A stretch of DNA of 64,000 nucleotides from contig JAXLYM010000003.1 in the NCBI GenBank assembly GCA_046351455.1, positions 280,364-344,363 on the forward strand, given 5' to 3'. This DNA is from Polyangiaceae bacterium (GTDB lineage Bacteria; Myxococcota_A; Polyangia; Polyangiales; Polyangiaceae). Below are positions 1-64,000 of the stretch, one piece after another; the stretch's first letter is position 1, and each line of letters begins with the position of its first letter. Position numbers and translations under genes: made by a program. The notes beneath the pieces are model-generated. The model worked only from the letters and a program-made list of their open reading frames with translations. It had not been told where the DNA came from and searched no databases.

Positions 1-1340
1 GGAGCGCGCGGCAGACGCGGGGCACGTCGCGCCGTCACGCGTCGCTGCGCGGTGGCGCCCGCGGCCGCGGCGAGGCCGAGCGACGACGACATCGGCGGTC
101 GCGGCGGCGGCGCCGATCCCGACGCGCTCGCTTCCCCCGAAGGCGGCGGCGGAGGCGCGCTCGCTGGCTTCGGCGGCTTCGGCAGCGGCGTGGGCGGCGG
201 TGGCGGCGGGCCCGGCTTCACCGCGGGCGGCGCGGGCGACAGCGCTTCGACGGGCGGCGCCGAGGTGAACGCGTCGGCCCGCAGAGCCTTCGGCGCGCGC
301 GGGACTTCCGTGTCCGGCAAACCGAACGTCGTCGGCGGCGGCGTGAGCGCGCTCGTCGCCGAGCGTCCCACCGCCTCCGGCGCAGGCGTCATCGCGAGCG
401 GCGACTCTTCGGGCGGCGTCAGCACGGCCGTCTTGAGGCCCGCGGACACGAGCGTGATCTCTTCCCCCGCAGGCGTCCGCGGCACGGTGAGCGGCGGCGT
501 GAACCCCGGAGCCGGCGGCGCGCTCGATCGCTTCGTCGGCGGCGAGCTCGGCGGGGCCGGCTTCATCCCGGCCGGAGCGACCGGCGGCGCGCTCGGCGGA
601 GCTGGTCTCGCCGCGGTGAACGCGACCGGCGGTGAGCTCGGCGGGGCTGGTTTCGCCGCGGTGAACGCGACGGGCGGCGCGCTCGGCGGCGCTGGCTTCG
701 TCGCGGTGAACGCGACCGGCGGCGCGCTCGGCGGAGCTGGGCGCGCGCGGTTTTGCGGAGCGACCGGCGTCGACGAGGTCGGCGCGAACGCGGGCGGAGG
801 CACCGTCCCCACCTGCACGATCACCTTCGCTTCGTGCGCGGGCGCAGGCGGCGGCGCGTGCACCGGCGCCGGCGCGAGGTGCGCGACCGCGGCCACGTTC
901 GCGGCGGCCTTCGCGTCGGCCTCGGCGATCACCGCGGCCGGCGCGTCGTCGATGAGCGTGTCCTCTTCGATGTCGACCTCGATCGACGTGAGCTTCGATC
1001 GCAGCATCTCGCTCGCGAGCGCGCCGAACGCCTCCGACGGATCCACGAGCGTGTCGGCCTCACGCTTCGGCTCGGCTTGCGGTTTCGGCTCCGACTCGCG
1101 CGGAACCGCGCCCGGCAGCTCGCCGAACTTCTCCTCCAGCGCCGTCACGTACATCCCGATCTCGGACGCGCGGAACGGCTGCCCGGCCATCGCCGCGGCC
1201 TCGGCGGCGCGCCGCAGCCACACGAGCGCATCGTTCCGTTCCCCGCGAGCCCACAGGGCCTGGGCAGCCGAAAGCCAGTCCACGACGTCTTCGTCGTCTT
1301 CGAGGTTCGGCTTCGGGAGGTCGACCGCCCGGTCTGCCAT
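1..1340 (-). CDS. Proline-rich repeat protein, C-terminus runs off the window edge (N-terminal domain MADRAVDLPKPNLEDDEDVVDWLSAAQALWARGERNDALVWLRRAAEAA..., then PPSAPPVAFTA(A/T)KPA repeats)
   Basis: I translated the reverse complement by hand. There is an ATG at about 1340, GC3-rich codons, and an open frame continuing past position 1. It is missing from the ORF track because it has no in-window stop. The plus-strand ORF 52..2148 is its Gly-rich antisense. Confidence 0.55.
   Translation of the reverse strand, partial: MADRAVDLPKPNLEDDEDVVDWLSAAQALWARGERNDALVWLRRAAEAAAMAGQPFRASEIGMYVTALEEKFGELPGAVPRESEPKPQAEPKREADTLVDPSEAFGALASEMLRSKLTSIEVDIEEDTLIDDAPAAVIAEADAKAAANVAAVAHLAPAPVHAPPPAPAHEAKVIVQVGTVPPPAFAPTSSTPVAPQNRARPAPPSAPPVAFTATKPAPPSAPPVAFTAAKPAPPSSPPVAFTAARPAPPSAPPVAPAGMKPAPPSSPPTKRSSAPPAPGFTPPLTVPRTPAGEEITLVSAGLKTAVLTPPEESPLAMTPAPEAVGRSATSALTPPPTTFGLPDTEVPRAPKALRADAFTSAPPVEALSPAPPAVKPGPPPPPPTPLPKPPKPASAPPPPPSGEASASGSAPPPRPPMSSSLGLAAAAGATAQRRVTARRAPRLPRA
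541..750 (-). repeat. Tandem repeat of about 45 nt, 4-5 copies, inside the proline-rich CDS (15-aa unit PPSAPPVAFTAAKPA)
   Basis: Near-identical units ggcggcgcgctcggcggagctggtctcgccgcggtgaacgcgacc repeat at about 583, 628, 673 and 718. Confidence 0.7.
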
Positions 1341-1461
1341 CCTGCCCTTGGTACCACAAGCTCCGAAGCCGCTCGATAATCTGGAGACGATCGCGACGCG
1401 AAGTCTTCACGCGCCGCCCGCTCCAGACGATCTTTCTCGCCCGGATGGACTGCGTCGGCCT

Positions 1462-1701
1462 TCAGCGCTCGCCGTTCGTCGACGATCCGTTCGCGCGGAG
1501 CGCATACGCTGCGCGGATCTCTTCGACCCCGAGCGCGTGCGCGCACTCTCCAGGCATGCGGCGGGCGAGCCAGCCAATCAGGGTGAGCGCTGCCGTCCGA
1601 GCCTCGTCCGGCACGTGCTCGTCCTTCAGGACCCTGGCGATCTCACCGATAAGCCGCGTGCGGTGCTCTTCCGCAAGCATCACGCGTCGTCTTTGAAGCA
1701 T
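1462..1701 (-). CDS. Hypothetical small protein (79 aa)
   Basis: ORF in the track. It has GC3-rich codon usage and a non-repetitive sequence (MLQRRRVMLAEEHRTRLIGEIARVLKDEHVPDEARTAALTLIGWLARRMPGE...). It runs in the same direction as the upstream operon. Confidence 0.4.
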   Translation of the reverse strand: MLQRRRVMLAEEHRTRLIGEIARVLKDEHVPDEARTAALTLIGWLARRMPGECAHALGVEEIRAAYALRANGSSTNGER

Positions 1702-1810
1702 TGCGTTTCCGATGTCAAAGCCCTTGTGACGATTTCACTTGCCAAGCGGGCTGAAGCACGTTCCATGCTCGCCGCGGCCCGAGGGGGACAAGGCATGTCC
1801 TGCCCCTCGA

Positions 1811-3766
1811 TCAAGGCGTGTACCAGACCGGGGAGGTCCACGCGCGCTCTTGGATCGTCGCAGGAACGGGGAGCGCGTCGCAGTGGAGCGCGGCCCGCTT
1901 CTCGGGGCTCAGCGTCGCGCAGAGGTGCGCGCTCCAGCGGCACGTGGGGTTCTCGACGACGCGCGCGTAGTAGAGCGCGGGGCGCGCAGGATCGAAGTCC
2001 GGATCGCGCCACACCGCGCACAACGACTCGGCGCCGGGGCCCTTCGGAGCGCACGTGCTCGTGTCGACGGTCGCGCCGTTCTCTGCGTCGCCCGCGACGT
2101 CGATCACGCTCTCGCGCGGCTCGCCGTCGGGGCCGATCCAGAGCTTGATCACCTGCGCTCGTTGCAGCAGCGCGCCGGGCTTCTCCGCGGTGCCGGGATC
2201 GCGCAGCGCGGTCACGACGATCGACGGCGCGATCGACGCGGACGGCGCGGGCGGGAGATCGCCGCCCATCGGCGCGCCGCGCGCGTAGCCCTGCGCCACC
2301 AGATCTGGCGCGCCGCACAGATCGCCTTCGAAATCCCACCCCGCGAAGAGGCGCACCGAGATGCGCGGGCCGCTCGTGCCGAACGTCTCGCGGCGGCGGA
2401 GCGCGTCGAAGATCGCGTCGCGCGAATTCTCCTCGGCCCACACGCCCGCGAGGCCTCCGGGGTTCGCGAGGATCGGCGTCGCGGCCACCGCGTTGCCCGT
2501 CAGCAGGAGCTCCGGCGTGTCGTCCGAGAGGCCGAGGTGACCGCGAAAGCTCGCCTCGTCGACGCGGCCGGGCGTGCCGTTGTGCGTGTCGGTGCTCGCG
2601 ATGATGCCGAGCTTGAAGGGGTTGGCTCCGATGCGCTCCTCCTCCATCAGGCCCGTCTCCAGCGCGCCGCGCACGTAGTCGCGCCACGACGCGCACCCGA
2701 GGCCTCCGTTCGCGCCCCAGCCGGTGCCGTCGCGTCCGCAGTCGTCGTACGGCGGCCGCACCTGCTTCTCCATGTCGCACAGCTCGTCGGGCGCGCCCGG
2801 CACGGAGGGCAGCCCGTTGATGCACTCGGAGTCGCCCTTGTGCTGGAAGATCTCGACGAGCGGCTCCATCGACGCGCGCGCCTCGGCGGCGGCTCGCTGC
2901 TCCTCCGCGGTGCGCTTGTCGTGCGTCTCCACGTGGAACATCTGCCCGTTGGACAGGTTCGAGTTGTGCGGGATCGCGAGCACGTCACAGCCCTCGCCTG
3001 CGTCCGAGCACTGCGCGCGCAGCATCGTCCACAGCTTCTCGGGCGAGGGCGCCTCGTACGTCGTGATCGGCGCGGCGACGGTCTTCGCGTTGCGGAAGAT
3101 CACGTTGCGGTGCAGGTTCGTGCCGAAGGGCGAGAGCGAGTACTCGTACGCGACGAACGACGTGAAGCCGCACGTCGCGCTGCGATCGTAGGCGGCCTCC
3201 GCGGCGTCCTGGATGTTCCTCCACACGGGCCCCACCGCGTCCGTGCACATCGTCGTGCCCTGGCAGAACTCCGCGCGCACGGGCGGATCCGTGCCGATCC
3301 CGAGGCCGAGGAACGAGCTCTCCGGCGGGCGGTACGACTTGCACACGTCGGTGTCGTACGCGGGGGAGCCGGGCGTCGTGCACAGGCTCACCTCGCCGAG
3401 GTACTCCGCGTGATCGGTGACGGCCGCGAAATCGAGCGGGCGATCGATGCGCACCTCGGTGGTGCCGACGCCGTTCTCGTCGAGGGGCGGCAATTTAATC
3501 GTCTCGCCGCGCGCGAAGCGGTACGCCTCGGCCGGCGTGGTGCGCACGTCGTAGGTCCACGCGTCGAACGAGAAGGCCGTGTGCACGTGCAGATCGCCGA
3601 AGTACGCTCTTCGAAGCGGATCGTGATCGGCGCACGCGACGCGCTCCTCCGTGTACGGCGCGTCGAGGGGCGAAAGCTCGCAGGAGGTCATCGCGCACGC
3701 GGCGAGCGTGAGGAACGGGATCGCGGTGAAATGGCGGGCGCGCAGCGTCATCGAGGTCAGGACCAC
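1811..3766 (-). CDS. DUF3604-family protein (putative PHP-like metal-dependent hydrolase), lipoprotein/signal peptide
   Basis: N-terminal LTLAACAMTSC lipobox-like signal. The YFGDLHVHTAFSFDAW motif is characteristic of DUF3604. The 651-aa ORF is non-repetitive. Confidence 0.85.
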   Translation of the reverse strand: MVLTSMTLRARHFTAIPFLTLAACAMTSCELSPLDAPYTEERVACADHDPLRRAYFGDLHVHTAFSFDAWTYDVRTTPAEAYRFARGETIKLPPLDENGVGTTEVRIDRPLDFAAVTDHAEYLGEVSLCTTPGSPAYDTDVCKSYRPPESSFLGLGIGTDPPVRAEFCQGTTMCTDAVGPVWRNIQDAAEAAYDRSATCGFTSFVAYEYSLSPFGTNLHRNVIFRNAKTVAAPITTYEAPSPEKLWTMLRAQCSDAGEGCDVLAIPHNSNLSNGQMFHVETHDKRTAEEQRAAAEARASMEPLVEIFQHKGDSECINGLPSVPGAPDELCDMEKQVRPPYDDCGRDGTGWGANGGLGCASWRDYVRGALETGLMEEERIGANPFKLGIIASTDTHNGTPGRVDEASFRGHLGLSDDTPELLLTGNAVAATPILANPGGLAGVWAEENSRDAIFDALRRRETFGTSGPRISVRLFAGWDFEGDLCGAPDLVAQGYARGAPMGGDLPPAPSASIAPSIVVTALRDPGTAEKPGALLQRAQVIKLWIGPDGEPRESVIDVAGDAENGATVDTSTCAPKGPGAESLCAVWRDPDFDPARPALYYARVVENPTCRWSAHLCATLSPEKRAALHCDALPVPATIQERAWTSPVWYTP

Positions 3767-4797
3767 ATCGCCGCGGTCCGCGTGAAGAGCCAGAAGGCCG
3801 CGGCGGCGCCGAGGCTATAAGCCGGCACGCGCCTCGTCCACCCGGGCCACCTTCGCGCCCACGGACGGACGCCCCGAGCGATCGCGAGCGCCGCGATCAC
3901 GAGCGCGATCTGCGCCATCTCCAGCCCGACGTTGAACCCGAACAGCGCCGCCGGGATCTCCGCGCGCGGCACATCCATCGACGCGAGCCCGCCCGCGAAC
4001 CCGAGCCCGTGCAAGAGCCCGAACGCGAACGTCACGACGTACGGCGACCTCTGCGCGAGGGTGCGATCGTCCGGCGGACGCAGGATCTCGCGCGCGACGA
4101 ACAGCACGCTGAGCGCGATCGCCGCCTCCACCGGCGCCGGCGGCAGATGCACCGCGCCCAGCACCTGCAGCGCGAGCGAGAGGGAGTGCGCGACGGTGAA
4201 CGCCGTCACGGAGAGGAGGATCGACCGGAGCGGCGAGCGCGCCGCTGCTTCACCGGACGACCTCGGCGCGCCCGCGAGCAGCAGAATGCCGATCAGGAAC
4301 AGCACATGATCCAGCCCCGTGACGAGGTGCGCGGCGCCCGCGAGCGCGAACGAGCCGATCGCGGACAGCGTGGGGCGCGCGGGACTGCCAGTCTGCGAAG
4401 GGCCGTTCGACGCCTGCCCACGACTCCCCTCCTCCGGTAGACTCGGCACCTCGAACGAGGGCTGCGCCGCCGAGAGCAGCGCCGTCCGCGTGCCGCCCGG
4501 GAAATGCAGCCGCACCAGCACCTCGTCGCGGAGAGGGGCCATGTCGCGGGCCGCGATCTTCGCGCCGGAGAGGCCCTGAGGCCCGCAGTCGAGTAGGCCA
4601 GTCTCGACATCAGTCTTGCAGCGCTCCGGGAACACCGGCCGGACGCGCTCGCTCCCCGGCGCCGCCGACCAACCGACGCGAAATCGCCCCGCCCCGACCG
4701 GCGTCACGTCGAGGAGCGAAGGCCGAACCTCGTGCGCCGCCGCCCCCCCGACGAGGAGCGATATCGCGAGCAGCACCGAAACAAGGGTCCACCTCAC
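3757..4797 (-). CDS. HupE/UreJ_2-like membrane protein (putative Ni/Co transporter family) with an N-terminal extracytoplasmic domain
   Basis: This is the in-frame C-terminal part of ORF 3757..5094. A GTG start (VRWTLVSVLLAISLLVGGAAAHEV signal) overlaps the upstream stop as GTGA. It has an HLVTGLDH motif and multiple TM helices (TVAHSLSLALQVLG, LLHGLGFAGGL). The upstream 98 codons of the tracked ORF are an out-of-frame readthrough artefact. Confidence 0.65.
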   Translation of the reverse strand: MRWTLVSVLLAISLLVGGAAAHEVRPSLLDVTPVGAGRFRVGWSAAPGSERVRPVFPERCKTDVETGLLDCGPQGLSGAKIAARDMAPLRDEVLVRLHFPGGTRTALLSAAQPSFEVPSLPEEGSRGQASNGPSQTGSPARPTLSAIGSFALAGAAHLVTGLDHVLFLIGILLLAGAPRSSGEAAARSPLRSILLSVTAFTVAHSLSLALQVLGAVHLPPAPVEAAIALSVLFVAREILRPPDDRTLAQRSPYVVTFAFGLLHGLGFAGGLASMDVPRAEIPAALFGFNVGLEMAQIALVIAALAIARGVRPWARRWPGWTRRVPAYSLGAAAAFWLFTRTAAMWS

Positions 4798-7724
4798 GGG
4801 GCTTGCTTGTGAGGAGCGCTCGGTTTGTCGCCCTCGCACTTCATCGCGACGAGCGGGATCTTGGCGTCGTGGCCGGAGCGCGTGATCTCGCCCTTCTGCC
4901 CCTTCGCCCAGTACCGGATCATGTCGAACGTCTCCTCGGCGGACGTCGCGCCCTTCTTGACCTGGAGCTTGACGAAGCTCGACGGCTGGTAAAGCACGCT
5001 CTGCAGGCAGAGGTCGTGTCCGTCGCTGACCACCTCGTACCGCATGCTCTTGCCCGAGACCAGGACATCGGCGTCGAGTCGGAATCGAAGCCACATGTCG
5101 GGCCCGTACAGGTTGCTTCGGAACGGGACGCCCGCGGGCTTCGCGTCACAAGGCATCACCACCCCTTTGTTTCCGAACAGCGACGGTACCCGACTCCAGC
5201 CCTCCCACGAGCCGTGGACCCACTCCTCGTCGGAGGTGCCTTTGGGCTTGCCTTCGGGGATCGGGAACACCCTGTAATACGTGTTGCCCTCGACGTCGGC
5301 GATCACCGGGACTCCCTCCTTCCCGGGCGTACCGAGGAGCGTGCCGAACCGCGAGAGGACGGCCCCGATCGCGCGCGGCGCCTCACCGCTCTTCCAGGTG
5401 ACGAGGACGTCGCCCGTGAGGTACGCGAGGGTGTTTCCGTCCGCAGAATACGCGACCGACGACGAGGACCAGGGGGCGAGACCCGATTTGATCTCCACCC
5501 ATTCGAGGCCGCCGCCCTTGGTGCGAAACAGGATGTTTCGGTCCTCGCGGTCGAAGGCGATCGTGAAGAAGAGCCGCCCCTCCTCGGACCACACGCCGCG
5601 GATGCGCGCGCCCTCGAATCCGAAAGGCACCTTCGCGGTCACGCTGCGGACCTTCGCGTCGGGCTCGCGCGGGTCGAGCCAGCGGGCGATCCACGTCTGT
5701 GCTCCCTTCGCGGGCGCCTTCGAGGGGCCCTCCACCGCGAGCAGCAGACTGACATCCATCGGCGACGCGGCGAACTGGATCCACGTGCGCGACGATCCGA
5801 CCGGCGGCGGCTTGAGCCCGTACAGCGCGATGAGATCTCCCCCGTATTTCGGCAGCTCGTGGCCGGACTTCACGCCTCCGGACGTCTTGCACGCGAGCGT
5901 CGACTCCGACTTCGGGGGAGGCGGCGTCGCCGGGAGCCTGAAATCCGCCTTGATCTTGGCGCGCGGAGGAGGCGAAGCCGGCAGAGGCTCCCACCCCACG
6001 CGCGTGAATTTCGGGGATACGATGCCGAGCCGCGTCACCGACGTGACCTCGGGGGACGCCTGCGGGGGCATGTCGAGATCCGCATACGTGGCCCCCAGAT
6101 CGTGCGAGACGCGGAATCGTGATCCCTTGTCCGACTCCTCGTGCACGACGAGCTCGCCGTCGCGGAAATGCGCGCCCGCGACGCCCTCGATCGCGGTCTT
6201 TCGGAAGCCCTTCTTCCCGGGCTCGAAGGCGTAGAGGTAGAAATAGACCGCCTTCTTGTCCTTCACCTGCTCGGTGACGACGAACCGAACGGCCTTGTCC
6301 TCCCCCTCCTCGGGCGCGGACGGATTCACCATCATCCGGTCGTCGAACACGGACTCGGCGAGCACCGTCTTCTTCTTGTCGTCGACCGCGAGCAGCTCCA
6401 GCACGGGCCCCGTCACGGTGCCGCGGATCCCCACGGTGAGGACGCGTCCGTCTACGAGGGGCGCCGCGGTGCCGCGGTACGGCACGTCGTCCCCGGGCAC
6501 GGACAGCCACGTCCCGTCCGGCTTGCGAACGCACAGATTGCCAGTCTCGCTGCCGCACCCCTGCCCCACGAGGAGGCCGCCCGCGGGCGATCCGACGAGA
6601 TCCGCGTACCCGTTGCCTCCGAACTCCGCGCCGGCGATGTCCTCGATCCGCAGCGCCGGCGCCGTCACGACGTGGAAGAGGCGCTCTCCCAGCTCGCGGC
6701 CCTTCGGCTTCTTTCCGCAGAGGAGATAGGCCTCTTTCCCGGCCATCGTCCCGGAGCAGTCCATCTTCGAGGACTCGAATCCCGCGTGGTCCCGGAAGAG
6801 GCCCGTCGCGAGATCCACCTGGAAGGCGATCCCGTCGTGCGCGACGATGCCCATGCCGTTTCCTGCGTCGATCCCGTTCCGGACCGCCGCCGGGATCGGG
6901 TTGCCGCGGGCGGTGATCCATTTCTCCACGTCGGTCGCGCCCGGCGCAGAGACCGTGCCTGTATACGCGAAGTCACCGAGCCTGTTCGTGCCGAGATCGA
7001 TCTTCGCCGCCCGTCCCACGGAGTAGCTGTCGCGCACGTAGAGATCGCCGCCCACGACGTCGAGGCTGAGCGGCAGCGTGCCCGCGGGCTTGAAGACGAG
7101 CGGCTTCCACGTGCGGCCCCCGTCGCTGGTGGTGGCGATCCCGCCCACGGCCGCGGCGACAGCGCCTCTGTGCGCGTCCGCGAAGACCGCGTCCCGGATC
7201 GGGAGCGACGGAAAGAACCCTTGTCGCTCGACGCCGTGCTCGACGTCGAAGGCCGCGGCCGACCAGAGACCGAGCACGAACATCGACCCTGGTCCCGGCC
7301 GCACGCGCGTCAGCGTCGCCTCGCTCTCGACCACGTATTTCGGCTCCGCGAGCAGATCGGTGAAGGCGAACGCCCGGTTCGTGTTCCACCCGATCGCCGG
7401 CACGTCCGGCTGGAGCGATGAAATGACGCCGGAGAGCCTCTCTCCGAGCACGTCCGGCGCGCGCGACACCACCCCGGCGGAGTCGATGAGCCACCGCTCG
7501 TCGCCGACCGTATACAGGTTCTTTCCGGCGGCGCTCCCCACGTGCTCCACGCGACCGGCCGACGCCGGCACCACCCGCGGAGGCAGCTTGAGCGTCGCGC
7601 GCAGCTTCGGCTTCTCGGGGGGCTTCGGCGCCTCGGGCGGAGGCGGGGAGCCGCACCCGGCCGCGGCGAGGAGCGCCGTGCAGAAGAGGGCCGGGAGCGT
7701 GGCAGTCGTGATACGGTGTCTCAT
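4794..7724 (-). CDS. Large lipoprotein with BNR/Asp-box repeats (sialidase or Ycf48-like beta-propeller type), about 976 aa
   Basis: The real start is the internal Met MRHRITTATLPALFCTALLAAAGCGS (lipobox), which overlaps the upstream stop as ATGA at 7721-7724. The Asp-box TTSDGGRTW is present, plus a weaker YSADGNTLAY. The first 335 codons of tracked ORF 4794..8729 are R-rich antisense of the next gene. Confidence 0.75.
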   Translation of the reverse strand: MRHRITTATLPALFCTALLAAAGCGSPPPPEAPKPPEKPKLRATLKLPPRVVPASAGRVEHVGSAAGKNLYTVGDERWLIDSAGVVSRAPDVLGERLSGVISSLQPDVPAIGWNTNRAFAFTDLLAEPKYVVESEATLTRVRPGPGSMFVLGLWSAAAFDVEHGVERQGFFPSLPIRDAVFADAHRGAVAAAVGGIATTSDGGRTWKPLVFKPAGTLPLSLDVVGGDLYVRDSYSVGRAAKIDLGTNRLGDFAYTGTVSAPGATDVEKWITARGNPIPAAVRNGIDAGNGMGIVAHDGIAFQVDLATGLFRDHAGFESSKMDCSGTMAGKEAYLLCGKKPKGRELGERLFHVVTAPALRIEDIAGAEFGGNGYADLVGSPAGGLLVGQGCGSETGNLCVRKPDGTWLSVPGDDVPYRGTAAPLVDGRVLTVGIRGTVTGPVLELLAVDDKKKTVLAESVFDDRMMVNPSAPEEGEDKAVRFVVTEQVKDKKAVYFYLYAFEPGKKGFRKTAIEGVAGAHFRDGELVVHEESDKGSRFRVSHDLGATYADLDMPPQASPEVTSVTRLGIVSPKFTRVGWEPLPASPPPRAKIKADFRLPATPPPPKSESTLACKTSGGVKSGHELPKYGGDLIALYGLKPPPVGSSRTWIQFAASPMDVSLLLAVEGPSKAPAKGAQTWIARWLDPREPDAKVRSVTAKVPFGFEGARIRGVWSEEGRLFFTIAFDREDRNILFRTKGGGLEWVEIKSGLAPWSSSSVAYSADGNTLAYLTGDVLVTWKSGEAPRAIGAVLSRFGTLLGTPGKEGVPVIADVEGNTYYRVFPIPEGKPKGTSDEEWVHGSWEGWSRVPSLFGNKGVVMPCDAKPAGVPFRSNLYGPDMWLRFRLDADVLVSGKSMRYEVVSDGHDLCLQSVLYQPSSFVKLQVKKGATSAEETFDMIRYWAKGQKGEITRSGHDAKIPLVAMKCEGDKPSAPHKQAP

Positions 7725-8602
7725 GGCTCGATCTCGATGGTGTACTTGCCCCGGAGCCGGGCGATCTCGTCGCGAAGGGCCGAATCGCGGCGCTCCTGGG
7801 TGAGGTCCTCGCGCACGCGGGCGCGCACGGCCGACAGATCCGGCGCCCCGCCGTCCTCCCGCGCCGTCGCCATCACGAGGTGCAGCCCGTAGCTGGAAGA
7901 GACAGGCCCCGACCACTCCCCCGTCTTCGCGGCGAACAGCCCCTCTGCGAACCCCGGCCCGAAGGTGCCAGTCAGGTCCGCCCGCGACCTCTTCGCGAAC
8001 GAGGCGCCGAGCAGGAACGGATCGCCCATCTTCGCCGGATCCGCGCCGCCCCGCAGCGCCGAGAGGGCCTGTTCGGCGTCCTTCGCGAGGGCGTCTCCAT
8101 GCCTGTCCCGACTCAAGAACACGTGGCGAAAACTGACGGTCTCCGGGGCCTTGTAGCGGTCCGCGTGCGCGCGCAGGTACGCCCCGAGCTCCTCGTCCGT
8201 CGGCTCCGGCACGGAGGCGCGCGCGATGAGCTCCATCTTCTGCAAGAGGCGCCTCCGCACGATGAGATCGCCCTTGTCCAGGCCGAGCGCGAGCGCCTCC
8301 CGATAGAGCACCTCGTCGTCGACGGTGCGCTCCACGAGATTGCGAGTCTGCTCGTCCGTGGGGGCCTGTCCGGTGCGCTGTTTCTCCTCGGCGCGGAGGG
8401 CGTCCACGTAGGCCTTCTCGATCGCGATGCGCCCCGCGGGCGGCTTCGCGACGCGCGCGTGCACCGCGAACAGGAGGCCGCCTGCGACGACGAAATGCAG
8501 GAGCGGCTCTCTCGCGGCGGCGCGGAGGATCTTTCCGGAGGACGGCGCGCTCTTCATCGGGGTTCCTGCGACGGCGTCCGCCGCGGCCGGAGGCATACCC
8601 AC
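7721..8602 (-). CDS. Parvulin-like peptidyl-prolyl isomerase (PpiC-type rotamase domain) with N-terminal TM anchor
   Basis: The C-terminal rotamase motif GEWSGPVSSSYGLHLV is present. The N-terminal hydrophobic stretch is LLHFVVAGGLLFAV. The start may be an internal Met (MKSAPSS). Confidence 0.7.
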   Translation of the reverse strand: MGMPPAAADAVAGTPMKSAPSSGKILRAAAREPLLHFVVAGGLLFAVHARVAKPPAGRIAIEKAYVDALRAEEKQRTGQAPTDEQTRNLVERTVDDEVLYREALALGLDKGDLIVRRRLLQKMELIARASVPEPTDEELGAYLRAHADRYKAPETVSFRHVFLSRDRHGDALAKDAEQALSALRGGADPAKMGDPFLLGASFAKRSRADLTGTFGPGFAEGLFAAKTGEWSGPVSSSYGLHLVMATAREDGGAPDLSAVRARVREDLTQERRDSALRDEIARLRGKYTIEIEP

Positions 8603-8646
8603 GGTTCGTCACCGACCGCAATGGCCGTCCCCGGGGAGCGGCCGCG

Positions 8647-18169: not shown

Positions 18170-20032
18170 ATGGCAACTGCTGAACGAACCAGGGGAGGTC
18201 GCGCAGACGCGGAGAACGCGGCCAGAACGGTCGGCGCTTCGCCTGTGCGATCTCGGCTCGCGGCGCAAATCGCGCTCGCGATCGCGGTCTCTGTGGTGCC
18301 GTTGCTCTCGGGGTGCCGGGTCGATCAGAACGACCTCCACCGCTGGGAGACGACGGATCGCGGACCGCGGAAGCTTTGTGCCGTGCTCGTCCACGACAAG
18401 TACGACATCAACCTCCGAGTCGAGGCGGCCCTCGCCCTGATCCGGATGAAGCCTCGATCCGGCCGTCGGCCTGCGTTCTCGCAGATCGATCCGGACGGTG
18501 ATCTCGACGCATGCAAGCGCACCTTCGTGGACGCGCTCGCGGCCGTCCCGTCCGACACGCGGCAGACGATCGTCAAGAACCTCATCCCGCAGATCATCAC
18601 GGAGCTGAAGAAGCCGCCGCCCGTCGGGCAAGCGGGCCAGCCTTCGCCGCCGGATCCGTCGTTCCCCTACAAGGACGCGGCGTTCGCGATGCTCGGAGCC
18701 GATCGCAACCCGGTCCTCTCGGACGAGGGGTTGAAGCAGGATCTGCGAGCCGCGCTGATCGAGTGGGCGATGGCCGACTTCGAGCACCGCCTGGACAACC
18801 GCACGCAGCTCTACGGCATGGAGCAGCTGCTCCGCACGATCGGCCCGACGTCGGTCGTGGGCCTGCCCAAGCTGATGACGCGGGACTCGCGACGCCTGGA
18901 TCAAATGGCCGCGCTCGTCGCCGAGCTGGGCGACGCGAAGACGAAGGAGGCCGCGTCCGCCGCGCTCGTCGCCGTCGCGAAGTACGTCGCGTCGGAAGAG
19001 TGGATGAAGGTGAAGAAGCCGGAGCTCGAAGCCGCGAACACCGCGTCGAAGCTCCAGCCCACGCCCGACCAGTTCCAGATGCAGCTCATCAGCTACCAGG
19101 GCGAAGAGCTGATGCGCGCGTTCGGCTCGCTGAAGCGCGTCGGAGGCCGCCCGGCGATCGACTTCTGCCTCGGCTTCGCGGGCGACAAGGGCCCGGATCT
19201 CGGCAAGCGACCCGAGGCCGCGGACGCGAAGGCCGACAAGGAGACGAAGGAGAAGGCCGCCACCGCGCAGGCCCTCTGGGACCTGAAGAAGGAGCAGATC
19301 GAGAAGCGGCGGCAGGCCGCGCTCGCCGCGCTCGAAGGCCACCTCGATCGCAACAACTCGGACGACATCAAGCGCATCCTCGACATCGCGAAGAGCGACG
19401 CGCCCGACTCGATCCTGGACCTCGCGTTCCGCCGCGTGGGAGAGCTCCCGCGCGAGGCCGTCGTCGACAAGCTCTACGACCTCTTCAAGGGCGACAAGTG
19501 GAAGATCCGGCGCGTCGCCGCGGCGACGGTGCTCAAGATGAGCACCATGAAGCACGTCGACGAGTTCATGAGCAAGCTGCCCGCCGACGGCAAGAACTTC
19601 GCCATGGCCGAGGCGATCACGTACGGTGCGCTCATCGGCGATCTGAAGGAAGGCAAGGCCACGGAGGCGCTCAAGAAGCACCTCACGAGCGGCCCCGGCG
19701 TCGTCCGCACGACGGCGCTGTCCTACTACCTGACGCTCGCCGACAAGACGCAGATCGACGACGTGAAGCCTCTCGAATCGGACTCCACGCAAGCCCCGAC
19801 CTGCGATGTGGATCCGGACTGCAAGTGGGCCTGCGAGGTCGCCAAGGAAGGCGCGAAAGACCCGAAGGAACGCGAGCAGAAAGACATCAAGACGGTGGGT
19901 GACTTCGTGAAGTACTGCGTCGAGCCCGCGATGCTCGACAGGGCTCCCGAGCCGAAGAAGGACGCGCCCAAGCAAGAAGAGAAGAAGGACGCGCCCAAGC
20001 AGGAAGAGCCGAAGAAGGACGAGAAGAAATGA
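18170..20032 (+). CDS. HEAT/PBS-lyase-like repeat lipoprotein with a Lys/Glu-rich C-terminal tail
   Basis: The real start is an internal Met (MATAERTRGG...) of tracked ORF 17528..20032. The lipobox is VSVVPLLSGC. HEAT-like motifs are DINLRVEAALALIRM and KWKIRRVAAATVLKM. The C-terminus has KKDAPKQEE repeats. Confidence 0.7.
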   Translation: MATAERTRGGRADAENAARTVGASPVRSRLAAQIALAIAVSVVPLLSGCRVDQNDLHRWETTDRGPRKLCAVLVHDKYDINLRVEAALALIRMKPRSGRRPAFSQIDPDGDLDACKRTFVDALAAVPSDTRQTIVKNLIPQIITELKKPPPVGQAGQPSPPDPSFPYKDAAFAMLGADRNPVLSDEGLKQDLRAALIEWAMADFEHRLDNRTQLYGMEQLLRTIGPTSVVGLPKLMTRDSRRLDQMAALVAELGDAKTKEAASAALVAVAKYVASEEWMKVKKPELEAANTASKLQPTPDQFQMQLISYQGEELMRAFGSLKRVGGRPAIDFCLGFAGDKGPDLGKRPEAADAKADKETKEKAATAQALWDLKKEQIEKRRQAALAALEGHLDRNNSDDIKRILDIAKSDAPDSILDLAFRRVGELPREAVVDKLYDLFKGDKWKIRRVAAATVLKMSTMKHVDEFMSKLPADGKNFAMAEAITYGALIGDLKEGKATEALKKHLTSGPGVVRTTALSYYLTLADKTQIDDVKPLESDSTQAPTCDVDPDCKWACEVAKEGAKDPKEREQKDIKTVGDFVKYCVEPAMLDRAPEPKKDAPKQEEKKDAPKQEEPKKDEKK

Positions 20033-21501
20033 GCGCGGATCCCAACAAGAAAAGCGCACGCACATTTCAGTGTCGCGACGTCCTGTGGGAGACGTTCGAG
20101 CAGATGGCGCGCGAGCTCGAGTGCTCGATCGACTACCTGATCAACGAATCGATGAAGCAGTACGCGCGCCAGCGGAGCTACAGCCCGCGGACGCCGTTCC
20201 CTGGTGGCACGCGTGAAGGCGCGCCCGGCTCCGGTCCGCACGCCGCGGTGCCCGGTCCCGGCGCGGTCCCCCCGCCGCCTCCTTCGCCTCCGCAAGGCTT
20301 CTCGGCCACGCCGCCTCCTGGTCTCGACATGACGGGCGCGAAGCCGGGTTATCCGCCGCCGCCCGGCGCCATGGATATGGGCGGTCCGCCGAAGCCGGGT
20401 TACCCGCCGATCCCTGGTGGTCCTGCGGTGCCGCCGCCTCCGCCCACGGGCGTCTCCGGTCAGTATCCGGGCGTGCCCGGGCCGCCTCCGCCTCCGATGG
20501 TCGGGGCCGGTGGTCCGCCGCCTCCGCCACCGCCGGCGGGCTTCGGTCAGGCGCCTCCGCCTCCGCCTGGACCGCCCGGCGCGTACACGCCTCCCCCGCC
20601 GATTCCGGGGCTCGCTCCGCTTCCGGGGCCGCGTCCGGGTGGCCCGCCGCCGCCTCCGCCTCCGATGGGCGGCGCCAAGCGTCCGAGCGTGCCTGCGCCG
20701 CCTCCGGCGCCGAGCGGTGTGCGTCCGCCGCCTCCGCCGCCGAGCGCGCGTCTCGCTCCGCCGCCGCCTCCGCCTCCCGGTGGAACGGTCCGGCCGATGG
20801 CGCCGCGCGCTCCTGGATCCGCGCCGCCTCCGCCGCCTCCGCCCGGCACGGGTGGCTCTGGCCAATACGGCGCGCCGCCGCCTCCGCCTCCGATGGGCGG
20901 CGGGATGGCGCCGCCTCCGCCGCCTCCGATGGGTGGCGGGATGGGCGGGCCGCCCCCGCCTCCGATGGGCCTCGGTGGTCCGCCGCCCGGAATGCAGATG
21001 CCGCCTCCGCCCGGAATCCCCGGCGGCGGTCCGCCCATGCCTCCGGCGCCGCCTCCGATGGGCGGTGGAATGCCGCCTCCGCCGCCGATCCCGGCCGGTC
21101 CGCCGCCCATGCAGCCGGCGCCGATCCAGCCGCCCGGCCCGGTGATGGCGCCGCCGCCTCCGTTCGGGATGCAGCAGCCGCCGCCCCCGCCGATCACGGG
21201 CCCCGGCGCAGGCGGGATGCCGCCGCTCCAGGCCTTCTACGGTGGCCAGAAGTTCGCGGTGAACAAGGATCGCTTCATCATCGGCCGCGGCAAGCAGTCG
21301 AGCGATCTCACGATCAAGGACCCGAACGTGTCGCGCCAGCACGCGATGGTCGAGTACCTCAACGGCCAGTTCTACATGGTCGACATGGGCTCGACGAACG
21401 GCGTCGAATACAACGGCCAGCGCATCGCGCGGAAGGCGATCGCCGAAGGCGACATGTTCCGCATCTGCGACCATGAGGTCCGCTTCTCGTACCGCGGCTG
21501 A
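20029..21501 (+). CDS. FHA-domain protein with a roughly 330-aa polyproline/PPPP(M)GGG low-complexity linker
   Basis: The ATGA overlap joins it to the upstream gene. The C-terminal FHA domain is FIIGRGKQSSDLTIKDPNVSRQHAMVEYLNGQFYMVDMGSTNGVEYNGQRI. Confidence 0.8.
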   Translation: MSADPNKKSARTFQCRDVLWETFEQMARELECSIDYLINESMKQYARQRSYSPRTPFPGGTREGAPGSGPHAAVPGPGAVPPPPPSPPQGFSATPPPGLDMTGAKPGYPPPPGAMDMGGPPKPGYPPIPGGPAVPPPPPTGVSGQYPGVPGPPPPPMVGAGGPPPPPPPAGFGQAPPPPPGPPGAYTPPPPIPGLAPLPGPRPGGPPPPPPPMGGAKRPSVPAPPPAPSGVRPPPPPPSARLAPPPPPPPGGTVRPMAPRAPGSAPPPPPPPGTGGSGQYGAPPPPPPMGGGMAPPPPPPMGGGMGGPPPPPMGLGGPPPGMQMPPPPGIPGGGPPMPPAPPPMGGGMPPPPPIPAGPPPMQPAPIQPPGPVMAPPPPFGMQQPPPPPITGPGAGGMPPLQAFYGGQKFAVNKDRFIIGRGKQSSDLTIKDPNVSRQHAMVEYLNGQFYMVDMGSTNGVEYNGQRIARKAIAEGDMFRICDHEVRFSYRG

Positions 21502-22804
21502 TCGCCTCAAGACCGCTGCGTTTCCCCTCGGAATCGCGGCGGTCGTCCTCTCCCTCACAGCTTCGTTCTCCGCGCCCGCGAGCGCCGGCCTCGGTCCTCC
21601 GTGGGTCGCGAAGGGCGACGTGCCGCTGCCCTCGTGGGTCAAGAGCGCGCGCGTCCTCCGCGCGGACGAGCCGATCGTCGCGACGCCTTCGAAATCCGGC
21701 AAGAAGCGCGGCGCCGCGGGCCGTGAGGCTCGGCTCCCGGTGTTCGGCGCGCGCGTGGGTCCGGGGTGCGCGGGCCGCTTCATCCACGTCGGCCCCTTCG
21801 CGTGGATCTGCGACGCCGCGCTGGAGCTGTCCGGCAACGCGCCCGTCCGCGCGAGCGCCCACACCTTCGCGGACCCGAAGGACGGCCTCCCGTACCGCTA
21901 CTACTTCGTCGGCCCCGACGGCTCCTCCGCGTACCGCAGGCTCGACGCGGTGGACCTCGGCGATCCGCAGATGCAGCTCGATCCCGGCTTCGCGGTCGCG
22001 GTGATCGAAGAGCGCACGTACGAGGGCGATCTGTACGGCCGCACGTCGCACAACCTCTGGGTGCCGATGCGCGATCTCGGCCCCTCGCGGCCGTCCACCC
22101 TGCACGGCGAGGTGCTGCCCGGCGCGTACACGCTCCCGTCGACGCCGGGGCCGATGCCGTTCGCGTGGGTGCTCCCCGACAAGGTCCGCGTGCGCAAGAG
22201 CCCAGGCGGCGCGCCGACGTCCACGACGCGCCTCCGCTTCGACGTGGTGCCGGTGCTCGAAGAGGCGCAGTCCGGCCGCTACCTGCGCATCGGCGCGTCC
22301 GAGTGGATCGCCGCGAGCGACGTGCGCCGCGCGTCCGTCAGCGATCCGCCGAAGGAGGTCAACGTCGACACCGGCGAGAAGTGGATCGACGTCGAGCTCG
22401 CGACGCAGACGCTCGTCGCTTACGAGGGCAAAAAGCCTGTCTTCGCGACGCTCGTCTCCACCGGAAAAGGCAAGCAGGGCACCGGCAACGCGACCCCGAT
22501 CGGCGTGAACCGCATCTGGATCAAGCTGCTCTCCACCGACATGGACAACCTCGAGGACGAGAACGCGTCGCGCTACTACCGCATGGAGAGCGTCCCGTAC
22601 GTGCAGTTCTTCTCGAAGGGCGTCGCCCTCCACGGCGCGTACTGGCATCGCTCGTTCGGCAACGTGCGCAGCCACGGCTGCGTGAACCTCTCGCCGCTCG
22701 ATGCGCAGCGCCTCTTCTGGTGGACGGGCCCGCGCTTGCCTGCGGGGTGGACGGCCTCGCTCCCGATGCCGCACGAACCGGGCACCGTGATACGAGTGCG
22801 GTGA
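21473..22804 (+). CDS. L,D-transpeptidase (YkuD domain) with signal peptide
   Basis: The catalytic motif is HGAYWHRSFGNVRSHGCVNLS. The N-terminal signal is LGIAAVVLSLTASFSAPASA. It overlaps the upstream gene end, so the true start may lie slightly downstream. Confidence 0.8.
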   Translation: MRSASRTAADRLKTAAFPLGIAAVVLSLTASFSAPASAGLGPPWVAKGDVPLPSWVKSARVLRADEPIVATPSKSGKKRGAAGREARLPVFGARVGPGCAGRFIHVGPFAWICDAALELSGNAPVRASAHTFADPKDGLPYRYYFVGPDGSSAYRRLDAVDLGDPQMQLDPGFAVAVIEERTYEGDLYGRTSHNLWVPMRDLGPSRPSTLHGEVLPGAYTLPSTPGPMPFAWVLPDKVRVRKSPGGAPTSTTRLRFDVVPVLEEAQSGRYLRIGASEWIAASDVRRASVSDPPKEVNVDTGEKWIDVELATQTLVAYEGKKPVFATLVSTGKGKQGTGNATPIGVNRIWIKLLSTDMDNLEDENASRYYRMESVPYVQFFSKGVALHGAYWHRSFGNVRSHGCVNLSPLDAQRLFWWTGPRLPAGWTASLPMPHEPGTVIRVR

Positions 22805-24531
22805 TGCCGTCGATCCTCGGAGCCGTCCGCGATCTCAACCGCCTCCGCCAGATCTACCTGGTGCTCGTCCGCCACGGCTTCGGCGAGATCGCGCAGCGCC
22901 TCGGCTTCGGCGGCGCCGCGAAGAAGGGAAAAGCGGGCGTCCCCGAGCTGCCCGCGCCGCCCCCGGATCTCGGCGAAGAAGCGGCGAACCTCGTCGTGCC
23001 CGACGCGGAGACGGAGCGCGGCGAAAAGGAAAAGAAGACGATCTCGCTCCCCGAGCGCGGCCGCATGGTCCTCATGGATCTCGGCCCCTCGTTCGTGAAG
23101 CTCGGCCAGATCGCCTCCACGCGACCCGACGTGCTCCCCGCGGAGTGGATCAAGGAGCTGAAGAAGCTCCAGGACGAGGTGACGCCCCTCCCCTTCGACG
23201 ACATCAAGGCCGCGGTCGAGTCGTCGCTCGGAGCTTCGATCCAGGACATTTACGACCGCTTCGACGAGAAGCCTCTCGCGGCCGCGTCGATCGGCCAGGT
23301 GCACCGCGCGGTGCTGAAGACGGAGGACGGCCCGAAGGACGTCGTCGTGAAGGTGCAGCGCCCCAGCGTGCGCGAGACGGTGGTGCGCGATCTGGAGCTG
23401 CTCCACATGCTCGCGGGCCTCGTCGAGCGCGCGATCCCCGAGTCGAAGATCTACTCGCCGGTCGCGCTCGTGGATCAGTTCGATCGCGCGATCACGAGCG
23501 AGCTCGATTTCAAGCTGGAGGCCGAGCACTCGCAGCGCTTCACGCAGAACTTCGCGGGCAAGGACGTCGCGCGGTTCCCCAAGGTCTACAAGCAGGCGAC
23601 GACGAACCGCGTGCTCACGATCGAGTTCTTCGACGGCTACAAGATCTACGACGCGGTCAAGAGCCGCGGCTTCGAGGGCCCGAAGATCGCGAAGGTGTCG
23701 GTGCAGATCATCATCAAGATGATCTTCGAAGACGGCTTTTTTCACGCCGATCCGCACCCCGGCAACCTCTTCATCATGGGCACGCCGGAGCGCCCGTGCG
23801 TCGGCTTCATCGACCTCGGGATGGTGGGCCGTCTGTCGCCGGAGATGCGCGAGAAGACGATCGACCTCATGGTCGCGGCGGTGCGTCAGGACTACGTCGG
23901 CATCGCGGACGCGCTCTACGCGATCGCGACGCCGACGAAGAAGGTCGACATGCGCGCGTACCGGGCCGAGGTCGCGATGCTCAGCGAGAAGTATCTCGGC
24001 CGCCCGCTGAAGGAGATCAACCTCTCGGCGATGATCGGCGATCTCGTGTACGGCGCGACGAAGTACGGCCTCGAGATCCCGCCGGACTTCCTGCTCGTCG
24101 GCAAGGCGCTGATGACGGTGGAGGGCGTCGGCAAGGAGATCGACCCGGAGCTCGACGTCTACGGCGAGGCGCGCCCGTATTTCCTCGACCTCCTCAAGAA
24201 GCGTTACTCCCCCGAGCGCCTCACGATGGACCTCTACCGCGGCGTGGAGCGCCTCAGCACCGCCGCGTACGAGCTGCCGCCGCTCACGCGCGAGATCCTC
24301 GACGATCTCCGGCTCGGTCGCCTCTCGTTGGTGGTGAACGATCCGGCCTTGCGCCCGGCCGCGGAGCGAGTGGGCGCGCGCATCTTCGCGGGGCTCGCGA
24401 TGATCGCCTTCCTCGGCAGCGGCTCCTTGCTCTTGGCGGCGCACGCGCAAGAGGTGCTCGGCGTCGTTCTGATCGTCCTCGGCGTCCTGGTGCTGTTGAT
24501 CCACATGACGCTGAACGCCCTACGAAAATAG
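22804..24531 (+). CDS. ABC1/UbiB-family atypical kinase with C-terminal TM helices
   Basis: The real start is an internal Met (MPSILGAVRDLNRLRQIY) of tracked ORF 21766..24531. Motifs LGASIQDIYDRFDEKPLAAASIGQVHRAVL and FFHADPHPGNLFI are typical of UbiB/AarF. Confidence 0.85.
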   Translation: MPSILGAVRDLNRLRQIYLVLVRHGFGEIAQRLGFGGAAKKGKAGVPELPAPPPDLGEEAANLVVPDAETERGEKEKKTISLPERGRMVLMDLGPSFVKLGQIASTRPDVLPAEWIKELKKLQDEVTPLPFDDIKAAVESSLGASIQDIYDRFDEKPLAAASIGQVHRAVLKTEDGPKDVVVKVQRPSVRETVVRDLELLHMLAGLVERAIPESKIYSPVALVDQFDRAITSELDFKLEAEHSQRFTQNFAGKDVARFPKVYKQATTNRVLTIEFFDGYKIYDAVKSRGFEGPKIAKVSVQIIIKMIFEDGFFHADPHPGNLFIMGTPERPCVGFIDLGMVGRLSPEMREKTIDLMVAAVRQDYVGIADALYAIATPTKKVDMRAYRAEVAMLSEKYLGRPLKEINLSAMIGDLVYGATKYGLEIPPDFLLVGKALMTVEGVGKEIDPELDVYGEARPYFLDLLKKRYSPERLTMDLYRGVERLSTAAYELPPLTREILDDLRLGRLSLVVNDPALRPAAERVGARIFAGLAMIAFLGSGSLLLAAHAQEVLGVVLIVLGVLVLLIHMTLNALRK

Positions 24532-24550
24532 GCAAATTCGAAACGAATCG

Positions 24551-25600
24551 CTAGATCTCGACGGCGCGCACGATCACCTCTTCCGCCGCGCGTGATGCGT
24601 CCGCGCGTGAGGCTTCGGCGATCACCTTCGGCTCTCCGTCGACGCGATCGAAGATCTGCGAGCGGCCCTCGAAGTGGTTGTCGAGCACGTCGCCGAGCAA
24701 GTGCGCGGTCACGGCGTAGCGGAGGTGCGGGAGGCGCGGGGAACGCAGCGAGGCTTCGAGGCCCTCGCTCTGCCACTGCTCGCGGCGGAGCTGGCGCTCT
24801 CCTTCGGCCGCGAACACCCAGCGCTCGTCCCACGGCCACGGGTTCGCCGCAGGGTGCGCGAGGATCGATGCGCCGCGCGCGTCACACACCGGGGCCATGC
24901 GCTGAAACGAAGGCTCGCGCTCCGTGTGCGGCACCAGGAAGCCGTCGTAACAAATCAGCGTCGCCACGCGGCCGAACGGCGCCTCGAACGGACGCACGTC
25001 CGCGGCGTCTCCCGGCGACAAACCGAGCGCGTCCTCCAGCGTCGGCACCAGGTTCACCTTGCGCGTCGTCGCCACGTGCGCGCCGTCCGGACCGAACGCG
25101 TACGACGTGTTGAACACGCGACCGTCCAGCGGCTCGAAGGCCTCCGCGGTCTCGCCGCGCGCGTTCCTCGGCAAGAGCGCGCTGCCCGCGACCACCCACG
25201 CGCCGTGGCGCCTCGCGAAGGCCGAGAACGCCGACCGATAGATGCGGTGCACGTCCGCCGCCGCCGACAGGAGGAACCCCACCTTCGGCGAGAGGACATG
25301 TCCCTTTCGCATCGCGCGGACCACCTCCGGCAAGCGCCGCAGCGCCACGCGGGTGAGCGCGCCGTCCGTCGTGCGCGCGCCCCGGATCACGCGATCGCGG
25401 CCCGCGACGGGGAGGAACGCCCCCACCATCTCCGGAAAGACCGCGACGCACGCGTGACGCGGCCGCCCCGCGGAGTCCTTCTCCCGCGCGCGATCCAGGG
25501 CGTTTCCAGCCCGATCCAGCATCGCGAGGAAGCTCGCCTCCGACGTGTAGTCCGCGAGGGTGACATGGACCTGACAGGCCGCGAGCTCGATCCGAGGCAT
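24551..25600 (-). CDS. Carbon-nitrogen hydrolase (nitrilase superfamily)
   Basis: Nitrilase-fold motifs include VAVFPEM and the catalytic Cys context [11 protein letters not shown]. Confidence 0.75.
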
Positions 25601-25681
25601 GTTTCTTTCCTACTCCTCACGGCGCATCGCGAGAACATCGCGCTTTCGCACCGCGCCCTCTTTGGACTACGAAAGGGGTTC

Positions 25682-26374
25682 GTGACGGCCAAGAAGAAGA
25701 TCCTCCTCATCGAGGACGAGCCGCACATCGTGCTCGGCCTGACCGACGCCCTCGAATTCGAGGGGTTCTGCGTCGTGTCGGCGAACAAGGGCAAGGACGG
25801 CGTGCAACTCGCGCGGCACGAGAAGCCGGACGCGATCCTCCTCGACCTGATGCTGCCCGACACGAACGGCTTCAAGGTGTGCGAGGAGCTGCGTCGCTGG
25901 GACGCGTTCGTGCCCATCCTGATGCTGACGGCGCGCTCGCAGGAGGTCGACAAGATCCGCGGCCTCGACGCCGGCGCGGACGACTACGTGACGAAGCCCT
26001 TCAGCGTCGGCGAGCTGATCGCGCGCATCCGTGCGCTCTTCCGTCGCGCGGCGCGCCCCTCCGAGGCGACCGCGGAGACGTTCACGATCGGCGAGGCGTC
26101 GGTGAACCTCACGACGCACACGCTCACGCGCGGAGGCAAGGCGTCGCAGCTCTCGTTCTACGAGGTGGAGCTTTTGCGCCTGCTCAACGAGCGCATCGGC
26201 CAGCCCGTGCACCGCGACGAGATCCTCCAGAAGATCTGGGGCGTGGAGGGCACGCCGTCGAACCGCACCGTCGACAACTTCATCGTGAAGCTGCGCAAGA
26301 AGGTCGAGAAATCGCCGGACAAACCCGAGCACATCCTCACGGTGTACGGGTACGGGTACAAACTGGCCCCTTGA
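25682..26374 (+). CDS. OmpR-family response regulator (REC plus winged-helix DNA-binding domain)
   Basis: GTG start at [17 protein letters not shown] inside tracked ORF 24674..26374. The phospho-acceptor context is [13 protein letters not shown]. The wHTH is [16 protein letters not shown]...[11 protein letters not shown]. Confidence 0.85.
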
Positions 26375-26496
26375 CCGTACGCGGGCGGCTCCGCGGCGAC
26401 GTTCCACAGAGCGGCTATCGAGGGGGCGGCGAACAGAGTAGTCTCGGCGCCTCTGCGCCTCGTTCTCTCGGGGCCGCTTGCTTTCAGGGACGCTCG

Positions 26497-28620
26497 ATGA
26501 AGACACGCCACCTCCTCTCGTTGGGGCTCGCCGCGCTGTTCGTTTATCTCGTGGGGCCGGGCTGTACGCAGGACTTCGGGGCCTTTCAGCCGTGCGAGGT
26601 CGGGCAGAAGCCGTGCGACGACGGCTGCCACACCCTGCAGGACCCGACGCACGGCTGCGCGGCGGTCGCGTGCGATCCGTGCGCCATCCCGAACGCGGCG
26701 GCCGCCTGCGTGCTCGGGAACAGCAGCTACCAGTGCGCGGTCGGCACGTGCCTCGAAGGCCACCGGAACTGCGACGGCCTCGACGCGAACGGCTGCGAGG
26801 TGGACCCCGACACCGATCCTCTGAACTGCGGCGCCTGCGGCAACAAGTGTGTGACGCCCCACGCGACGCCCGCGTGCGATGCGGGCCAGTGCGCCATCGA
26901 CACGTGCGACGAGGGCTTCGGCGACTGCTCGGGCGGCGCGACGGACGGCTGCGAGAGCGACCTTCAGAACGACCCCGAGCACTGCGGCGACTGCGCCACG
27001 CAATGCGGCCAGGATCAGTCCTGTCAGGCCGGCAAATGCACCCTCCAGTGCCCCCCGGACAAGGGGGATTGCAACAGCGACCCATCGGACGGCTGCGAGA
27101 CCGATCTCGGCACGGGCCTGAACTGCGCCTTCTGCGGCGACAAATGCGATCTGCCGAACGCCGCGGCCCAGTGCCAGGCCGGCATGTGCGTGGTGCAGAG
27201 CTGCGCGAACGGCTTCGGCGACTGCGACGGGATGGCGGCGAACGGGTGCGAGGCGGACACGAAGAATTCCGCGCTGACGTGCGGCACCTGCGACAACGCC
27301 TGTCCGAACGGCCCGAACGGCACCACCGTGTGCAATAATGGCACGTGCGGGATCAACTGCGACGCTGGCTTCGCCAACTGCGATGGTCAAGTGGCGACCG
27401 GCTGCGAGACCGACCTGAACAGCGACGTCGATCACTGCGGCGGCTGCAACTCCCCTTGTAGCCCCGCGAACGGCGTCGGCGTGTGCAATGGCGGTCAGTG
27501 CGCGGTCCAGATGTGCAATGGCACCTTCGCCGACTGCGACATGGGCGCGGCGAACGGGTGCGAGATCAACACTGCCACGTCCGCGCAGAACTGCGGCATG
27601 TGCGGGAAGGTCTGCATCTTCGCGCACGCGCAAGCCAACTGCGCCGCCGGCAACTGCCAGCTCGGCAACTGCAACGCTGGATTCGGCAACTGCAATAGCG
27701 ACCCAGCGGACGGCTGCGAGCTGCCGACGACGGCGGACGTGAACAACTGCGGCGGCTGCGGCAACGTGTGCCCCGGCGGCCCCGGCGGGACGGCGGTGTG
27801 CACCAACGGAGTGTGCGCGATCGCCTGCGATGCGGGCTTCGGCGACTGCGATAACGACGCCTCGAACGGGTGCGAGACGGCGCTCGACAACAGCGTGCAG
27901 AACTGCGGCGCGTGCGGTCACGTGTGCCAGACGTCGAACGGCGCCGTGGCGTCGCTGAGCTGCTCCGGCGGCCTCTGCAGCTCCGCGTGTGACATCGGCC
28001 GCGCGAACTGCAGCTATCCGTCCTCGCCGGCGCAGGACGACGGCTGCGAGCTGAACGCCTCGAACAGCAGCACGAACTGCGGCGGATGCGGCAACGCGTG
28101 CACGGCGCAGGGCAACCCGCAGAACCCGCTCCAGTGTGTATACAACGCACCTGGTGTGCAGAACCTGTGCGGTTGTTTCCAGAATTCGCAGTGTGACGGC
28201 GACGGTCCGGGCGGCCCGGCGCAAGGCTCTTGCAACAACGGCCTTTGTTCGTGCAACGGCACGGCCTGCGCGTCGGGAGAGGCGTGCGCCTCGCAGGGCG
28301 GCGTCAACGTGTGCTCGTGCGCGGCTGCGGGCGGAGCGGCCTGCGCCGCAGGTGAGACGTGCTGTGTGAGCCCGGCCGGTTGCAAGAACCTGCGCGCGGA
28401 CCCGCTGAGCTGCGGCGCCTGCGGCCACGCGTGCACGGAGGGCTTCATCTGCTTCGATCTGGGCGTGAACGCGGCACCGGAGTGCCGGTGCGACGCCGCC
28501 CTCGACTGCAACGCAGGCACGAGCGGCACCTTCGCGTGCAGCGCCGCCGGCCGCTGCGTGTGCGGCGGCCAGACATGCGGCGTCGGCGAGCGCTGCCAGG
28601 CCAACGGCCAGTGCGGCTGA
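26497..28620 (+). CDS. Secreted lipoprotein built from about 13 tandem myxobacterial-type Cys-rich repeats (consensus NCGxCGNxC, GFxDCDG, NGCE)
   Basis: The real start is an internal Met (MKTRHLLSLGLAALFVYLVGPGC, a lipobox) of tracked ORF 25879..28620. The roughly 40-aa Cys-rich units recur throughout. Confidence 0.85.
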   Translation: MKTRHLLSLGLAALFVYLVGPGCTQDFGAFQPCEVGQKPCDDGCHTLQDPTHGCAAVACDPCAIPNAAAACVLGNSSYQCAVGTCLEGHRNCDGLDANGCEVDPDTDPLNCGACGNKCVTPHATPACDAGQCAIDTCDEGFGDCSGGATDGCESDLQNDPEHCGDCATQCGQDQSCQAGKCTLQCPPDKGDCNSDPSDGCETDLGTGLNCAFCGDKCDLPNAAAQCQAGMCVVQSCANGFGDCDGMAANGCEADTKNSALTCGTCDNACPNGPNGTTVCNNGTCGINCDAGFANCDGQVATGCETDLNSDVDHCGGCNSPCSPANGVGVCNGGQCAVQMCNGTFADCDMGAANGCEINTATSAQNCGMCGKVCIFAHAQANCAAGNCQLGNCNAGFGNCNSDPADGCELPTTADVNNCGGCGNVCPGGPGGTAVCTNGVCAIACDAGFGDCDNDASNGCETALDNSVQNCGACGHVCQTSNGAVASLSCSGGLCSSACDIGRANCSYPSSPAQDDGCELNASNSSTNCGGCGNACTAQGNPQNPLQCVYNAPGVQNLCGCFQNSQCDGDGPGGPAQGSCNNGLCSCNGTACASGEACASQGGVNVCSCAAAGGAACAAGETCCVSPAGCKNLRADPLSCGACGHACTEGFICFDLGVNAAPECRCDAALDCNAGTSGTFACSAAGRCVCGGQTCGVGERCQANGQCG

Positions 28621-28715
28621 TCGATCGGTGATTGGGGGGTCTGGTGAAGGGCGCCGCGCACGTTGACCGCGATCGGGACGCGCGCGGGGCGCCCGGCTTG
28701 TGCTAGCGGTTCGGC

Positions 28716-31145
28716 ATGGGCAACACGCTCGCCGACGAGCCGCTCCCTCCCACGCAAAGTCAGCCCCCGGACGGGGATCGCCCGACGCTCGATGACGTGC
28801 CGCCGGCCGCGCAACCGCCGCGACGTGGGGCCTCGCCGACGCTGGTGGACCAGCCGGTGGGGGCACGACGTGGGGCCTCGCCGACGCTGCCGGACATGCC
28901 GCCGCCGCACACGTACCCGACGCCGCCGCAGGCCCCGCTCCACGCAGCGCCGCCCCCCGCGACGGCCGCGATGCGCGCGATGCCGACGCCGCCCGCAGCG
29001 CCGCTCCATGCGGGGCCGCCGATGGCCGTGACGCAGCCGGTCGCGCCGCTGCACGCCGCGCCGGCGCAGATGGCGGTGACGCAGCCCGTGCCGGTGCACC
29101 CGGCAGCCGTGCAGGCGGTGGCGCCGCAGCCGATGGCCCCGGCCGCGATGGGGTTCGGGAGGCCGCCGACGGCGTTCGCGACGACCCCGGACGCGCCTGC
29201 CGCGCCGCCGAAGGCGCTCCCGGCGGTCCCGAACGTGTCTGGCGGAGCGCCAAACCCGATCTCGGCGGTCCCGAAAGTGTTTGGCGGACCGCCAAACCCG
29301 ATCTCGGCCGCCCAAAGTGCTTTTGGCGGACCGCCAAACCCGATCTCGGCGGTCGAGAAGCCTTTTGGCGGTTCGCCGAACGCCTCCGGGAGCGCCGAGA
29401 AGCCTTTTGGCGGACCGCAAGCTCCGAGCGCGCCAGTCGCGAGCCCGATGGTGCCTATTCTGGCGGGGGCCGCTGCGTCTCCGCCTTCGGAGGTCCGGAT
29501 TCCGCCGGGGCCGCCGACTCCGCCGCCTCCGCCGGTCGCGTATCCGGCGCCCGCTCAGTCGGCGGGGCTGCTCGCGCAGATTCCGGCGATGCCGGGGCAA
29601 CGGGCGCAGGTGGTGGCGCCGCCGCACCTCTTCGGGGCGCCCACTCCCGTGAGCGACACGACGCCGGACGCGCACGATCCGCACGAAGAAGCGGCCCGCG
29701 AGGCGCTGCCGCCTCCGCCCGCAGCCGCCGCGCCCGCCGCTGCGGCGCCCCTCGTGACGCCCGCCGCCGCAGCGCTCGCCGCCGCAGAACCTGGCGCCGC
29801 CGCTACGGCCGCCGCAGGACAGAATACGACCAGCTCCGTGGGCGGTCCGATGCCGGGTGCGACTCCCGTGCTCGCTCCTGGGGCGCGGACGCTCCTCGGC
29901 GTTGCGCCGGCGACTCCCCCGCACGCGGGGCCGCATGTGCCGGGCGCGCAAGGGGGCAACGCACAAGGGACCAATCCTCAAGGCGCCAATTCGCAAGGAC
30001 CCAATCCGCAAGGCGGCAACTCACAAAGTGCCAGTCAGCAAGGGCCCAATCCGCAAGGCGTCAATTCGCAAGACGCCTCTCCCGCTGGACAGCCCTCCTC
30101 CGCGGACGCCTCCGAAAGTGAGCCCGCCGAGGCCGGGGAGCCGCAAGCGAACGAGATGCGGCCGACCGTCACCGACGCGGCTCCGCCGGGGCGTGCCAGG
30201 AAGTGGATCGCCGCAGTCCTCGCCGTGATCGGCGTGCTCGCGATCGCCGGTGTCGTGATCGGGTATCTGTTCCTCGTGCGGTACACGCCTCTCGCGCGCC
30301 GGCACATCCCGGCCGCCTCCAACGTGGCCATCCGCGTGGACGCGCGGCAGATTGGCACCTTCGCCCCCGTGCGAAAGTACCTCTGGCCCCTGCTCGTCGA
30401 CAGGCCCTCTCAGAAGGCCGGAAAGACCTTCGCCGACCGCGTCTCCGAGGACACTGGCATCAACCCGACCCTCGATATCCGCGAGATGATCGTCGCCTCC
30501 ATGGACTCGAAGAGCTGGGTGCTCCTCGTGGGCGGCAACTTCAAGCCTGGCAAATTCGTACCGGGCATGGAGAAGGTCTTTCAGGAAGAGGGCATTCAGG
30601 GCTGGCACCGCAACGCAGAAATGCTCGTCGGCCCCACCGGAATCGCGATGGCGCAAGCCGATGACGGCACGCTCGTCCTCGGCACGGAGGCGGAGATCGT
30701 GACGGCGTCTCTCCCCGCCTCCGAGGAGTACAAGCGCATGGACCTGCCCGAGACGGGCGCTCTCGGATTCGCGATGAGCAAGGAGGCTTTTGAAGAGCTG
30801 TCGCGCGAGACAGGCGCCTTCGACCCGAGCGGCGCGATGCGGCGAATCCGCCACATGAAGGGCACGTTCACGCTCGGCGACGACCCGCAGATCGACATCG
30901 ACATCGAGCCGAAGGGCGGCGAAAAACCGGAGACGCTCGGTCAAGACGTGGAGTCGTTCCTCGGCAAGCTGCGCCTGGGCCTCGTGCTGTTCCCGGACCG
31001 CTTCGGCGAGAAGACAGCGCTCTCCTCCGCGAAGGTGGCAGTCGAGAACGAGCACGTGCGCGTGCGCGGCCCGTGGCCCCTCGAAGGCCTCGACCGAGGT
31101 TGCGAGAAGCTGGTGACGCTGCTGGGCCTGGCGCAGCCTCGGTGA
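28716..31145 (+). CDS. Proline-rich single-pass membrane protein with internal peptide repeats and a globular C-terminal domain
   Basis: The N-terminal roughly 480 aa are Pro/Ala-rich, with GGPPNPISA x3 and NPQG(x)NSQG repeats. A TM helix follows (WIAAVLAVIGVLAIAGVVIGYLFLV), then a non-repetitive 300-aa domain. Confidence 0.65.
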   Translation: MGNTLADEPLPPTQSQPPDGDRPTLDDVPPAAQPPRRGASPTLVDQPVGARRGASPTLPDMPPPHTYPTPPQAPLHAAPPPATAAMRAMPTPPAAPLHAGPPMAVTQPVAPLHAAPAQMAVTQPVPVHPAAVQAVAPQPMAPAAMGFGRPPTAFATTPDAPAAPPKALPAVPNVSGGAPNPISAVPKVFGGPPNPISAAQSAFGGPPNPISAVEKPFGGSPNASGSAEKPFGGPQAPSAPVASPMVPILAGAAASPPSEVRIPPGPPTPPPPPVAYPAPAQSAGLLAQIPAMPGQRAQVVAPPHLFGAPTPVSDTTPDAHDPHEEAAREALPPPPAAAAPAAAAPLVTPAAAALAAAEPGAAATAAAGQNTTSSVGGPMPGATPVLAPGARTLLGVAPATPPHAGPHVPGAQGGNAQGTNPQGANSQGPNPQGGNSQSASQQGPNPQGVNSQDASPAGQPSSADASESEPAEAGEPQANEMRPTVTDAAPPGRARKWIAAVLAVIGVLAIAGVVIGYLFLVRYTPLARRHIPAASNVAIRVDARQIGTFAPVRKYLWPLLVDRPSQKAGKTFADRVSEDTGINPTLDIREMIVASMDSKSWVLLVGGNFKPGKFVPGMEKVFQEEGIQGWHRNAEMLVGPTGIAMAQADDGTLVLGTEAEIVTASLPASEEYKRMDLPETGALGFAMSKEAFEELSRETGAFDPSGAMRRIRHMKGTFTLGDDPQIDIDIEPKGGEKPETLGQDVESFLGKLRLGLVLFPDRFGEKTALSSAKVAVENEHVRVRGPWPLEGLDRGCEKLVTLLGLAQPR

Positions 31146-31195
31146 GGGGCCCACTCTCCTCGACAGCGCTCCGCCCCACTCCGCAGCCTCGTTTC

Positions 31196-31217
31196 AAGGG
31201 GAACGCCCCTTCCTTTC
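31196..31217 (+). terminator. Possible intrinsic terminator hairpin (AAGGGG-aacg-CCCCTT followed by cctttcc)
   Basis: A 6-bp GC-rich stem with a tetraloop sits about 50 nt after the stop at 31145. The downstream tract is only weakly T-rich. Confidence 0.3.
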
Positions 31218-31239
31218 CACGCCGTGCTAGCGTAGCGCC

Positions 31240-32076
31240 ATGACGAGCCGCAGCCACGCGTACTCCCAAGGTCCCTTCCGCGCGGACCAGCTCCACTCGG
31301 GCGACGAGTACGAGCTGTCGCGGGGCCACGCGATTCGTTGCGCGCCGACGGGCGGAGCGGGCTCGGGCAGCAATCAGGTCGGGGCCTCCGTCGTCGGCTG
31401 GGACCCGCAGGTGACCGAGGTCGGCGTCGATACGGGTTATGCCCCTGCTCCGGATATGCTGCGCGCGCCGGACGTCGCGGTGGGCAACGTCCCGAACAAG
31501 CCTGGATGGGTGAAGGGCGCGCCGTCGCTGGCGATCGAGTACGCGGACGTCGGCCAAGACGAGGTCGCCTTGGAGGAGAAGATCCGCGATCTCCTGGCGT
31601 TCGGTACGCGTTATTTGTGGGTAGTCCGCCTCACGGGCAAGCGCCGAGTCGAGGTGCACGAGCCGGGGAAGAAGATGCAGACCGCCTATCCGGGCGAGAT
31701 GTTGACGGCCCCTGGAGTGCTGAAGAACGCGGTCCGGGTAGAGGCGCTTTACGATCGCGACGAGGCCGAGCGCGCGACGCTGGTGAACCTGCTCCAGCGC
31801 CGCGGTTATGAGGATCTCGAGGCCGTGCTCGCGAAGGGGCGCGAAGAAGGACGCAAAGAGGGGCGCGAAGAAGGACTCGAAAAAGGGCGCGAAAAAGGCC
31901 GCCGCGAGGTTCTGGTGCAGGCGGTGCCGGCGCTTCTGGAGGCCAGAGGCCTCGGGGTCGACGCCGCGACCCGCGCGAGGATCGATGCGGCGGAGGTGCG
32001 TGATCTGGAGCGATGGTTCCAGCGCGCAGCCTCCGGACAGGTTCAGTCCACGAGCGAGCTGTTCGAGACAGCCTGA
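31240..32076 (+). CDS. Uma2-family (DUF820) PD-(D/E)XK endonuclease fused to a DUF4351-like C-terminal domain (REEGRKEGREEG repeat)
   Basis: The Uma2 core is PDVAVGNVP...PSLAIEYADVGQDEVALEEKIRDLLAFGTRYLWVV. The C-terminal KGREEGRKEGREEGLEKGREKGRRE...ARIDAAEVRDLERW region is typical of DUF4351, as found in Rpn/YhgA-like nucleases. Confidence 0.8.
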   Translation: MTSRSHAYSQGPFRADQLHSGDEYELSRGHAIRCAPTGGAGSGSNQVGASVVGWDPQVTEVGVDTGYAPAPDMLRAPDVAVGNVPNKPGWVKGAPSLAIEYADVGQDEVALEEKIRDLLAFGTRYLWVVRLTGKRRVEVHEPGKKMQTAYPGEMLTAPGVLKNAVRVEALYDRDEAERATLVNLLQRRGYEDLEAVLAKGREEGRKEGREEGLEKGREKGRREVLVQAVPALLEARGLGVDAATRARIDAAEVRDLERWFQRAASGQVQSTSELFETA

Positions 32077-32154
32077 GGCCATCTACGTTAGGTTGCTTCC
32101 ACGGGAAGCGGCCAGAACCACGGGCGAGCGCACACGTCGTCTTCGAGGGGCGGG

Positions 32155-32230
32155 GCGCGTGCGCGGCCCGTGGCCCCTCGAAGGCCTCGACCGAGGCGCG
32201 GACAAGCTCGTGAAGCTCCTCGGGCTCTGA
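32155..32230 (+). repeat. Direct repeat: duplicated 3' coding tail of gene 28716..31145 (copy 2; copy 1 is at 31059..31145). The first 42 nt are identical.
   Basis: The 42-nt string gcgcgtgcgcggcccgtggcccctcgaaggcctcgaccgagg is identical at 31059-31100 and 32155-32196. The two tails then diverge but stay parallel: ...GPWPLEGLDRGCEKLVTLLGLAQPR* versus ...GPWPLEGLDRGADKLVKLLGL*. Both end in a stop codon. Confidence 0.8.
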
Positions 32231-32304
32231 AACAAGCCTTATCGAGACGCGTGCCAGGGAGGCGCCAGCCCCGACGCGACCTCTCCCGCGGCCCCCAAAA
32301 AGCC

Positions 32305-33168
32305 TTAACCGAAGAGTTGCTCCGCGTCCGTCACCGTGAGGACCGCGGTCACCCATCGGTCCAGAAGGGCCATGTCCTTCGTCGCCTGGATTCTGGCCCG
32401 CGCCTGCTCCGACACAGGGACGCCGCGCGCCCCCAGGAGACCGAGAATTACCTGTTGCTTCGCCAGGAGTTGACCCTCCTCGCGCCCCTCCTCGCGCTCC
32501 GCCGCGAGCGCTTTCACGATCGGCTCCGGGCGCTTCGTGAGCAGCGCCTCCGCGACCTCGTTGTCCGCTTGGAGCCAGTCCACGATCCCGTTCGCGCTGA
32601 TCGGGCGCACGAAACAGGGGTCCTCGATCACCGCGTCCGTCGCGAGCTTCTCCCAGCGGCCCTCGCTCGACGACCACTCGAAGATGGCCCGCTCCTTCGT
32701 GAACACCGCGAACACCCGCCGTACACCGCGAGCCTTCAGCTCCACCGCCTTGCGCGTCGGGATCGCCGCCGCCTGACGGTCGACCACCTCGAAGACGATC
32801 TCCTCCAGCTTGCGAGCGATCGGCACCTCCGCGCGCGGGTCCCCGGTCGGCTCGTACACCGAGACGTCGGCCGCGAAATCCGACCCTTCCTCCGTGCGCG
32901 TCAGCATATCGACCGCCACCGCGTAAGGCTCTCTCACGTTCGCGCCGATCACGCGGTCCACATAGCTGTGCTGCCTCCCGTGGCACTCCCCCGCCGGCGC
33001 CGCGAAGATCTCCTGGCCATTCAAGTACTCGACGCGCGTCTCCGGCGGCGCGAGCCGATCGTCCACGGCGGGAAGCCGCGACCCCTCACCAGGGAACGAC
33101 GCAGATCCCCCCCCGCCCGCCGGGGGACACCAAAAATGAGCGGAGCCGTGGCTGGCCATGGGCCCCAC
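32305..33168 (-). CDS. Second Uma2-family (DUF820) endonuclease fused to a DUF4351-like domain, convergent with the first
   Basis: The Uma2 core is RVEYLNGQEIFAAP...YAVAVDMLTRTEEGSDFAADVSVYEPTGDPRAEVPIARKLEEIVFEVVD. The C-terminal AAEREEGREEGQLLAKQQVILGLLGARGVPVSEQARARIQATKDMALLDRW region matches DUF4351. Confidence 0.75.
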   Translation of the reverse strand: MGPMASHGSAHFWCPPAGGGGSASFPGEGSRLPAVDDRLAPPETRVEYLNGQEIFAAPAGECHGRQHSYVDRVIGANVREPYAVAVDMLTRTEEGSDFAADVSVYEPTGDPRAEVPIARKLEEIVFEVVDRQAAAIPTRKAVELKARGVRRVFAVFTKERAIFEWSSSEGRWEKLATDAVIEDPCFVRPISANGIVDWLQADNEVAEALLTKRPEPIVKALAAEREEGREEGQLLAKQQVILGLLGARGVPVSEQARARIQATKDMALLDRWVTAVLTVTDAEQLFG

Positions 33169-33275
33169 AGTACCACAAATCAGCGCCGCGAGCGTGACGT
33201 GCCCCCTCGCGCTGTACCCTTGGATCCGCCGGAAATGCCATCCCCTTCCCCGTCCAGTGATACCCTGCCCGATCG

Positions 33276-33587
33276 ATGGCGAAGACCCTTCACCTCAAGA
33301 GCACCGGCAAGCTGCTGCTCCGCATGAACGACAAGCAGTTCGAGGATCTGACTCGGCTGCTCCAGGAAGAAGACAGCACGGACCGGGACTACTTCGTGGA
33401 CGAGACGACGATCCCTTATCTCCTCGCGAAGGGGTGCGATCACGCGCTCGTCGAGGCGCTTCGGCACGCTCTGGAGCATAAGCGAACAGCCTACCGCGAT
33501 CCGGCCACGCCGGAGGTCACGCAGGACGAGAACGACGCGCCCGATGGCATCGACGTCGAGTGGCGCGACTCGGAGGAAAGCGCGTAG
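33276..33587 (+). CDS. Small acidic hypothetical protein (103 aa), translationally coupled to the downstream subtilase
   Basis: GC3-rich, non-repetitive ORF. Its TAG stop overlaps the GTG start of the S8 protease gene (TAGTG). Confidence 0.6.
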   Translation: MAKTLHLKSTGKLLLRMNDKQFEDLTRLLQEEDSTDRDYFVDETTIPYLLAKGCDHALVEALRHALEHKRTAYRDPATPEVTQDENDAPDGIDVEWRDSEESA

Positions 33588-34717
33588 TGCGACCTCAGGT
33601 CTATTCAATCCCGGAACGGCTGGAAGCTTCGTTCCGCTACAAAGGGCGCGGGGTGGTCATGGGGTTCGTGGACAGCGGGTTCTACCCGCACCCGGATCTC
33701 ATGCGGCCGAAACGGCGCGTGAAGGTGTATGCCGACGCCACGCGCGACAAGCCCACCGCCGGCGACTTCTTCAACCCACAAGTCTGGAGCTGGCACGGCA
33801 CCATGACCGCCTGCTGCGCCGCCGGAAATGGCTGGGTCTCCGGCGGGCGCTACCGCGGGCTCGCCTCCGAAGCCGAGGTCATCCTCATCAAGGCCGGCGT
33901 CGACGACGGGCAGATCCTCGGCAAGAACGTGGCGCACGCCATCCGGTTTCCGCTGCGGTATCCGCACCTCGGCATCAAGATCCTCAACGTGTCTCTCGGC
34001 ACCTCGCCGAGCGATCCGGACATCGCCGACGTCGAGGCCGCCGTCGAAGAGGTGGTCGCCGCCGGAATCACGGTGTTCGCCGCGGCCGGCAACGTCGCGG
34101 GACAACCCCCCTCCGGCCCCGGCGCCGCGAAGAGCGCCATCACCGTCGGCGGCGGCAACGACAACAACACTCCCGGGTTCGAAGACGACACGATCTGGCC
34201 CTCCAGCCACGGTCAGGTGAAGTCCGGAGTCATCAAGCCGGACCTCATCGCGCCGGCCATCTGGGTCCCCGCGCCGATGCTCCCCGGCACGCCGACGGCC
34301 CGGGAAGCAGCGCCCTTGTTTCAGCTCCTCTCGGTGTACGAAGAGCTGTCGGCAGAATACGGCTTCTCCGAGACGCGGCAGATCGCCACGCCGGAGGAGC
34401 GTGCCAGTGTGACGGCGCTCATGGACGCCCTCGCCGCCCGCATCCAGCGGTGCAAATACATCTCTCCCGACTACCAGCACGTCGACGGGACGTCGTTCGC
34501 CGCGCCGATCACCGCCTCCGTGGGGGCGCAGATGCTGGAGGCGGATCCGCTGCTGACGCCCGCGGAGATCCGAGAAGGCCTCTGCGCCACGGCCCGGCCT
34601 CTTCCGAAGGTCGACAAGGGGCTTCAAGGCGCCGGCGTCGTGCGGCCGCGCGCAGCCGTGGAGTGGGCGCTCAAGCGCTCTCACAAACACAAGCTCGTCA
34701 CGAAGAGCGCGAAGTAA
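33587..34717 (+). CDS. Subtilisin-like serine protease (peptidase S8), with no signal peptide or prodomain
   Basis: The catalytic triad motifs are GFVDSGF (Asp), WHGTMTA (His) and GTSFAAPI (Ser). GTG start (VRPQVYSIPERLEA) inside tracked ORF 33560..34717. The catalytic Asp sits about 30 residues from the N-terminus. Confidence 0.85.
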   Translation: MRPQVYSIPERLEASFRYKGRGVVMGFVDSGFYPHPDLMRPKRRVKVYADATRDKPTAGDFFNPQVWSWHGTMTACCAAGNGWVSGGRYRGLASEAEVILIKAGVDDGQILGKNVAHAIRFPLRYPHLGIKILNVSLGTSPSDPDIADVEAAVEEVVAAGITVFAAAGNVAGQPPSGPGAAKSAITVGGGNDNNTPGFEDDTIWPSSHGQVKSGVIKPDLIAPAIWVPAPMLPGTPTAREAAPLFQLLSVYEELSAEYGFSETRQIATPEERASVTALMDALAARIQRCKYISPDYQHVDGTSFAAPITASVGAQMLEADPLLTPAEIREGLCATARPLPKVDKGLQGAGVVRPRAAVEWALKRSHKHKLVTKSAK

Positions 34718-34781
34718 CAAAAGGTGCCCCCCCGGCGCCGCCTGCCTATCGACGGGCGGCGATCACCGGGGTGCGGACACG

Positions 34782-34889
34782 CTACTTGCCGTCCTTCTTG
34801 GCGGCCTTTTCCTTCTTCTTGGCCTGCTTCTCCTTGGTGCTGAGCTTGGGCTTGTTACTCTTCGCCGGTTTCTCTTGACCCTTGGCCAT
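34782..34889 (-). CDS. Tiny Lys-rich protein (35 aa: MAKGQEKPAKSNKPKLSTKEKQAKKKEKAAKKDGK), not in the ORF track
   Basis: I translated it by hand from the reverse strand. It has a perfect Shine-Dalgarno (AGGAGG-cgacg-ATG) and lies in an otherwise unannotated 290-nt gap. Coordinates are approximate, +/-2. Confidence 0.45.
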   Translation of the reverse strand: MAKGQEKPAKSNKPKLSTKEKQAKKKEKAAKKDGK

Positions 34890-35004
34890 CGTCGCCTCCT
34901 GCGCTGCAATCTGACCGAACAAGTGTGCATGCGGTCAAGCAGAGCGGAAGCCCGCGCTGTTTTTTTTCTCTCGTCGGCGGGGGATCGGAGGTAAGCGGCC
35001 TCCC

Positions 35005-35772
35005 ATGGCGCGCAACGACGGCAGAGGCCCGGACGAGCACCGGCGCATCGAGATGACCCCGGGCTTTCACCGCAACGCGGAGGGCTCCGTGCTGTACCGC
35101 GCGGGGAACACCGTGGTCCTGTGCACAGCTTCGATCGACCCCTCCGTGCCCGCATGGATGGTCGGCCGCGGCACCGGCTGGCTCACCGCGGAGTACCAGA
35201 TGCACCCGCGATCGAGCCCGCAGAAGCGCGAGCCCCGCGACGGCCGCGGCAAGGCCCCGAGCGGGCGCACGCAGGAGATCCAGCGCCTCATCGGGCGCGC
35301 GCTGCGGGCCGCCGTCGACATGAAGGCGCTCGGCGAGAAGACGATCGCGATCGACTGCGACGTGCTCGAAGCGGACGGCGGGACGCGCACGGCGTCGATC
35401 TCGGGCGGCTTCGTGGCGCTCGCGCTCGCGGCCGCGAAGCTCCACAAGCGCGACGGCGCGGCTCCCTTCCTGCGCGAGCCCGTCGCCGCGATCAGCGCCG
35501 GCAAGCTCGGATCCGAGGTGCTCCTCGATCTCGTGTACGAAGAGGATCGCGACGCCGACGTGGATCTGAACCTCGTCGCGACCGAGTCCGGCGCCATCAT
35601 CGAAGTGCAAGGCACCGCCGAGGGCGAGCCGATGTCGCGCGCCGAAATGGACGCGCTCATCGACGCGGCGCTCGCGGGCGTGCACTCGATCACGCGGCTC
35701 CAGCGCGCGGCCCTCGCAGGCGAAGGCGTCGAGCTGCGCGCGCTGCAGGTGCCCCGCGGGGCCGCGTCGTGA
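35005..35772 (+). CDS. rph: Ribonuclease PH
   Basis: The sequence matches bacterial RNase PH: [31 protein letters not shown]...[10 protein letters not shown]...[23 protein letters not shown]. Confidence 0.9.
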   Translation: [255 protein letters not shown]

Positions 35773-36425
35773 CGTCGCCGTTCACGCTGCTGCTCGCGAC
35801 GACGAACCGCGGCAAGCTCGTCGAGCTGCAAGCGCTCTTCGGCGACATCGGCGTGGAGCTCGTGTCGCTGTCGACGCTTCCGGGCAAGCACCCGCCGGTG
35901 ATCGAAGACGGCGACACGTTCCTCGCGAACGCGCTCCTGAAGGCGAACGCCGCCGCGCAGCGCACCGGCATGGTGACGATCGCGGAGGACTCCGGCCTCG
36001 AAGTGGACGCGCTCGGCGGGCGGCCCGGCGTGTACTCCGCGCGCTTCGCGAAGGAAGGCGCGACCGACGCGGAGAACAACGCGCGCCTCTTGAACGAGCT
36101 GGAGGACGTCACCGACGACCTGCGCGCGGCCCGCTTCCGGTGCACGATGGTGCTCGTGGATCCGTGGAGCGCAGGGGAGCCGATCGTCACGGAAGGCCGG
36201 TGCGAAGGCTCGATCCTGCGCGCGGCCCGCGGCCACGGCGGCTTCGGGTACGACCCCTTGTTCCTCGTGGACGGGGAGGAGGTCACGATGGCGGAGCTCG
36301 GCGAATTCCGGAAGAACCAGCTCAGTCACCGCGCGCGCGCCGCGCGGGCGATGCGGCCGCTCCTGCTCTCGCTCGTGGAGAGCCGCATGCGCGACGCGAA
36401 CGCGCTGCTGCGAGGCGCGCCGTGA
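35769..36425 (+). CDS. rdgB: Non-canonical purine NTP pyrophosphatase (RdgB/HAM1 family)
   Basis: GTG start overlapping the rph stop (GTGA). Motifs LLLATTNRGKLVELQ, FGYDPLF and FRKNQLSHRARA are present. The rph-rdgB gene order is conserved. Confidence 0.85.
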   Translation: MTSPFTLLLATTNRGKLVELQALFGDIGVELVSLSTLPGKHPPVIEDGDTFLANALLKANAAAQRTGMVTIAEDSGLEVDALGGRPGVYSARFAKEGATDAENNARLLNELEDVTDDLRAARFRCTMVLVDPWSAGEPIVTEGRCEGSILRAARGHGGFGYDPLFLVDGEEVTMAELGEFRKNQLSHRARAARAMRPLLLSLVESRMRDANALLRGAP

Positions 36426-36856
36426 AGCGCTACGCGAGCAACCTGCGGGGCATGGGACAGTTCGGCACCGTCGGCATGGAGATGGTGCTGAGCGTGCTCG
36501 TGGGCCTCTGGATCGGCTACAAAATCGACGGGTGGCTCCACACGGATCCATGGTTCACGGTGATCTGGTTCTTCTTCGGGTGCGGCGCCGCGGCGAAGGC
36601 CGTCCACCGCGCGTGGAAGGACATGCAGCGCGAGGCGAAGCGCGAAGAGGCCGTCGAAGGCAACCCGTTGCCCGCGTTCCCCGACGAGAAGGCCCTCGCG
36701 TGGCAGCGCGAAGAGGACCGCAAACAACGGGCGATCCAGGGCGCCGAGAAGGCGAGCTCCGACGACGCCTCGGACGCCGCGCTCGAAGCCGAGGTGGAAA
36801 AGCTGTCTGCCGGCGCTAAAGCGAACGAGCCTGGAGCGGAGAAGCACGATGAGTGA
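36422..36856 (+). CDS. Small membrane protein, AtpZ/AtpI-like (putative F0F1-ATPase-associated subunit family), acidic C-terminal tail
   Basis: GTG start overlapping the rdgB stop (GTGA). The two TM helices are GMEMVLSVLVGLWIGYKIDGWL and PWFTVIWFFFGCGAAA. This is the real part of tracked ORF 36140..36856. Confidence 0.5.
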   Translation: MKRYASNLRGMGQFGTVGMEMVLSVLVGLWIGYKIDGWLHTDPWFTVIWFFFGCGAAAKAVHRAWKDMQREAKREEAVEGNPLPAFPDEKALAWQREEDRKQRAIQGAEKASSDDASDAALEAEVEKLSAGAKANEPGAEKHDE

Positions 36857-37268
36857 GAAGAAGACCGACGCGCCGAAAGCCGGTGAAGACGAAGGCGGAG
36901 GCGCGGACGACAAGACGCTCCAGGCCGCGGTGAAGACCGTCGCGGCGACGGCCGGCGTGGTGACGGTGGTCGCGATGATCGCGGCGGGCCTGCGTTTCGG
37001 CCTCGGCGTGGCCGCGGGCGGCGCGATCGCGGTCGCGAACCTCATCGTGCTCGCGCGCGTCGTGCAGGCCTTCCTGACGAAGAAGGGCAACACCGCGCCG
37101 TGGGCGATCATCGCGGTGCTGAAGCTCGTGCTGCTCCTCGGCGGCGTGTGGATGATCCTGAAGAGCGAGGTCGTCTCGGGCCTGCCGCTCGTGATCGGCT
37201 ACATGTCCTTGCCGGTCGGCGCGGTGGTGGCGTCGCTGTTCGGCCCGAAGCCGCCGGAAGACGGCTGA
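36849..37268 (+). CDS. Four-TM small membrane protein (ATP synthase protein I-like)
   Basis: Overlaps the upstream gene by 8 nt. The hydrophobic hairpins are GVVTVVAMIAAGLRFGLGVAAGGAIAVANLIVLA and WAIIAVLKLVLLLGGVWMIL...LPLVIGYMSLPVGAVVASLF. Confidence 0.5.
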   Translation: MSEKKTDAPKAGEDEGGGADDKTLQAAVKTVAATAGVVTVVAMIAAGLRFGLGVAAGGAIAVANLIVLARVVQAFLTKKGNTAPWAIIAVLKLVLLLGGVWMILKSEVVSGLPLVIGYMSLPVGAVVASLFGPKPPEDG

Positions 37269-37384
37269 TTTCGAACACCGGAGTCGCCGGCTCGGGGGGC
37301 CGCTCCGGCGAATCCACGCGTCATTCGCTCTCTCGGGTTGTGATAGCCTGACGGCGAATCGCATCGGTTGGGCGGACGCCGCGC

Positions 37385-39604
37385 ATGTCCCTGTTGCAGA
37401 CGACCCGATATCGCTTCCACGTGCTCCGCGAGGATCGCGGCACGGCGATGTGGGTGCTCGGGATCGCGGCCGTGGCGTGCGCCTTCTACGCGCGGAACGA
37501 CCTTGTCCTCTTCCGCGGCTCGCCCCTCCTCGCGCCCCTCTTCCTGACGCGCGCCACGATCGTGACCGTGTGTGTCGCGGCCTTGCTGACCGTGCGCCGC
37601 GCCAAGAGCCCGCAGCGGTTCGACGCCGCGATGGCCGCCGCGACGCTGAGCCTCGCCGCGGGCACGCTGGTGATCGGCTACACGCGCAACCTCCACGGCG
37701 AGCACCTCGGCCAGATCGTCACCAACACGCTCCTCGTCACGACGGCGTATTTCCTCCTCCGCGGCGCGCTCTGGTACCGCATCGCGACGGCGCTCGTCGT
37801 GTCCTCGGCGACGGTCCTCGCCGTGTGGGCGCCGGCCGCGCAGACAGGCACCGTGACGCGCGGCTCCATCGTCATCGGCGTGCTCGCGCTGAACGCCCTC
37901 GGGATCACGCTCGCGCGCACCCACGAGTCGGAGCGCCGCCGCCGCTACGAGGCCGAGCGAAAGGCCACGGTCGCCATTCACCGGCTCGCCGAGGAGAAAG
38001 AGAACGCCCTCGCCCTCTCGCGCACGAGGACCGCCTTCCTGACGGCGATGAGCCACGAATTCCGCACGCCGATGAACGCGGTGATCGGCCTGTCGGAGAT
38101 CCTCGCCGCCGGCCACCTGGACCCGGAGCAGAAGGAGCACGCCCGCGCGATCCGCGACAGCGCGAAAGGCCTCCTCGCGCTCCTCAACGACATCCTCGAT
38201 TTCGCGAAGATCGACGCCGAGCGACTGACCCTCTCGCCGTCCCCGTTCGAGATCCGGAGGCTCACGACGTCGGTGTTCGCGATGATGCGCACGTCGATCC
38301 AGGACAAGCCCATTTCGCTGGATCTCCAGATCGGCGCGGACGTCCCGGACATCCTGCTCTCGGGCGACGAGCCGCGCCTGCGGCAGGTGCTGGTCAATCT
38401 GCTGTCCAACGCCATCAAGTTCACCGAGCGGGGCCGCATCTCGTTGGAGGTGACGTCGCGCCCCAGGACGGGCGGCGCGCACGAGGTGACGTTCCGCGTG
38501 ACCGACACCGGAATCGGCATCTCCGAGGAGGCCCGAAGTCGCCTGTTCCGCCCCTTCGAGCAGGCCGATCAGGGCATCGAGCGAAGGTTCGGCGGCACGG
38601 GCCTGGGGCTCGCGATCTCGAAGCGCATCGTCGAGGCGATGGGCGGCGAAATCGAGGTGAAGAGCGAGGTCGGGAGGGGCTCCGAATTCGGCTTCACGGT
38701 GCGCTTCCCGGCCGCGACGGGGGCGGCGCAGCTCTCGGGCACGTGGACGCGCGGCGGCATCCCGGCGCCGAAGATGGATATCCTCCTCGTCGACGATCAC
38801 GCGGTGAACCGGCAAGTCGCGCAGGCGGCGTTGCGTCGATTGGGCCAGACTCCCGATCTCGCCGCGGACGGAGCGGAGGCGATCAAGGCGGCCGAGGCGA
38901 AGCGCTACGACCTCATCTTCATGGACCTCCAGATGCCGAAGCTCGGCGGGATCGAGGCCGCGCGGAGGATCCTGGAGTCGCCGGAGAGCGGCAGTCCGCA
39001 CATCGTGGCGATGACCGCGAGCGTGATGGAGACGGACCGCGCCGCGTGCCTTTCCGCCGGGATGCGCGGCTTCCTCGGAAAGCCGATCGAGATGGGCGAG
39101 CTGGCCCAGACGTTGACGCGGGTCGCCGCCGAGCGAGGCGGCCCCGGGGCCTTGTTGGGACTCGCGACCTCCGTCCCCTCGTCCCCGGCAGAGCCGCACG
39201 CGGAGGAGATGGCCATTCTGGACAAGAAGCCCCTCGGCACGCTGCGGGCGCTCTCCGCGGAGGTGGAGCCGGGCTTCGTGGCCTCCGTTTGCCGCGAATT
39301 CTTGCGCGACGCCGCCGAACGCCTGAACGACGCACAATCCGCATTCGAACGGTCCGATCTGGACCGGATCCGCGCCGAGGCCCACACCCTCCGAGGCGGC
39401 GCGGCCACCGTCGGCGCGACGGCCTTCCACGATCTCCTGGGCCGCCTGGAGACGCTGGCCCGCTCGGGAAAAGAGGCCTCCCCGGCCGAAACGACGCGCC
39501 TCCTCGCGGAGGTGGAGCCGCTCCTCGCCGAGGCCCGCCGCGAGCTCGCCCGCGTCGAGCGCGCGCTCCTGGCCGAGATGGCCGGCGCCGAACAGGGCCG
39601 CTGA
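37385..39604 (+). CDS. Hybrid sensor histidine kinase (TM sensor, HisKA, HATPase_c, REC, HPt)
   Basis: H-box LTAMSHEFRTPMN. ATPase motifs are TDTGIGI and GGTGLGLAISK. The receiver domain is ILLVDDHAVNRQ...DLIFMDLQMP. The C-terminal HPt is AHTLRGGAATVGA. Confidence 0.85.
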   Translation: MSLLQTTRYRFHVLREDRGTAMWVLGIAAVACAFYARNDLVLFRGSPLLAPLFLTRATIVTVCVAALLTVRRAKSPQRFDAAMAAATLSLAAGTLVIGYTRNLHGEHLGQIVTNTLLVTTAYFLLRGALWYRIATALVVSSATVLAVWAPAAQTGTVTRGSIVIGVLALNALGITLARTHESERRRRYEAERKATVAIHRLAEEKENALALSRTRTAFLTAMSHEFRTPMNAVIGLSEILAAGHLDPEQKEHARAIRDSAKGLLALLNDILDFAKIDAERLTLSPSPFEIRRLTTSVFAMMRTSIQDKPISLDLQIGADVPDILLSGDEPRLRQVLVNLLSNAIKFTERGRISLEVTSRPRTGGAHEVTFRVTDTGIGISEEARSRLFRPFEQADQGIERRFGGTGLGLAISKRIVEAMGGEIEVKSEVGRGSEFGFTVRFPAATGAAQLSGTWTRGGIPAPKMDILLVDDHAVNRQVAQAALRRLGQTPDLAADGAEAIKAAEAKRYDLIFMDLQMPKLGGIEAARRILESPESGSPHIVAMTASVMETDRAACLSAGMRGFLGKPIEMGELAQTLTRVAAERGGPGALLGLATSVPSSPAEPHAEEMAILDKKPLGTLRALSAEVEPGFVASVCREFLRDAAERLNDAQSAFERSDLDRIRAEAHTLRGGAATVGATAFHDLLGRLETLARSGKEASPAETTRLLAEVEPLLAEARRELARVERALLAEMAGAEQGR

Positions 39605-39678
39605 GCCGCCGCGATCCGGCGATTTCGCGCAGTTGTCGCGCGCGCGAGCGGAATCCGGAAGGGTTACCCTGCCGGCGA

Positions 39679-41409
39679 ATGCCCTCCGACAAGCCGAAAC
39701 GGATCCTTTACCACGGGCCCACTGCCCGCTCGTTCGAAGGCCTGGCGCGCTCGGTCGCCGCGGCCACGTCCGGCGCGCCCTTCGATGGAGAGGCCGAGAT
39801 CACGGTCACCCACGACGGACAGGCCTGCACGCTCGTGAACCGCCCGGGCCGGGAGGCGCTCGTCGAGGACCTGCGCACGAGCTACGTGAACCTGCTCGTC
39901 CTCGACACGCGGTGCGACAACGAAGCGGCCCCCGGCGAGCACGCGCTCGAGATCCTGGACGCGCTCGACAAGGTGCTCGACGTCGAGGATCGCTACGGCT
40001 TCCACCGCATCCTCGTGCTCGTCGGCGGCGGCCTCGGGGAGCCGACCGACGACCTCATCCTGAAGCTCGGCGCGCGCGGCGTGGGGCGCGTGCTGCGCCA
40101 CCCGGAGTGCCACGGGCCGGAGACGGTGGACCCCGCGTTCGGCAAGAAATTCTTGCAGGAGGCGCGGATCGCGCTCGGCGATCGCAAGCCGGGCAAGCGG
40201 GCCATCTGCGCGGCCGGCGGCGGCATCACCGGCATCTTCTTCGAGCTCGGCGTGCTCAAGTGTCTGGATGACTGTCTCGACTCGGGCGGAGTCAACGACT
40301 TCGACATGTATTTCGGCATCAGCGCCGGCGCCGTCGTGACAGGCCCTCTCGCGGTCGGCTATTCGGTCGACGAGTTCATGGCCGCCGTCGCGGGCGTGGA
40401 GGGCGGGCGCATCGGGCCCCTGGATCTGCGGCTGTTCCAGCTCGGTCACGTGGACTTTCCGGGGTTCGCGCGGCGGTGGGGCGCGGCGGCTCGCTCGATG
40501 TGGGGCGGCTTCACGCGGCGGCTCCGGCGCGGAGAGGACCTGTCGCGCGAACAGCTCCTCTTCGACTACGTGGACCTCGTCGCGCCCCCGTTCCGCGCCG
40601 ACCGATTCGAGGAGACGCTCCACCGCATCCTCTCGGCGAAGGGCGCGACCAACGACTTCCGCGATCTGGATCGCCCGCTCTTCGTGGGCGCGACGGATCA
40701 GGACGAGCGGCGTCATGTGCTGTTCGGGGACGAGGAGCACAGGCACGTCCCGATCAGCCGCGCCATCCAGGCTTCGCTGAGCATCAACCCGGCCTTCTCG
40801 GCGACTCCCATCCTCGGGCGGTACTACGAAGACGGGGCCGTCACGCGCACCAGCAACTTCGTGGAGGCCATGCGCCGCGGCGCGACGTTGATCTTCGTCG
40901 TGGACCCGTTCCTGCCGTACGTCGCGCGGACTCCGGGGTTCAACGACCGGCGCGGCGCGCTCTACAACATGGATCAGGACGTGCGGACGATCTCGTACAC
41001 GCGCTACGAGACGACGCGAAACTGGGTGTTACGCAAGCACCCGCACGTGTCGAGCTACACCTTCGTGCCGGCCAATCGCCAGCGCCGCCTCATCTCCCAG
41101 AATCCGATGGATCACCGCCCGTACCTGGAGATCTGGCGCGGAGCGTACCTGTCGACCCTGAAGCGCCTCACGCACGTGTCGCACCGCCTCGAAGGCGACC
41201 TGCGCGTACACGGCTTCGGCGTGGATCTGTCGCGGGCGCAGGCCGTCGCCGAGCAGCTCGAAGCGGCGCACAGCCTGTCGTTCGAGGACTTCTTCCCGGA
41301 CCGCCGCGCGCGCCTCAAGACTCCCCCGCTCGTGGGGCAGCGGCGCCTCCCCGGCGCGCCGAACCCCCTCATCGCCGCGAAGACCGAGATAGAAGCTCTC
41401 GCGCGGTGA
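39679..41409 (+). CDS. Patatin-like phospholipase with a roughly 190-aa N-terminal domain
   Basis: Internal Met start (MPSDKPKRILYHG) of tracked ORF 37450..41409. The oxyanion motif is CAAGGGITGIFFELG. The nucleophile elbow is GISAGA (GxSxG). Confidence 0.85.
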   Translation: MPSDKPKRILYHGPTARSFEGLARSVAAATSGAPFDGEAEITVTHDGQACTLVNRPGREALVEDLRTSYVNLLVLDTRCDNEAAPGEHALEILDALDKVLDVEDRYGFHRILVLVGGGLGEPTDDLILKLGARGVGRVLRHPECHGPETVDPAFGKKFLQEARIALGDRKPGKRAICAAGGGITGIFFELGVLKCLDDCLDSGGVNDFDMYFGISAGAVVTGPLAVGYSVDEFMAAVAGVEGGRIGPLDLRLFQLGHVDFPGFARRWGAAARSMWGGFTRRLRRGEDLSREQLLFDYVDLVAPPFRADRFEETLHRILSAKGATNDFRDLDRPLFVGATDQDERRHVLFGDEEHRHVPISRAIQASLSINPAFSATPILGRYYEDGAVTRTSNFVEAMRRGATLIFVVDPFLPYVARTPGFNDRRGALYNMDQDVRTISYTRYETTRNWVLRKHPHVSSYTFVPANRQRRLISQNPMDHRPYLEIWRGAYLSTLKRLTHVSHRLEGDLRVHGFGVDLSRAQAVAEQLEAAHSLSFEDFFPDRRARLKTPPLVGQRRLPGAPNPLIAAKTEIEALAR

Positions 41410-42643
41410 TGAGCTGTTTGCGCCACTGACCGTACATGGCCCCTGCGGACTCCAGCCGGGCCATCTCCAGGGCCGAAGTCTCGTCGATCTCCGCGGGCGC
41501 GCGGCCCTGGAGCGGCGTCCCCGGGAGAGGCATGAACGCGTGGCTGTGGAGGCGCGCCCCCATCGAAGCGAGCCGCCGCGACAGCTCCATGGACTGGGCC
41601 CGATCCTCGTCCGTCTCGCCCGGCAGCCCCACGAGCAAGTCCACGTCGGGCCGAAACCCGGCCTCCACGCAATACCGCACCGCGCGCTCGATGGCCGCGA
41701 CGTCGTGCCCCCGCCGCGTGAGCGCGAGCATGCGCTCCGAGCCGGACTGACCGCCGATCACGAGGCTGCGATTGTCGGCGTACCGGGCGATGATCGCGAG
41801 CGCCTCGGGACTGACATGCTCCGGCCGGACCTCGGAGGGAAAGGTGCCGAAATAGAGCTTCCGGTCGCCGGTCAGGGCCTCTCGGACGGCCGCGAGGAGC
41901 GCCTCCACCGCGTCCAGTCGAACCTCGGTGTCGGGCGAGCCGTAGGACAGCGACGTGGGCGAGATGAAGCGCACGTACCGGGCCTCGTCGCGGCGCAGCG
42001 CCGTCACGTGCTCGCGGACGTTCTCCACGCTGCGGTGGCGGAAGCGCGCCTTGAAGACGTACGGAGTCTGGCAGAACGAACAGGCATAGACGCAGCCGCG
42101 CGTGATCTCGATGGGGTTCCACCGGCCGTGGCGCAGATTGCAAGCGGGGTAGTCGTCGAGCGGGCGCCGCTCCCCGGGTCCCGAGGAGACGAAACTGCCA
42201 CTCTCGAAGTGGGCAGTCCCGCGGAGACCGCGCGGATCCCGGCCTTCCAGGAGCGCCAGGAACATCTCGACGATCGTCGTCTCTCCCTCGCCGAGGGCCA
42301 CGAGATCGAAGCCGGCGGAGAGGGTCTGTCGCGGCTCCGCCGTGGCGTGGACGCCGCCCGCGACGTGGAGCGCCGAGCCCGGGCAATTCTCCCGGATCCA
42401 CGCGAGATCGGCCACGGAAGCACCGAAGTCCGGCGAATAGAACGACCACGCCACCACCGGAGAGCGCCCTTCGCCTGCGACAATCTGGATCGCGCGGGCC
42501 GTCTCTTCGCGATTCGCGGCGAACACCACCGGGATGTCCCGCGTGCGAGGGTGGGAGTCGAGGGCGGCGCTGATCACGTTGAGCGCGGTGATCCCCGACC
42601 GGACATGGTGCAGAATCAGGGTGGGGTCGCGCGGGGTCGACAT
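41369..42643 (-). CDS. B12-binding-domain radical SAM protein
   Basis: Internal Met start (MSTPRDPTLILHHV) of tracked ORF 41369..43645. It has an N-terminal B12-binding-like fold, the CVYACSFCQ (Cx3Cx2C) cluster motif, and GGQSGSERML. Confidence 0.8.
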   Translation of the reverse strand: MSTPRDPTLILHHVRSGITALNVISAALDSHPRTRDIPVVFAANREETARAIQIVAGEGRSPVVAWSFYSPDFGASVADLAWIRENCPGSALHVAGGVHATAEPRQTLSAGFDLVALGEGETTIVEMFLALLEGRDPRGLRGTAHFESGSFVSSGPGERRPLDDYPACNLRHGRWNPIEITRGCVYACSFCQTPYVFKARFRHRSVENVREHVTALRRDEARYVRFISPTSLSYGSPDTEVRLDAVEALLAAVREALTGDRKLYFGTFPSEVRPEHVSPEALAIIARYADNRSLVIGGQSGSERMLALTRRGHDVAAIERAVRYCVEAGFRPDVDLLVGLPGETDEDRAQSMELSRRLASMGARLHSHAFMPLPGTPLQGRAPAEIDETSALEMARLESAGAMYGQWRKQLITARELLSRSSRR

Positions 42644-42820
42644 GGGGCGAAACGCCCGCGGATGGTGCCGCGAACCGGGCCGATTGAAAAGAGAAGTCTC
42701 GTGCGTCGCGCATCGCCTGCGCCGAGTCGCCGCGTCGTCGGGCGGCGATCGCCGTTCTCTGCGGGGTTTTGGGGCGGGAGAGGTCTTGTTTCGTGGCGCG
42801 GCTCTTGCGATACGGATCGT

Positions 42821-43336
42821 ATGAGCCAAGAGCGTCTCGCCAGCCTCGCCATCCTCGCCTGCGTCGCCCGCGCCGAAGGGAAGGTGCGGCCGACCGAGCG
42901 CCTCGCGCTGGAGGCCCTCGCCCAGAGCCAGCGCGACTTCTCCCTGCAAAAGGCCCTTCACGAGACGGCGGATCTGGAGGCGCTGCTGCCCCTCGTCGTG
43001 AGCCCGGAGCTCAGGCACCGCACGCTCGTCGAGGCGATCGCGCTCGCGAACATCGACGGCCGCTGCTCCCCAGAAGAGCTCACGATCCTGACGAAGATCC
43101 GCGACGCGTTCGGCGCCTCCACGGAGATCGACCTCATCGCCGACTCCGACGTGTGGAAGCGCAAGACGGAGCGCATCCGCAAGGCGCTCCAGGCGGCGAC
43201 GGCGGCCTACCTCCACAAGGTGCATGACGACGCCGAGCACGTGCAGCTCTCGATGGACCGCTACGAGCACCTCGTCGCCGAGCTGACGCGCACCAAGCTG
43301 GAGATCGAGCGCGCCTTCCGCGACGCGATGGAATGA
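42821..43336 (+). CDS. TerB-like domain protein (171 aa)
   Basis: Internal Met start (MSQERLASLAILACVARAEGKVRPTERLAL) of tracked ORF 41540..43336. The LAxLAxxAxADGKVxxxE pattern is typical of the TerB / DjlA N-terminal family. Confidence 0.55.
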   Translation: MSQERLASLAILACVARAEGKVRPTERLALEALAQSQRDFSLQKALHETADLEALLPLVVSPELRHRTLVEAIALANIDGRCSPEELTILTKIRDAFGASTEIDLIADSDVWKRKTERIRKALQAATAAYLHKVHDDAEHVQLSMDRYEHLVAELTRTKLEIERAFRDAME

Positions 43337-43338
43337 GG

Positions 43339-43788
43339 TCAGTCGCCGCGGATTCGGTCCAGAAGGGCCCGAAGCACCGCGATATCCATCACCAGAGCGG
43401 CATTGTCTCGGCGCCACTCGGGCGTATCGACGACGAGCGACTCCAGATCTCGAAACAAGGCACCTCGCCCCGGGACGCGCGCCCGCACGGAGGCCGCGAG
43501 CCTCTTCGCGCGCGCGAGCCGCGCCTCCGCCTCGGGAAAGGAAGCCTCCCCGGCCTCCACGGCGAGGAGCGGCGCGCACCGGAACGTCGCGCAGGCGCGC
43601 GGGCGATCCGCGTAGATCGAGCACGTTCCGTCGTGGGCGGGGCACGGCTGAGGGATCTTCGCGCGGCCCGTTTCCCGCACGATCGGCAGCCTCTTCGCCT
43701 CGATGCGCGGAGTCTCTTCCGGCAGGACTTCGATGCTGGCGAACAGCTCTCCGGTGCAGCAGAGACCGCAGCTCGCGCAGAGGCTCAC
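43339..43788 (-). CDS. YkgJ-family cysteine-cluster protein (CxxCxxCC Zn/Fe-binding)
   Basis: The motif is CASCGLCCTG...CPAHDG.CSIY...C..FRC. Confidence 0.7.
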   Translation of the reverse strand: MSLCASCGLCCTGELFASIEVLPEETPRIEAKRLPIVRETGRAKIPQPCPAHDGTCSIYADRPRACATFRCAPLLAVEAGEASFPEAEARLARAKRLAASVRARVPGRGALFRDLESLVVDTPEWRRDNAALVMDIAVLRALLDRIRGD

Positions 43789-43861
43789 GGGGCGGACGCT
43801 ACCTCAGCGCACGTCGCGGGTCCATCCGTCGGCGCTTCGCGAGAGCGCGCCCGCGCCGCGG

Positions 43862-46075
43862 GTGGAACGGGAAAAAGCGCTGGACGCAAGGGCGCCGGCC
43901 GGACTAGAGATCGACGTCAAAGTGCAGACGCTCGCAGGCAGGATTTCACACGCCGAAGGGCTCTCGGCGGCGGACGCGGTGGGCTGGGTCATCCGGCTCG
44001 CCAAGACGCTGGAGCCCATCCACGATCTCGGCGTCGCGCACGGGTGCGTGAGCGCGGACGCCGTCCAGATCGACGGCGCGTCCCCCAGCTCCGTGGGCCA
44101 CATCCTCACTCCCCGTCACCTGCACGATCAGCCCGCGTACCACTCCCCCGAGCGCGCCGGCGGCGAAGGCACCTCCCCCGAGGACGACACGTGGGCCGCG
44201 GCCGTCACCCTCTACCACGTGCTGACGAAGCGCTTCCCCTTCCCCGGGGACGACGACGACGCGGTGGAGCAGCTCATCCGCACGACGCACCCCGCCCCGC
44301 TCCGCAGCTTCGGAATCCACGACGACGGCCTGCAAAAGCTTCTCGACGCGGCCTTCGCGCGGGATCTGACGCACCGTCTCGTGTCGATGTCCGCCTTCCG
44401 GGAAGCGCTGGAAGATTGGCATTTCGATCCCGACGTGAAGGACCTCTCGGCCCTCTGGCACGAGGGCAGCCTGCTGCTCGCGCTGCGCCCCGCGCCGACG
44501 CGCGGCCACGCCGGCTCCGCGGTGAGGACTGGCCAGGTGCCGGTGGTGCAGGCGTTCGCGCCCCCCGCGCCGCCCGTCCAGCCGAAGGGCCCCGTCCCGG
44601 TGATTCACCAGGACGACGACGATGATTACGAAGGTCCGACGCGCGTCCGCGACACGTCGCAGCTCCTCGCGCAGCTCGCGGCGCTCCGCAATTCCGAGCC
44701 GCCGAGCGAGCGTTCGGCCGCGACGGGCGGCGCGACGGACCCTCCGACAACCCCTGTAGTCTCCCAGCATCCTACCGCGAGCGCCCGACCGACGCCGGTG
44801 GTGGAGCCGCCGTCGGAGGCGGAGGGCGCGACGAGCCCGCCGCTCGAAGGCCCCGCGCTGCCGCTCGGCGTGCTGGAGACGGGGCACGTCATCCCGTTCG
44901 ATCGGGAGAGCAACCCGCGCATCGGCGTCGCCGCGGCGGACATGGCCGCGCAGGCCCGTTATCTGGAGCCCAACCCGGACGCGCCGATCCTCCCGTTCGA
45001 CCGCGAGAGCGCCCCGCCGAAGAGCGCGCGCCCCGTCGAAAAGCGCGAGTATCCGAGCCCGCCGAGAGACTCGGCCCCTCCGGAGGGGCCGAATCGCGCG
45101 GGCCCGTCGGTGCCACCGGCCGGCCGCAGAGAAGAGACGGCCGCTTCGCCGAACGCGCCCGCCCCCGTGGTGGCCACGGCGGAGGCGAGGGCGCCGGCCT
45201 CGTCGGGCCCGCCGGTCAAGCTGCTCGCCGGGCTCTTGTTGCTCGGCGCGGCGGCGGCGACGGCGTTCTTCCTGTCGCGATCCAGCACCGGATCGGGCTC
45301 CGGCGTCGACGCGGGCCCGACGAGCACGACGCACGCGGGGCCGCAGCCGACGACGACGGTCGCGACGACTGCCACGCTCCCGGCCACGGCGACTGCCACG
45401 CTCCCGGCGACTGGCACGGTGGCGGCGACTGCCATGGTGACGGCGACTGCCACGGTCGCGCCGACCGCGACCGCCACCGTCGCGCCGTCCGCGACTGCCA
45501 CCGTCGCGGCGACTGCCACGGTCGCGGCGACGGCTTCGGCGGCCCCGACGACGACGGGGGAGGCTTCGGCGAGCGGCGCGGCCGCGTGCATGATGCCGCT
45601 CTTCCCGGCCGGCACGTTCGCGAGCCCGCCCACCGCGTTCGACGGGATCTGTCAGATGACGGACCCGCGCGAAGCGGTGAAGATGATCAAGATGCAGGTC
45701 ATCCTCCAGGGCGCCGGGCGCGCGCTCTCCGACGGCATGAAGGAGTGGGCGATCATCGGCTGGTACGGCATGCCCGCGGCCGCCGCGATGCGCGCGATCT
45801 GCTGCCCCGGCGCGGCGGAGATGCACATCACGTACAAGGTCCCTGCCTGTGACATGGAGGGCGCCGTGAAGAAGCTCCTGACGGCCTCCATCAACCCGAA
45901 GGCGGAAGACTCGGAGATCACCGACGCGCTGAAGGAATACTCGAAGACGGTGGGCTGCGCCGCGGACTCCGGGGGTGCCGTGGCCTTCAGTCAGAAGGGC
46001 GGCATCGTGGAGGGCGAGCTGGTCACGTACCAGAAGACGCTCGCCCGCATCCGCGCGGCCGTGAAGGCCAAATAG
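43862..46075 (+). CDS. Membrane-anchored protein with a degenerate (pseudo)kinase C-lobe and a Thr/Ala low-complexity linker
   Basis: Tracked ORF 43703..46075. A start at M 43703 would overlap the divergent YkgJ gene by 86 nt, so I favour the GTG at 43862. Kinase-like subdomains are IHDLGVAHGCVSADAVQIDG (HRD replaced) and DDTWAAAVTLYHVLTKRFPF. TM helix LLAGLLLLGAAAATAFFL. (ATATV)n tract. The C-terminal domain is Cys-containing. Confidence 0.55.
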   Translation: MEREKALDARAPAGLEIDVKVQTLAGRISHAEGLSAADAVGWVIRLAKTLEPIHDLGVAHGCVSADAVQIDGASPSSVGHILTPRHLHDQPAYHSPERAGGEGTSPEDDTWAAAVTLYHVLTKRFPFPGDDDDAVEQLIRTTHPAPLRSFGIHDDGLQKLLDAAFARDLTHRLVSMSAFREALEDWHFDPDVKDLSALWHEGSLLLALRPAPTRGHAGSAVRTGQVPVVQAFAPPAPPVQPKGPVPVIHQDDDDDYEGPTRVRDTSQLLAQLAALRNSEPPSERSAATGGATDPPTTPVVSQHPTASARPTPVVEPPSEAEGATSPPLEGPALPLGVLETGHVIPFDRESNPRIGVAAADMAAQARYLEPNPDAPILPFDRESAPPKSARPVEKREYPSPPRDSAPPEGPNRAGPSVPPAGRREETAASPNAPAPVVATAEARAPASSGPPVKLLAGLLLLGAAAATAFFLSRSSTGSGSGVDAGPTSTTHAGPQPTTTVATTATLPATATATLPATGTVAATAMVTATATVAPTATATVAPSATATVAATATVAATASAAPTTTGEASASGAAACMMPLFPAGTFASPPTAFDGICQMTDPREAVKMIKMQVILQGAGRALSDGMKEWAIIGWYGMPAAAAMRAICCPGAAEMHITYKVPACDMEGAVKKLLTASINPKAEDSEITDALKEYSKTVGCAADSGGAVAFSQKGGIVEGELVTYQKTLARIRAAVKAK

Positions 46076-46087
46076 GCACTCTCCGCG

Positions 46088-46426
46088 TCAGCCTACGCCG
46101 AGCAGCTCCACGTCGAACACGAGGGCCGAATTCGGCGGGATGAGGCCGTCGCCGACGCCGCGGGGGCCGTAGGCGAGGTGCGACGGGATCGTGAGTCGGC
46201 GCTTGCCGCCCACCTTCATGCCGGCCACTCCCTGGTCCCATCCCTTGATCACGCGGCCGGCGCCGAGCGGGAATTCGAAGGGCTTTCCGCGATCGAGCGA
46301 GGAGTCGAACTTCTTGCCGTTCGCGTGGAGGGTGCCTGTGTAATGCACGCTGACGCGCTTGCCAGGGACGGCCTCGGCCCCGTTGCCCACCACGATGTCC
46401 TCGATCACGAGATCGGTCACGCTCAT
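46088..46426 (-). CDS. FKBP-type peptidyl-prolyl cis-trans isomerase
   Basis: The FKBP motifs are VHYTGTLHANGKKFDSSLDRGKPFEFPLGAGRVIKGWDQGVAGMKVGGKRRLTIPSHLAYG and LVFDVELL. Confidence 0.85.
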   Translation of the reverse strand: MSVTDLVIEDIVVGNGAEAVPGKRVSVHYTGTLHANGKKFDSSLDRGKPFEFPLGAGRVIKGWDQGVAGMKVGGKRRLTIPSHLAYGPRGVGDGLIPPNSALVFDVELLGVG

Positions 46427-46522
46427 TGTCTGACCACCTTTCGCCGCGCATGGGAGTCGCCGCGGGGCCGAGCGTCAAGAGGAACCTTTCCCGCCGCGTG
46501 AACCGGGGCGTAGCATCCGCGC

Positions 46523-48925
46523 ATGGCAGAGACGCGTGACGACGCACCGGGCGAGGACGCGGTCTACGCGCCGCCCTCCCCGGGCACGGAGGGGCCGAGC
46601 GCGCCGAAGGAAGGCGACAAGAAGGCTGCGAAGACCGCCGATCCGGTGCCGCGAACGTCCCTGTTCGTGCGTACGCTCGTGACGGCCGGCGCCGCGGCGC
46701 TCGCGTGGGGCCTCGCCAAGATCCCTCAGCCGGGGCTGGGTCTGGAGGCGGTCCGGGCCGATCTCGGCGTCGACGTGACCGAACAGTTGAGCGTCGTCGC
46801 GCTCGGGCTCGCGCCCGTCGTGGGGAGCGCCGCGCTCGTGGAGATCGTCGCGCTCGCGGTGCCTTCGTGGCGCCGGCTCCGTCACGCGGGGCCGGCGGGG
46901 CGAGCCAAGCTCGATCGCGCCGCCGCGGTGCTCACGCTGGTGTTCACCGCGCTTCAGGCGTGGAGCATCGCGCGGACGCTCGCGGGGATGCCGTTCTATT
47001 CGGGGAATCCGCTCCTCGGGGCGGCGACGGTCACCGCCGGGACGTTTCTCTTGTGGGGAGTCGCAGGAGCCGTGTCGAGGTGGGGCCTCGGCAACGGGGT
47101 CGTGTGGCTGTTCTGGTGCGGGGCCCTGTTCGGTGAGATTCATCGGTATGCAACGCCTTTCTCGGGCGTCGGAGCGATGGGGACTCCCATCCGGACGGAG
47201 CTCAGTCCGACGCTCGGCGGGCTCGCGGCGCTCGTGTGCGTCGTGACCTCCGTGCTGGTGCTGCGGGGCTCGCGGGCGCCGGGGAACGTGCCAGTCCAGA
47301 GAGGGCAGGAGGCGGTCTCTTCGCGGCTCTCTCTCCCGCTGCCGGCGAGCGGATTGGCCGCGATGTCGCTCGCGCCGCGGGTGTTCTACGCCATGCCGGG
47401 CCTGCTGCGGGCGCTCGGCGTGCCCACGACGGAGCCGCTGTCCGCGCGGACGCCCACGGGGATGTGGGTGTATCTGGTGGGGACGGTCGGCTTCTCGATC
47501 GGGCTGTCGTACCTGTTTCACCGCCGCTCGCAGGTGGACGGGGTGCTGTCACGGCTGCGGATCGGGGCGGCGAACAAGGACGGATCGCTCGGCCGGGCGC
47601 TCGTGCGAGGCGCGCTGATGCCCACGGCGGCGTCGCAGCTCGCGCTGATGATGTGCGCTGTCCTGCTGCCGAACGGGGCGCTCGCGATACCGATGCTGAC
47701 AGCCTTCTTCCTCGACGCGCTCGACGCGCACCGGGCGAGGCGAGAGGGCGAGTGGGTGACCGTGTGGACCGAGGAGCGCCCGTTCGCGGCGGCGGCGGCG
47801 CGCGCGGCCCTCGCGCAAAACGGAATCACCCTGTATACGGAAGGCCTCCTCGCGCGGTCCTTCCTCCAGTGGGGCGCGGGGTATGCGCCGATCCGGCTGC
47901 AGGTGCGCGCGGCGGACGCGGCGCGGGCGGCGCGGTATCTGTCGGAGGCGCTCCCGGACACGGCCGCGCCGGCGAAGACGGCCGCGGAGGTGCCCGCACA
48001 GGCAGAGGCGCCCGCACAGGCAGAGACGCCCGCACAGGCAGAGACGCCCGCACAGGCAGAGACGCCCGCACAGGCAGAGACGCCCGCGGAACCTGCCGCG
48101 AAGCCGAAGAAAGGCACCAAGAAGAAGCGGTCTCTCGAAGCGTCGACGGCTGTCGCCGCCCGGACTCCCGCGTGGGTGACGGGCACGTTGTTTCTGGCGG
48201 CGGTCGCGGGGTTCATCGTGGTCGCGAACTGGCTCGCTCCGCCCGTCCGGCCCGCGGCGCCTCCGAGCGCGGCGGAGCTCGATCGGAGGCGCGCGGCCCT
48301 CCAGATCGTGCTGGTGGACGACGAGCACGATCCGATGGAGAAGGTCGTGCTGGATCCCTCGCCGCCGACGGGAGTGCGCTTCGAGCGGGAGAATGCGCCG
48401 CTCGGCCCCGGAAAGACCGCGCCGGTCTACTTCGTCTTCGCGGTCCGCAAGGGGGGAGAGTCGGTGACGGCGCTCGCGGATCGACTCAAGCCCTGGCTCG
48501 ACAAGATCGAGGTGCCGCCGGGCACGCACTTCGGCCTTCAGGAGCAGCGGGAGGACGACGAGGCGACCGGCCAGGAAAGCGTGGTGGCGCTCCGCACGAT
48601 GCTGCTCCACGACGAGGCCATCATCACCGGCGCCGACGTGGTGGACGCGACCGCGATGCCGGGGACGACGCAAGGGGCCGACCCTGGATGGAAGGTCTCG
48701 GTCGAGCTCTCGAAGAACGCGGGAGATCGCTTCGCCGACGCGACAGGCGCCAATTTGAAGCGGCGAATGGCCATCGTCTCGAACGGCCGTATCTTGAGCG
48801 CCCCGGTCATCCAGGCGCGCATCGCGGGCGGACGCCTGGTGATCACGATGGGCGGCCAGGACGACCTGGAGACCCAGAAACGCGACGCCATCGCGCTGGA
48901 GCAGGCCTTGCGCGCGGTTCCCTGA
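46523..48925 (+). CDS. Polytopic membrane protein with an Ala/Pro/Glu repeat linker and a C-terminal SecD-head-like periplasmic domain
   Basis: About 10 TM helices over 450 aa, then an (AQAETP)n linker and a KKGTKKKR stretch, then one more TM helix. The C-terminal domain has a SecD P1-head-like motif: ANLKRRMAIVSNGRILSAPVIQARIAGGRLVITMGG. Confidence 0.65.
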   Translation: MAETRDDAPGEDAVYAPPSPGTEGPSAPKEGDKKAAKTADPVPRTSLFVRTLVTAGAAALAWGLAKIPQPGLGLEAVRADLGVDVTEQLSVVALGLAPVVGSAALVEIVALAVPSWRRLRHAGPAGRAKLDRAAAVLTLVFTALQAWSIARTLAGMPFYSGNPLLGAATVTAGTFLLWGVAGAVSRWGLGNGVVWLFWCGALFGEIHRYATPFSGVGAMGTPIRTELSPTLGGLAALVCVVTSVLVLRGSRAPGNVPVQRGQEAVSSRLSLPLPASGLAAMSLAPRVFYAMPGLLRALGVPTTEPLSARTPTGMWVYLVGTVGFSIGLSYLFHRRSQVDGVLSRLRIGAANKDGSLGRALVRGALMPTAASQLALMMCAVLLPNGALAIPMLTAFFLDALDAHRARREGEWVTVWTEERPFAAAAARAALAQNGITLYTEGLLARSFLQWGAGYAPIRLQVRAADAARAARYLSEALPDTAAPAKTAAEVPAQAEAPAQAETPAQAETPAQAETPAQAETPAEPAAKPKKGTKKKRSLEASTAVAARTPAWVTGTLFLAAVAGFIVVANWLAPPVRPAAPPSAAELDRRRAALQIVLVDDEHDPMEKVVLDPSPPTGVRFERENAPLGPGKTAPVYFVFAVRKGGESVTALADRLKPWLDKIEVPPGTHFGLQEQREDDEATGQESVVALRTMLLHDEAIITGADVVDATAMPGTTQGADPGWKVSVELSKNAGDRFADATGANLKRRMAIVSNGRILSAPVIQARIAGGRLVITMGGQDDLETQKRDAIALEQALRAVP
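47993..48082 (+). repeat. 15-nt tandem repeat (gcacaggcagagacgccc, about 5-6 copies) encoding (PAQAET)n
   Basis: The perfect copies are visible directly: gcacaggcagaggcgcccgcacaggcagagacgcccgcacaggcagagacgcccgcacaggcagagacgccc... Confidence 0.8.
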
Positions 48926-48997
48926 GGCCTTGAGTCGAGATAGCCAGTCTCCGCGACCGCTCCGATCTCGCGGGAGGCTCGTCGGGGGAGTGAAACG

Positions 48998-49014
48998 AGG
49001 GGGCGGAGCCCCCT
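48998..49014. terminator. GC-rich hairpin (AGGGGGC-gga-GCCCCCT) between convergent genes
   Basis: A 7-bp stem sits between the stop codons at 48925 (plus) and 49052 (minus). The flanks are not clearly T-rich. Confidence 0.3.
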
Positions 49015-49051
49015 TGTAAAAACGCCAGTGGCGCCCCTTGTAAGACCTGGA

Positions 49052-50086
49052 TCACCCCTTCTTGTTCTTCTTCTTCTTCGGCTCTTTCGGCGGCCGCGGC
49101 AGGCTCTTGCAGCAGCGGAAGCCCGTCGAATAATCGTGGTAGCTCGGCTCGTGCGCGATGGTCGTGAACGTGCACCCGGGGCCGTGCTGATCGGCCGTGG
49201 AGAAGAAGCCGCCCATGAAGATGCCGTTTCCTTCGTGCCAGGGCTGCTTGTTGCGATCCACCTTGTCCTTGCCGAGGATGTCCTGAATGTCGTCTCCCAC
49301 GGTGTCGCTCACCCACTCGTGGAGATTGCCCACCATGTCGAACGTGCCCTCCGCCGACATGCACTCGGGGAAGAAGCCAGTCGTGGCCAGATAACCCGGC
49401 TCCTTGGCGAGCTTCGGGTTATTGAAGGCGTCGTCGTACTTCCACTTTCCAGGGTCGTTCCCGAAGAACATCTGGAGGAGATGCGGCTTCGACGAGTTGC
49501 ACTTGTCCTTCTTGAGCCGCGGGCCGTACGGGAACGTCCAGCCCTTGGGGCCTTTGCACGAGCGCATCCACTCTTCGCGCGAACAGAGGCGCTTGCCGAC
49601 GGCCTTGCACGAGGCGCTCGCCACTTTGCGGCTGATGTAGGCCTGCGGATAGACGTCCTTCTCGCTGCGGGCCCAATACGTGACGTCCGGCTCCGGAACC
49701 TCGTAGTACGGATGCGGGGTGATCGTGCCGTCGGGGCCGATGACGACGAGGTGATCCTCGAAGCGGTCCACGCAGAAGAACCGGCCCGGTCGCACCATGT
49801 CGTCGGGGCACGTGGGCTCCGCGCCGCCGTCCGCCGAGGCGTCGTCACCCGCGTCCGCCGAAGCGTCCGAGTCCGCATCCGCGTCGGCGTCCGCGTCCTC
49901 GGAGGCGTCGCTCGAAGCGTCCGGCACGTCGGCCGCGGTCGTCGTCGAGGGGGCCGCGAGCGTCTGCGCGGCGGTGCCGACCGTCGCCGCGGAGGCGTTC
50001 GGATTGCCGCCGTTGCAAGCGGAAATGAGCGCCGCGGTGAGAGGGAGACACGCGCCGAGCGCGAGGAGGAGACGGGCTTGGGACAT
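49052..50086 (-). CDS. Formylglycine-generating-enzyme (FGE/SUMF1)-domain lipoprotein with an acidic Asp/Ala/Ser-rich linker
   Basis: The lipobox is LTAALISAC. The (DA)n/(SDAS)n linker follows. The FGE-sulfatase domain motifs are GNLHEWVSD, GGFFST and GFRCC. Confidence 0.8.
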   Translation of the reverse strand: MSQARLLLALGACLPLTAALISACNGGNPNASAATVGTAAQTLAAPSTTTAADVPDASSDASEDADADADADSDASADAGDDASADGGAEPTCPDDMVRPGRFFCVDRFEDHLVVIGPDGTITPHPYYEVPEPDVTYWARSEKDVYPQAYISRKVASASCKAVGKRLCSREEWMRSCKGPKGWTFPYGPRLKKDKCNSSKPHLLQMFFGNDPGKWKYDDAFNNPKLAKEPGYLATTGFFPECMSAEGTFDMVGNLHEWVSDTVGDDIQDILGKDKVDRNKQPWHEGNGIFMGGFFSTADQHGPGCTFTTIAHEPSYHDYSTGFRCCKSLPRPPKEPKKKKNKKG

Positions 50087-50101
50087 CGGTGACGGGACGA
50101 C

Positions 50102-50488
50102 TCAACCGCTCTGCGTCGTGAACTCTTCGAGCTCGCGATCGGCGGTCGCCTGGATGGCGAGGACGGCCGCGAGGATGGTGTCGCGCAGCTCGTCCCCTTG
50201 TGGCTGGCCTTCCTTGGCGAAGCGCACGAGCACCTCTTCGAGCGTGGCGGCCGCGTTGCTCGTGCCCTTGAATCCGTACGATCCGGCCGCGCCGTGCATG
50301 CGGTGCGCGAGCGTCTGGAGGTGGCGCAGATCCGGATCGTCGATGTGCTGAACCGCCGTCTTCGCGGTCGCGGCGAGCTCCGCGACCACGCCCGGCAGCG
50401 CCTCCCTGTACTCCGCGCGCAGCTCGGCGAGGGCCGCGCGGATCGCCCGAAGGCGCGCTTCTTCCTGGATGCGGTTCTGCTCGGCCAT
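50102..50488 (-). CDS. HPt (histidine phosphotransfer) domain protein
   Basis: The motif is LQTLAHRMHGAAGSYGFKGTSNAAATLEE. The start is probably MAEQNRIQEEA. Tracked ORF 50102..50599 offers an earlier start that overlaps the next gene. Confidence 0.6.
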   Translation of the reverse strand: MAEQNRIQEEARLRAIRAALAELRAEYREALPGVVAELAATAKTAVQHIDDPDLRHLQTLAHRMHGAAGSYGFKGTSNAAATLEEVLVRFAKEGQPQGDELRDTILAAVLAIQATADRELEEFTTQSG

Positions 50489-50561
50489 GGATGGCGACCA
50501 CTCTATCGCATGTCGCGCGACGCGTTCGAGAGGCTTCGGCGCGCGTATCGAAACGTGACGG

Positions 50562-51332
50562 CTATCCGCGGGGCTGCGCGACGATGCGGGAAGGCGCACC
50601 AGGTGCGACGGCGCGGCGCAGGGCGGCGCGGCCGATCAAAAACAGCACCGTCCCTGCGTGCCACGGGCGCACGCCGCTCGCCTCTCCGCGGTACACGGGG
50701 CGCACGCGCACCTCGCCGATCGCGAAGCCGCCGCGCGCGATCATCGCGAGCAGATCGTTCGGGTACCCGTAGCGCGGCCACAGCGACGCGAGATCGAGAT
50801 CCGGCACGACGCGCGAGGCGATCGCGGTGTAGCCGCACTGGCTGTCGGAGAGGCCGGCGCGCCCGATCGCCACGCCCGTGAGCCACCCGAGCGCGTGCCC
50901 CGCGAGCATGCGGAAGAACGGCATCGTCCCGAGCACGTCCGCGTGGCCGAGACGGTTGCCCTTCACGTAATCGAAATGTCCTTCGATCACCGGGCGAACG
51001 ACGCCTTCGAGATCGTCCGGGTGCATCTGACCGTCGCCGGCCATCACCGCGATGACGTCGGCGCCGCGGGCGTGGGCCTCGCGGTAGCCGGTCGCGATCG
51101 CCGCGCCGACGCCGCGGTTCTCGGGGTGCCGCACCACGTGGACGCGATCGCCTCCGGCCGCGCGCGCGCGCTCCGACGTGTCGTCGCGGGACGCGTCGTC
51201 GACGACCACGATCGTGTCCACGAAGGCCGGGAGGGTCGACACGGTCTCGCCGATCCACCTCGCTTCGTTGTAGGAGGGGATGACGACCGCGATCCTGGCA
51301 CCGGCGAGCACGAGCGGGTGCCTAATGGTCAT
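50562..51332 (-). CDS. Family 2 glycosyltransferase (DPM1/dolichol-phosphate mannosyltransferase-like)
   Basis: Internal Met start (MTIRHPLVLAGARIAVVIPSYNEARWI) of tracked ORF 50562..52028. Motifs VVVDDASRDDT, RHPENRGVGAAIATG and MAGDGQMHPDDL are present. Confidence 0.8.
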   Translation of the reverse strand: MTIRHPLVLAGARIAVVIPSYNEARWIGETVSTLPAFVDTIVVVDDASRDDTSERARAAGGDRVHVVRHPENRGVGAAIATGYREAHARGADVIAVMAGDGQMHPDDLEGVVRPVIEGHFDYVKGNRLGHADVLGTMPFFRMLAGHALGWLTGVAIGRAGLSDSQCGYTAIASRVVPDLDLASLWPRYGYPNDLLAMIARGGFAIGEVRVRPVYRGEASGVRPWHAGTVLFLIGRAALRRAVAPGAPSRIVAQPRG

Positions 51333-51362
51333 GGCCGTTCGTTTCAAGGACGATACGCACCG

Positions 51363-52037
51363 ATGAACGCGAAGACGGCCCCCGAAGGCGGCTCGGAAGG
51401 CGACGGCGACGCCCGCGAGGAAGCGCCCGCTCCCGAGGGTGCGCCCGCGCCGCGCGTGAGCCGTCGCAAGCTCGTCGGCATCGGCGTGGCGTCGGCGCTC
51501 GGTTTCGCGGGCTGGTTGTGGTGGCGGAAGGTGGTGGAGTTCCCGCCGGACACGACGCCGCAGGGCGCGTACTTCCACATCGCGGCGCTGCTCGGCGAGG
51601 GCAACGCGCGCGACTGCTTCTCGTACCTGGAGGACGCCGCGCAGCACGCCGCGTACACGATCCGCGACTACCGCAAGAAGGCGAGCGATCGCGTCGCCGC
51701 CGCGTACCCGGAGCCCGAGCGCACGCGCCTCTTGGAGCAGTACAAGGCCTTCGCGAGCGCGCCGGACGGAGCCGACGTGTGGGCCGAGCTGGGCGCGCGT
51801 CGCGGCTGGATCGCCCGCCTCCGCAAGGACTTGAGCGGCATCGCGAAGATCGAGACGAGCGGCGATCGCGCGACGATCGAGACGACCCAGGGAACGCGCT
51901 ACGCCTTCCGCCGCCGAGAGAACGGCATGTGGGGCTTGTCGATGTTCACCGCGGAGCTGATGACGGAAGCGGAGCGCGCGGCCCGCGACTTCGACGTCGT
52001 CGACAAGGCCGCGACCGACTACGAGCACGCGCGCTGA
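51363..52037 (+). CDS. Hypothetical protein with an N-terminal TM anchor (224 aa)
   Basis: Internal Met start (MNAKTAPEGG...) of tracked ORF 50658..52037. The TM helix is LVGIGVASALGFAGWLWW, followed by a non-repetitive domain. Confidence 0.5.
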   Translation: MNAKTAPEGGSEGDGDAREEAPAPEGAPAPRVSRRKLVGIGVASALGFAGWLWWRKVVEFPPDTTPQGAYFHIAALLGEGNARDCFSYLEDAAQHAAYTIRDYRKKASDRVAAAYPEPERTRLLEQYKAFASAPDGADVWAELGARRGWIARLRKDLSGIAKIETSGDRATIETTQGTRYAFRRRENGMWGLSMFTAELMTEAERAARDFDVVDKAATDYEHAR

Positions 52038-52167
52038 GAGGGAAAACGAAGGGGAAAGAGCAAGGAAGAGAGTTTATCGACGGCCCGGCTCAGGGAAGGA
52101 TGCGGAGCAACGTGAATGGAGCCTCACGTCGACGAGCGGGCCGGTGGGATGTCTCAGCGCGAGCGCT

Positions 52168-52677
52168 TCACACGTCCTTGGCGGCGGGGCTCTTCTTCTG
52201 CGTGAGCTTGGTGCGCGCGTCCTCGCGGATCTTCTTCGCGAGGTCGCGGACCGCCTGCGCCTCTTCCTTCGTCACGGTGCCGTCGGCTTCGGCCTTCTTC
52301 GCGGCGGCGCGCACGCTCGCGGCGCCTTCGTCGACCGCCTTCATCACGTTGGCCTTGTCGGCGTCCGAGACGTTGTGCTTCTTCAGCGCCGCCTCGACCT
52401 TCGATTTGACGTGCTCGATGCGCTTGTCGACGATCTTCTGGAACTGCTCCGCCTTCATCGGGAACTTCTCCAGCGCGCCGAGGCGGAGAGCCTTTTTGTG
52501 GCCCTTCTTGTTGTCGGCCTTGTCGGCCTTCTTGTGCTCGGCCTTGCCTTTCTCTTCCTTCGCGGGCGCCGGCTTCGCATCCGCGGGGCTGTCGGCGAAC
52601 GCGGGCGCAGCGGCCGTGGTCGCGAACGCGAGCGAAAGGGCAACGAACAGGGGGCGGACGAAAGTACGGAACGTCAT
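52168..52677 (-). CDS. Secreted Lys/Ala/Glu-rich helical protein (169 aa) with signal peptide
   Basis: Internal Met start (MTFRTFVRPLFVALSLAFATTAAAPAFA) of tracked ORF 52168..52899. GGAGAC lies upstream of the start. Confidence 0.6.
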   Translation of the reverse strand: MTFRTFVRPLFVALSLAFATTAAAPAFADSPADAKPAPAKEEKGKAEHKKADKADNKKGHKKALRLGALEKFPMKAEQFQKIVDKRIEHVKSKVEAALKKHNVSDADKANVMKAVDEGAASVRAAAKKAEADGTVTKEEAQAVRDLAKKIREDARTKLTQKKSPAAKDV

Positions 52678-52873
52678 CGAGGTCTCCTTGCCGCGGCAGG
52701 TTGCGGCGTTCGATGATGCGTTAGAGCACGCGGCGTGCCGTCGGTCGGTGGCTCGGATCCACGGGATTTGAAGGCGATTTCGCGTGCGGTACCCCTGCCG
52801 CACCTGCGGATCCCTCCGCAGCGCCGCGCGACGGACTTCCCCAAGGCGGGGCCGTTTGGGTAGAGTCGGCCGC

Positions 52874-52972
52874 ATGTCCTTCCCCATGTTCCTCGGCATC
52901 CTCTTCGGCGCGATCGCGACGGCAGCGACGCTCGGCTACCTCTTCTCGCGCGGCGAAGACGCCCACCACTGA
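52874..52972 (+). CDS. Possible 32-aa hydrophobic micropeptide (MSFPMFLGILFGAIATAATLGYLFSRGEDAHH)
   Basis: This is the in-frame Met of tracked ORF 52784..52972. A strong intrinsic terminator follows immediately. Confidence 0.3.
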   Translation: MSFPMFLGILFGAIATAATLGYLFSRGEDAHH

Positions 52973-52996
52973 AGACCGCGTCTTCAGTCTTTTCTG
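52969..52996 (+). terminator. Rho-independent terminator: perfect 8-bp hairpin CTGAAGAC-cgc-GTCTTCAG followed by TCTTTTCTG
   Basis: The inverted repeat and T-rich tract are read directly from the sequence. It overlaps the TGA of the micropeptide ORF. Confidence 0.6.
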
Positions 52997-53147
52997 CGTC
53001 ACTCGCGCCGCCCCACCTTCATTGAAGTCACCCACCACGTCAGGCCCGAAGCTTCGAGCCGGTGCAAGGCTTCGTTAGCGGATCGCGTGGGGTGGGGACC
53101 CCGACGGCTCCGCCGGCGGGGCGGGGCGGCGCGTGCCGCCCCGAGAT

Positions 53148-53182
53148 GGGAAAGAAAAGCCCTGAAGGCGAAGTCTTCAGGG
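53148..53182 (-). terminator. Rho-independent terminator for the FHA-sigma54 regulator gene: hairpin CCCTGAAG-gcgaagt-CTTCAGGG, followed on the minus strand by GCTTTTCTTTCCC
   Basis: An 8-bp stem. The T-rich tract is on the minus strand. The hairpin overlaps the TGA stop at 53177-53179. Confidence 0.55.
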
Positions 53183-54622
53183 CGTGTTGTCGCCGCCCTT
53201 CATGCCGAAGCGGCCCATCATGCGCTGCACGTGGCGGCGATCGACGCCGGCTTCGCGCGCGGCGCGGGAGACGTTGTTCTCGCAGCGCTCCAGCAGAGCG
53301 GCCAGGTACGCGCGCTCGAAGCGGTCCACCCACGCGTCCTTCGCTTCGTGGAACGGGAGCGTGAGCAGCGCGCTGTCGACGTCGCCGGGGGCCGCGCTCG
53401 TTCGCTCGCCGGTCGCCGCGGGCGCCGTGCCGGACCAGCCCGCCGGATCGCCCGGTGAGCCGACCGCGCCGAGCACCGCCCAGCGCTCCACCACGTTGCG
53501 CAGCTCGCGCACGTTTCCAGGGAAATCGTAGCGGAGCAGCATCGCCATCGCGCGCTCGTCGAGGCGGGCGAGCGGCTGCAACCCGGCGGCGACACGCTTG
53601 CGCGCGAGCTCGTCCTGGATGTGCTCGGCGAGCATGCGCACGTCCCCGGCGCGCGTGCGGAGCGGCGGGATCCGCACCACCACGACCGCGAGACGGAAAT
53701 AGAGATCCTGCCGGAAGCGGCCCGCGGAGACCTCGCGCGCGAGCGATCGGTTCGTCGCGGCCACCACGCGCACGTCGACGGTCTTCGCGCGATCGGCGCC
53801 GACCGGCTTCACCTCGCGGCGCTCCAGCACGCGGAGCAGCTTCGCCTGCATGTCGAGCGGCAGCTCCCCGACCTCGTCGAGGAACAACGTGCCGCGATCC
53901 GCGGTGAGGAACGCGCCGGGTCGCGGGCGATCCGCGCCGGTGAACGCGCCCTTCTCGTGACCGAGCAGCTCGCTCTCCAACAGCTCGCGCGGGATCGCGC
54001 CGCAGTTCACCGCGACGAACTGGCCGGCGCGTCCGCTCGCGTCGTGGAGGCCCTCCGCGGCCAGCTCTTTTCCGGTGCCGGTCTCGCCTTCGAGCAGCAC
54101 CGTGAGGTCCGTGCCGGCGACGCGTTCGAGGAGCGCGAACGTCTCGCGCATCGCGGCGCTCTGACCGAGCATGCGGCCGAAACGAGCGCGCGGCGAGATC
54201 TCCTGCTCCACCGACTCCGCGAGCGGCACGAGGCGCAGCAGCGTCTGGCCGACGCGCACGAGCGTGGGCTCCGCGATCGTGACGCGCTCGATGCGAAGGT
54301 CGCCGATGAAGGTGCCGTTCGTCGAGCCGAGGTCCGCGAGCTGGTAGCCGTTCGACGAGAGGCGCACCGCGAGGTGCTCGCGCGACGTGGACGGATCCGC
54401 GAGCGGGACGTCCGCCTCCTCGCTGCCGCCGATGCGCACCTCGTCCTGCGCGAACGTGAAGACGGCGCCTTTGTCCTTGCCGTCGCGCGCGTCCACGACC
54501 TCCACGCGGAGCTTGCGGATGCGGCGGATCGCGGGGCCGCTCGTGGCCTCGATCACCTCGGTGACGGGCACTTTTCGAGATCCGGCGGGCGGACCGGGGA
54601 CGGGTTTGGGCGGGGTGCTCAA
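53177..54622 (-). CDS. Sigma-54-dependent transcriptional activator with an N-terminal FHA domain (FHA, AAA+ sigma54, Fis-type HTH)
   Basis: The FHA domain is [48 protein letters not shown]+ motifs are [14 protein letters not shown] and FLDEVGEL, plus the [15 protein letters not shown]-like [15 protein letters not shown]. The C-terminal HTH is [20 protein letters not shown]. Confidence 0.9.
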
Positions 54623-56172
54623 GGGCGGCTCTCGGTGGCGAAGTTATCACCAGGTTCGTCCGGCTGCGCGCTCTTCAGCGGGGAGACGATCACCACGTGC
54701 TCGCCCGGCCGCGCGGTGAACGGGACCTCGCGTTTCGACTGCTTCGGCGACGCGATCGTGAGGGTGTGTGCCCCCGGCGGGATCGGCATCGGCACGCCGT
54801 CGGCGACGGTGAGCTTCTTGCCGTCGAGGAGCACCTCCGCGCGCTTCGGCAAGGGGCCGCTGAGCGCGAAGGATGCGCCTCCGTGGGCCGCACTCCGCGA
54901 AAATCGCCCTGAAAAGAAGCCGATCACGAGCGCTGCGCAGGCGGCGGCGACCGCGAGCTGCCACGCCTTCGGGCCTCGCGGCGGGCGCGCCACCGTCCCG
55001 TGCACCGGCGCGATGGACGGCGCGTTCGTCGGCGCCGCGAGCGGTGTGCGCGGCGGCGGCGCCGACAGATCCGGGAGCGTCTCGAGCACCTCGGACTCGC
55101 GCGGCGGCACCTCGCGGACGACGACGGCCGGCATCGCGACCGTGGGCGTGAGCGGCTTCGGCGGCGGGCCGAACACGGTCTCCGGCGCGCGCGCGGCGAG
55201 CGGATGCGGGCGGGCCGGATCCGCGACCTCGTGCACGGGCGTGACGGCGCGCGCCGGCTTCGGCAGCGCGATCGCGACGGCCTCGGGCTTCGGCGCGGGG
55301 GCTGGAGAGGAGTCGGTCGCGGCCGATTGCGCGCGCTCCGTCAGCTCGGCGAGGAGGCTCGATCCGCTCGGATCCTCGGGCGATCGCGGCGATCGTGACA
55401 GGGACTCCGCGAGCGCCTGCGCGGTCGGACGCGCGCCGGGATCGCGCCGCAGCGCCGCCTCGATGCCGGGCAGATCCGCTTCGAGCGCCACCGCTCTCGG
55501 AGGGGCGTCGCCGCGGGCCGCCGCCTCGACGAGGCTGCTTTCATCGAACAAACGCTTCCCGAGCGCGGCCTCCGCGAGGCACACCGCGAGGCCGTACACG
55601 TCCTGCGACGGGCGCGCCGCGGCGGTCGTCGGCGTCTCGGGCGCCGCATAGCCACGCGTCCCCGCGACCGGTGCGCCGCGCTCGTCGCCCGCGCGCTCGC
55701 AGAGGCCGTAATCGAGCAGGTACGCCTCCCCGGCCTCGTCGATGAAGAGGTTCGACGGCGTGACGTCCCGGTGCACCCACCCGGCCTCGTGCAGCCGCGC
55801 GAGCGCCCGCGCGACGTCGCGACCGACCGCGACCACCGCGGCGATCGGCAGCGCGCCCGACGCCGCGATCACCTTCGCGAGCGTGGCCCCGCGGAGCCGC
55901 TCCACCGCCACGTACGGCAGGCCCGCGATGTCGCCCGCGGCCTCCAGCGAGGGGATCCCGCTGCCGCGCACCGCCGAGAGCACCTCGGCCTCGCGCAGGA
56001 TCGCCTGCGCCGCGCGACCGGACGCGCGCTCGCCGAGCGGAGGGCGCTTCACGACCAGGGGCCGACCGGACGGATCCCCGAGGCGCACCCCCAGCGAGAC
56101 GCTGGCCATCGCGCTGTCGGCGAGCCGCCTCACGAGCAGAAAGCCGCCGAAGACCTCGGGGTCGTTCCACAT
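54619..56172 (-). CDS. Ser/Thr protein kinase with TM helix and C-terminal PEGA-like domain
   Basis: Kinase motifs are VVKRP (VAIK-like), [14 protein letters not shown] and TRGYAAPE. The TM helix is [15 protein letters not shown]. The C-terminal [27 protein letters not shown] matches a PEGA domain. It overlaps the downstream regulator gene by 4 nt. Confidence 0.85.
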
Positions 56173-56256
56173 GCCGGGGCCACCCTAACAGAGGGCGCAA
56201 ACTTGTCGCGCGTCGACTTGACCACGCGCGGAGGCGGCGCGACCCTGCGAACCTCG

Positions 56257-58026
56257 ATGCCCTCCTTCGCACAACGATCGATCCTCTCCCGCGTCGCGCT
56301 CGCGAGCGTCGCCCTCGGCCTCGGCGCGTGCACCACGTGGACGCCGCCGGATCCGCCGCCCGGCAGGCCCTCCCCGCCCCCGCCGATGGTGAACGGCCCC
56401 ACGTCGAGCGGCGCCTCCGCAAAGGCCCCCACCGCGCGCGACAAGTTCCACGCGCTGCGCGATCGCATCCTCTACGAGTGGCTCCAGGACGAGCCGGTGA
56501 AGGCCCGCGAGGTGGGCATTCACGACCTCGACGGCAAGGTGGCCAGTTACTCCAAAGAGGCTATCGAGAAGCGGATCGCCCGGATGACGGAGCGCCGCAA
56601 GGAGCTCGGCGAGGTCGAGAAGGCCTCTCTCACCCCCGATGAGGCGCTCGATCTCGCGATCCTGAAGAAGCAGCTCGACAACTACTTGTTCTGGAGCGTC
56701 GACCTCGCCGACTGGCGCAAGAACCCTCGGTACTACGAGGATCTCTTCGGCGTGAACAACTACCTCGATCGCGACTACATGCCAGTCGCGGAGCGCGGAA
56801 AGCGCCTCCTCGCGCACGAGAAGGCCGCGCTCGCCGAGGTGGGCCACGTCCTCGAGAACCTGCAAGGGCCCATGAGCAAGGCTGTCGTGGAGACGGCGCT
56901 CAAGGTCTACAAGGGCTTCGTCGAGTACCTGAACGGCGACGTGATGAAGGCGCTCGCGGGCGTCGGAGATGCGGAGTTCCAGGCCGATCTCGCGAAGACG
57001 AACAGCGCTCTCTCGGCGGAGGCGCAGAAGATCGTCGACCACCTCACCAAGGTGGAGCTTCCGCGCGGGGACAACAGCCATGTCCTCGGCGTGGAGAAGT
57101 ATCGCAAGCTCCTCCTCGTGCAGGAAGGGCTGGATATCCCGCTCGCGCAGTTCAAGGCGATGGGCGAAAAGAACCTGGAGGAGAACAAGAAGGCCTATCT
57201 CGCCCTGCAGAAGAAGGCGAAATTCACGAAGCCGACCGCAGTGGACCTGATGGCGACTGCCACCCAGCTCATGGATGCCTCTCGGGAGTTCATCGTCAAG
57301 AAGGACCTCGTCACCATCCCTTCGAGCGACAAGGCGGTCATCAAAGAGACGCCGCCGTTCATGCGGTGGAACAGCGCCTTCCTGAACCCGCCCGGCCCCT
57401 TCGAGAAGGTCGCCACGACCGCGTTTTATTACATCACGATGCCGGACCCGAAATGGCCGAAGAAGGAGCAAGAGGGCTACATCATGCCCAAAGGCATCCT
57501 CATGTCGACGACCATTCACGAGGTGTATCCGGGCCACTTCCTCCAAGGCCAGTGGGAGCGCCGCGCGCCGACGACCGTACAAGCCACCTTCGGCAGCTAC
57601 TCGTTCATCGAAGGGTGGGCCCACTACATCGAGCAGATGATGGTGGAGGAGGGATTCGGCTCCGAGGACCCGCAAAATCACCTGGGACAGCTCTCCGACG
57701 CGCTCCTCCGCAACTGCCGATATGTGGTGTCGCTCGGCATCCACACGGAAGGGATGACGCTCGATCAGGCGGCGAAGAGGTTCCAGACCGACTGCTTCCA
57801 GGACAAGGCCACGGCGCGCGAACAGGCCGTCCGCGGCACGTTCGATCCAGGGTATTTCGCGTACACGCTCGGCAAAGTGCAGATCTTGGAGCTTCGGGAC
57901 GAGGTGAAGAAGAAGCTCGGAGACAAGTTCTCTCTCAAGAAATTCCACGACGCGGTGCTGTCCCACGGATCGCCGGCTCTGCCCCTCATCCGCGAACGGG
58001 TGCTGGAGCAGCTCGGCGCCAAGTAA
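56257..58026 (+). CDS. DUF885-family lipoprotein (putative metallopeptidase-like)
   Basis: Internal Met start (MPSFAQRSILSRVALASVALGLGAC, a lipobox) of tracked ORF 55771..58026. The HEVYPGHFLQ motif is typical of DUF885. Confidence 0.85.
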   Translation: MPSFAQRSILSRVALASVALGLGACTTWTPPDPPPGRPSPPPPMVNGPTSSGASAKAPTARDKFHALRDRILYEWLQDEPVKAREVGIHDLDGKVASYSKEAIEKRIARMTERRKELGEVEKASLTPDEALDLAILKKQLDNYLFWSVDLADWRKNPRYYEDLFGVNNYLDRDYMPVAERGKRLLAHEKAALAEVGHVLENLQGPMSKAVVETALKVYKGFVEYLNGDVMKALAGVGDAEFQADLAKTNSALSAEAQKIVDHLTKVELPRGDNSHVLGVEKYRKLLLVQEGLDIPLAQFKAMGEKNLEENKKAYLALQKKAKFTKPTAVDLMATATQLMDASREFIVKKDLVTIPSSDKAVIKETPPFMRWNSAFLNPPGPFEKVATTAFYYITMPDPKWPKKEQEGYIMPKGILMSTTIHEVYPGHFLQGQWERRAPTTVQATFGSYSFIEGWAHYIEQMMVEEGFGSEDPQNHLGQLSDALLRNCRYVVSLGIHTEGMTLDQAAKRFQTDCFQDKATAREQAVRGTFDPGYFAYTLGKVQILELRDEVKKKLGDKFSLKKFHDAVLSHGSPALPLIRERVLEQLGAK

Positions 58027-58041
58027 AGAACGAGGTTCTCC

Positions 58042-61000
58042 ATGCGCACGGGGGACGTGCTGGCGGGGCGCTTCGAGATCGAGCGGCTCGCGGAGAAGGG
58101 GGGGATGGGCGCGGTTTTCCGCGCTCGTGATCTCGCCTCGGGGCAGCCGGTGGCGCTGAAGGTCCTGCACACCTACGCGATGGGCGAGGCCGCGCGCATG
58201 GAGCGCGAGGCGCAGGCGCTCATGAAGGTGCGGCACCCCGGCATCGTCCGCTACGTCGCGCACGGCACGCTGGAGGACGACGAGGGCCGGCCGTACCTCG
58301 CGATGGAGTGGCTCGACGGCGAGGATCTCCGGCAGCGCACGCGGCGGAAGGAGCTGCGGCTCGTCGACGCGATCGCCCTCGGGTACCGCGTCGCGGTGGC
58401 GCTCGCGGCGGCGCACGCGGCCGGCGTCGTGCACCGCGACGTGAAGCCGTCCAACATCTTCTTGCTCGGCGGACAGGCCACGCAGGTCAAGCTCATCGAC
58501 TTCGGCGTCGCGCGCGTGCCGGAGCCATCCCGCGACGCGACGGCGCACGGCGCGGTGCTCGGGACGATCGCGTACATGGCGCCGGAGCAGGCCCGCGGCG
58601 CGCGCGAGGTGACGCCCGCGGCCGACGTGTTCTCGCTCGGGTGCGTGCTGTTCGAGATGGTCACCGGCAAGCGCGCGTTCGCGGGCGACGACGTGATGGC
58701 GGTGCTCGCGAAGGTGCTCGTGACGGATCTGCCGCGCGCGCGCTCGCTGAACCCGGAGGTGCCGCGCGCGCTGGATCGCCTCATCGCGCAGATGCTCTCG
58801 AAGGAGCCGGAGGAGCGCCCGTCCGCGGAGGAGGTGGCGCGCGCGCTGGACGGCCTCGTCGATCGCACCACGTCCGGCAGCGACGCGTCGTCGCAGGACG
58901 CGCCCCCGTCGAGCCTCCGCGTGCCGACGCTCACGGCCGGCGAGCGCCGCGTGGCCAGCGTCGTGATGATCCGCGGCCCCGCCGAGCGCGACACGACCGA
59001 GGTGCGCCCCGGATCGACGACGCGCGTGGACTCGCAGGTGGCGCGGCTCCGGCAGCTCCTCTCGCCCGACGGCGCGCGCGTGGAGCGGCTCGCGGACGGC
59101 ACCGTGTTCGCGATCGTCGCGGGGCGCGGGGCCGCGCAGGATCAGGCGCTCGTCGCCGCGCAGTGCGCCGTGGGCCTCCGCGCCGAGCTCGGATCCGCGG
59201 TGATCAGCCTCGCGACCGGCAGCGGGGAGGTGTCGGCGGGCCAGTGGGTCGGTGAGGCCCTGGAGCGCGCCGCGGCCCTCGTCCGCGCGGAGGAGCGCGC
59301 GCCGCGAGGCCCCGGAGAGACGCCGCGCGGCGTGCGCATCGACGACGTGACGGCGGCGCTGCTCGGCGGGCGCGCGGCGATCGAGATGGATCCGCGCGGG
59401 TCCATGCTGCTCGCGCTGCGCGCCGATCACGAGGCCGCGCGCACGCTGCTCGGCAAGCCGACGCCGTTCGTGGGGCGCGAGCGCGAGCTGTCGCTCCTCA
59501 AGGCGACGCTCGCGGAGTGCGCGGCGGAGCCGGTGACGCGCGCGGTGCTCGTGACGGCCCCGCCCGGCGGCGGCAAATCGCGCCTCCTCGCGGAGCTGCT
59601 CGCGCGCGTGCCGAAGACGACCGAGGTGTGGATCGCGCGCGGCGATCCGATGAGCGCCAAATCGCCCTTCGGCATGCTCGCGCAGATCCTCCGTCGCGTG
59701 GTGGATCTCCCTGAAAACGAGCCGATCGCGTCGCAGGCCGACAAGCTCACGGAGCGCGTCTCTCGCTCGGTGCCCGCGCCGGATCACCTGCGCGTCGCGG
59801 AGTTCCTCGGCGAGATCATCGGCGTCCCCTTCCCCGACGACGGGAGCCCGAAGCTCCGCCACGCGCGCAGCGACACGATGCTGATGGGCGATCAGATGCG
59901 CCGCGCGTGGGAGGATTTCGTCGAGGCCGAGTGCGAGCGCCACCCGATCCTCCTCGTGCTGGAGGACATGCACTGGGGCGACGTGCCGACCGCGAAGATG
60001 GTGGAGGCGCTCCTCAGGCAGCGTCGTGAAAAGCCGCTGTTCGTGCTGATCCTCGCGCGCACCGGATCCTTGTCGGCGTTCCCTGGGCTGCTGAAGAGCG
60101 GGCACGTGATGGAGCTCGCGCTGCCCGAGCTGTCGCGCCGCGCCGGAGAGCGGCTCGCGCGGGAGGTGCTCGGCGCCACGTCCGCGCCCGAGACGATCAC
60201 GCGCATCGTCGATCAGGCGGGCGGCAACGCGTTTTTCCTGGAGGAGCTGATCCGCGCGGAGAGCGACGGCCGCGGCGGCGAGGTGCCGGGCACGGTGCTC
60301 GCGATGGTGCGCACGCGCCTGGAGAAGATGGAGAACGACGCGCGGCGCCTCCTGCGCGCGGCGAGCGTGCTCGGCTCCACGTTCTGGCGCGGCGGCGTGG
60401 AGGCGCTCCTCGGCGCGGCCCCGAAATCGCCCGACATCGTGAGCTGGCTCGGCGAGCTCGTGGAGCGCGAGGTGTTCGTGCGGCGCGAGCACGGCCGGTT
60501 CGCGGGCGAGGACGAGCACGCCTTCCGTCACGCGATCGTTCGCGAGGCCGCGTACGCGATGCTCACCGACGAGGACAAGGTGCTCGGACACCGGCTCGCG
60601 GGCGAGTGGCTCGTGAAGGTCGGGGAGCGCGACGCCGCGGTGCTCGCGCGCCATTTCGAGCTCGGCGAAGAGAGCGGGCGCGCGGCCTCGTTCTACCTGC
60701 GCGCGGCCGAGCAGGCGCTCGAGGGCAACGATCTCGAAGCGGCGCTCACGTGCGTGGAGCGCGGCCTCGCGTGCGGCCCGTCCAGCGAGTCGCGCGGCCT
60801 CTTCCACCTCATCGCGGCGGAGGCGTACCGCTTCAAGGGCGAGCCGTCGCGCGAGCAGCTCGCCGCGGTCGAGGCGATGGGCCTCTTGCCTCAGGGCGAC
60901 ACGCGGTGGTGCATCGCCGCGGGCCAGGCGGCGATCGCGAGCGGCAAGCTCGGGGATCGCGATCGCCTCGAGTCCGTGGCCCGCGAGCTCATCCGTCTCG

Positions 61001-61965
61001 GCGGGGAGGCGCGCTCCTCGGGCCGCATGGTGGTGGCCGCCGCGCGCGCGTCGATCCCCCTTATTTTGGCGGGCCTGCGCGATCCGGCGGAGCAGCTCCT
61101 CGCGCACGTGAACCGGCACGGCGACGCGATCGCCTGGAGCGATCCGGGCGTGGCCGCGTGGATCCACCTCGCGCGCGGCACGCACGCGGCGGAGATCGGC
61201 GAGCCGCGGGCCGCGCTCACGCACATGGAGCAGGCGGCGGAGCGCTTCGAGGAGGCCGGCGACGTCCGCGGCGCGTGCGCGCAGTGCGCGAACATCGGAT
61301 GGACCGGCCTCGAGGTCGGCGAGGGCGCGCGCGCGGAGACGGCGCTGCGCGAGGGCATCGACAAGGCGAAGGCGCTCGGCCTCTGGCACGTCGTCGCGAA
61401 CGCCCGCATCTACCTGGGCCTCGCGCTCGCGCGGCGGGGCGCGCACGAGGGCGCCGCGGAGCTCATCGCCGAGGCGGTGAAGAACTTCGAGGCGCGCCAC
61501 AACCAGCGCATGGAAGCGGTCGCGCGCCGCGCGCTCGCGGAGGCCTTCTTCCGCCGCGGCGACCTCGAGAGCGCCGCGACCGAGGCGTCCCACGCCGTCG
61601 AGATCGCCCGGGAAATACCGCCGATCCGCGCGTACGCGCTGGCGACGCTCGCGGACGTGCTGCGGACGCAGAAGAGGCCGGAAGAGGCGCTCGCACGCGC
61701 GCGCGAGGCGTCCGCGCTCCTCGAATCACAGGGCCAGATCGTGCAGGGCGAGGCGTGCGTCCGCGCCGCGCTGGTGGACGCGCTCACCGCCGCGGGCCAC
61801 CCCGAAGAGGCCGCGCGAGCCGCCGACTCCGCGCGCGCCTGGCTCGCCTCCCGCGCCCTCCGCGTCCCCGAAGGCGCCGCGCGAGAGCGCTATTTGCACG
61901 ACGTCCCGGATCACGCCCGCATCCTCGGACTGCCACTCTCCGCGGCCTCGCAAACATCGAGTTGA
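58042..61965 (+). CDS. Multidomain Ser/Thr kinase - AAA/STAND ATPase - TPR-like protein (1307 aa)
   Basis: N-terminal kinase motifs are [21 protein letters not shown] and [10 protein letters not shown] middle P-loop follows ([13 protein letters not shown]; Walker [13 protein letters not shown]). The C-terminus is a helical repeat region. This architecture is common in myxobacteria. Confidence 0.9.
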
Positions 61966-62007
61966 CGTCCGCCGCAGAGAGGCACCTTCGTGGTTCGCTC
62001 TCTCGGG

Positions 62008-62286
62008 TCAGCTCGATTTTTCGCGCAGGAACATCAGCACACCAAGGACGATGAACAGCGCGCCGGCTGCTCGCTTGATCCAGATCGGCGGGATGTACCG
62101 CGCCACCACTTCTCCCGCGAGGACGGCGATCGCCGAGGTCGCGACGAGGGCCAGCGCGCTCGCGGCGAAGACCATCCAGCGGGACGAGCCGCTCGATGCG
62201 AAGCTCAACGTGGCGAGCTGCGTCTTGTCGCCCATCTCCGCGATGAAGACCGCGAGGAACGTGGAACCGAAGAGCTTCCAATCCAT
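62008..62286 (-). CDS. UPF0016/GDT1-family (TMEM165-like) half-size membrane protein
   Basis: The signature E-x-G-D-K-T is present (FIAEMGDKTQLATL), with three TM helices. Confidence 0.75.
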   Translation of the reverse strand: MDWKLFGSTFLAVFIAEMGDKTQLATLSFASSGSSRWMVFAASALALVATSAIAVLAGEVVARYIPPIWIKRAAGALFIVLGVLMFLREKSS

Positions 62287-62369
62287 CGGGCGATTCTAAA
62301 TCAGCGCCGGCCCCGCGCGCCCCCGCAGCTTTTTCCTTCGTCCTCGGCCGCCGGTCGTAGAGCGGCGCG

Positions 62370-63863
62370 TCACAGCGCGCCGACGGTCGCCTCGATGCGG
62401 GCGCGGACCGCCGCGTCCGGGTGGGCCGCGAGATAACGACGCGCGCAGTCGCGGGCCTCGTTGCGGCGGCCCTCGGAGAGGAGGGCTCGCAGGCGGAGGA
62501 GCTCCCGATCCGCCGCCATCTTGCCGTTCGGAAAGGACCGCTCGTGGCCCGCGAGGAGCCTTATCGCGAGCCGCGCGTCGCCGCCGTCGAGCGCGTCCGC
62601 CGCCGCCTGGATCTCCGCGACCTCCTCCTTCAACGACACGTCCACCGAAGAGGCCGCCTTCTTCGAGAGAGGGAGCGCCGATCTCTCCTGGGAAGAGCCG
62701 TCCGCGGAGGTGGCCTGTCGCGCCGAGGAACGCCCGGCACCGAGCGCGTGGCGCGGCCGCGCCGGATCCGCGCCGCGGAGACCCGCCGTGCGCGCGAGCA
62801 TGCCAGTCTCATGGGGAGTGTTCGTCTCGTCGAGAGCGCCAGTCACGTCGAGGGCGCCGTTCATCCCGAGGGCGCCGATCTCCTCCGGCGTATCCTCCTC
62901 CCCTTCCGCGTCCCTCTGGACAGGACCGCTGCTGTCCGCGGCGGGAGCAGCGATGTCGACCCGCGGGGACCTCGCGGTGGCCGCCGCGACGACGACGGGC
63001 TCTTTGAGCGGAGGCGCCGACGCCGCGCCGGACGGATGCATCGCGAGCGCGCCGAGCGCCACGCCTGCCGCCGTGAGCGAGGCGCCCGCGACCGAGCCGG
63101 CCGACAGTGGCACCTTCAAGACAGGCAGGTTGAACCAGAGAGGCGCCGTAGGATCGGGCGCGAACGCCTTCGATCCGAAGATGACCGCGAGCGGCGGGAG
63201 CCCCGCGCTGCGGCTGATTTGCGTGCTCCCGCCGCGCCGCGCAGAGGCCACGTCGTCCGCGCCGACACCCTGCCACGGCCGGGGCGGCGTCGTCCGCACA
63301 CCCGCCCTCGGAGCGCGCTGCGCCGCGAGCCGATTCCACGCGTCGCGCAGGTCCTCCCGCGCGAGACGGAGCCGGTTCCATGCGGTGTTGACCGGGATCC
63401 CGACGGCCGCGGCCACCTCGCTCATCGGGATGCCCTCCAGCTCGTAGGCGACGACGACGGCGCGACGCCGCGGCTCCAGCGTCGCGAGCAGGCGATGCAA
63501 CAAGGCCTTTCGCTCGGCCTCGATCAGGCTCTCTTCGCTGGACGGCGCGTCGAAGGCCGTGTCGAGATCGTCGACGTCGACGAGCACCTCCCCGCGGCGG
63601 ATCTCCGAGCGTCGATGGTTCGCGGCCTGGCGCTCGCAGATCCCGAACAGCCAGCTACGAATGGCCACCTCGGGCTGGGCCGCGAGCGACGGGTCGAACG
63701 CGGGCAGTCCACGGTACAGGCCCCGATAGACCTCCTGCTCCACGTCGGCGAGACTCCGCGCTGGAACGCCGAGCTGATTGAGGGTTCTACGCACGAAGGA
63801 CGCATTTTCAGAGACGATCCTCTCGAACGTGGCTTTCTCGACCATCGACCTCTGACCCTCCAC
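62370..63863 (-). CDS. ECF-type sigma-70 factor fused to a long C-terminal (anti-sigma-like) extension
   Basis: Region 2 is EQEVYRGLYRGLPAFD...SWLFGICERQAANHRR. Region 4 is VVAYELEGIPMSEVAAAVGIPVNTAWNRLRLAR. About 300 more residues follow, including a hydrophobic segment and an Ala-rich tail. Confidence 0.8.
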   Translation of the reverse strand: MEGQRSMVEKATFERIVSENASFVRRTLNQLGVPARSLADVEQEVYRGLYRGLPAFDPSLAAQPEVAIRSWLFGICERQAANHRRSEIRRGEVLVDVDDLDTAFDAPSSEESLIEAERKALLHRLLATLEPRRRAVVVAYELEGIPMSEVAAAVGIPVNTAWNRLRLAREDLRDAWNRLAAQRAPRAGVRTTPPRPWQGVGADDVASARRGGSTQISRSAGLPPLAVIFGSKAFAPDPTAPLWFNLPVLKVPLSAGSVAGASLTAAGVALGALAMHPSGAASAPPLKEPVVVAAATARSPRVDIAAPAADSSGPVQRDAEGEEDTPEEIGALGMNGALDVTGALDETNTPHETGMLARTAGLRGADPARPRHALGAGRSSARQATSADGSSQERSALPLSKKAASSVDVSLKEEVAEIQAAADALDGGDARLAIRLLAGHERSFPNGKMAADRELLRLRALLSEGRRNEARDCARRYLAAHPDAAVRARIEATVGAL

Positions 63864-64000
63864 GAATCATCGTCTCGCTATTCCACAAATGGGGTCGGCG
63901 CATCCATTTCATTTCGGAATCCAGAGGACGCCTCAAAAAACCTACGCACCGCGCAAGCCCCAACGTGCCTGTCCGTCGACGCACGCAGGTTGGCGCGAAA

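Follow-up and report, generated by a model that had tools for sequence, protein, structure and literature searches.

Some prophages and genomic islands use the 3′ end of a protein-coding or tRNA gene as their integration site and supply a replacement end; the lambdoid phage 21 and element e14 in icd of E. coli are examples. The locus described here lies in a 64-kb stretch of DNA, the part of its source genome that was analysed, which is called the window. Like elements of the phage 21/e14 type, it shows a direct repeat of a gene 3′ end, with an intact gene on one side, an orphan end on the other, and an identical block followed by divergence. In contrast to them, its insert is ∼1 kb long, carries a single gene and has no integrase; the working tail is native and the block of identity postdates the insertion; and the insertion is fixed in its clade, with the structure found in no other member of the gene family. 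Transposon target-site duplications are also direct duplications of target DNA around an insert, both copies being originally native as in the window, but they usually measure 2-15 nt compared with 75 nt here, and the window insert lacks a transposase, terminal inverted repeats and conserved ends and arose in an event that happened once only. A further route to insertions is template switching or homology-facilitated illegitimate recombination, after which the short direct repeats can evolve in concert (gene conversion). The window insertion resembles template-switch insertions in being a one-off with a short flanking duplication, small inverted local copies at both junctions and partial later homogenisation. 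We regard the locus as the scar of one old insertion that did not recur, perhaps of template-switch or illegitimate origin, with the core of the orphan end probably converted later, and give this explanation as a whole a probability of about 0.68.

The Rpn (YhgA-like) recombination-promoting nucleases carry an intragenic antitoxin, RpnS / DUF4351 (Zhong et al. 2023, PMC10400941). Similarly, the product of the inserted gene, Uma2-A, joins a PD-(D/E)XK nuclease to a small helical C-terminal module whose 4-residue repeats vary between close relatives, and Uma2-A-type genes stand alone, have a patchy distribution and lack autonomous mobility. However, its nuclease domain is Uma2 (PF05685) and not PDDEXK_2/Transposase_31. 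Uma2 / DUF820 (COG4636) proteins are predicted PD-(D/E)XK nucleases, expanded in cyanobacteria, Thermus and myxobacteria, for which a 'solo toxin' role and paralogue cassettes were proposed (PMC2701414, PMC1274311, PMC9403480), Uma2 being a likely solo toxin (PMC2701414). Uma2-A agrees with this family in its Pfam match above cut-off, its fold match and the adjoining of two paralogues (Uma2-A and Uma2-B), but it differs from the family at large in belonging to a subfamily with an extra RpnS-like module and 60-80% aa conservation across Polyangiaceae. To our knowledge, no member of the Uma2/DUF820 family has an established function.

The host gene encodes a protein whose N-terminal half is Pro/Ala-rich and whose C-terminal domain is conserved; the protein has a single transmembrane segment, and no family was found for it in Pfam or NCBIfam. 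The gene is conserved across Polyangiaceae, with 34 homologues and 48 genomic loci, and the orthologue at locus L059 begins with the identical MGNTLADEP start. The host gene, the insert and the two copies of the gene end are arranged as follows.

28716..31145, + strand: host gene, 809 aa, an open reading frame with homologues across Polyangiaceae
31058..31132, + strand: repeat copy 1, the last 25 codons of the host gene, serving as its working 3′ end (core 31058-31099), with lineage-specific changes that are all synonymous
31133..31145, + strand: four-codon extension AQPR and new stop codon, created at the left insertion junction
31146..31239, + strand: spacer upstream of Uma2-A, homologous to the L098 spacer and to nothing in empty relatives
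31240..32076, + strand: Uma2-A, 278 aa, with a Pfam Uma2 match and a fold model
32077..32154, + strand: spacer downstream of Uma2-A, the right end of the inserted DNA, carrying an inverted copy of a core segment
32155..32230, + strand: repeat copy 2, the orphan, which is the original in-situ gene end (core 32155-32196)
32197-32227, + strand: decayed tail of the orphan (GADKLVKLLGL), within repeat copy 2
32228-32230, + strand: orphan stop codon at the ancestral position, within repeat copy 2

Within the 64 kb, the 42-nt string GCGCGTGCGCGGCCCGTGGCCCCTCGAAGGCCTCGACCGAGG has exactly two occurrences, at 31058-31099 and 32155-32196, with none expected by chance (100 shuffles). This confirmed the duplicated gene 3′ end with a perfect core that had been noticed in a sequence-only reading, although the repeat length of ∼85 nt given there was corrected to about 75 nt. 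With the core included, the repeat extended over 72 nt at 86% identity (family D4), and to the last sense codon it covered ∼75 nt (31058-31132 and 32155-32229). The copies are 1,097 nt apart from start to start and enclose one Uma2-family gene. All 10 mismatches fell within the last 30 of the 72 nt (hypergeometric P = 5.6e-5), and no significant homology was detected between the flanks of the two copies, either 5′ of the core or 3′ of the repeat. The empty relatives lack the four-codon extension and all end in ...LLGL*, whereas the window reads AQPR* and L098 reads SQAR*. Compared with the reconstructed native tail, the working tail differed at synonymous sites only, while amino-acid-changing decay was located in the orphan; the working end is thus native and not an imported replacement, as had been supposed.

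A search for the empty site in related genomes yielded six empty orthologous loci (L001, L002/L003, L044, L059, L092 and L093) from three more distant clades, at which the host gene was followed by a 103-aa gene and an S8 peptidase gene with nothing between. In the window, the orphan tail runs into the ancestral stop codon and ancestral intergenic DNA, and this remnant together with the orphan tail was collinear with the tail-stop-intergenic block of L093 and L001. The empty loci and this contiguity show that an insertion did occur, in the geometry proposed by the sequence-only reading. The right flank contains the following features.

32231..32301, + strand: ancestral intergenic remnant contiguous with the orphan tail, 76% identity to L001 11150-11206
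32305..33168, − strand: Uma2-B, a convergent Uma2-family gene identified by Pfam (coordinates of the maximal ORF; the NCBI protein has 253 aa)
33169..33257, no strand assigned: DNA upstream of Uma2-B that arrived together with it, with a −10-like box on the minus strand
33276..33587, + strand: conserved 103-aa gene, directly after the host gene in all empty relatives, marking the ancestral right flank

Uma2-B has a C-terminal module of the same type as that of Uma2-A, to which it shows only distant kinship. It was present in L097/L098 and not in the empty relatives, and it had no flanking duplication; the right end of the native intergenic DNA also adjoins it in L098. Uma2-B was inserted on the same branch as Uma2-A, about 150 nt downstream. 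It lies directly after the orphan tail and had been overlooked before.

In the closest relatives, L097/L098 (90-93% nt identity), Uma2-A was observed at the identical junction with the same four-codon host-gene extension. The reverse complement of L098 aligned to window positions 30090-32094 and 32289-33194, and that of L097 to 31537-32094 and 32289-35982. The Uma2-A orthologue of L098 was intact, with 81% aa identity. Identity to the empty L001/L092/L093 clade was 82-85%, and the empty/filled pattern tracked phylogeny. Because L097/L098 share Uma2-A, the junction and the extension, the comparison points to one old event followed by vertical inheritance, neither recent nor polymorphic. No orphan tail copy was detectable in L097/L098, and the orphan was seen in the window only. 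Its contiguity with native intergenic DNA nevertheless suggests that it was present in the common ancestor of the window and L097/L098 lineages.

The history can be reconstructed as follows. After the split from the L001/L092/L093 clade, the common ancestor of the window and L097/L098 lineages acquired about 1.0 kb carrying a promoter-equipped Uma2-A, which entered a conserved membrane-protein gene of Polyangiaceae precisely at its stop codon. The insertion duplicated the native last ∼75 nt of the host gene, the upstream copy remaining the working end, with four codons and a new stop gained from the junction, and the downstream copy becoming an untranslated orphan still joined to its original stop codon and intergenic DNA. 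Vertical inheritance followed, with approximately neutral decay of the orphan and, apparently, its entire loss in the L097/L098 lineage. Intrachromosomal gene conversion, with the working copy as donor, then probably replaced the first 42 nt of the orphan in the window's lineage. More tentatively, the insertion itself may have been illegitimate, associated with repair or replication and not catalysed by the cargo, as in template switching or homology-facilitated illegitimate recombination.

The conversion step was suggested by the uneven decay of the orphan. The Jukes-Cantor (JC) distance at four-fold sites was 0.24-0.39 between the window and L097/98 and 0.61-0.65 between the window and L001, from which 0.12-0.3 substitutions per site were expected on the orphan since insertion. 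About 0.2 was observed after the core, where the 33 nt carried 7-8 orphan-specific changes, including amino-acid-changing ones such as a Cys-to-Ala replacement at a position that does not vary among the 12 closest listed orthologues (P0001-P0008, P0010-P0013). The last 33 nt of the orphan have thus decayed at about the neutral rate since insertion. The core showed 0/42 changes against at least 5 expected (P ≤ 0.007). Moreover, the orphan core carries the window-derived C at core position 31, as the working copy does, and the longest identical run between the host gene and its 82%-identical orthologues was at most 32 nt. With these changes missing, the core is younger than the insertion, and so it does not date from the original crossover. 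By a rate argument on 42 + 33 nt plus one clearly derived shared site, the perfect core is best read as the product of later gene conversion, which would explain why it stands beside a saturated tail, and not as the att-like crossover site proposed before. Gene conversion had been offered as an alternative to insertion; it is retained here for the orphan core, while the insertion itself is nevertheless demonstrated by the empty loci. Two observations count against gene conversion. A conversion tract ending exactly at the left edge of the repeat is unusual, and recombination between direct repeats of 42-75 nt should lead to loss of Uma2-A as often as to conversion.

Inverted copies of host-tail sequence, 11-12 nt long, were found at both junctions. 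At the left junction they form a nested structure.

31093..31143, + strand: stem-loop over the host-gene end, with 12-nt arms 31093-31104 / 31132-31143 that are 92% complementary
31076-31083 / 31144-31151, + strand: outer 8-bp stem of the same stem-loop, flanking the inner arms

The 3′ arm of this stem-loop consists of the new extension, and L098 has the stem as well, differing by one compensatory change from C-G to T-A. At the right junction, 32141-32151 matches core positions 32173-32183 perfectly in inverted orientation over 11 nt, leaving a 21-nt loop, and the local fold has −43 kcal/mol (z = −2.2; the junction folds ranged from −0.4 to −2.2). These inverted repeats could be selected terminator stems and not mechanistic scars. 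In a rival reading the scar is equally old, but the orphan core would have been kept by selection as an RNA or DNA element, either the 3′ arm of a Uma2-A terminator hairpin or a terminator common to the Uma2-A and Uma2-B transcripts. The hairpin lies between convergent genes, where terminators are needed. However, its stem covers only 11/42 nt, a consensus scan found no terminator, and L097/L098 do without the element; selection would also not make the orphan follow window-specific synonymous changes such as that at core position 31. We consider this explanation unlikely.

Alternatively, the orphan could be younger than the Uma2-A insertion, placed between Uma2-A and Uma2-B by a second local duplication, or by patchy recombination with an empty-site relative that brought the tail and intergenic block. 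The lack of any orphan in L097/L098 would fit, as would the alignment of the orphan and intergenic remnant to the empty sites L001 and L093 and not to the L098 intergenic region. Nevertheless, the post-core part matched the sampled empty alleles at 20-22/30, no closer than the 20/30 to the window's own tail, and there is no homology on the left side to guide such a patch. The native intergenic end beside Uma2-B in L098 further implies that native DNA lay between both genes in the ancestor. This course of events is thus quite improbable.

Compared with an old, vertically inherited scar, a minimal integrative element carrying only Uma2 is very unlikely. As conceived in the sequence-only reading, it would have entered the host 3′ end by a site-specific or Campbell-type single crossover, with a replacement tail and the 42-nt core as att-like site. 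The direct repeat of the gene end with an intact gene on the left and an orphan on the right, the existence of empty sites, and the abrupt change from 0% to saturated divergence where the core ends all agree with such an element. The filled state, however, is common to the sister lineage and follows phylogeny, the working tail is native and not a diverged import, and the core is younger than the insertion. No recombinase was found in the insert. The 64-kb window yielded neither a tRNA gene nor an Rfam match at gathering score, and the eight ORFs scanned between 33.3 and 50 kb gave no Pfam match to an integrase or transposase family. Flanking repeats and conserved ends were absent from about 35 other loci of the Uma2-A subfamily, the homology between members being limited to the ORF and 18 nt upstream; in three Sorangium genomes the gene occupied one stable syntenic slot; and no Uma2-A-type copies were found on phages, plasmids or IMG/VR contigs. 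The host tail was duplicated at 0/50 orthologous loci elsewhere, and the neighbouring Uma2-B lacks a duplication. The Uma2 nuclease thus does not appear as the driver of the insertion, the flanking repeat does not point to a jumping gene of a new kind, and the integrative-element model is already largely refuted. The finding of Uma2-A in close relatives and of other Uma2 copies without duplications is largely the pattern that had been named as contrary to that model, except that empty alleles exist in more distant clades and the sister lineage has no orphan copy. That the repeat is a relic of a tandem host-gene paralogue, an alternative listed before, or an assembly artefact, the source being a metagenome-assembled genome, is barely credible: sequence 5′ of the core in copy 2 matched copy 1 at the chance level (14/60), a second copy of the gene is absent from all of about 55 orthologous loci, two independent assemblies share the host-Uma2-A-Uma2-B order, and an assembler could hardly invent a 42-nt repeat without reads spanning both junctions.

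The inserted gene (31240-32076) is the sole ORF between the repeat copies with coding-type GC3, and the spacer before it ends with a −10-like box, GTGCTAGCGT, 7 nt before the Uma2-A ATG. Uma2-A scored 27.9 bits against Pfam Uma2 (cut-off 27), its model matched the DUF820 crystal structures 3OT2, 1WDJ and 9Y1L, and also 6OKH, in a fold search, and all subfamily-invariant residues were found in it (alignment A3). After the PD-(D/E)XK-fold domain comes a helical module, at the C-terminus, that contains six 4-residue G-x-x-x repeats. Of the proposed Uma2-DUF4351 fusion, the Uma2 part was thus borne out, but, unlike in Rpn, the Pfam DUF4351 model gave no score in Uma2-A or in 51/51 homologues, and a PADLOC scan gave no match. 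The C-terminal module is homologous to the C-terminus of a PDDEXK_2/Rpn-type protein (E = 1e-12), and we classify it, by this homology, as RpnS-like. The cargo would accordingly be a Uma2 nuclease with an RpnS-like module of variable repeat number; the number of repeats ranged from 1 to 16 among 51 homologues and differed by two units between the window and L098. By analogy with rpn genes, Uma2-A is most likely a one-gene toxin/antitoxin-type or antiphage nuclease that is not autonomously mobile. Its presence is lineage-specific, and it evolves faster than the neighbouring genes.

The end of the host gene, which encodes a conserved Polyangiaceae membrane protein of 809 aa, was found to be repeated on the far side of a single Uma2 gene, and this feature had been described well by the sequence-only reading. 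The features concerned, in window positions, were as follows.

28716-31145, plus strand: host gene
31058-31132, plus strand: working tail, the 3' end of the host gene
31058-31099 and 32155-32196: the two copies of the 42-nt core
31240-32076, plus strand: Uma2-A, 278 aa, between the repeat copies
32155-32230: orphan, the second, untranslated copy of the host-gene end
32305-33168, minus strand: Uma2-B, beyond the orphan

A repeat search gave a pair of 72 nt at 86% identity with a spacing of 1,097 nt; counted by codon, the repeat ended at the last sense codon (31058-31132 and 32155-32229). The two cores were exactly identical, and no other match to the core was found in the window even with 3 mismatches, nor any in shuffles. 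All 10 mismatches of the repeat fell within its last 30 nt (P = 5.6e-5). In global alignments, neither the 78 nt preceding the core nor the DNA past the repeat scored better than shuffles, and thus both edges of the repeat were sharp. A frameshifted 'HVVFEGRG' similarity was rejected, being an inverted repeat with the core. Between the copies, coding-type codon-position GC was seen at Uma2-A alone, which confirmed this gene as the sole cargo. A consensus scan found no promoter or terminator, and the spacers of the Uma2-A locus had no blastn match elsewhere in the window.

Orthologous loci were found through homologues of the C-terminal domain of the host gene; in the metagenome contig search a single-protein query returned 0 loci and an alignment query returned 48. 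Six loci were empty (L001, L002/L003, L044, L059, L092 and L093), the host gene being followed directly by the 103-aa gene, then by an S8 peptidase gene and RNase PH, as the proposed insertion geometry had predicted. By blastn, window 32156-32231 matched the end of the host gene in L001 and 32244-32301 matched its intergenic DNA. A multiple alignment placed the orphan, its stop codon and the next 70 nt in the same order as the tail, stop codon and intergenic DNA of L093 and L001. All close orthologues ended in ...LLGL before the stop codon, as the orphan does, and the working copy carried four added codons, AQPR. Because of this collinearity, and because the extension is restricted to the working copy, the ~1.0 kb at 31133-32154 was identified as the extra DNA; the orphan is the original end of the host gene. 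The ~0.95 kb at 32302-33257, which holds Uma2-B, is a second, separate insertion lying beyond a ~150-nt native block. Uma2-B had been missed previously; it is convergent to Uma2-A and lies about 75 nt past the orphan tail. In L001, a ~70-nt block just past the host stop codon contained a classical intrinsic terminator (11076-11149; GGCTGCC...GCAGCC plus a T-run). This block was absent from the orphan region of the window and also from L093 and L092.

A search with Uma2-B retrieved an 86%-identical protein on two contigs of independent assemblies, L097 and L098, which represent a filled sister lineage; the gene was absent from all empty relatives. The reverse complement of L098 aligned to window 30090-32094 (host gene end, spacer and Uma2-A) and 32289-33194 (Uma2-B), and that of L097 to 31537-32094 and 32289-35982. 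The Uma2-A orthologue of L098 was intact (81% aa identity), and its host gene ended in ...GCEKLVTLLGLSQAR before the stop codon, thus sharing with the window both the junction and the four-codon extension. Between the two Uma2 genes of L097 and L098 no orphan tail was detectable, the L098 local alignment being not significant against shuffles; only ~18 nt after the Uma2-A stop codon and the native 'CGGCCCCCA' end beside Uma2-B could be recognised. Identity between the window and L097/L098 was 93% for the 103-aa gene and S8 peptidase and 90% for the host domain. It was 82-85% against the empty L001/L092/L093 clade and lower against L002, L044 and L059. The filled and empty states thus followed the tree, implying a single insertion on the branch leading to the window and L097/L098, and the insertion is old and vertically inherited. 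The distribution of Uma2-B further implied that this branch received two unrelated Uma2 genes within a single intergenic region of ~200 nt. A mobile or polymorphic element, as had been proposed, is not consistent with a filled state that is limited to one clade and common to its sister lineage. The sequence-only reading had itself named filled relatives lacking empty alleles, together with other Uma2 genes lacking flanking duplications, as evidence against it. This was largely what was found, since other Uma2 loci stood without flanking repeats; the exception was the empty alleles, which occurred in more distant clades.

Each repeat position was polarised with six relatives. The private changes of the working tail were all synonymous (GGT, CTG twice, and GGC), and one of them was common to L098. 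The orphan showed 7-8 private changes in 33 nt, including TGC to GCG, which gave Ala in place of a Cys common to the 12 closest of the orthologues listed (P0001-P0008 and P0010-P0013), as well as E to D and T to K. Such a pattern would be expected of a native duplication in which one copy was kept under selection and the other drifted. A replacement 3' end brought in by an element had been suggested; the working tail differed from the reconstructed native tail at synonymous sites only and the amino-acid changes lay in the orphan, contrary to that suggestion.

The distance at four-fold sites was 0.24-0.39 between the window and L097/L098, and 0.61-0.65 between the window and L001. From these distances, a neutral orphan dating from that branch was expected to carry 0.12-0.3 changes per site. 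About 0.2 changes per site were observed in the part of the orphan after the core, and 0 of 42 in the core, where at least 5 were expected (P <= 0.007). The orphan core also had the window-derived C at core position 31. This comparison of substitution rates indicates that the core is younger than the insertion; a perfect core beside a tail decayed to this extent is not what a crossover site dating from integration, as it had been interpreted, would leave. Identical runs between the host gene and its 82%-identical orthologues were at most 32 nt long and none lay within the core, which ruled out chance identity of diverged partners. For the same reason we rejected a crossover within the longest identical stretch shared by diverged orthologues. 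In the simplest reading, gene conversion in the lineage of the window would have copied the working tail over the first 42 nt of the orphan, and this would explain the perfect core. The main rival is selection on the core as the arm of a hairpin, which would keep the orphan core unchanged. It is favoured by a perfect 11-nt inverted repeat (32141-32151 and 32173-32183) with a 21-nt loop and a local fold of -43 kcal/mol (z = -2.2).

The inserted DNA started exactly at the former position of the stop codon, and its first 20 nt were an inverted copy of the host tail (arms 31093-31104 with 31132-31143, and 31076-31083 with 31144-31151). A stem-loop was thereby formed over the host-gene end (31076-31151), the 3' arm of which consisted of the four-codon extension and the first bases past the stop codon. 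The stem was preserved in L098 (reverse strand, about 1995-2095), where two synonymous sites had changed together, a single compensatory change from C-G to T-A. It may function as a terminator or a stability element, or else be a scar that the insertion left by fold-back. Another inverted copy of the core interior lay in the last 14 nt of the insert, so that, with the 11-nt repeat, both insert junctions carried inverted copies of the host tail. These two inverted microduplications and the 75-nt direct duplication suggest that the insertion may have arisen by a repair- or replication-linked template switch or by illegitimate recombination, a tentative origin to which we assign a probability of about one-third. 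Terminator stems under selection would account equally well for the inverted copies at the junctions. The locus is ordinary in kind: an accessory nuclease gene was inserted once, long ago, and part of the scar was probably renewed later by gene conversion. It follows that an att-like picture, with a duplicated gene end, a single cargo gene and a perfect core, can arise without a mobile element. The proposed illegitimate insertion with partial gene conversion could be recognised here only because of the sister-lineage locus and the substitution-rate argument, and the value of the case is mainly cautionary and descriptive. The locus also documents how, in the large genomes of myxobacteria, solitary nuclease genes come to be fixed right where housekeeping genes end.

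The Uma2-A subfamily was large and well conserved in Polyangiaceae, with more than 1,200 matches, many at 60-80% identity. Family loci were collected from contig look-ups and a metagenome scan. At about 35 of them, comparison of the 500 nt upstream with the 500 nt downstream gave direct repeats of 14-21 nt at best, which is at chance level. Nucleotide homology among family members covered the ORF and 18 nt upstream only, and blastn of the spacers against all loci revealed no conserved element ends. None of 50 orthologous host-gene loci had a duplicated tail, and none outside the sister lineage adjoined a Uma2 gene. The donor search found no host-gene fragment beside any Uma2-A homologue. No Uma2-A relatives were found on IMG/VR, phage or plasmid records; neither a tRNA gene nor an Rfam match reaching the gathering score was present in the 64-kb window; and no integrase or transposase family was matched by the eight ORFs scanned at 33.3-50 kb. 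There was no recombinase in the insert, where Uma2-A was the only coding-type ORF, and no flanking duplication at Uma2-B. The roughly 35 loci without flanking repeats and the 50 host loci without a duplicated tail speak against the Uma2 gene as the driver of an element. A new class of 1.1-kb site-specific element was likewise abandoned, given the missing recombinase, the lack of recurrence and a core younger than the insertion.

A free-standing homing endonuclease gene was considered as well. The presence of Uma2-A at the host-gene site followed phylogeny, and the gene was syntenic in Sorangium, occupying one common slot in three genomes (radical SAM, HATPase, Uma2, VWA, AAA, PLD); this distribution and synteny argue against such a gene. 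It is very improbable that the Uma2/RpnS-like gene forms a minimal, self-promoting cassette, a reading disfavoured by the evidence, which covered two sister contigs and, of the source genome, 64 kb. In such a cassette the nuclease would break gene ends, where homology-assisted repair would capture the gene, and the 42-nt repeats would be kept identical by still mediating occasional excision and re-integration. If so, the host protein would also alternate between the C-termini ...GCEKLVTLLGLAQPR and ...GADKLVKLLGL. A transposon or insertion sequence was rejected, there being no transposase, a family homology that ends at the ORF and a duplication of 75 nt.

The more useful lead was provided by the cargo, a conserved Polyangiaceae subfamily in which a Uma2 nuclease domain is followed by an RpnS-like tail of variable repeats. 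Uma2-A matched Pfam Uma2 (PF05685) at 27.9 bits, against a gathering cut-off of 27, and Uma2-B at 35.6 bits; 49 of 51 homologues matched the same model. The AlphaFold model of Uma2-A had a pLDDT of 75.6, and Foldseek related it to the DUF820 structures 3OT2 (E = 8.5e-5), 1WDJ, 9Y1L and 6OKH, with only 80-100 residues aligned. E25, D78, E100, D103, Q106 and K114 were invariant in 51 sequences including the window protein. No demonstrated nuclease activity of any Uma2/DUF820 family member was found in the literature searched. There was no sequence-level PDB match and no NCBIfam name, and PADLOC had no model for either Uma2 gene. The fused domain had been named DUF4351; Pfam DUF4351 (PF14261) gave no match at E <= 10 on isolated C-termini and none at E <= 0.01 in the 51 homologues, and the name was not retained. 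Instead, the C-terminal ~100 residues of Uma2-A aligned over 113 aa (36% identity, E = 1e-12) with the C-terminal end of the protein encoded at 7876-8985 (minus strand) of L001, which itself matched PDDEXK_2 at 4e-31. A long helix was predicted at residues 193-235, and 31822-31906 held a run of 4-residue G-R/L-x-E repeats encoded by 12-nt DNA repeats (family D5, 31835-31906). The number of G-x-x-x units varied from 1 to 16 among the 51 homologues and differed by two between the window and L098 orthologues. Uma2-B was related to Uma2-A only in this C-terminal module. Both Uma2 genes diverged faster than their neighbours between the window and L097/L098: Uma2-A differed from its sister by 16% in nucleotides (four-fold distance 0.53), compared with 6-10% (0.24-0.39) for the host domain and S8 peptidase.

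RpnS is the intragenic antitoxin tail of Rpn nucleases and is annotated as DUF4351 in some species; rpn genes are described as toxin-antitoxin genes of the defence type that are 'not autonomously mobile' (PMC10400941). Uma2 has been regarded as a likely solo toxin forming paralogue cassettes (PMC2701414), and it has repeatedly expanded in some lineages (PMC1274311, PMC9403480). Like RpnS, the C-terminal module of Uma2-A has 4-residue repeats of variable number and homology to a PDDEXK_2/Rpn-type C-terminus. The module thus probably mirrors RpnS, and the role of the cargo is read by comparison with Rpn. This likeness suggests that the large Uma2 family may share the Rpn logic, in which a toxin carries its antitoxin within the same gene.

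Several observations were made in the neighbourhood. The ATG codons of Uma2-A, Uma2-B and the 103-aa gene were each preceded, at a distance of 6-10 nt, by an extended -10-like box (TGnTAnnnT). The boxes were at the following positions.

31222-31239, window: -10-like box
33169-33190, window, minus strand: -10-like box
33257-33275, window: -10-like box
11255-11285, L002: -10-like box
5916-5957, L044: -10-like box

The box leaves no room for a ribosome-binding site, which suggests that the transcripts of these three genes may be leaderless or near-leaderless. Solitary PD-(D/E)XK nuclease genes were among the indels separating these otherwise collinear loci. L001 had its own island of ~5.4 kb (3580-9005), bordered by the Cys-rich protein gene on one side and the host gene on the other, which neither the window nor L002 shared. 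It contained a short Uma2 gene (7278-7829) and the PDDEXK_2/Rpn-type gene (7876-8985). A further gene with the same C-terminal module as Uma2-A was found at 15410-16387 of L001. About 11.8 kb of the window (37261-49067) was missing from the collinear L002 locus; it included genes for a hybrid histidine kinase, a radical SAM/B12-binding protein, a kinase-like protein and a SecD/F-like protein, and none of the ORFs scanned within it matched a family of integrases or transposases. The N-terminal half of the host gene (28716-30200) was Pro/Ala/Gly-rich and of low complexity, with up to 81% GC; it contained tandem repeats of seven 15-nt units (29949-30072, QG-x-NP) and of 42-nt units (29238-29432), and was split or truncated by gene callers in several relatives. 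The upstream neighbour (25879-28620) encoded a secreted-looking protein of ~900 aa with many Cys-rich repeats of the C-x-x-C-G-x-x-C type, and this gene was conserved in L001, L002 and L044 at 65-73% nucleotide identity.
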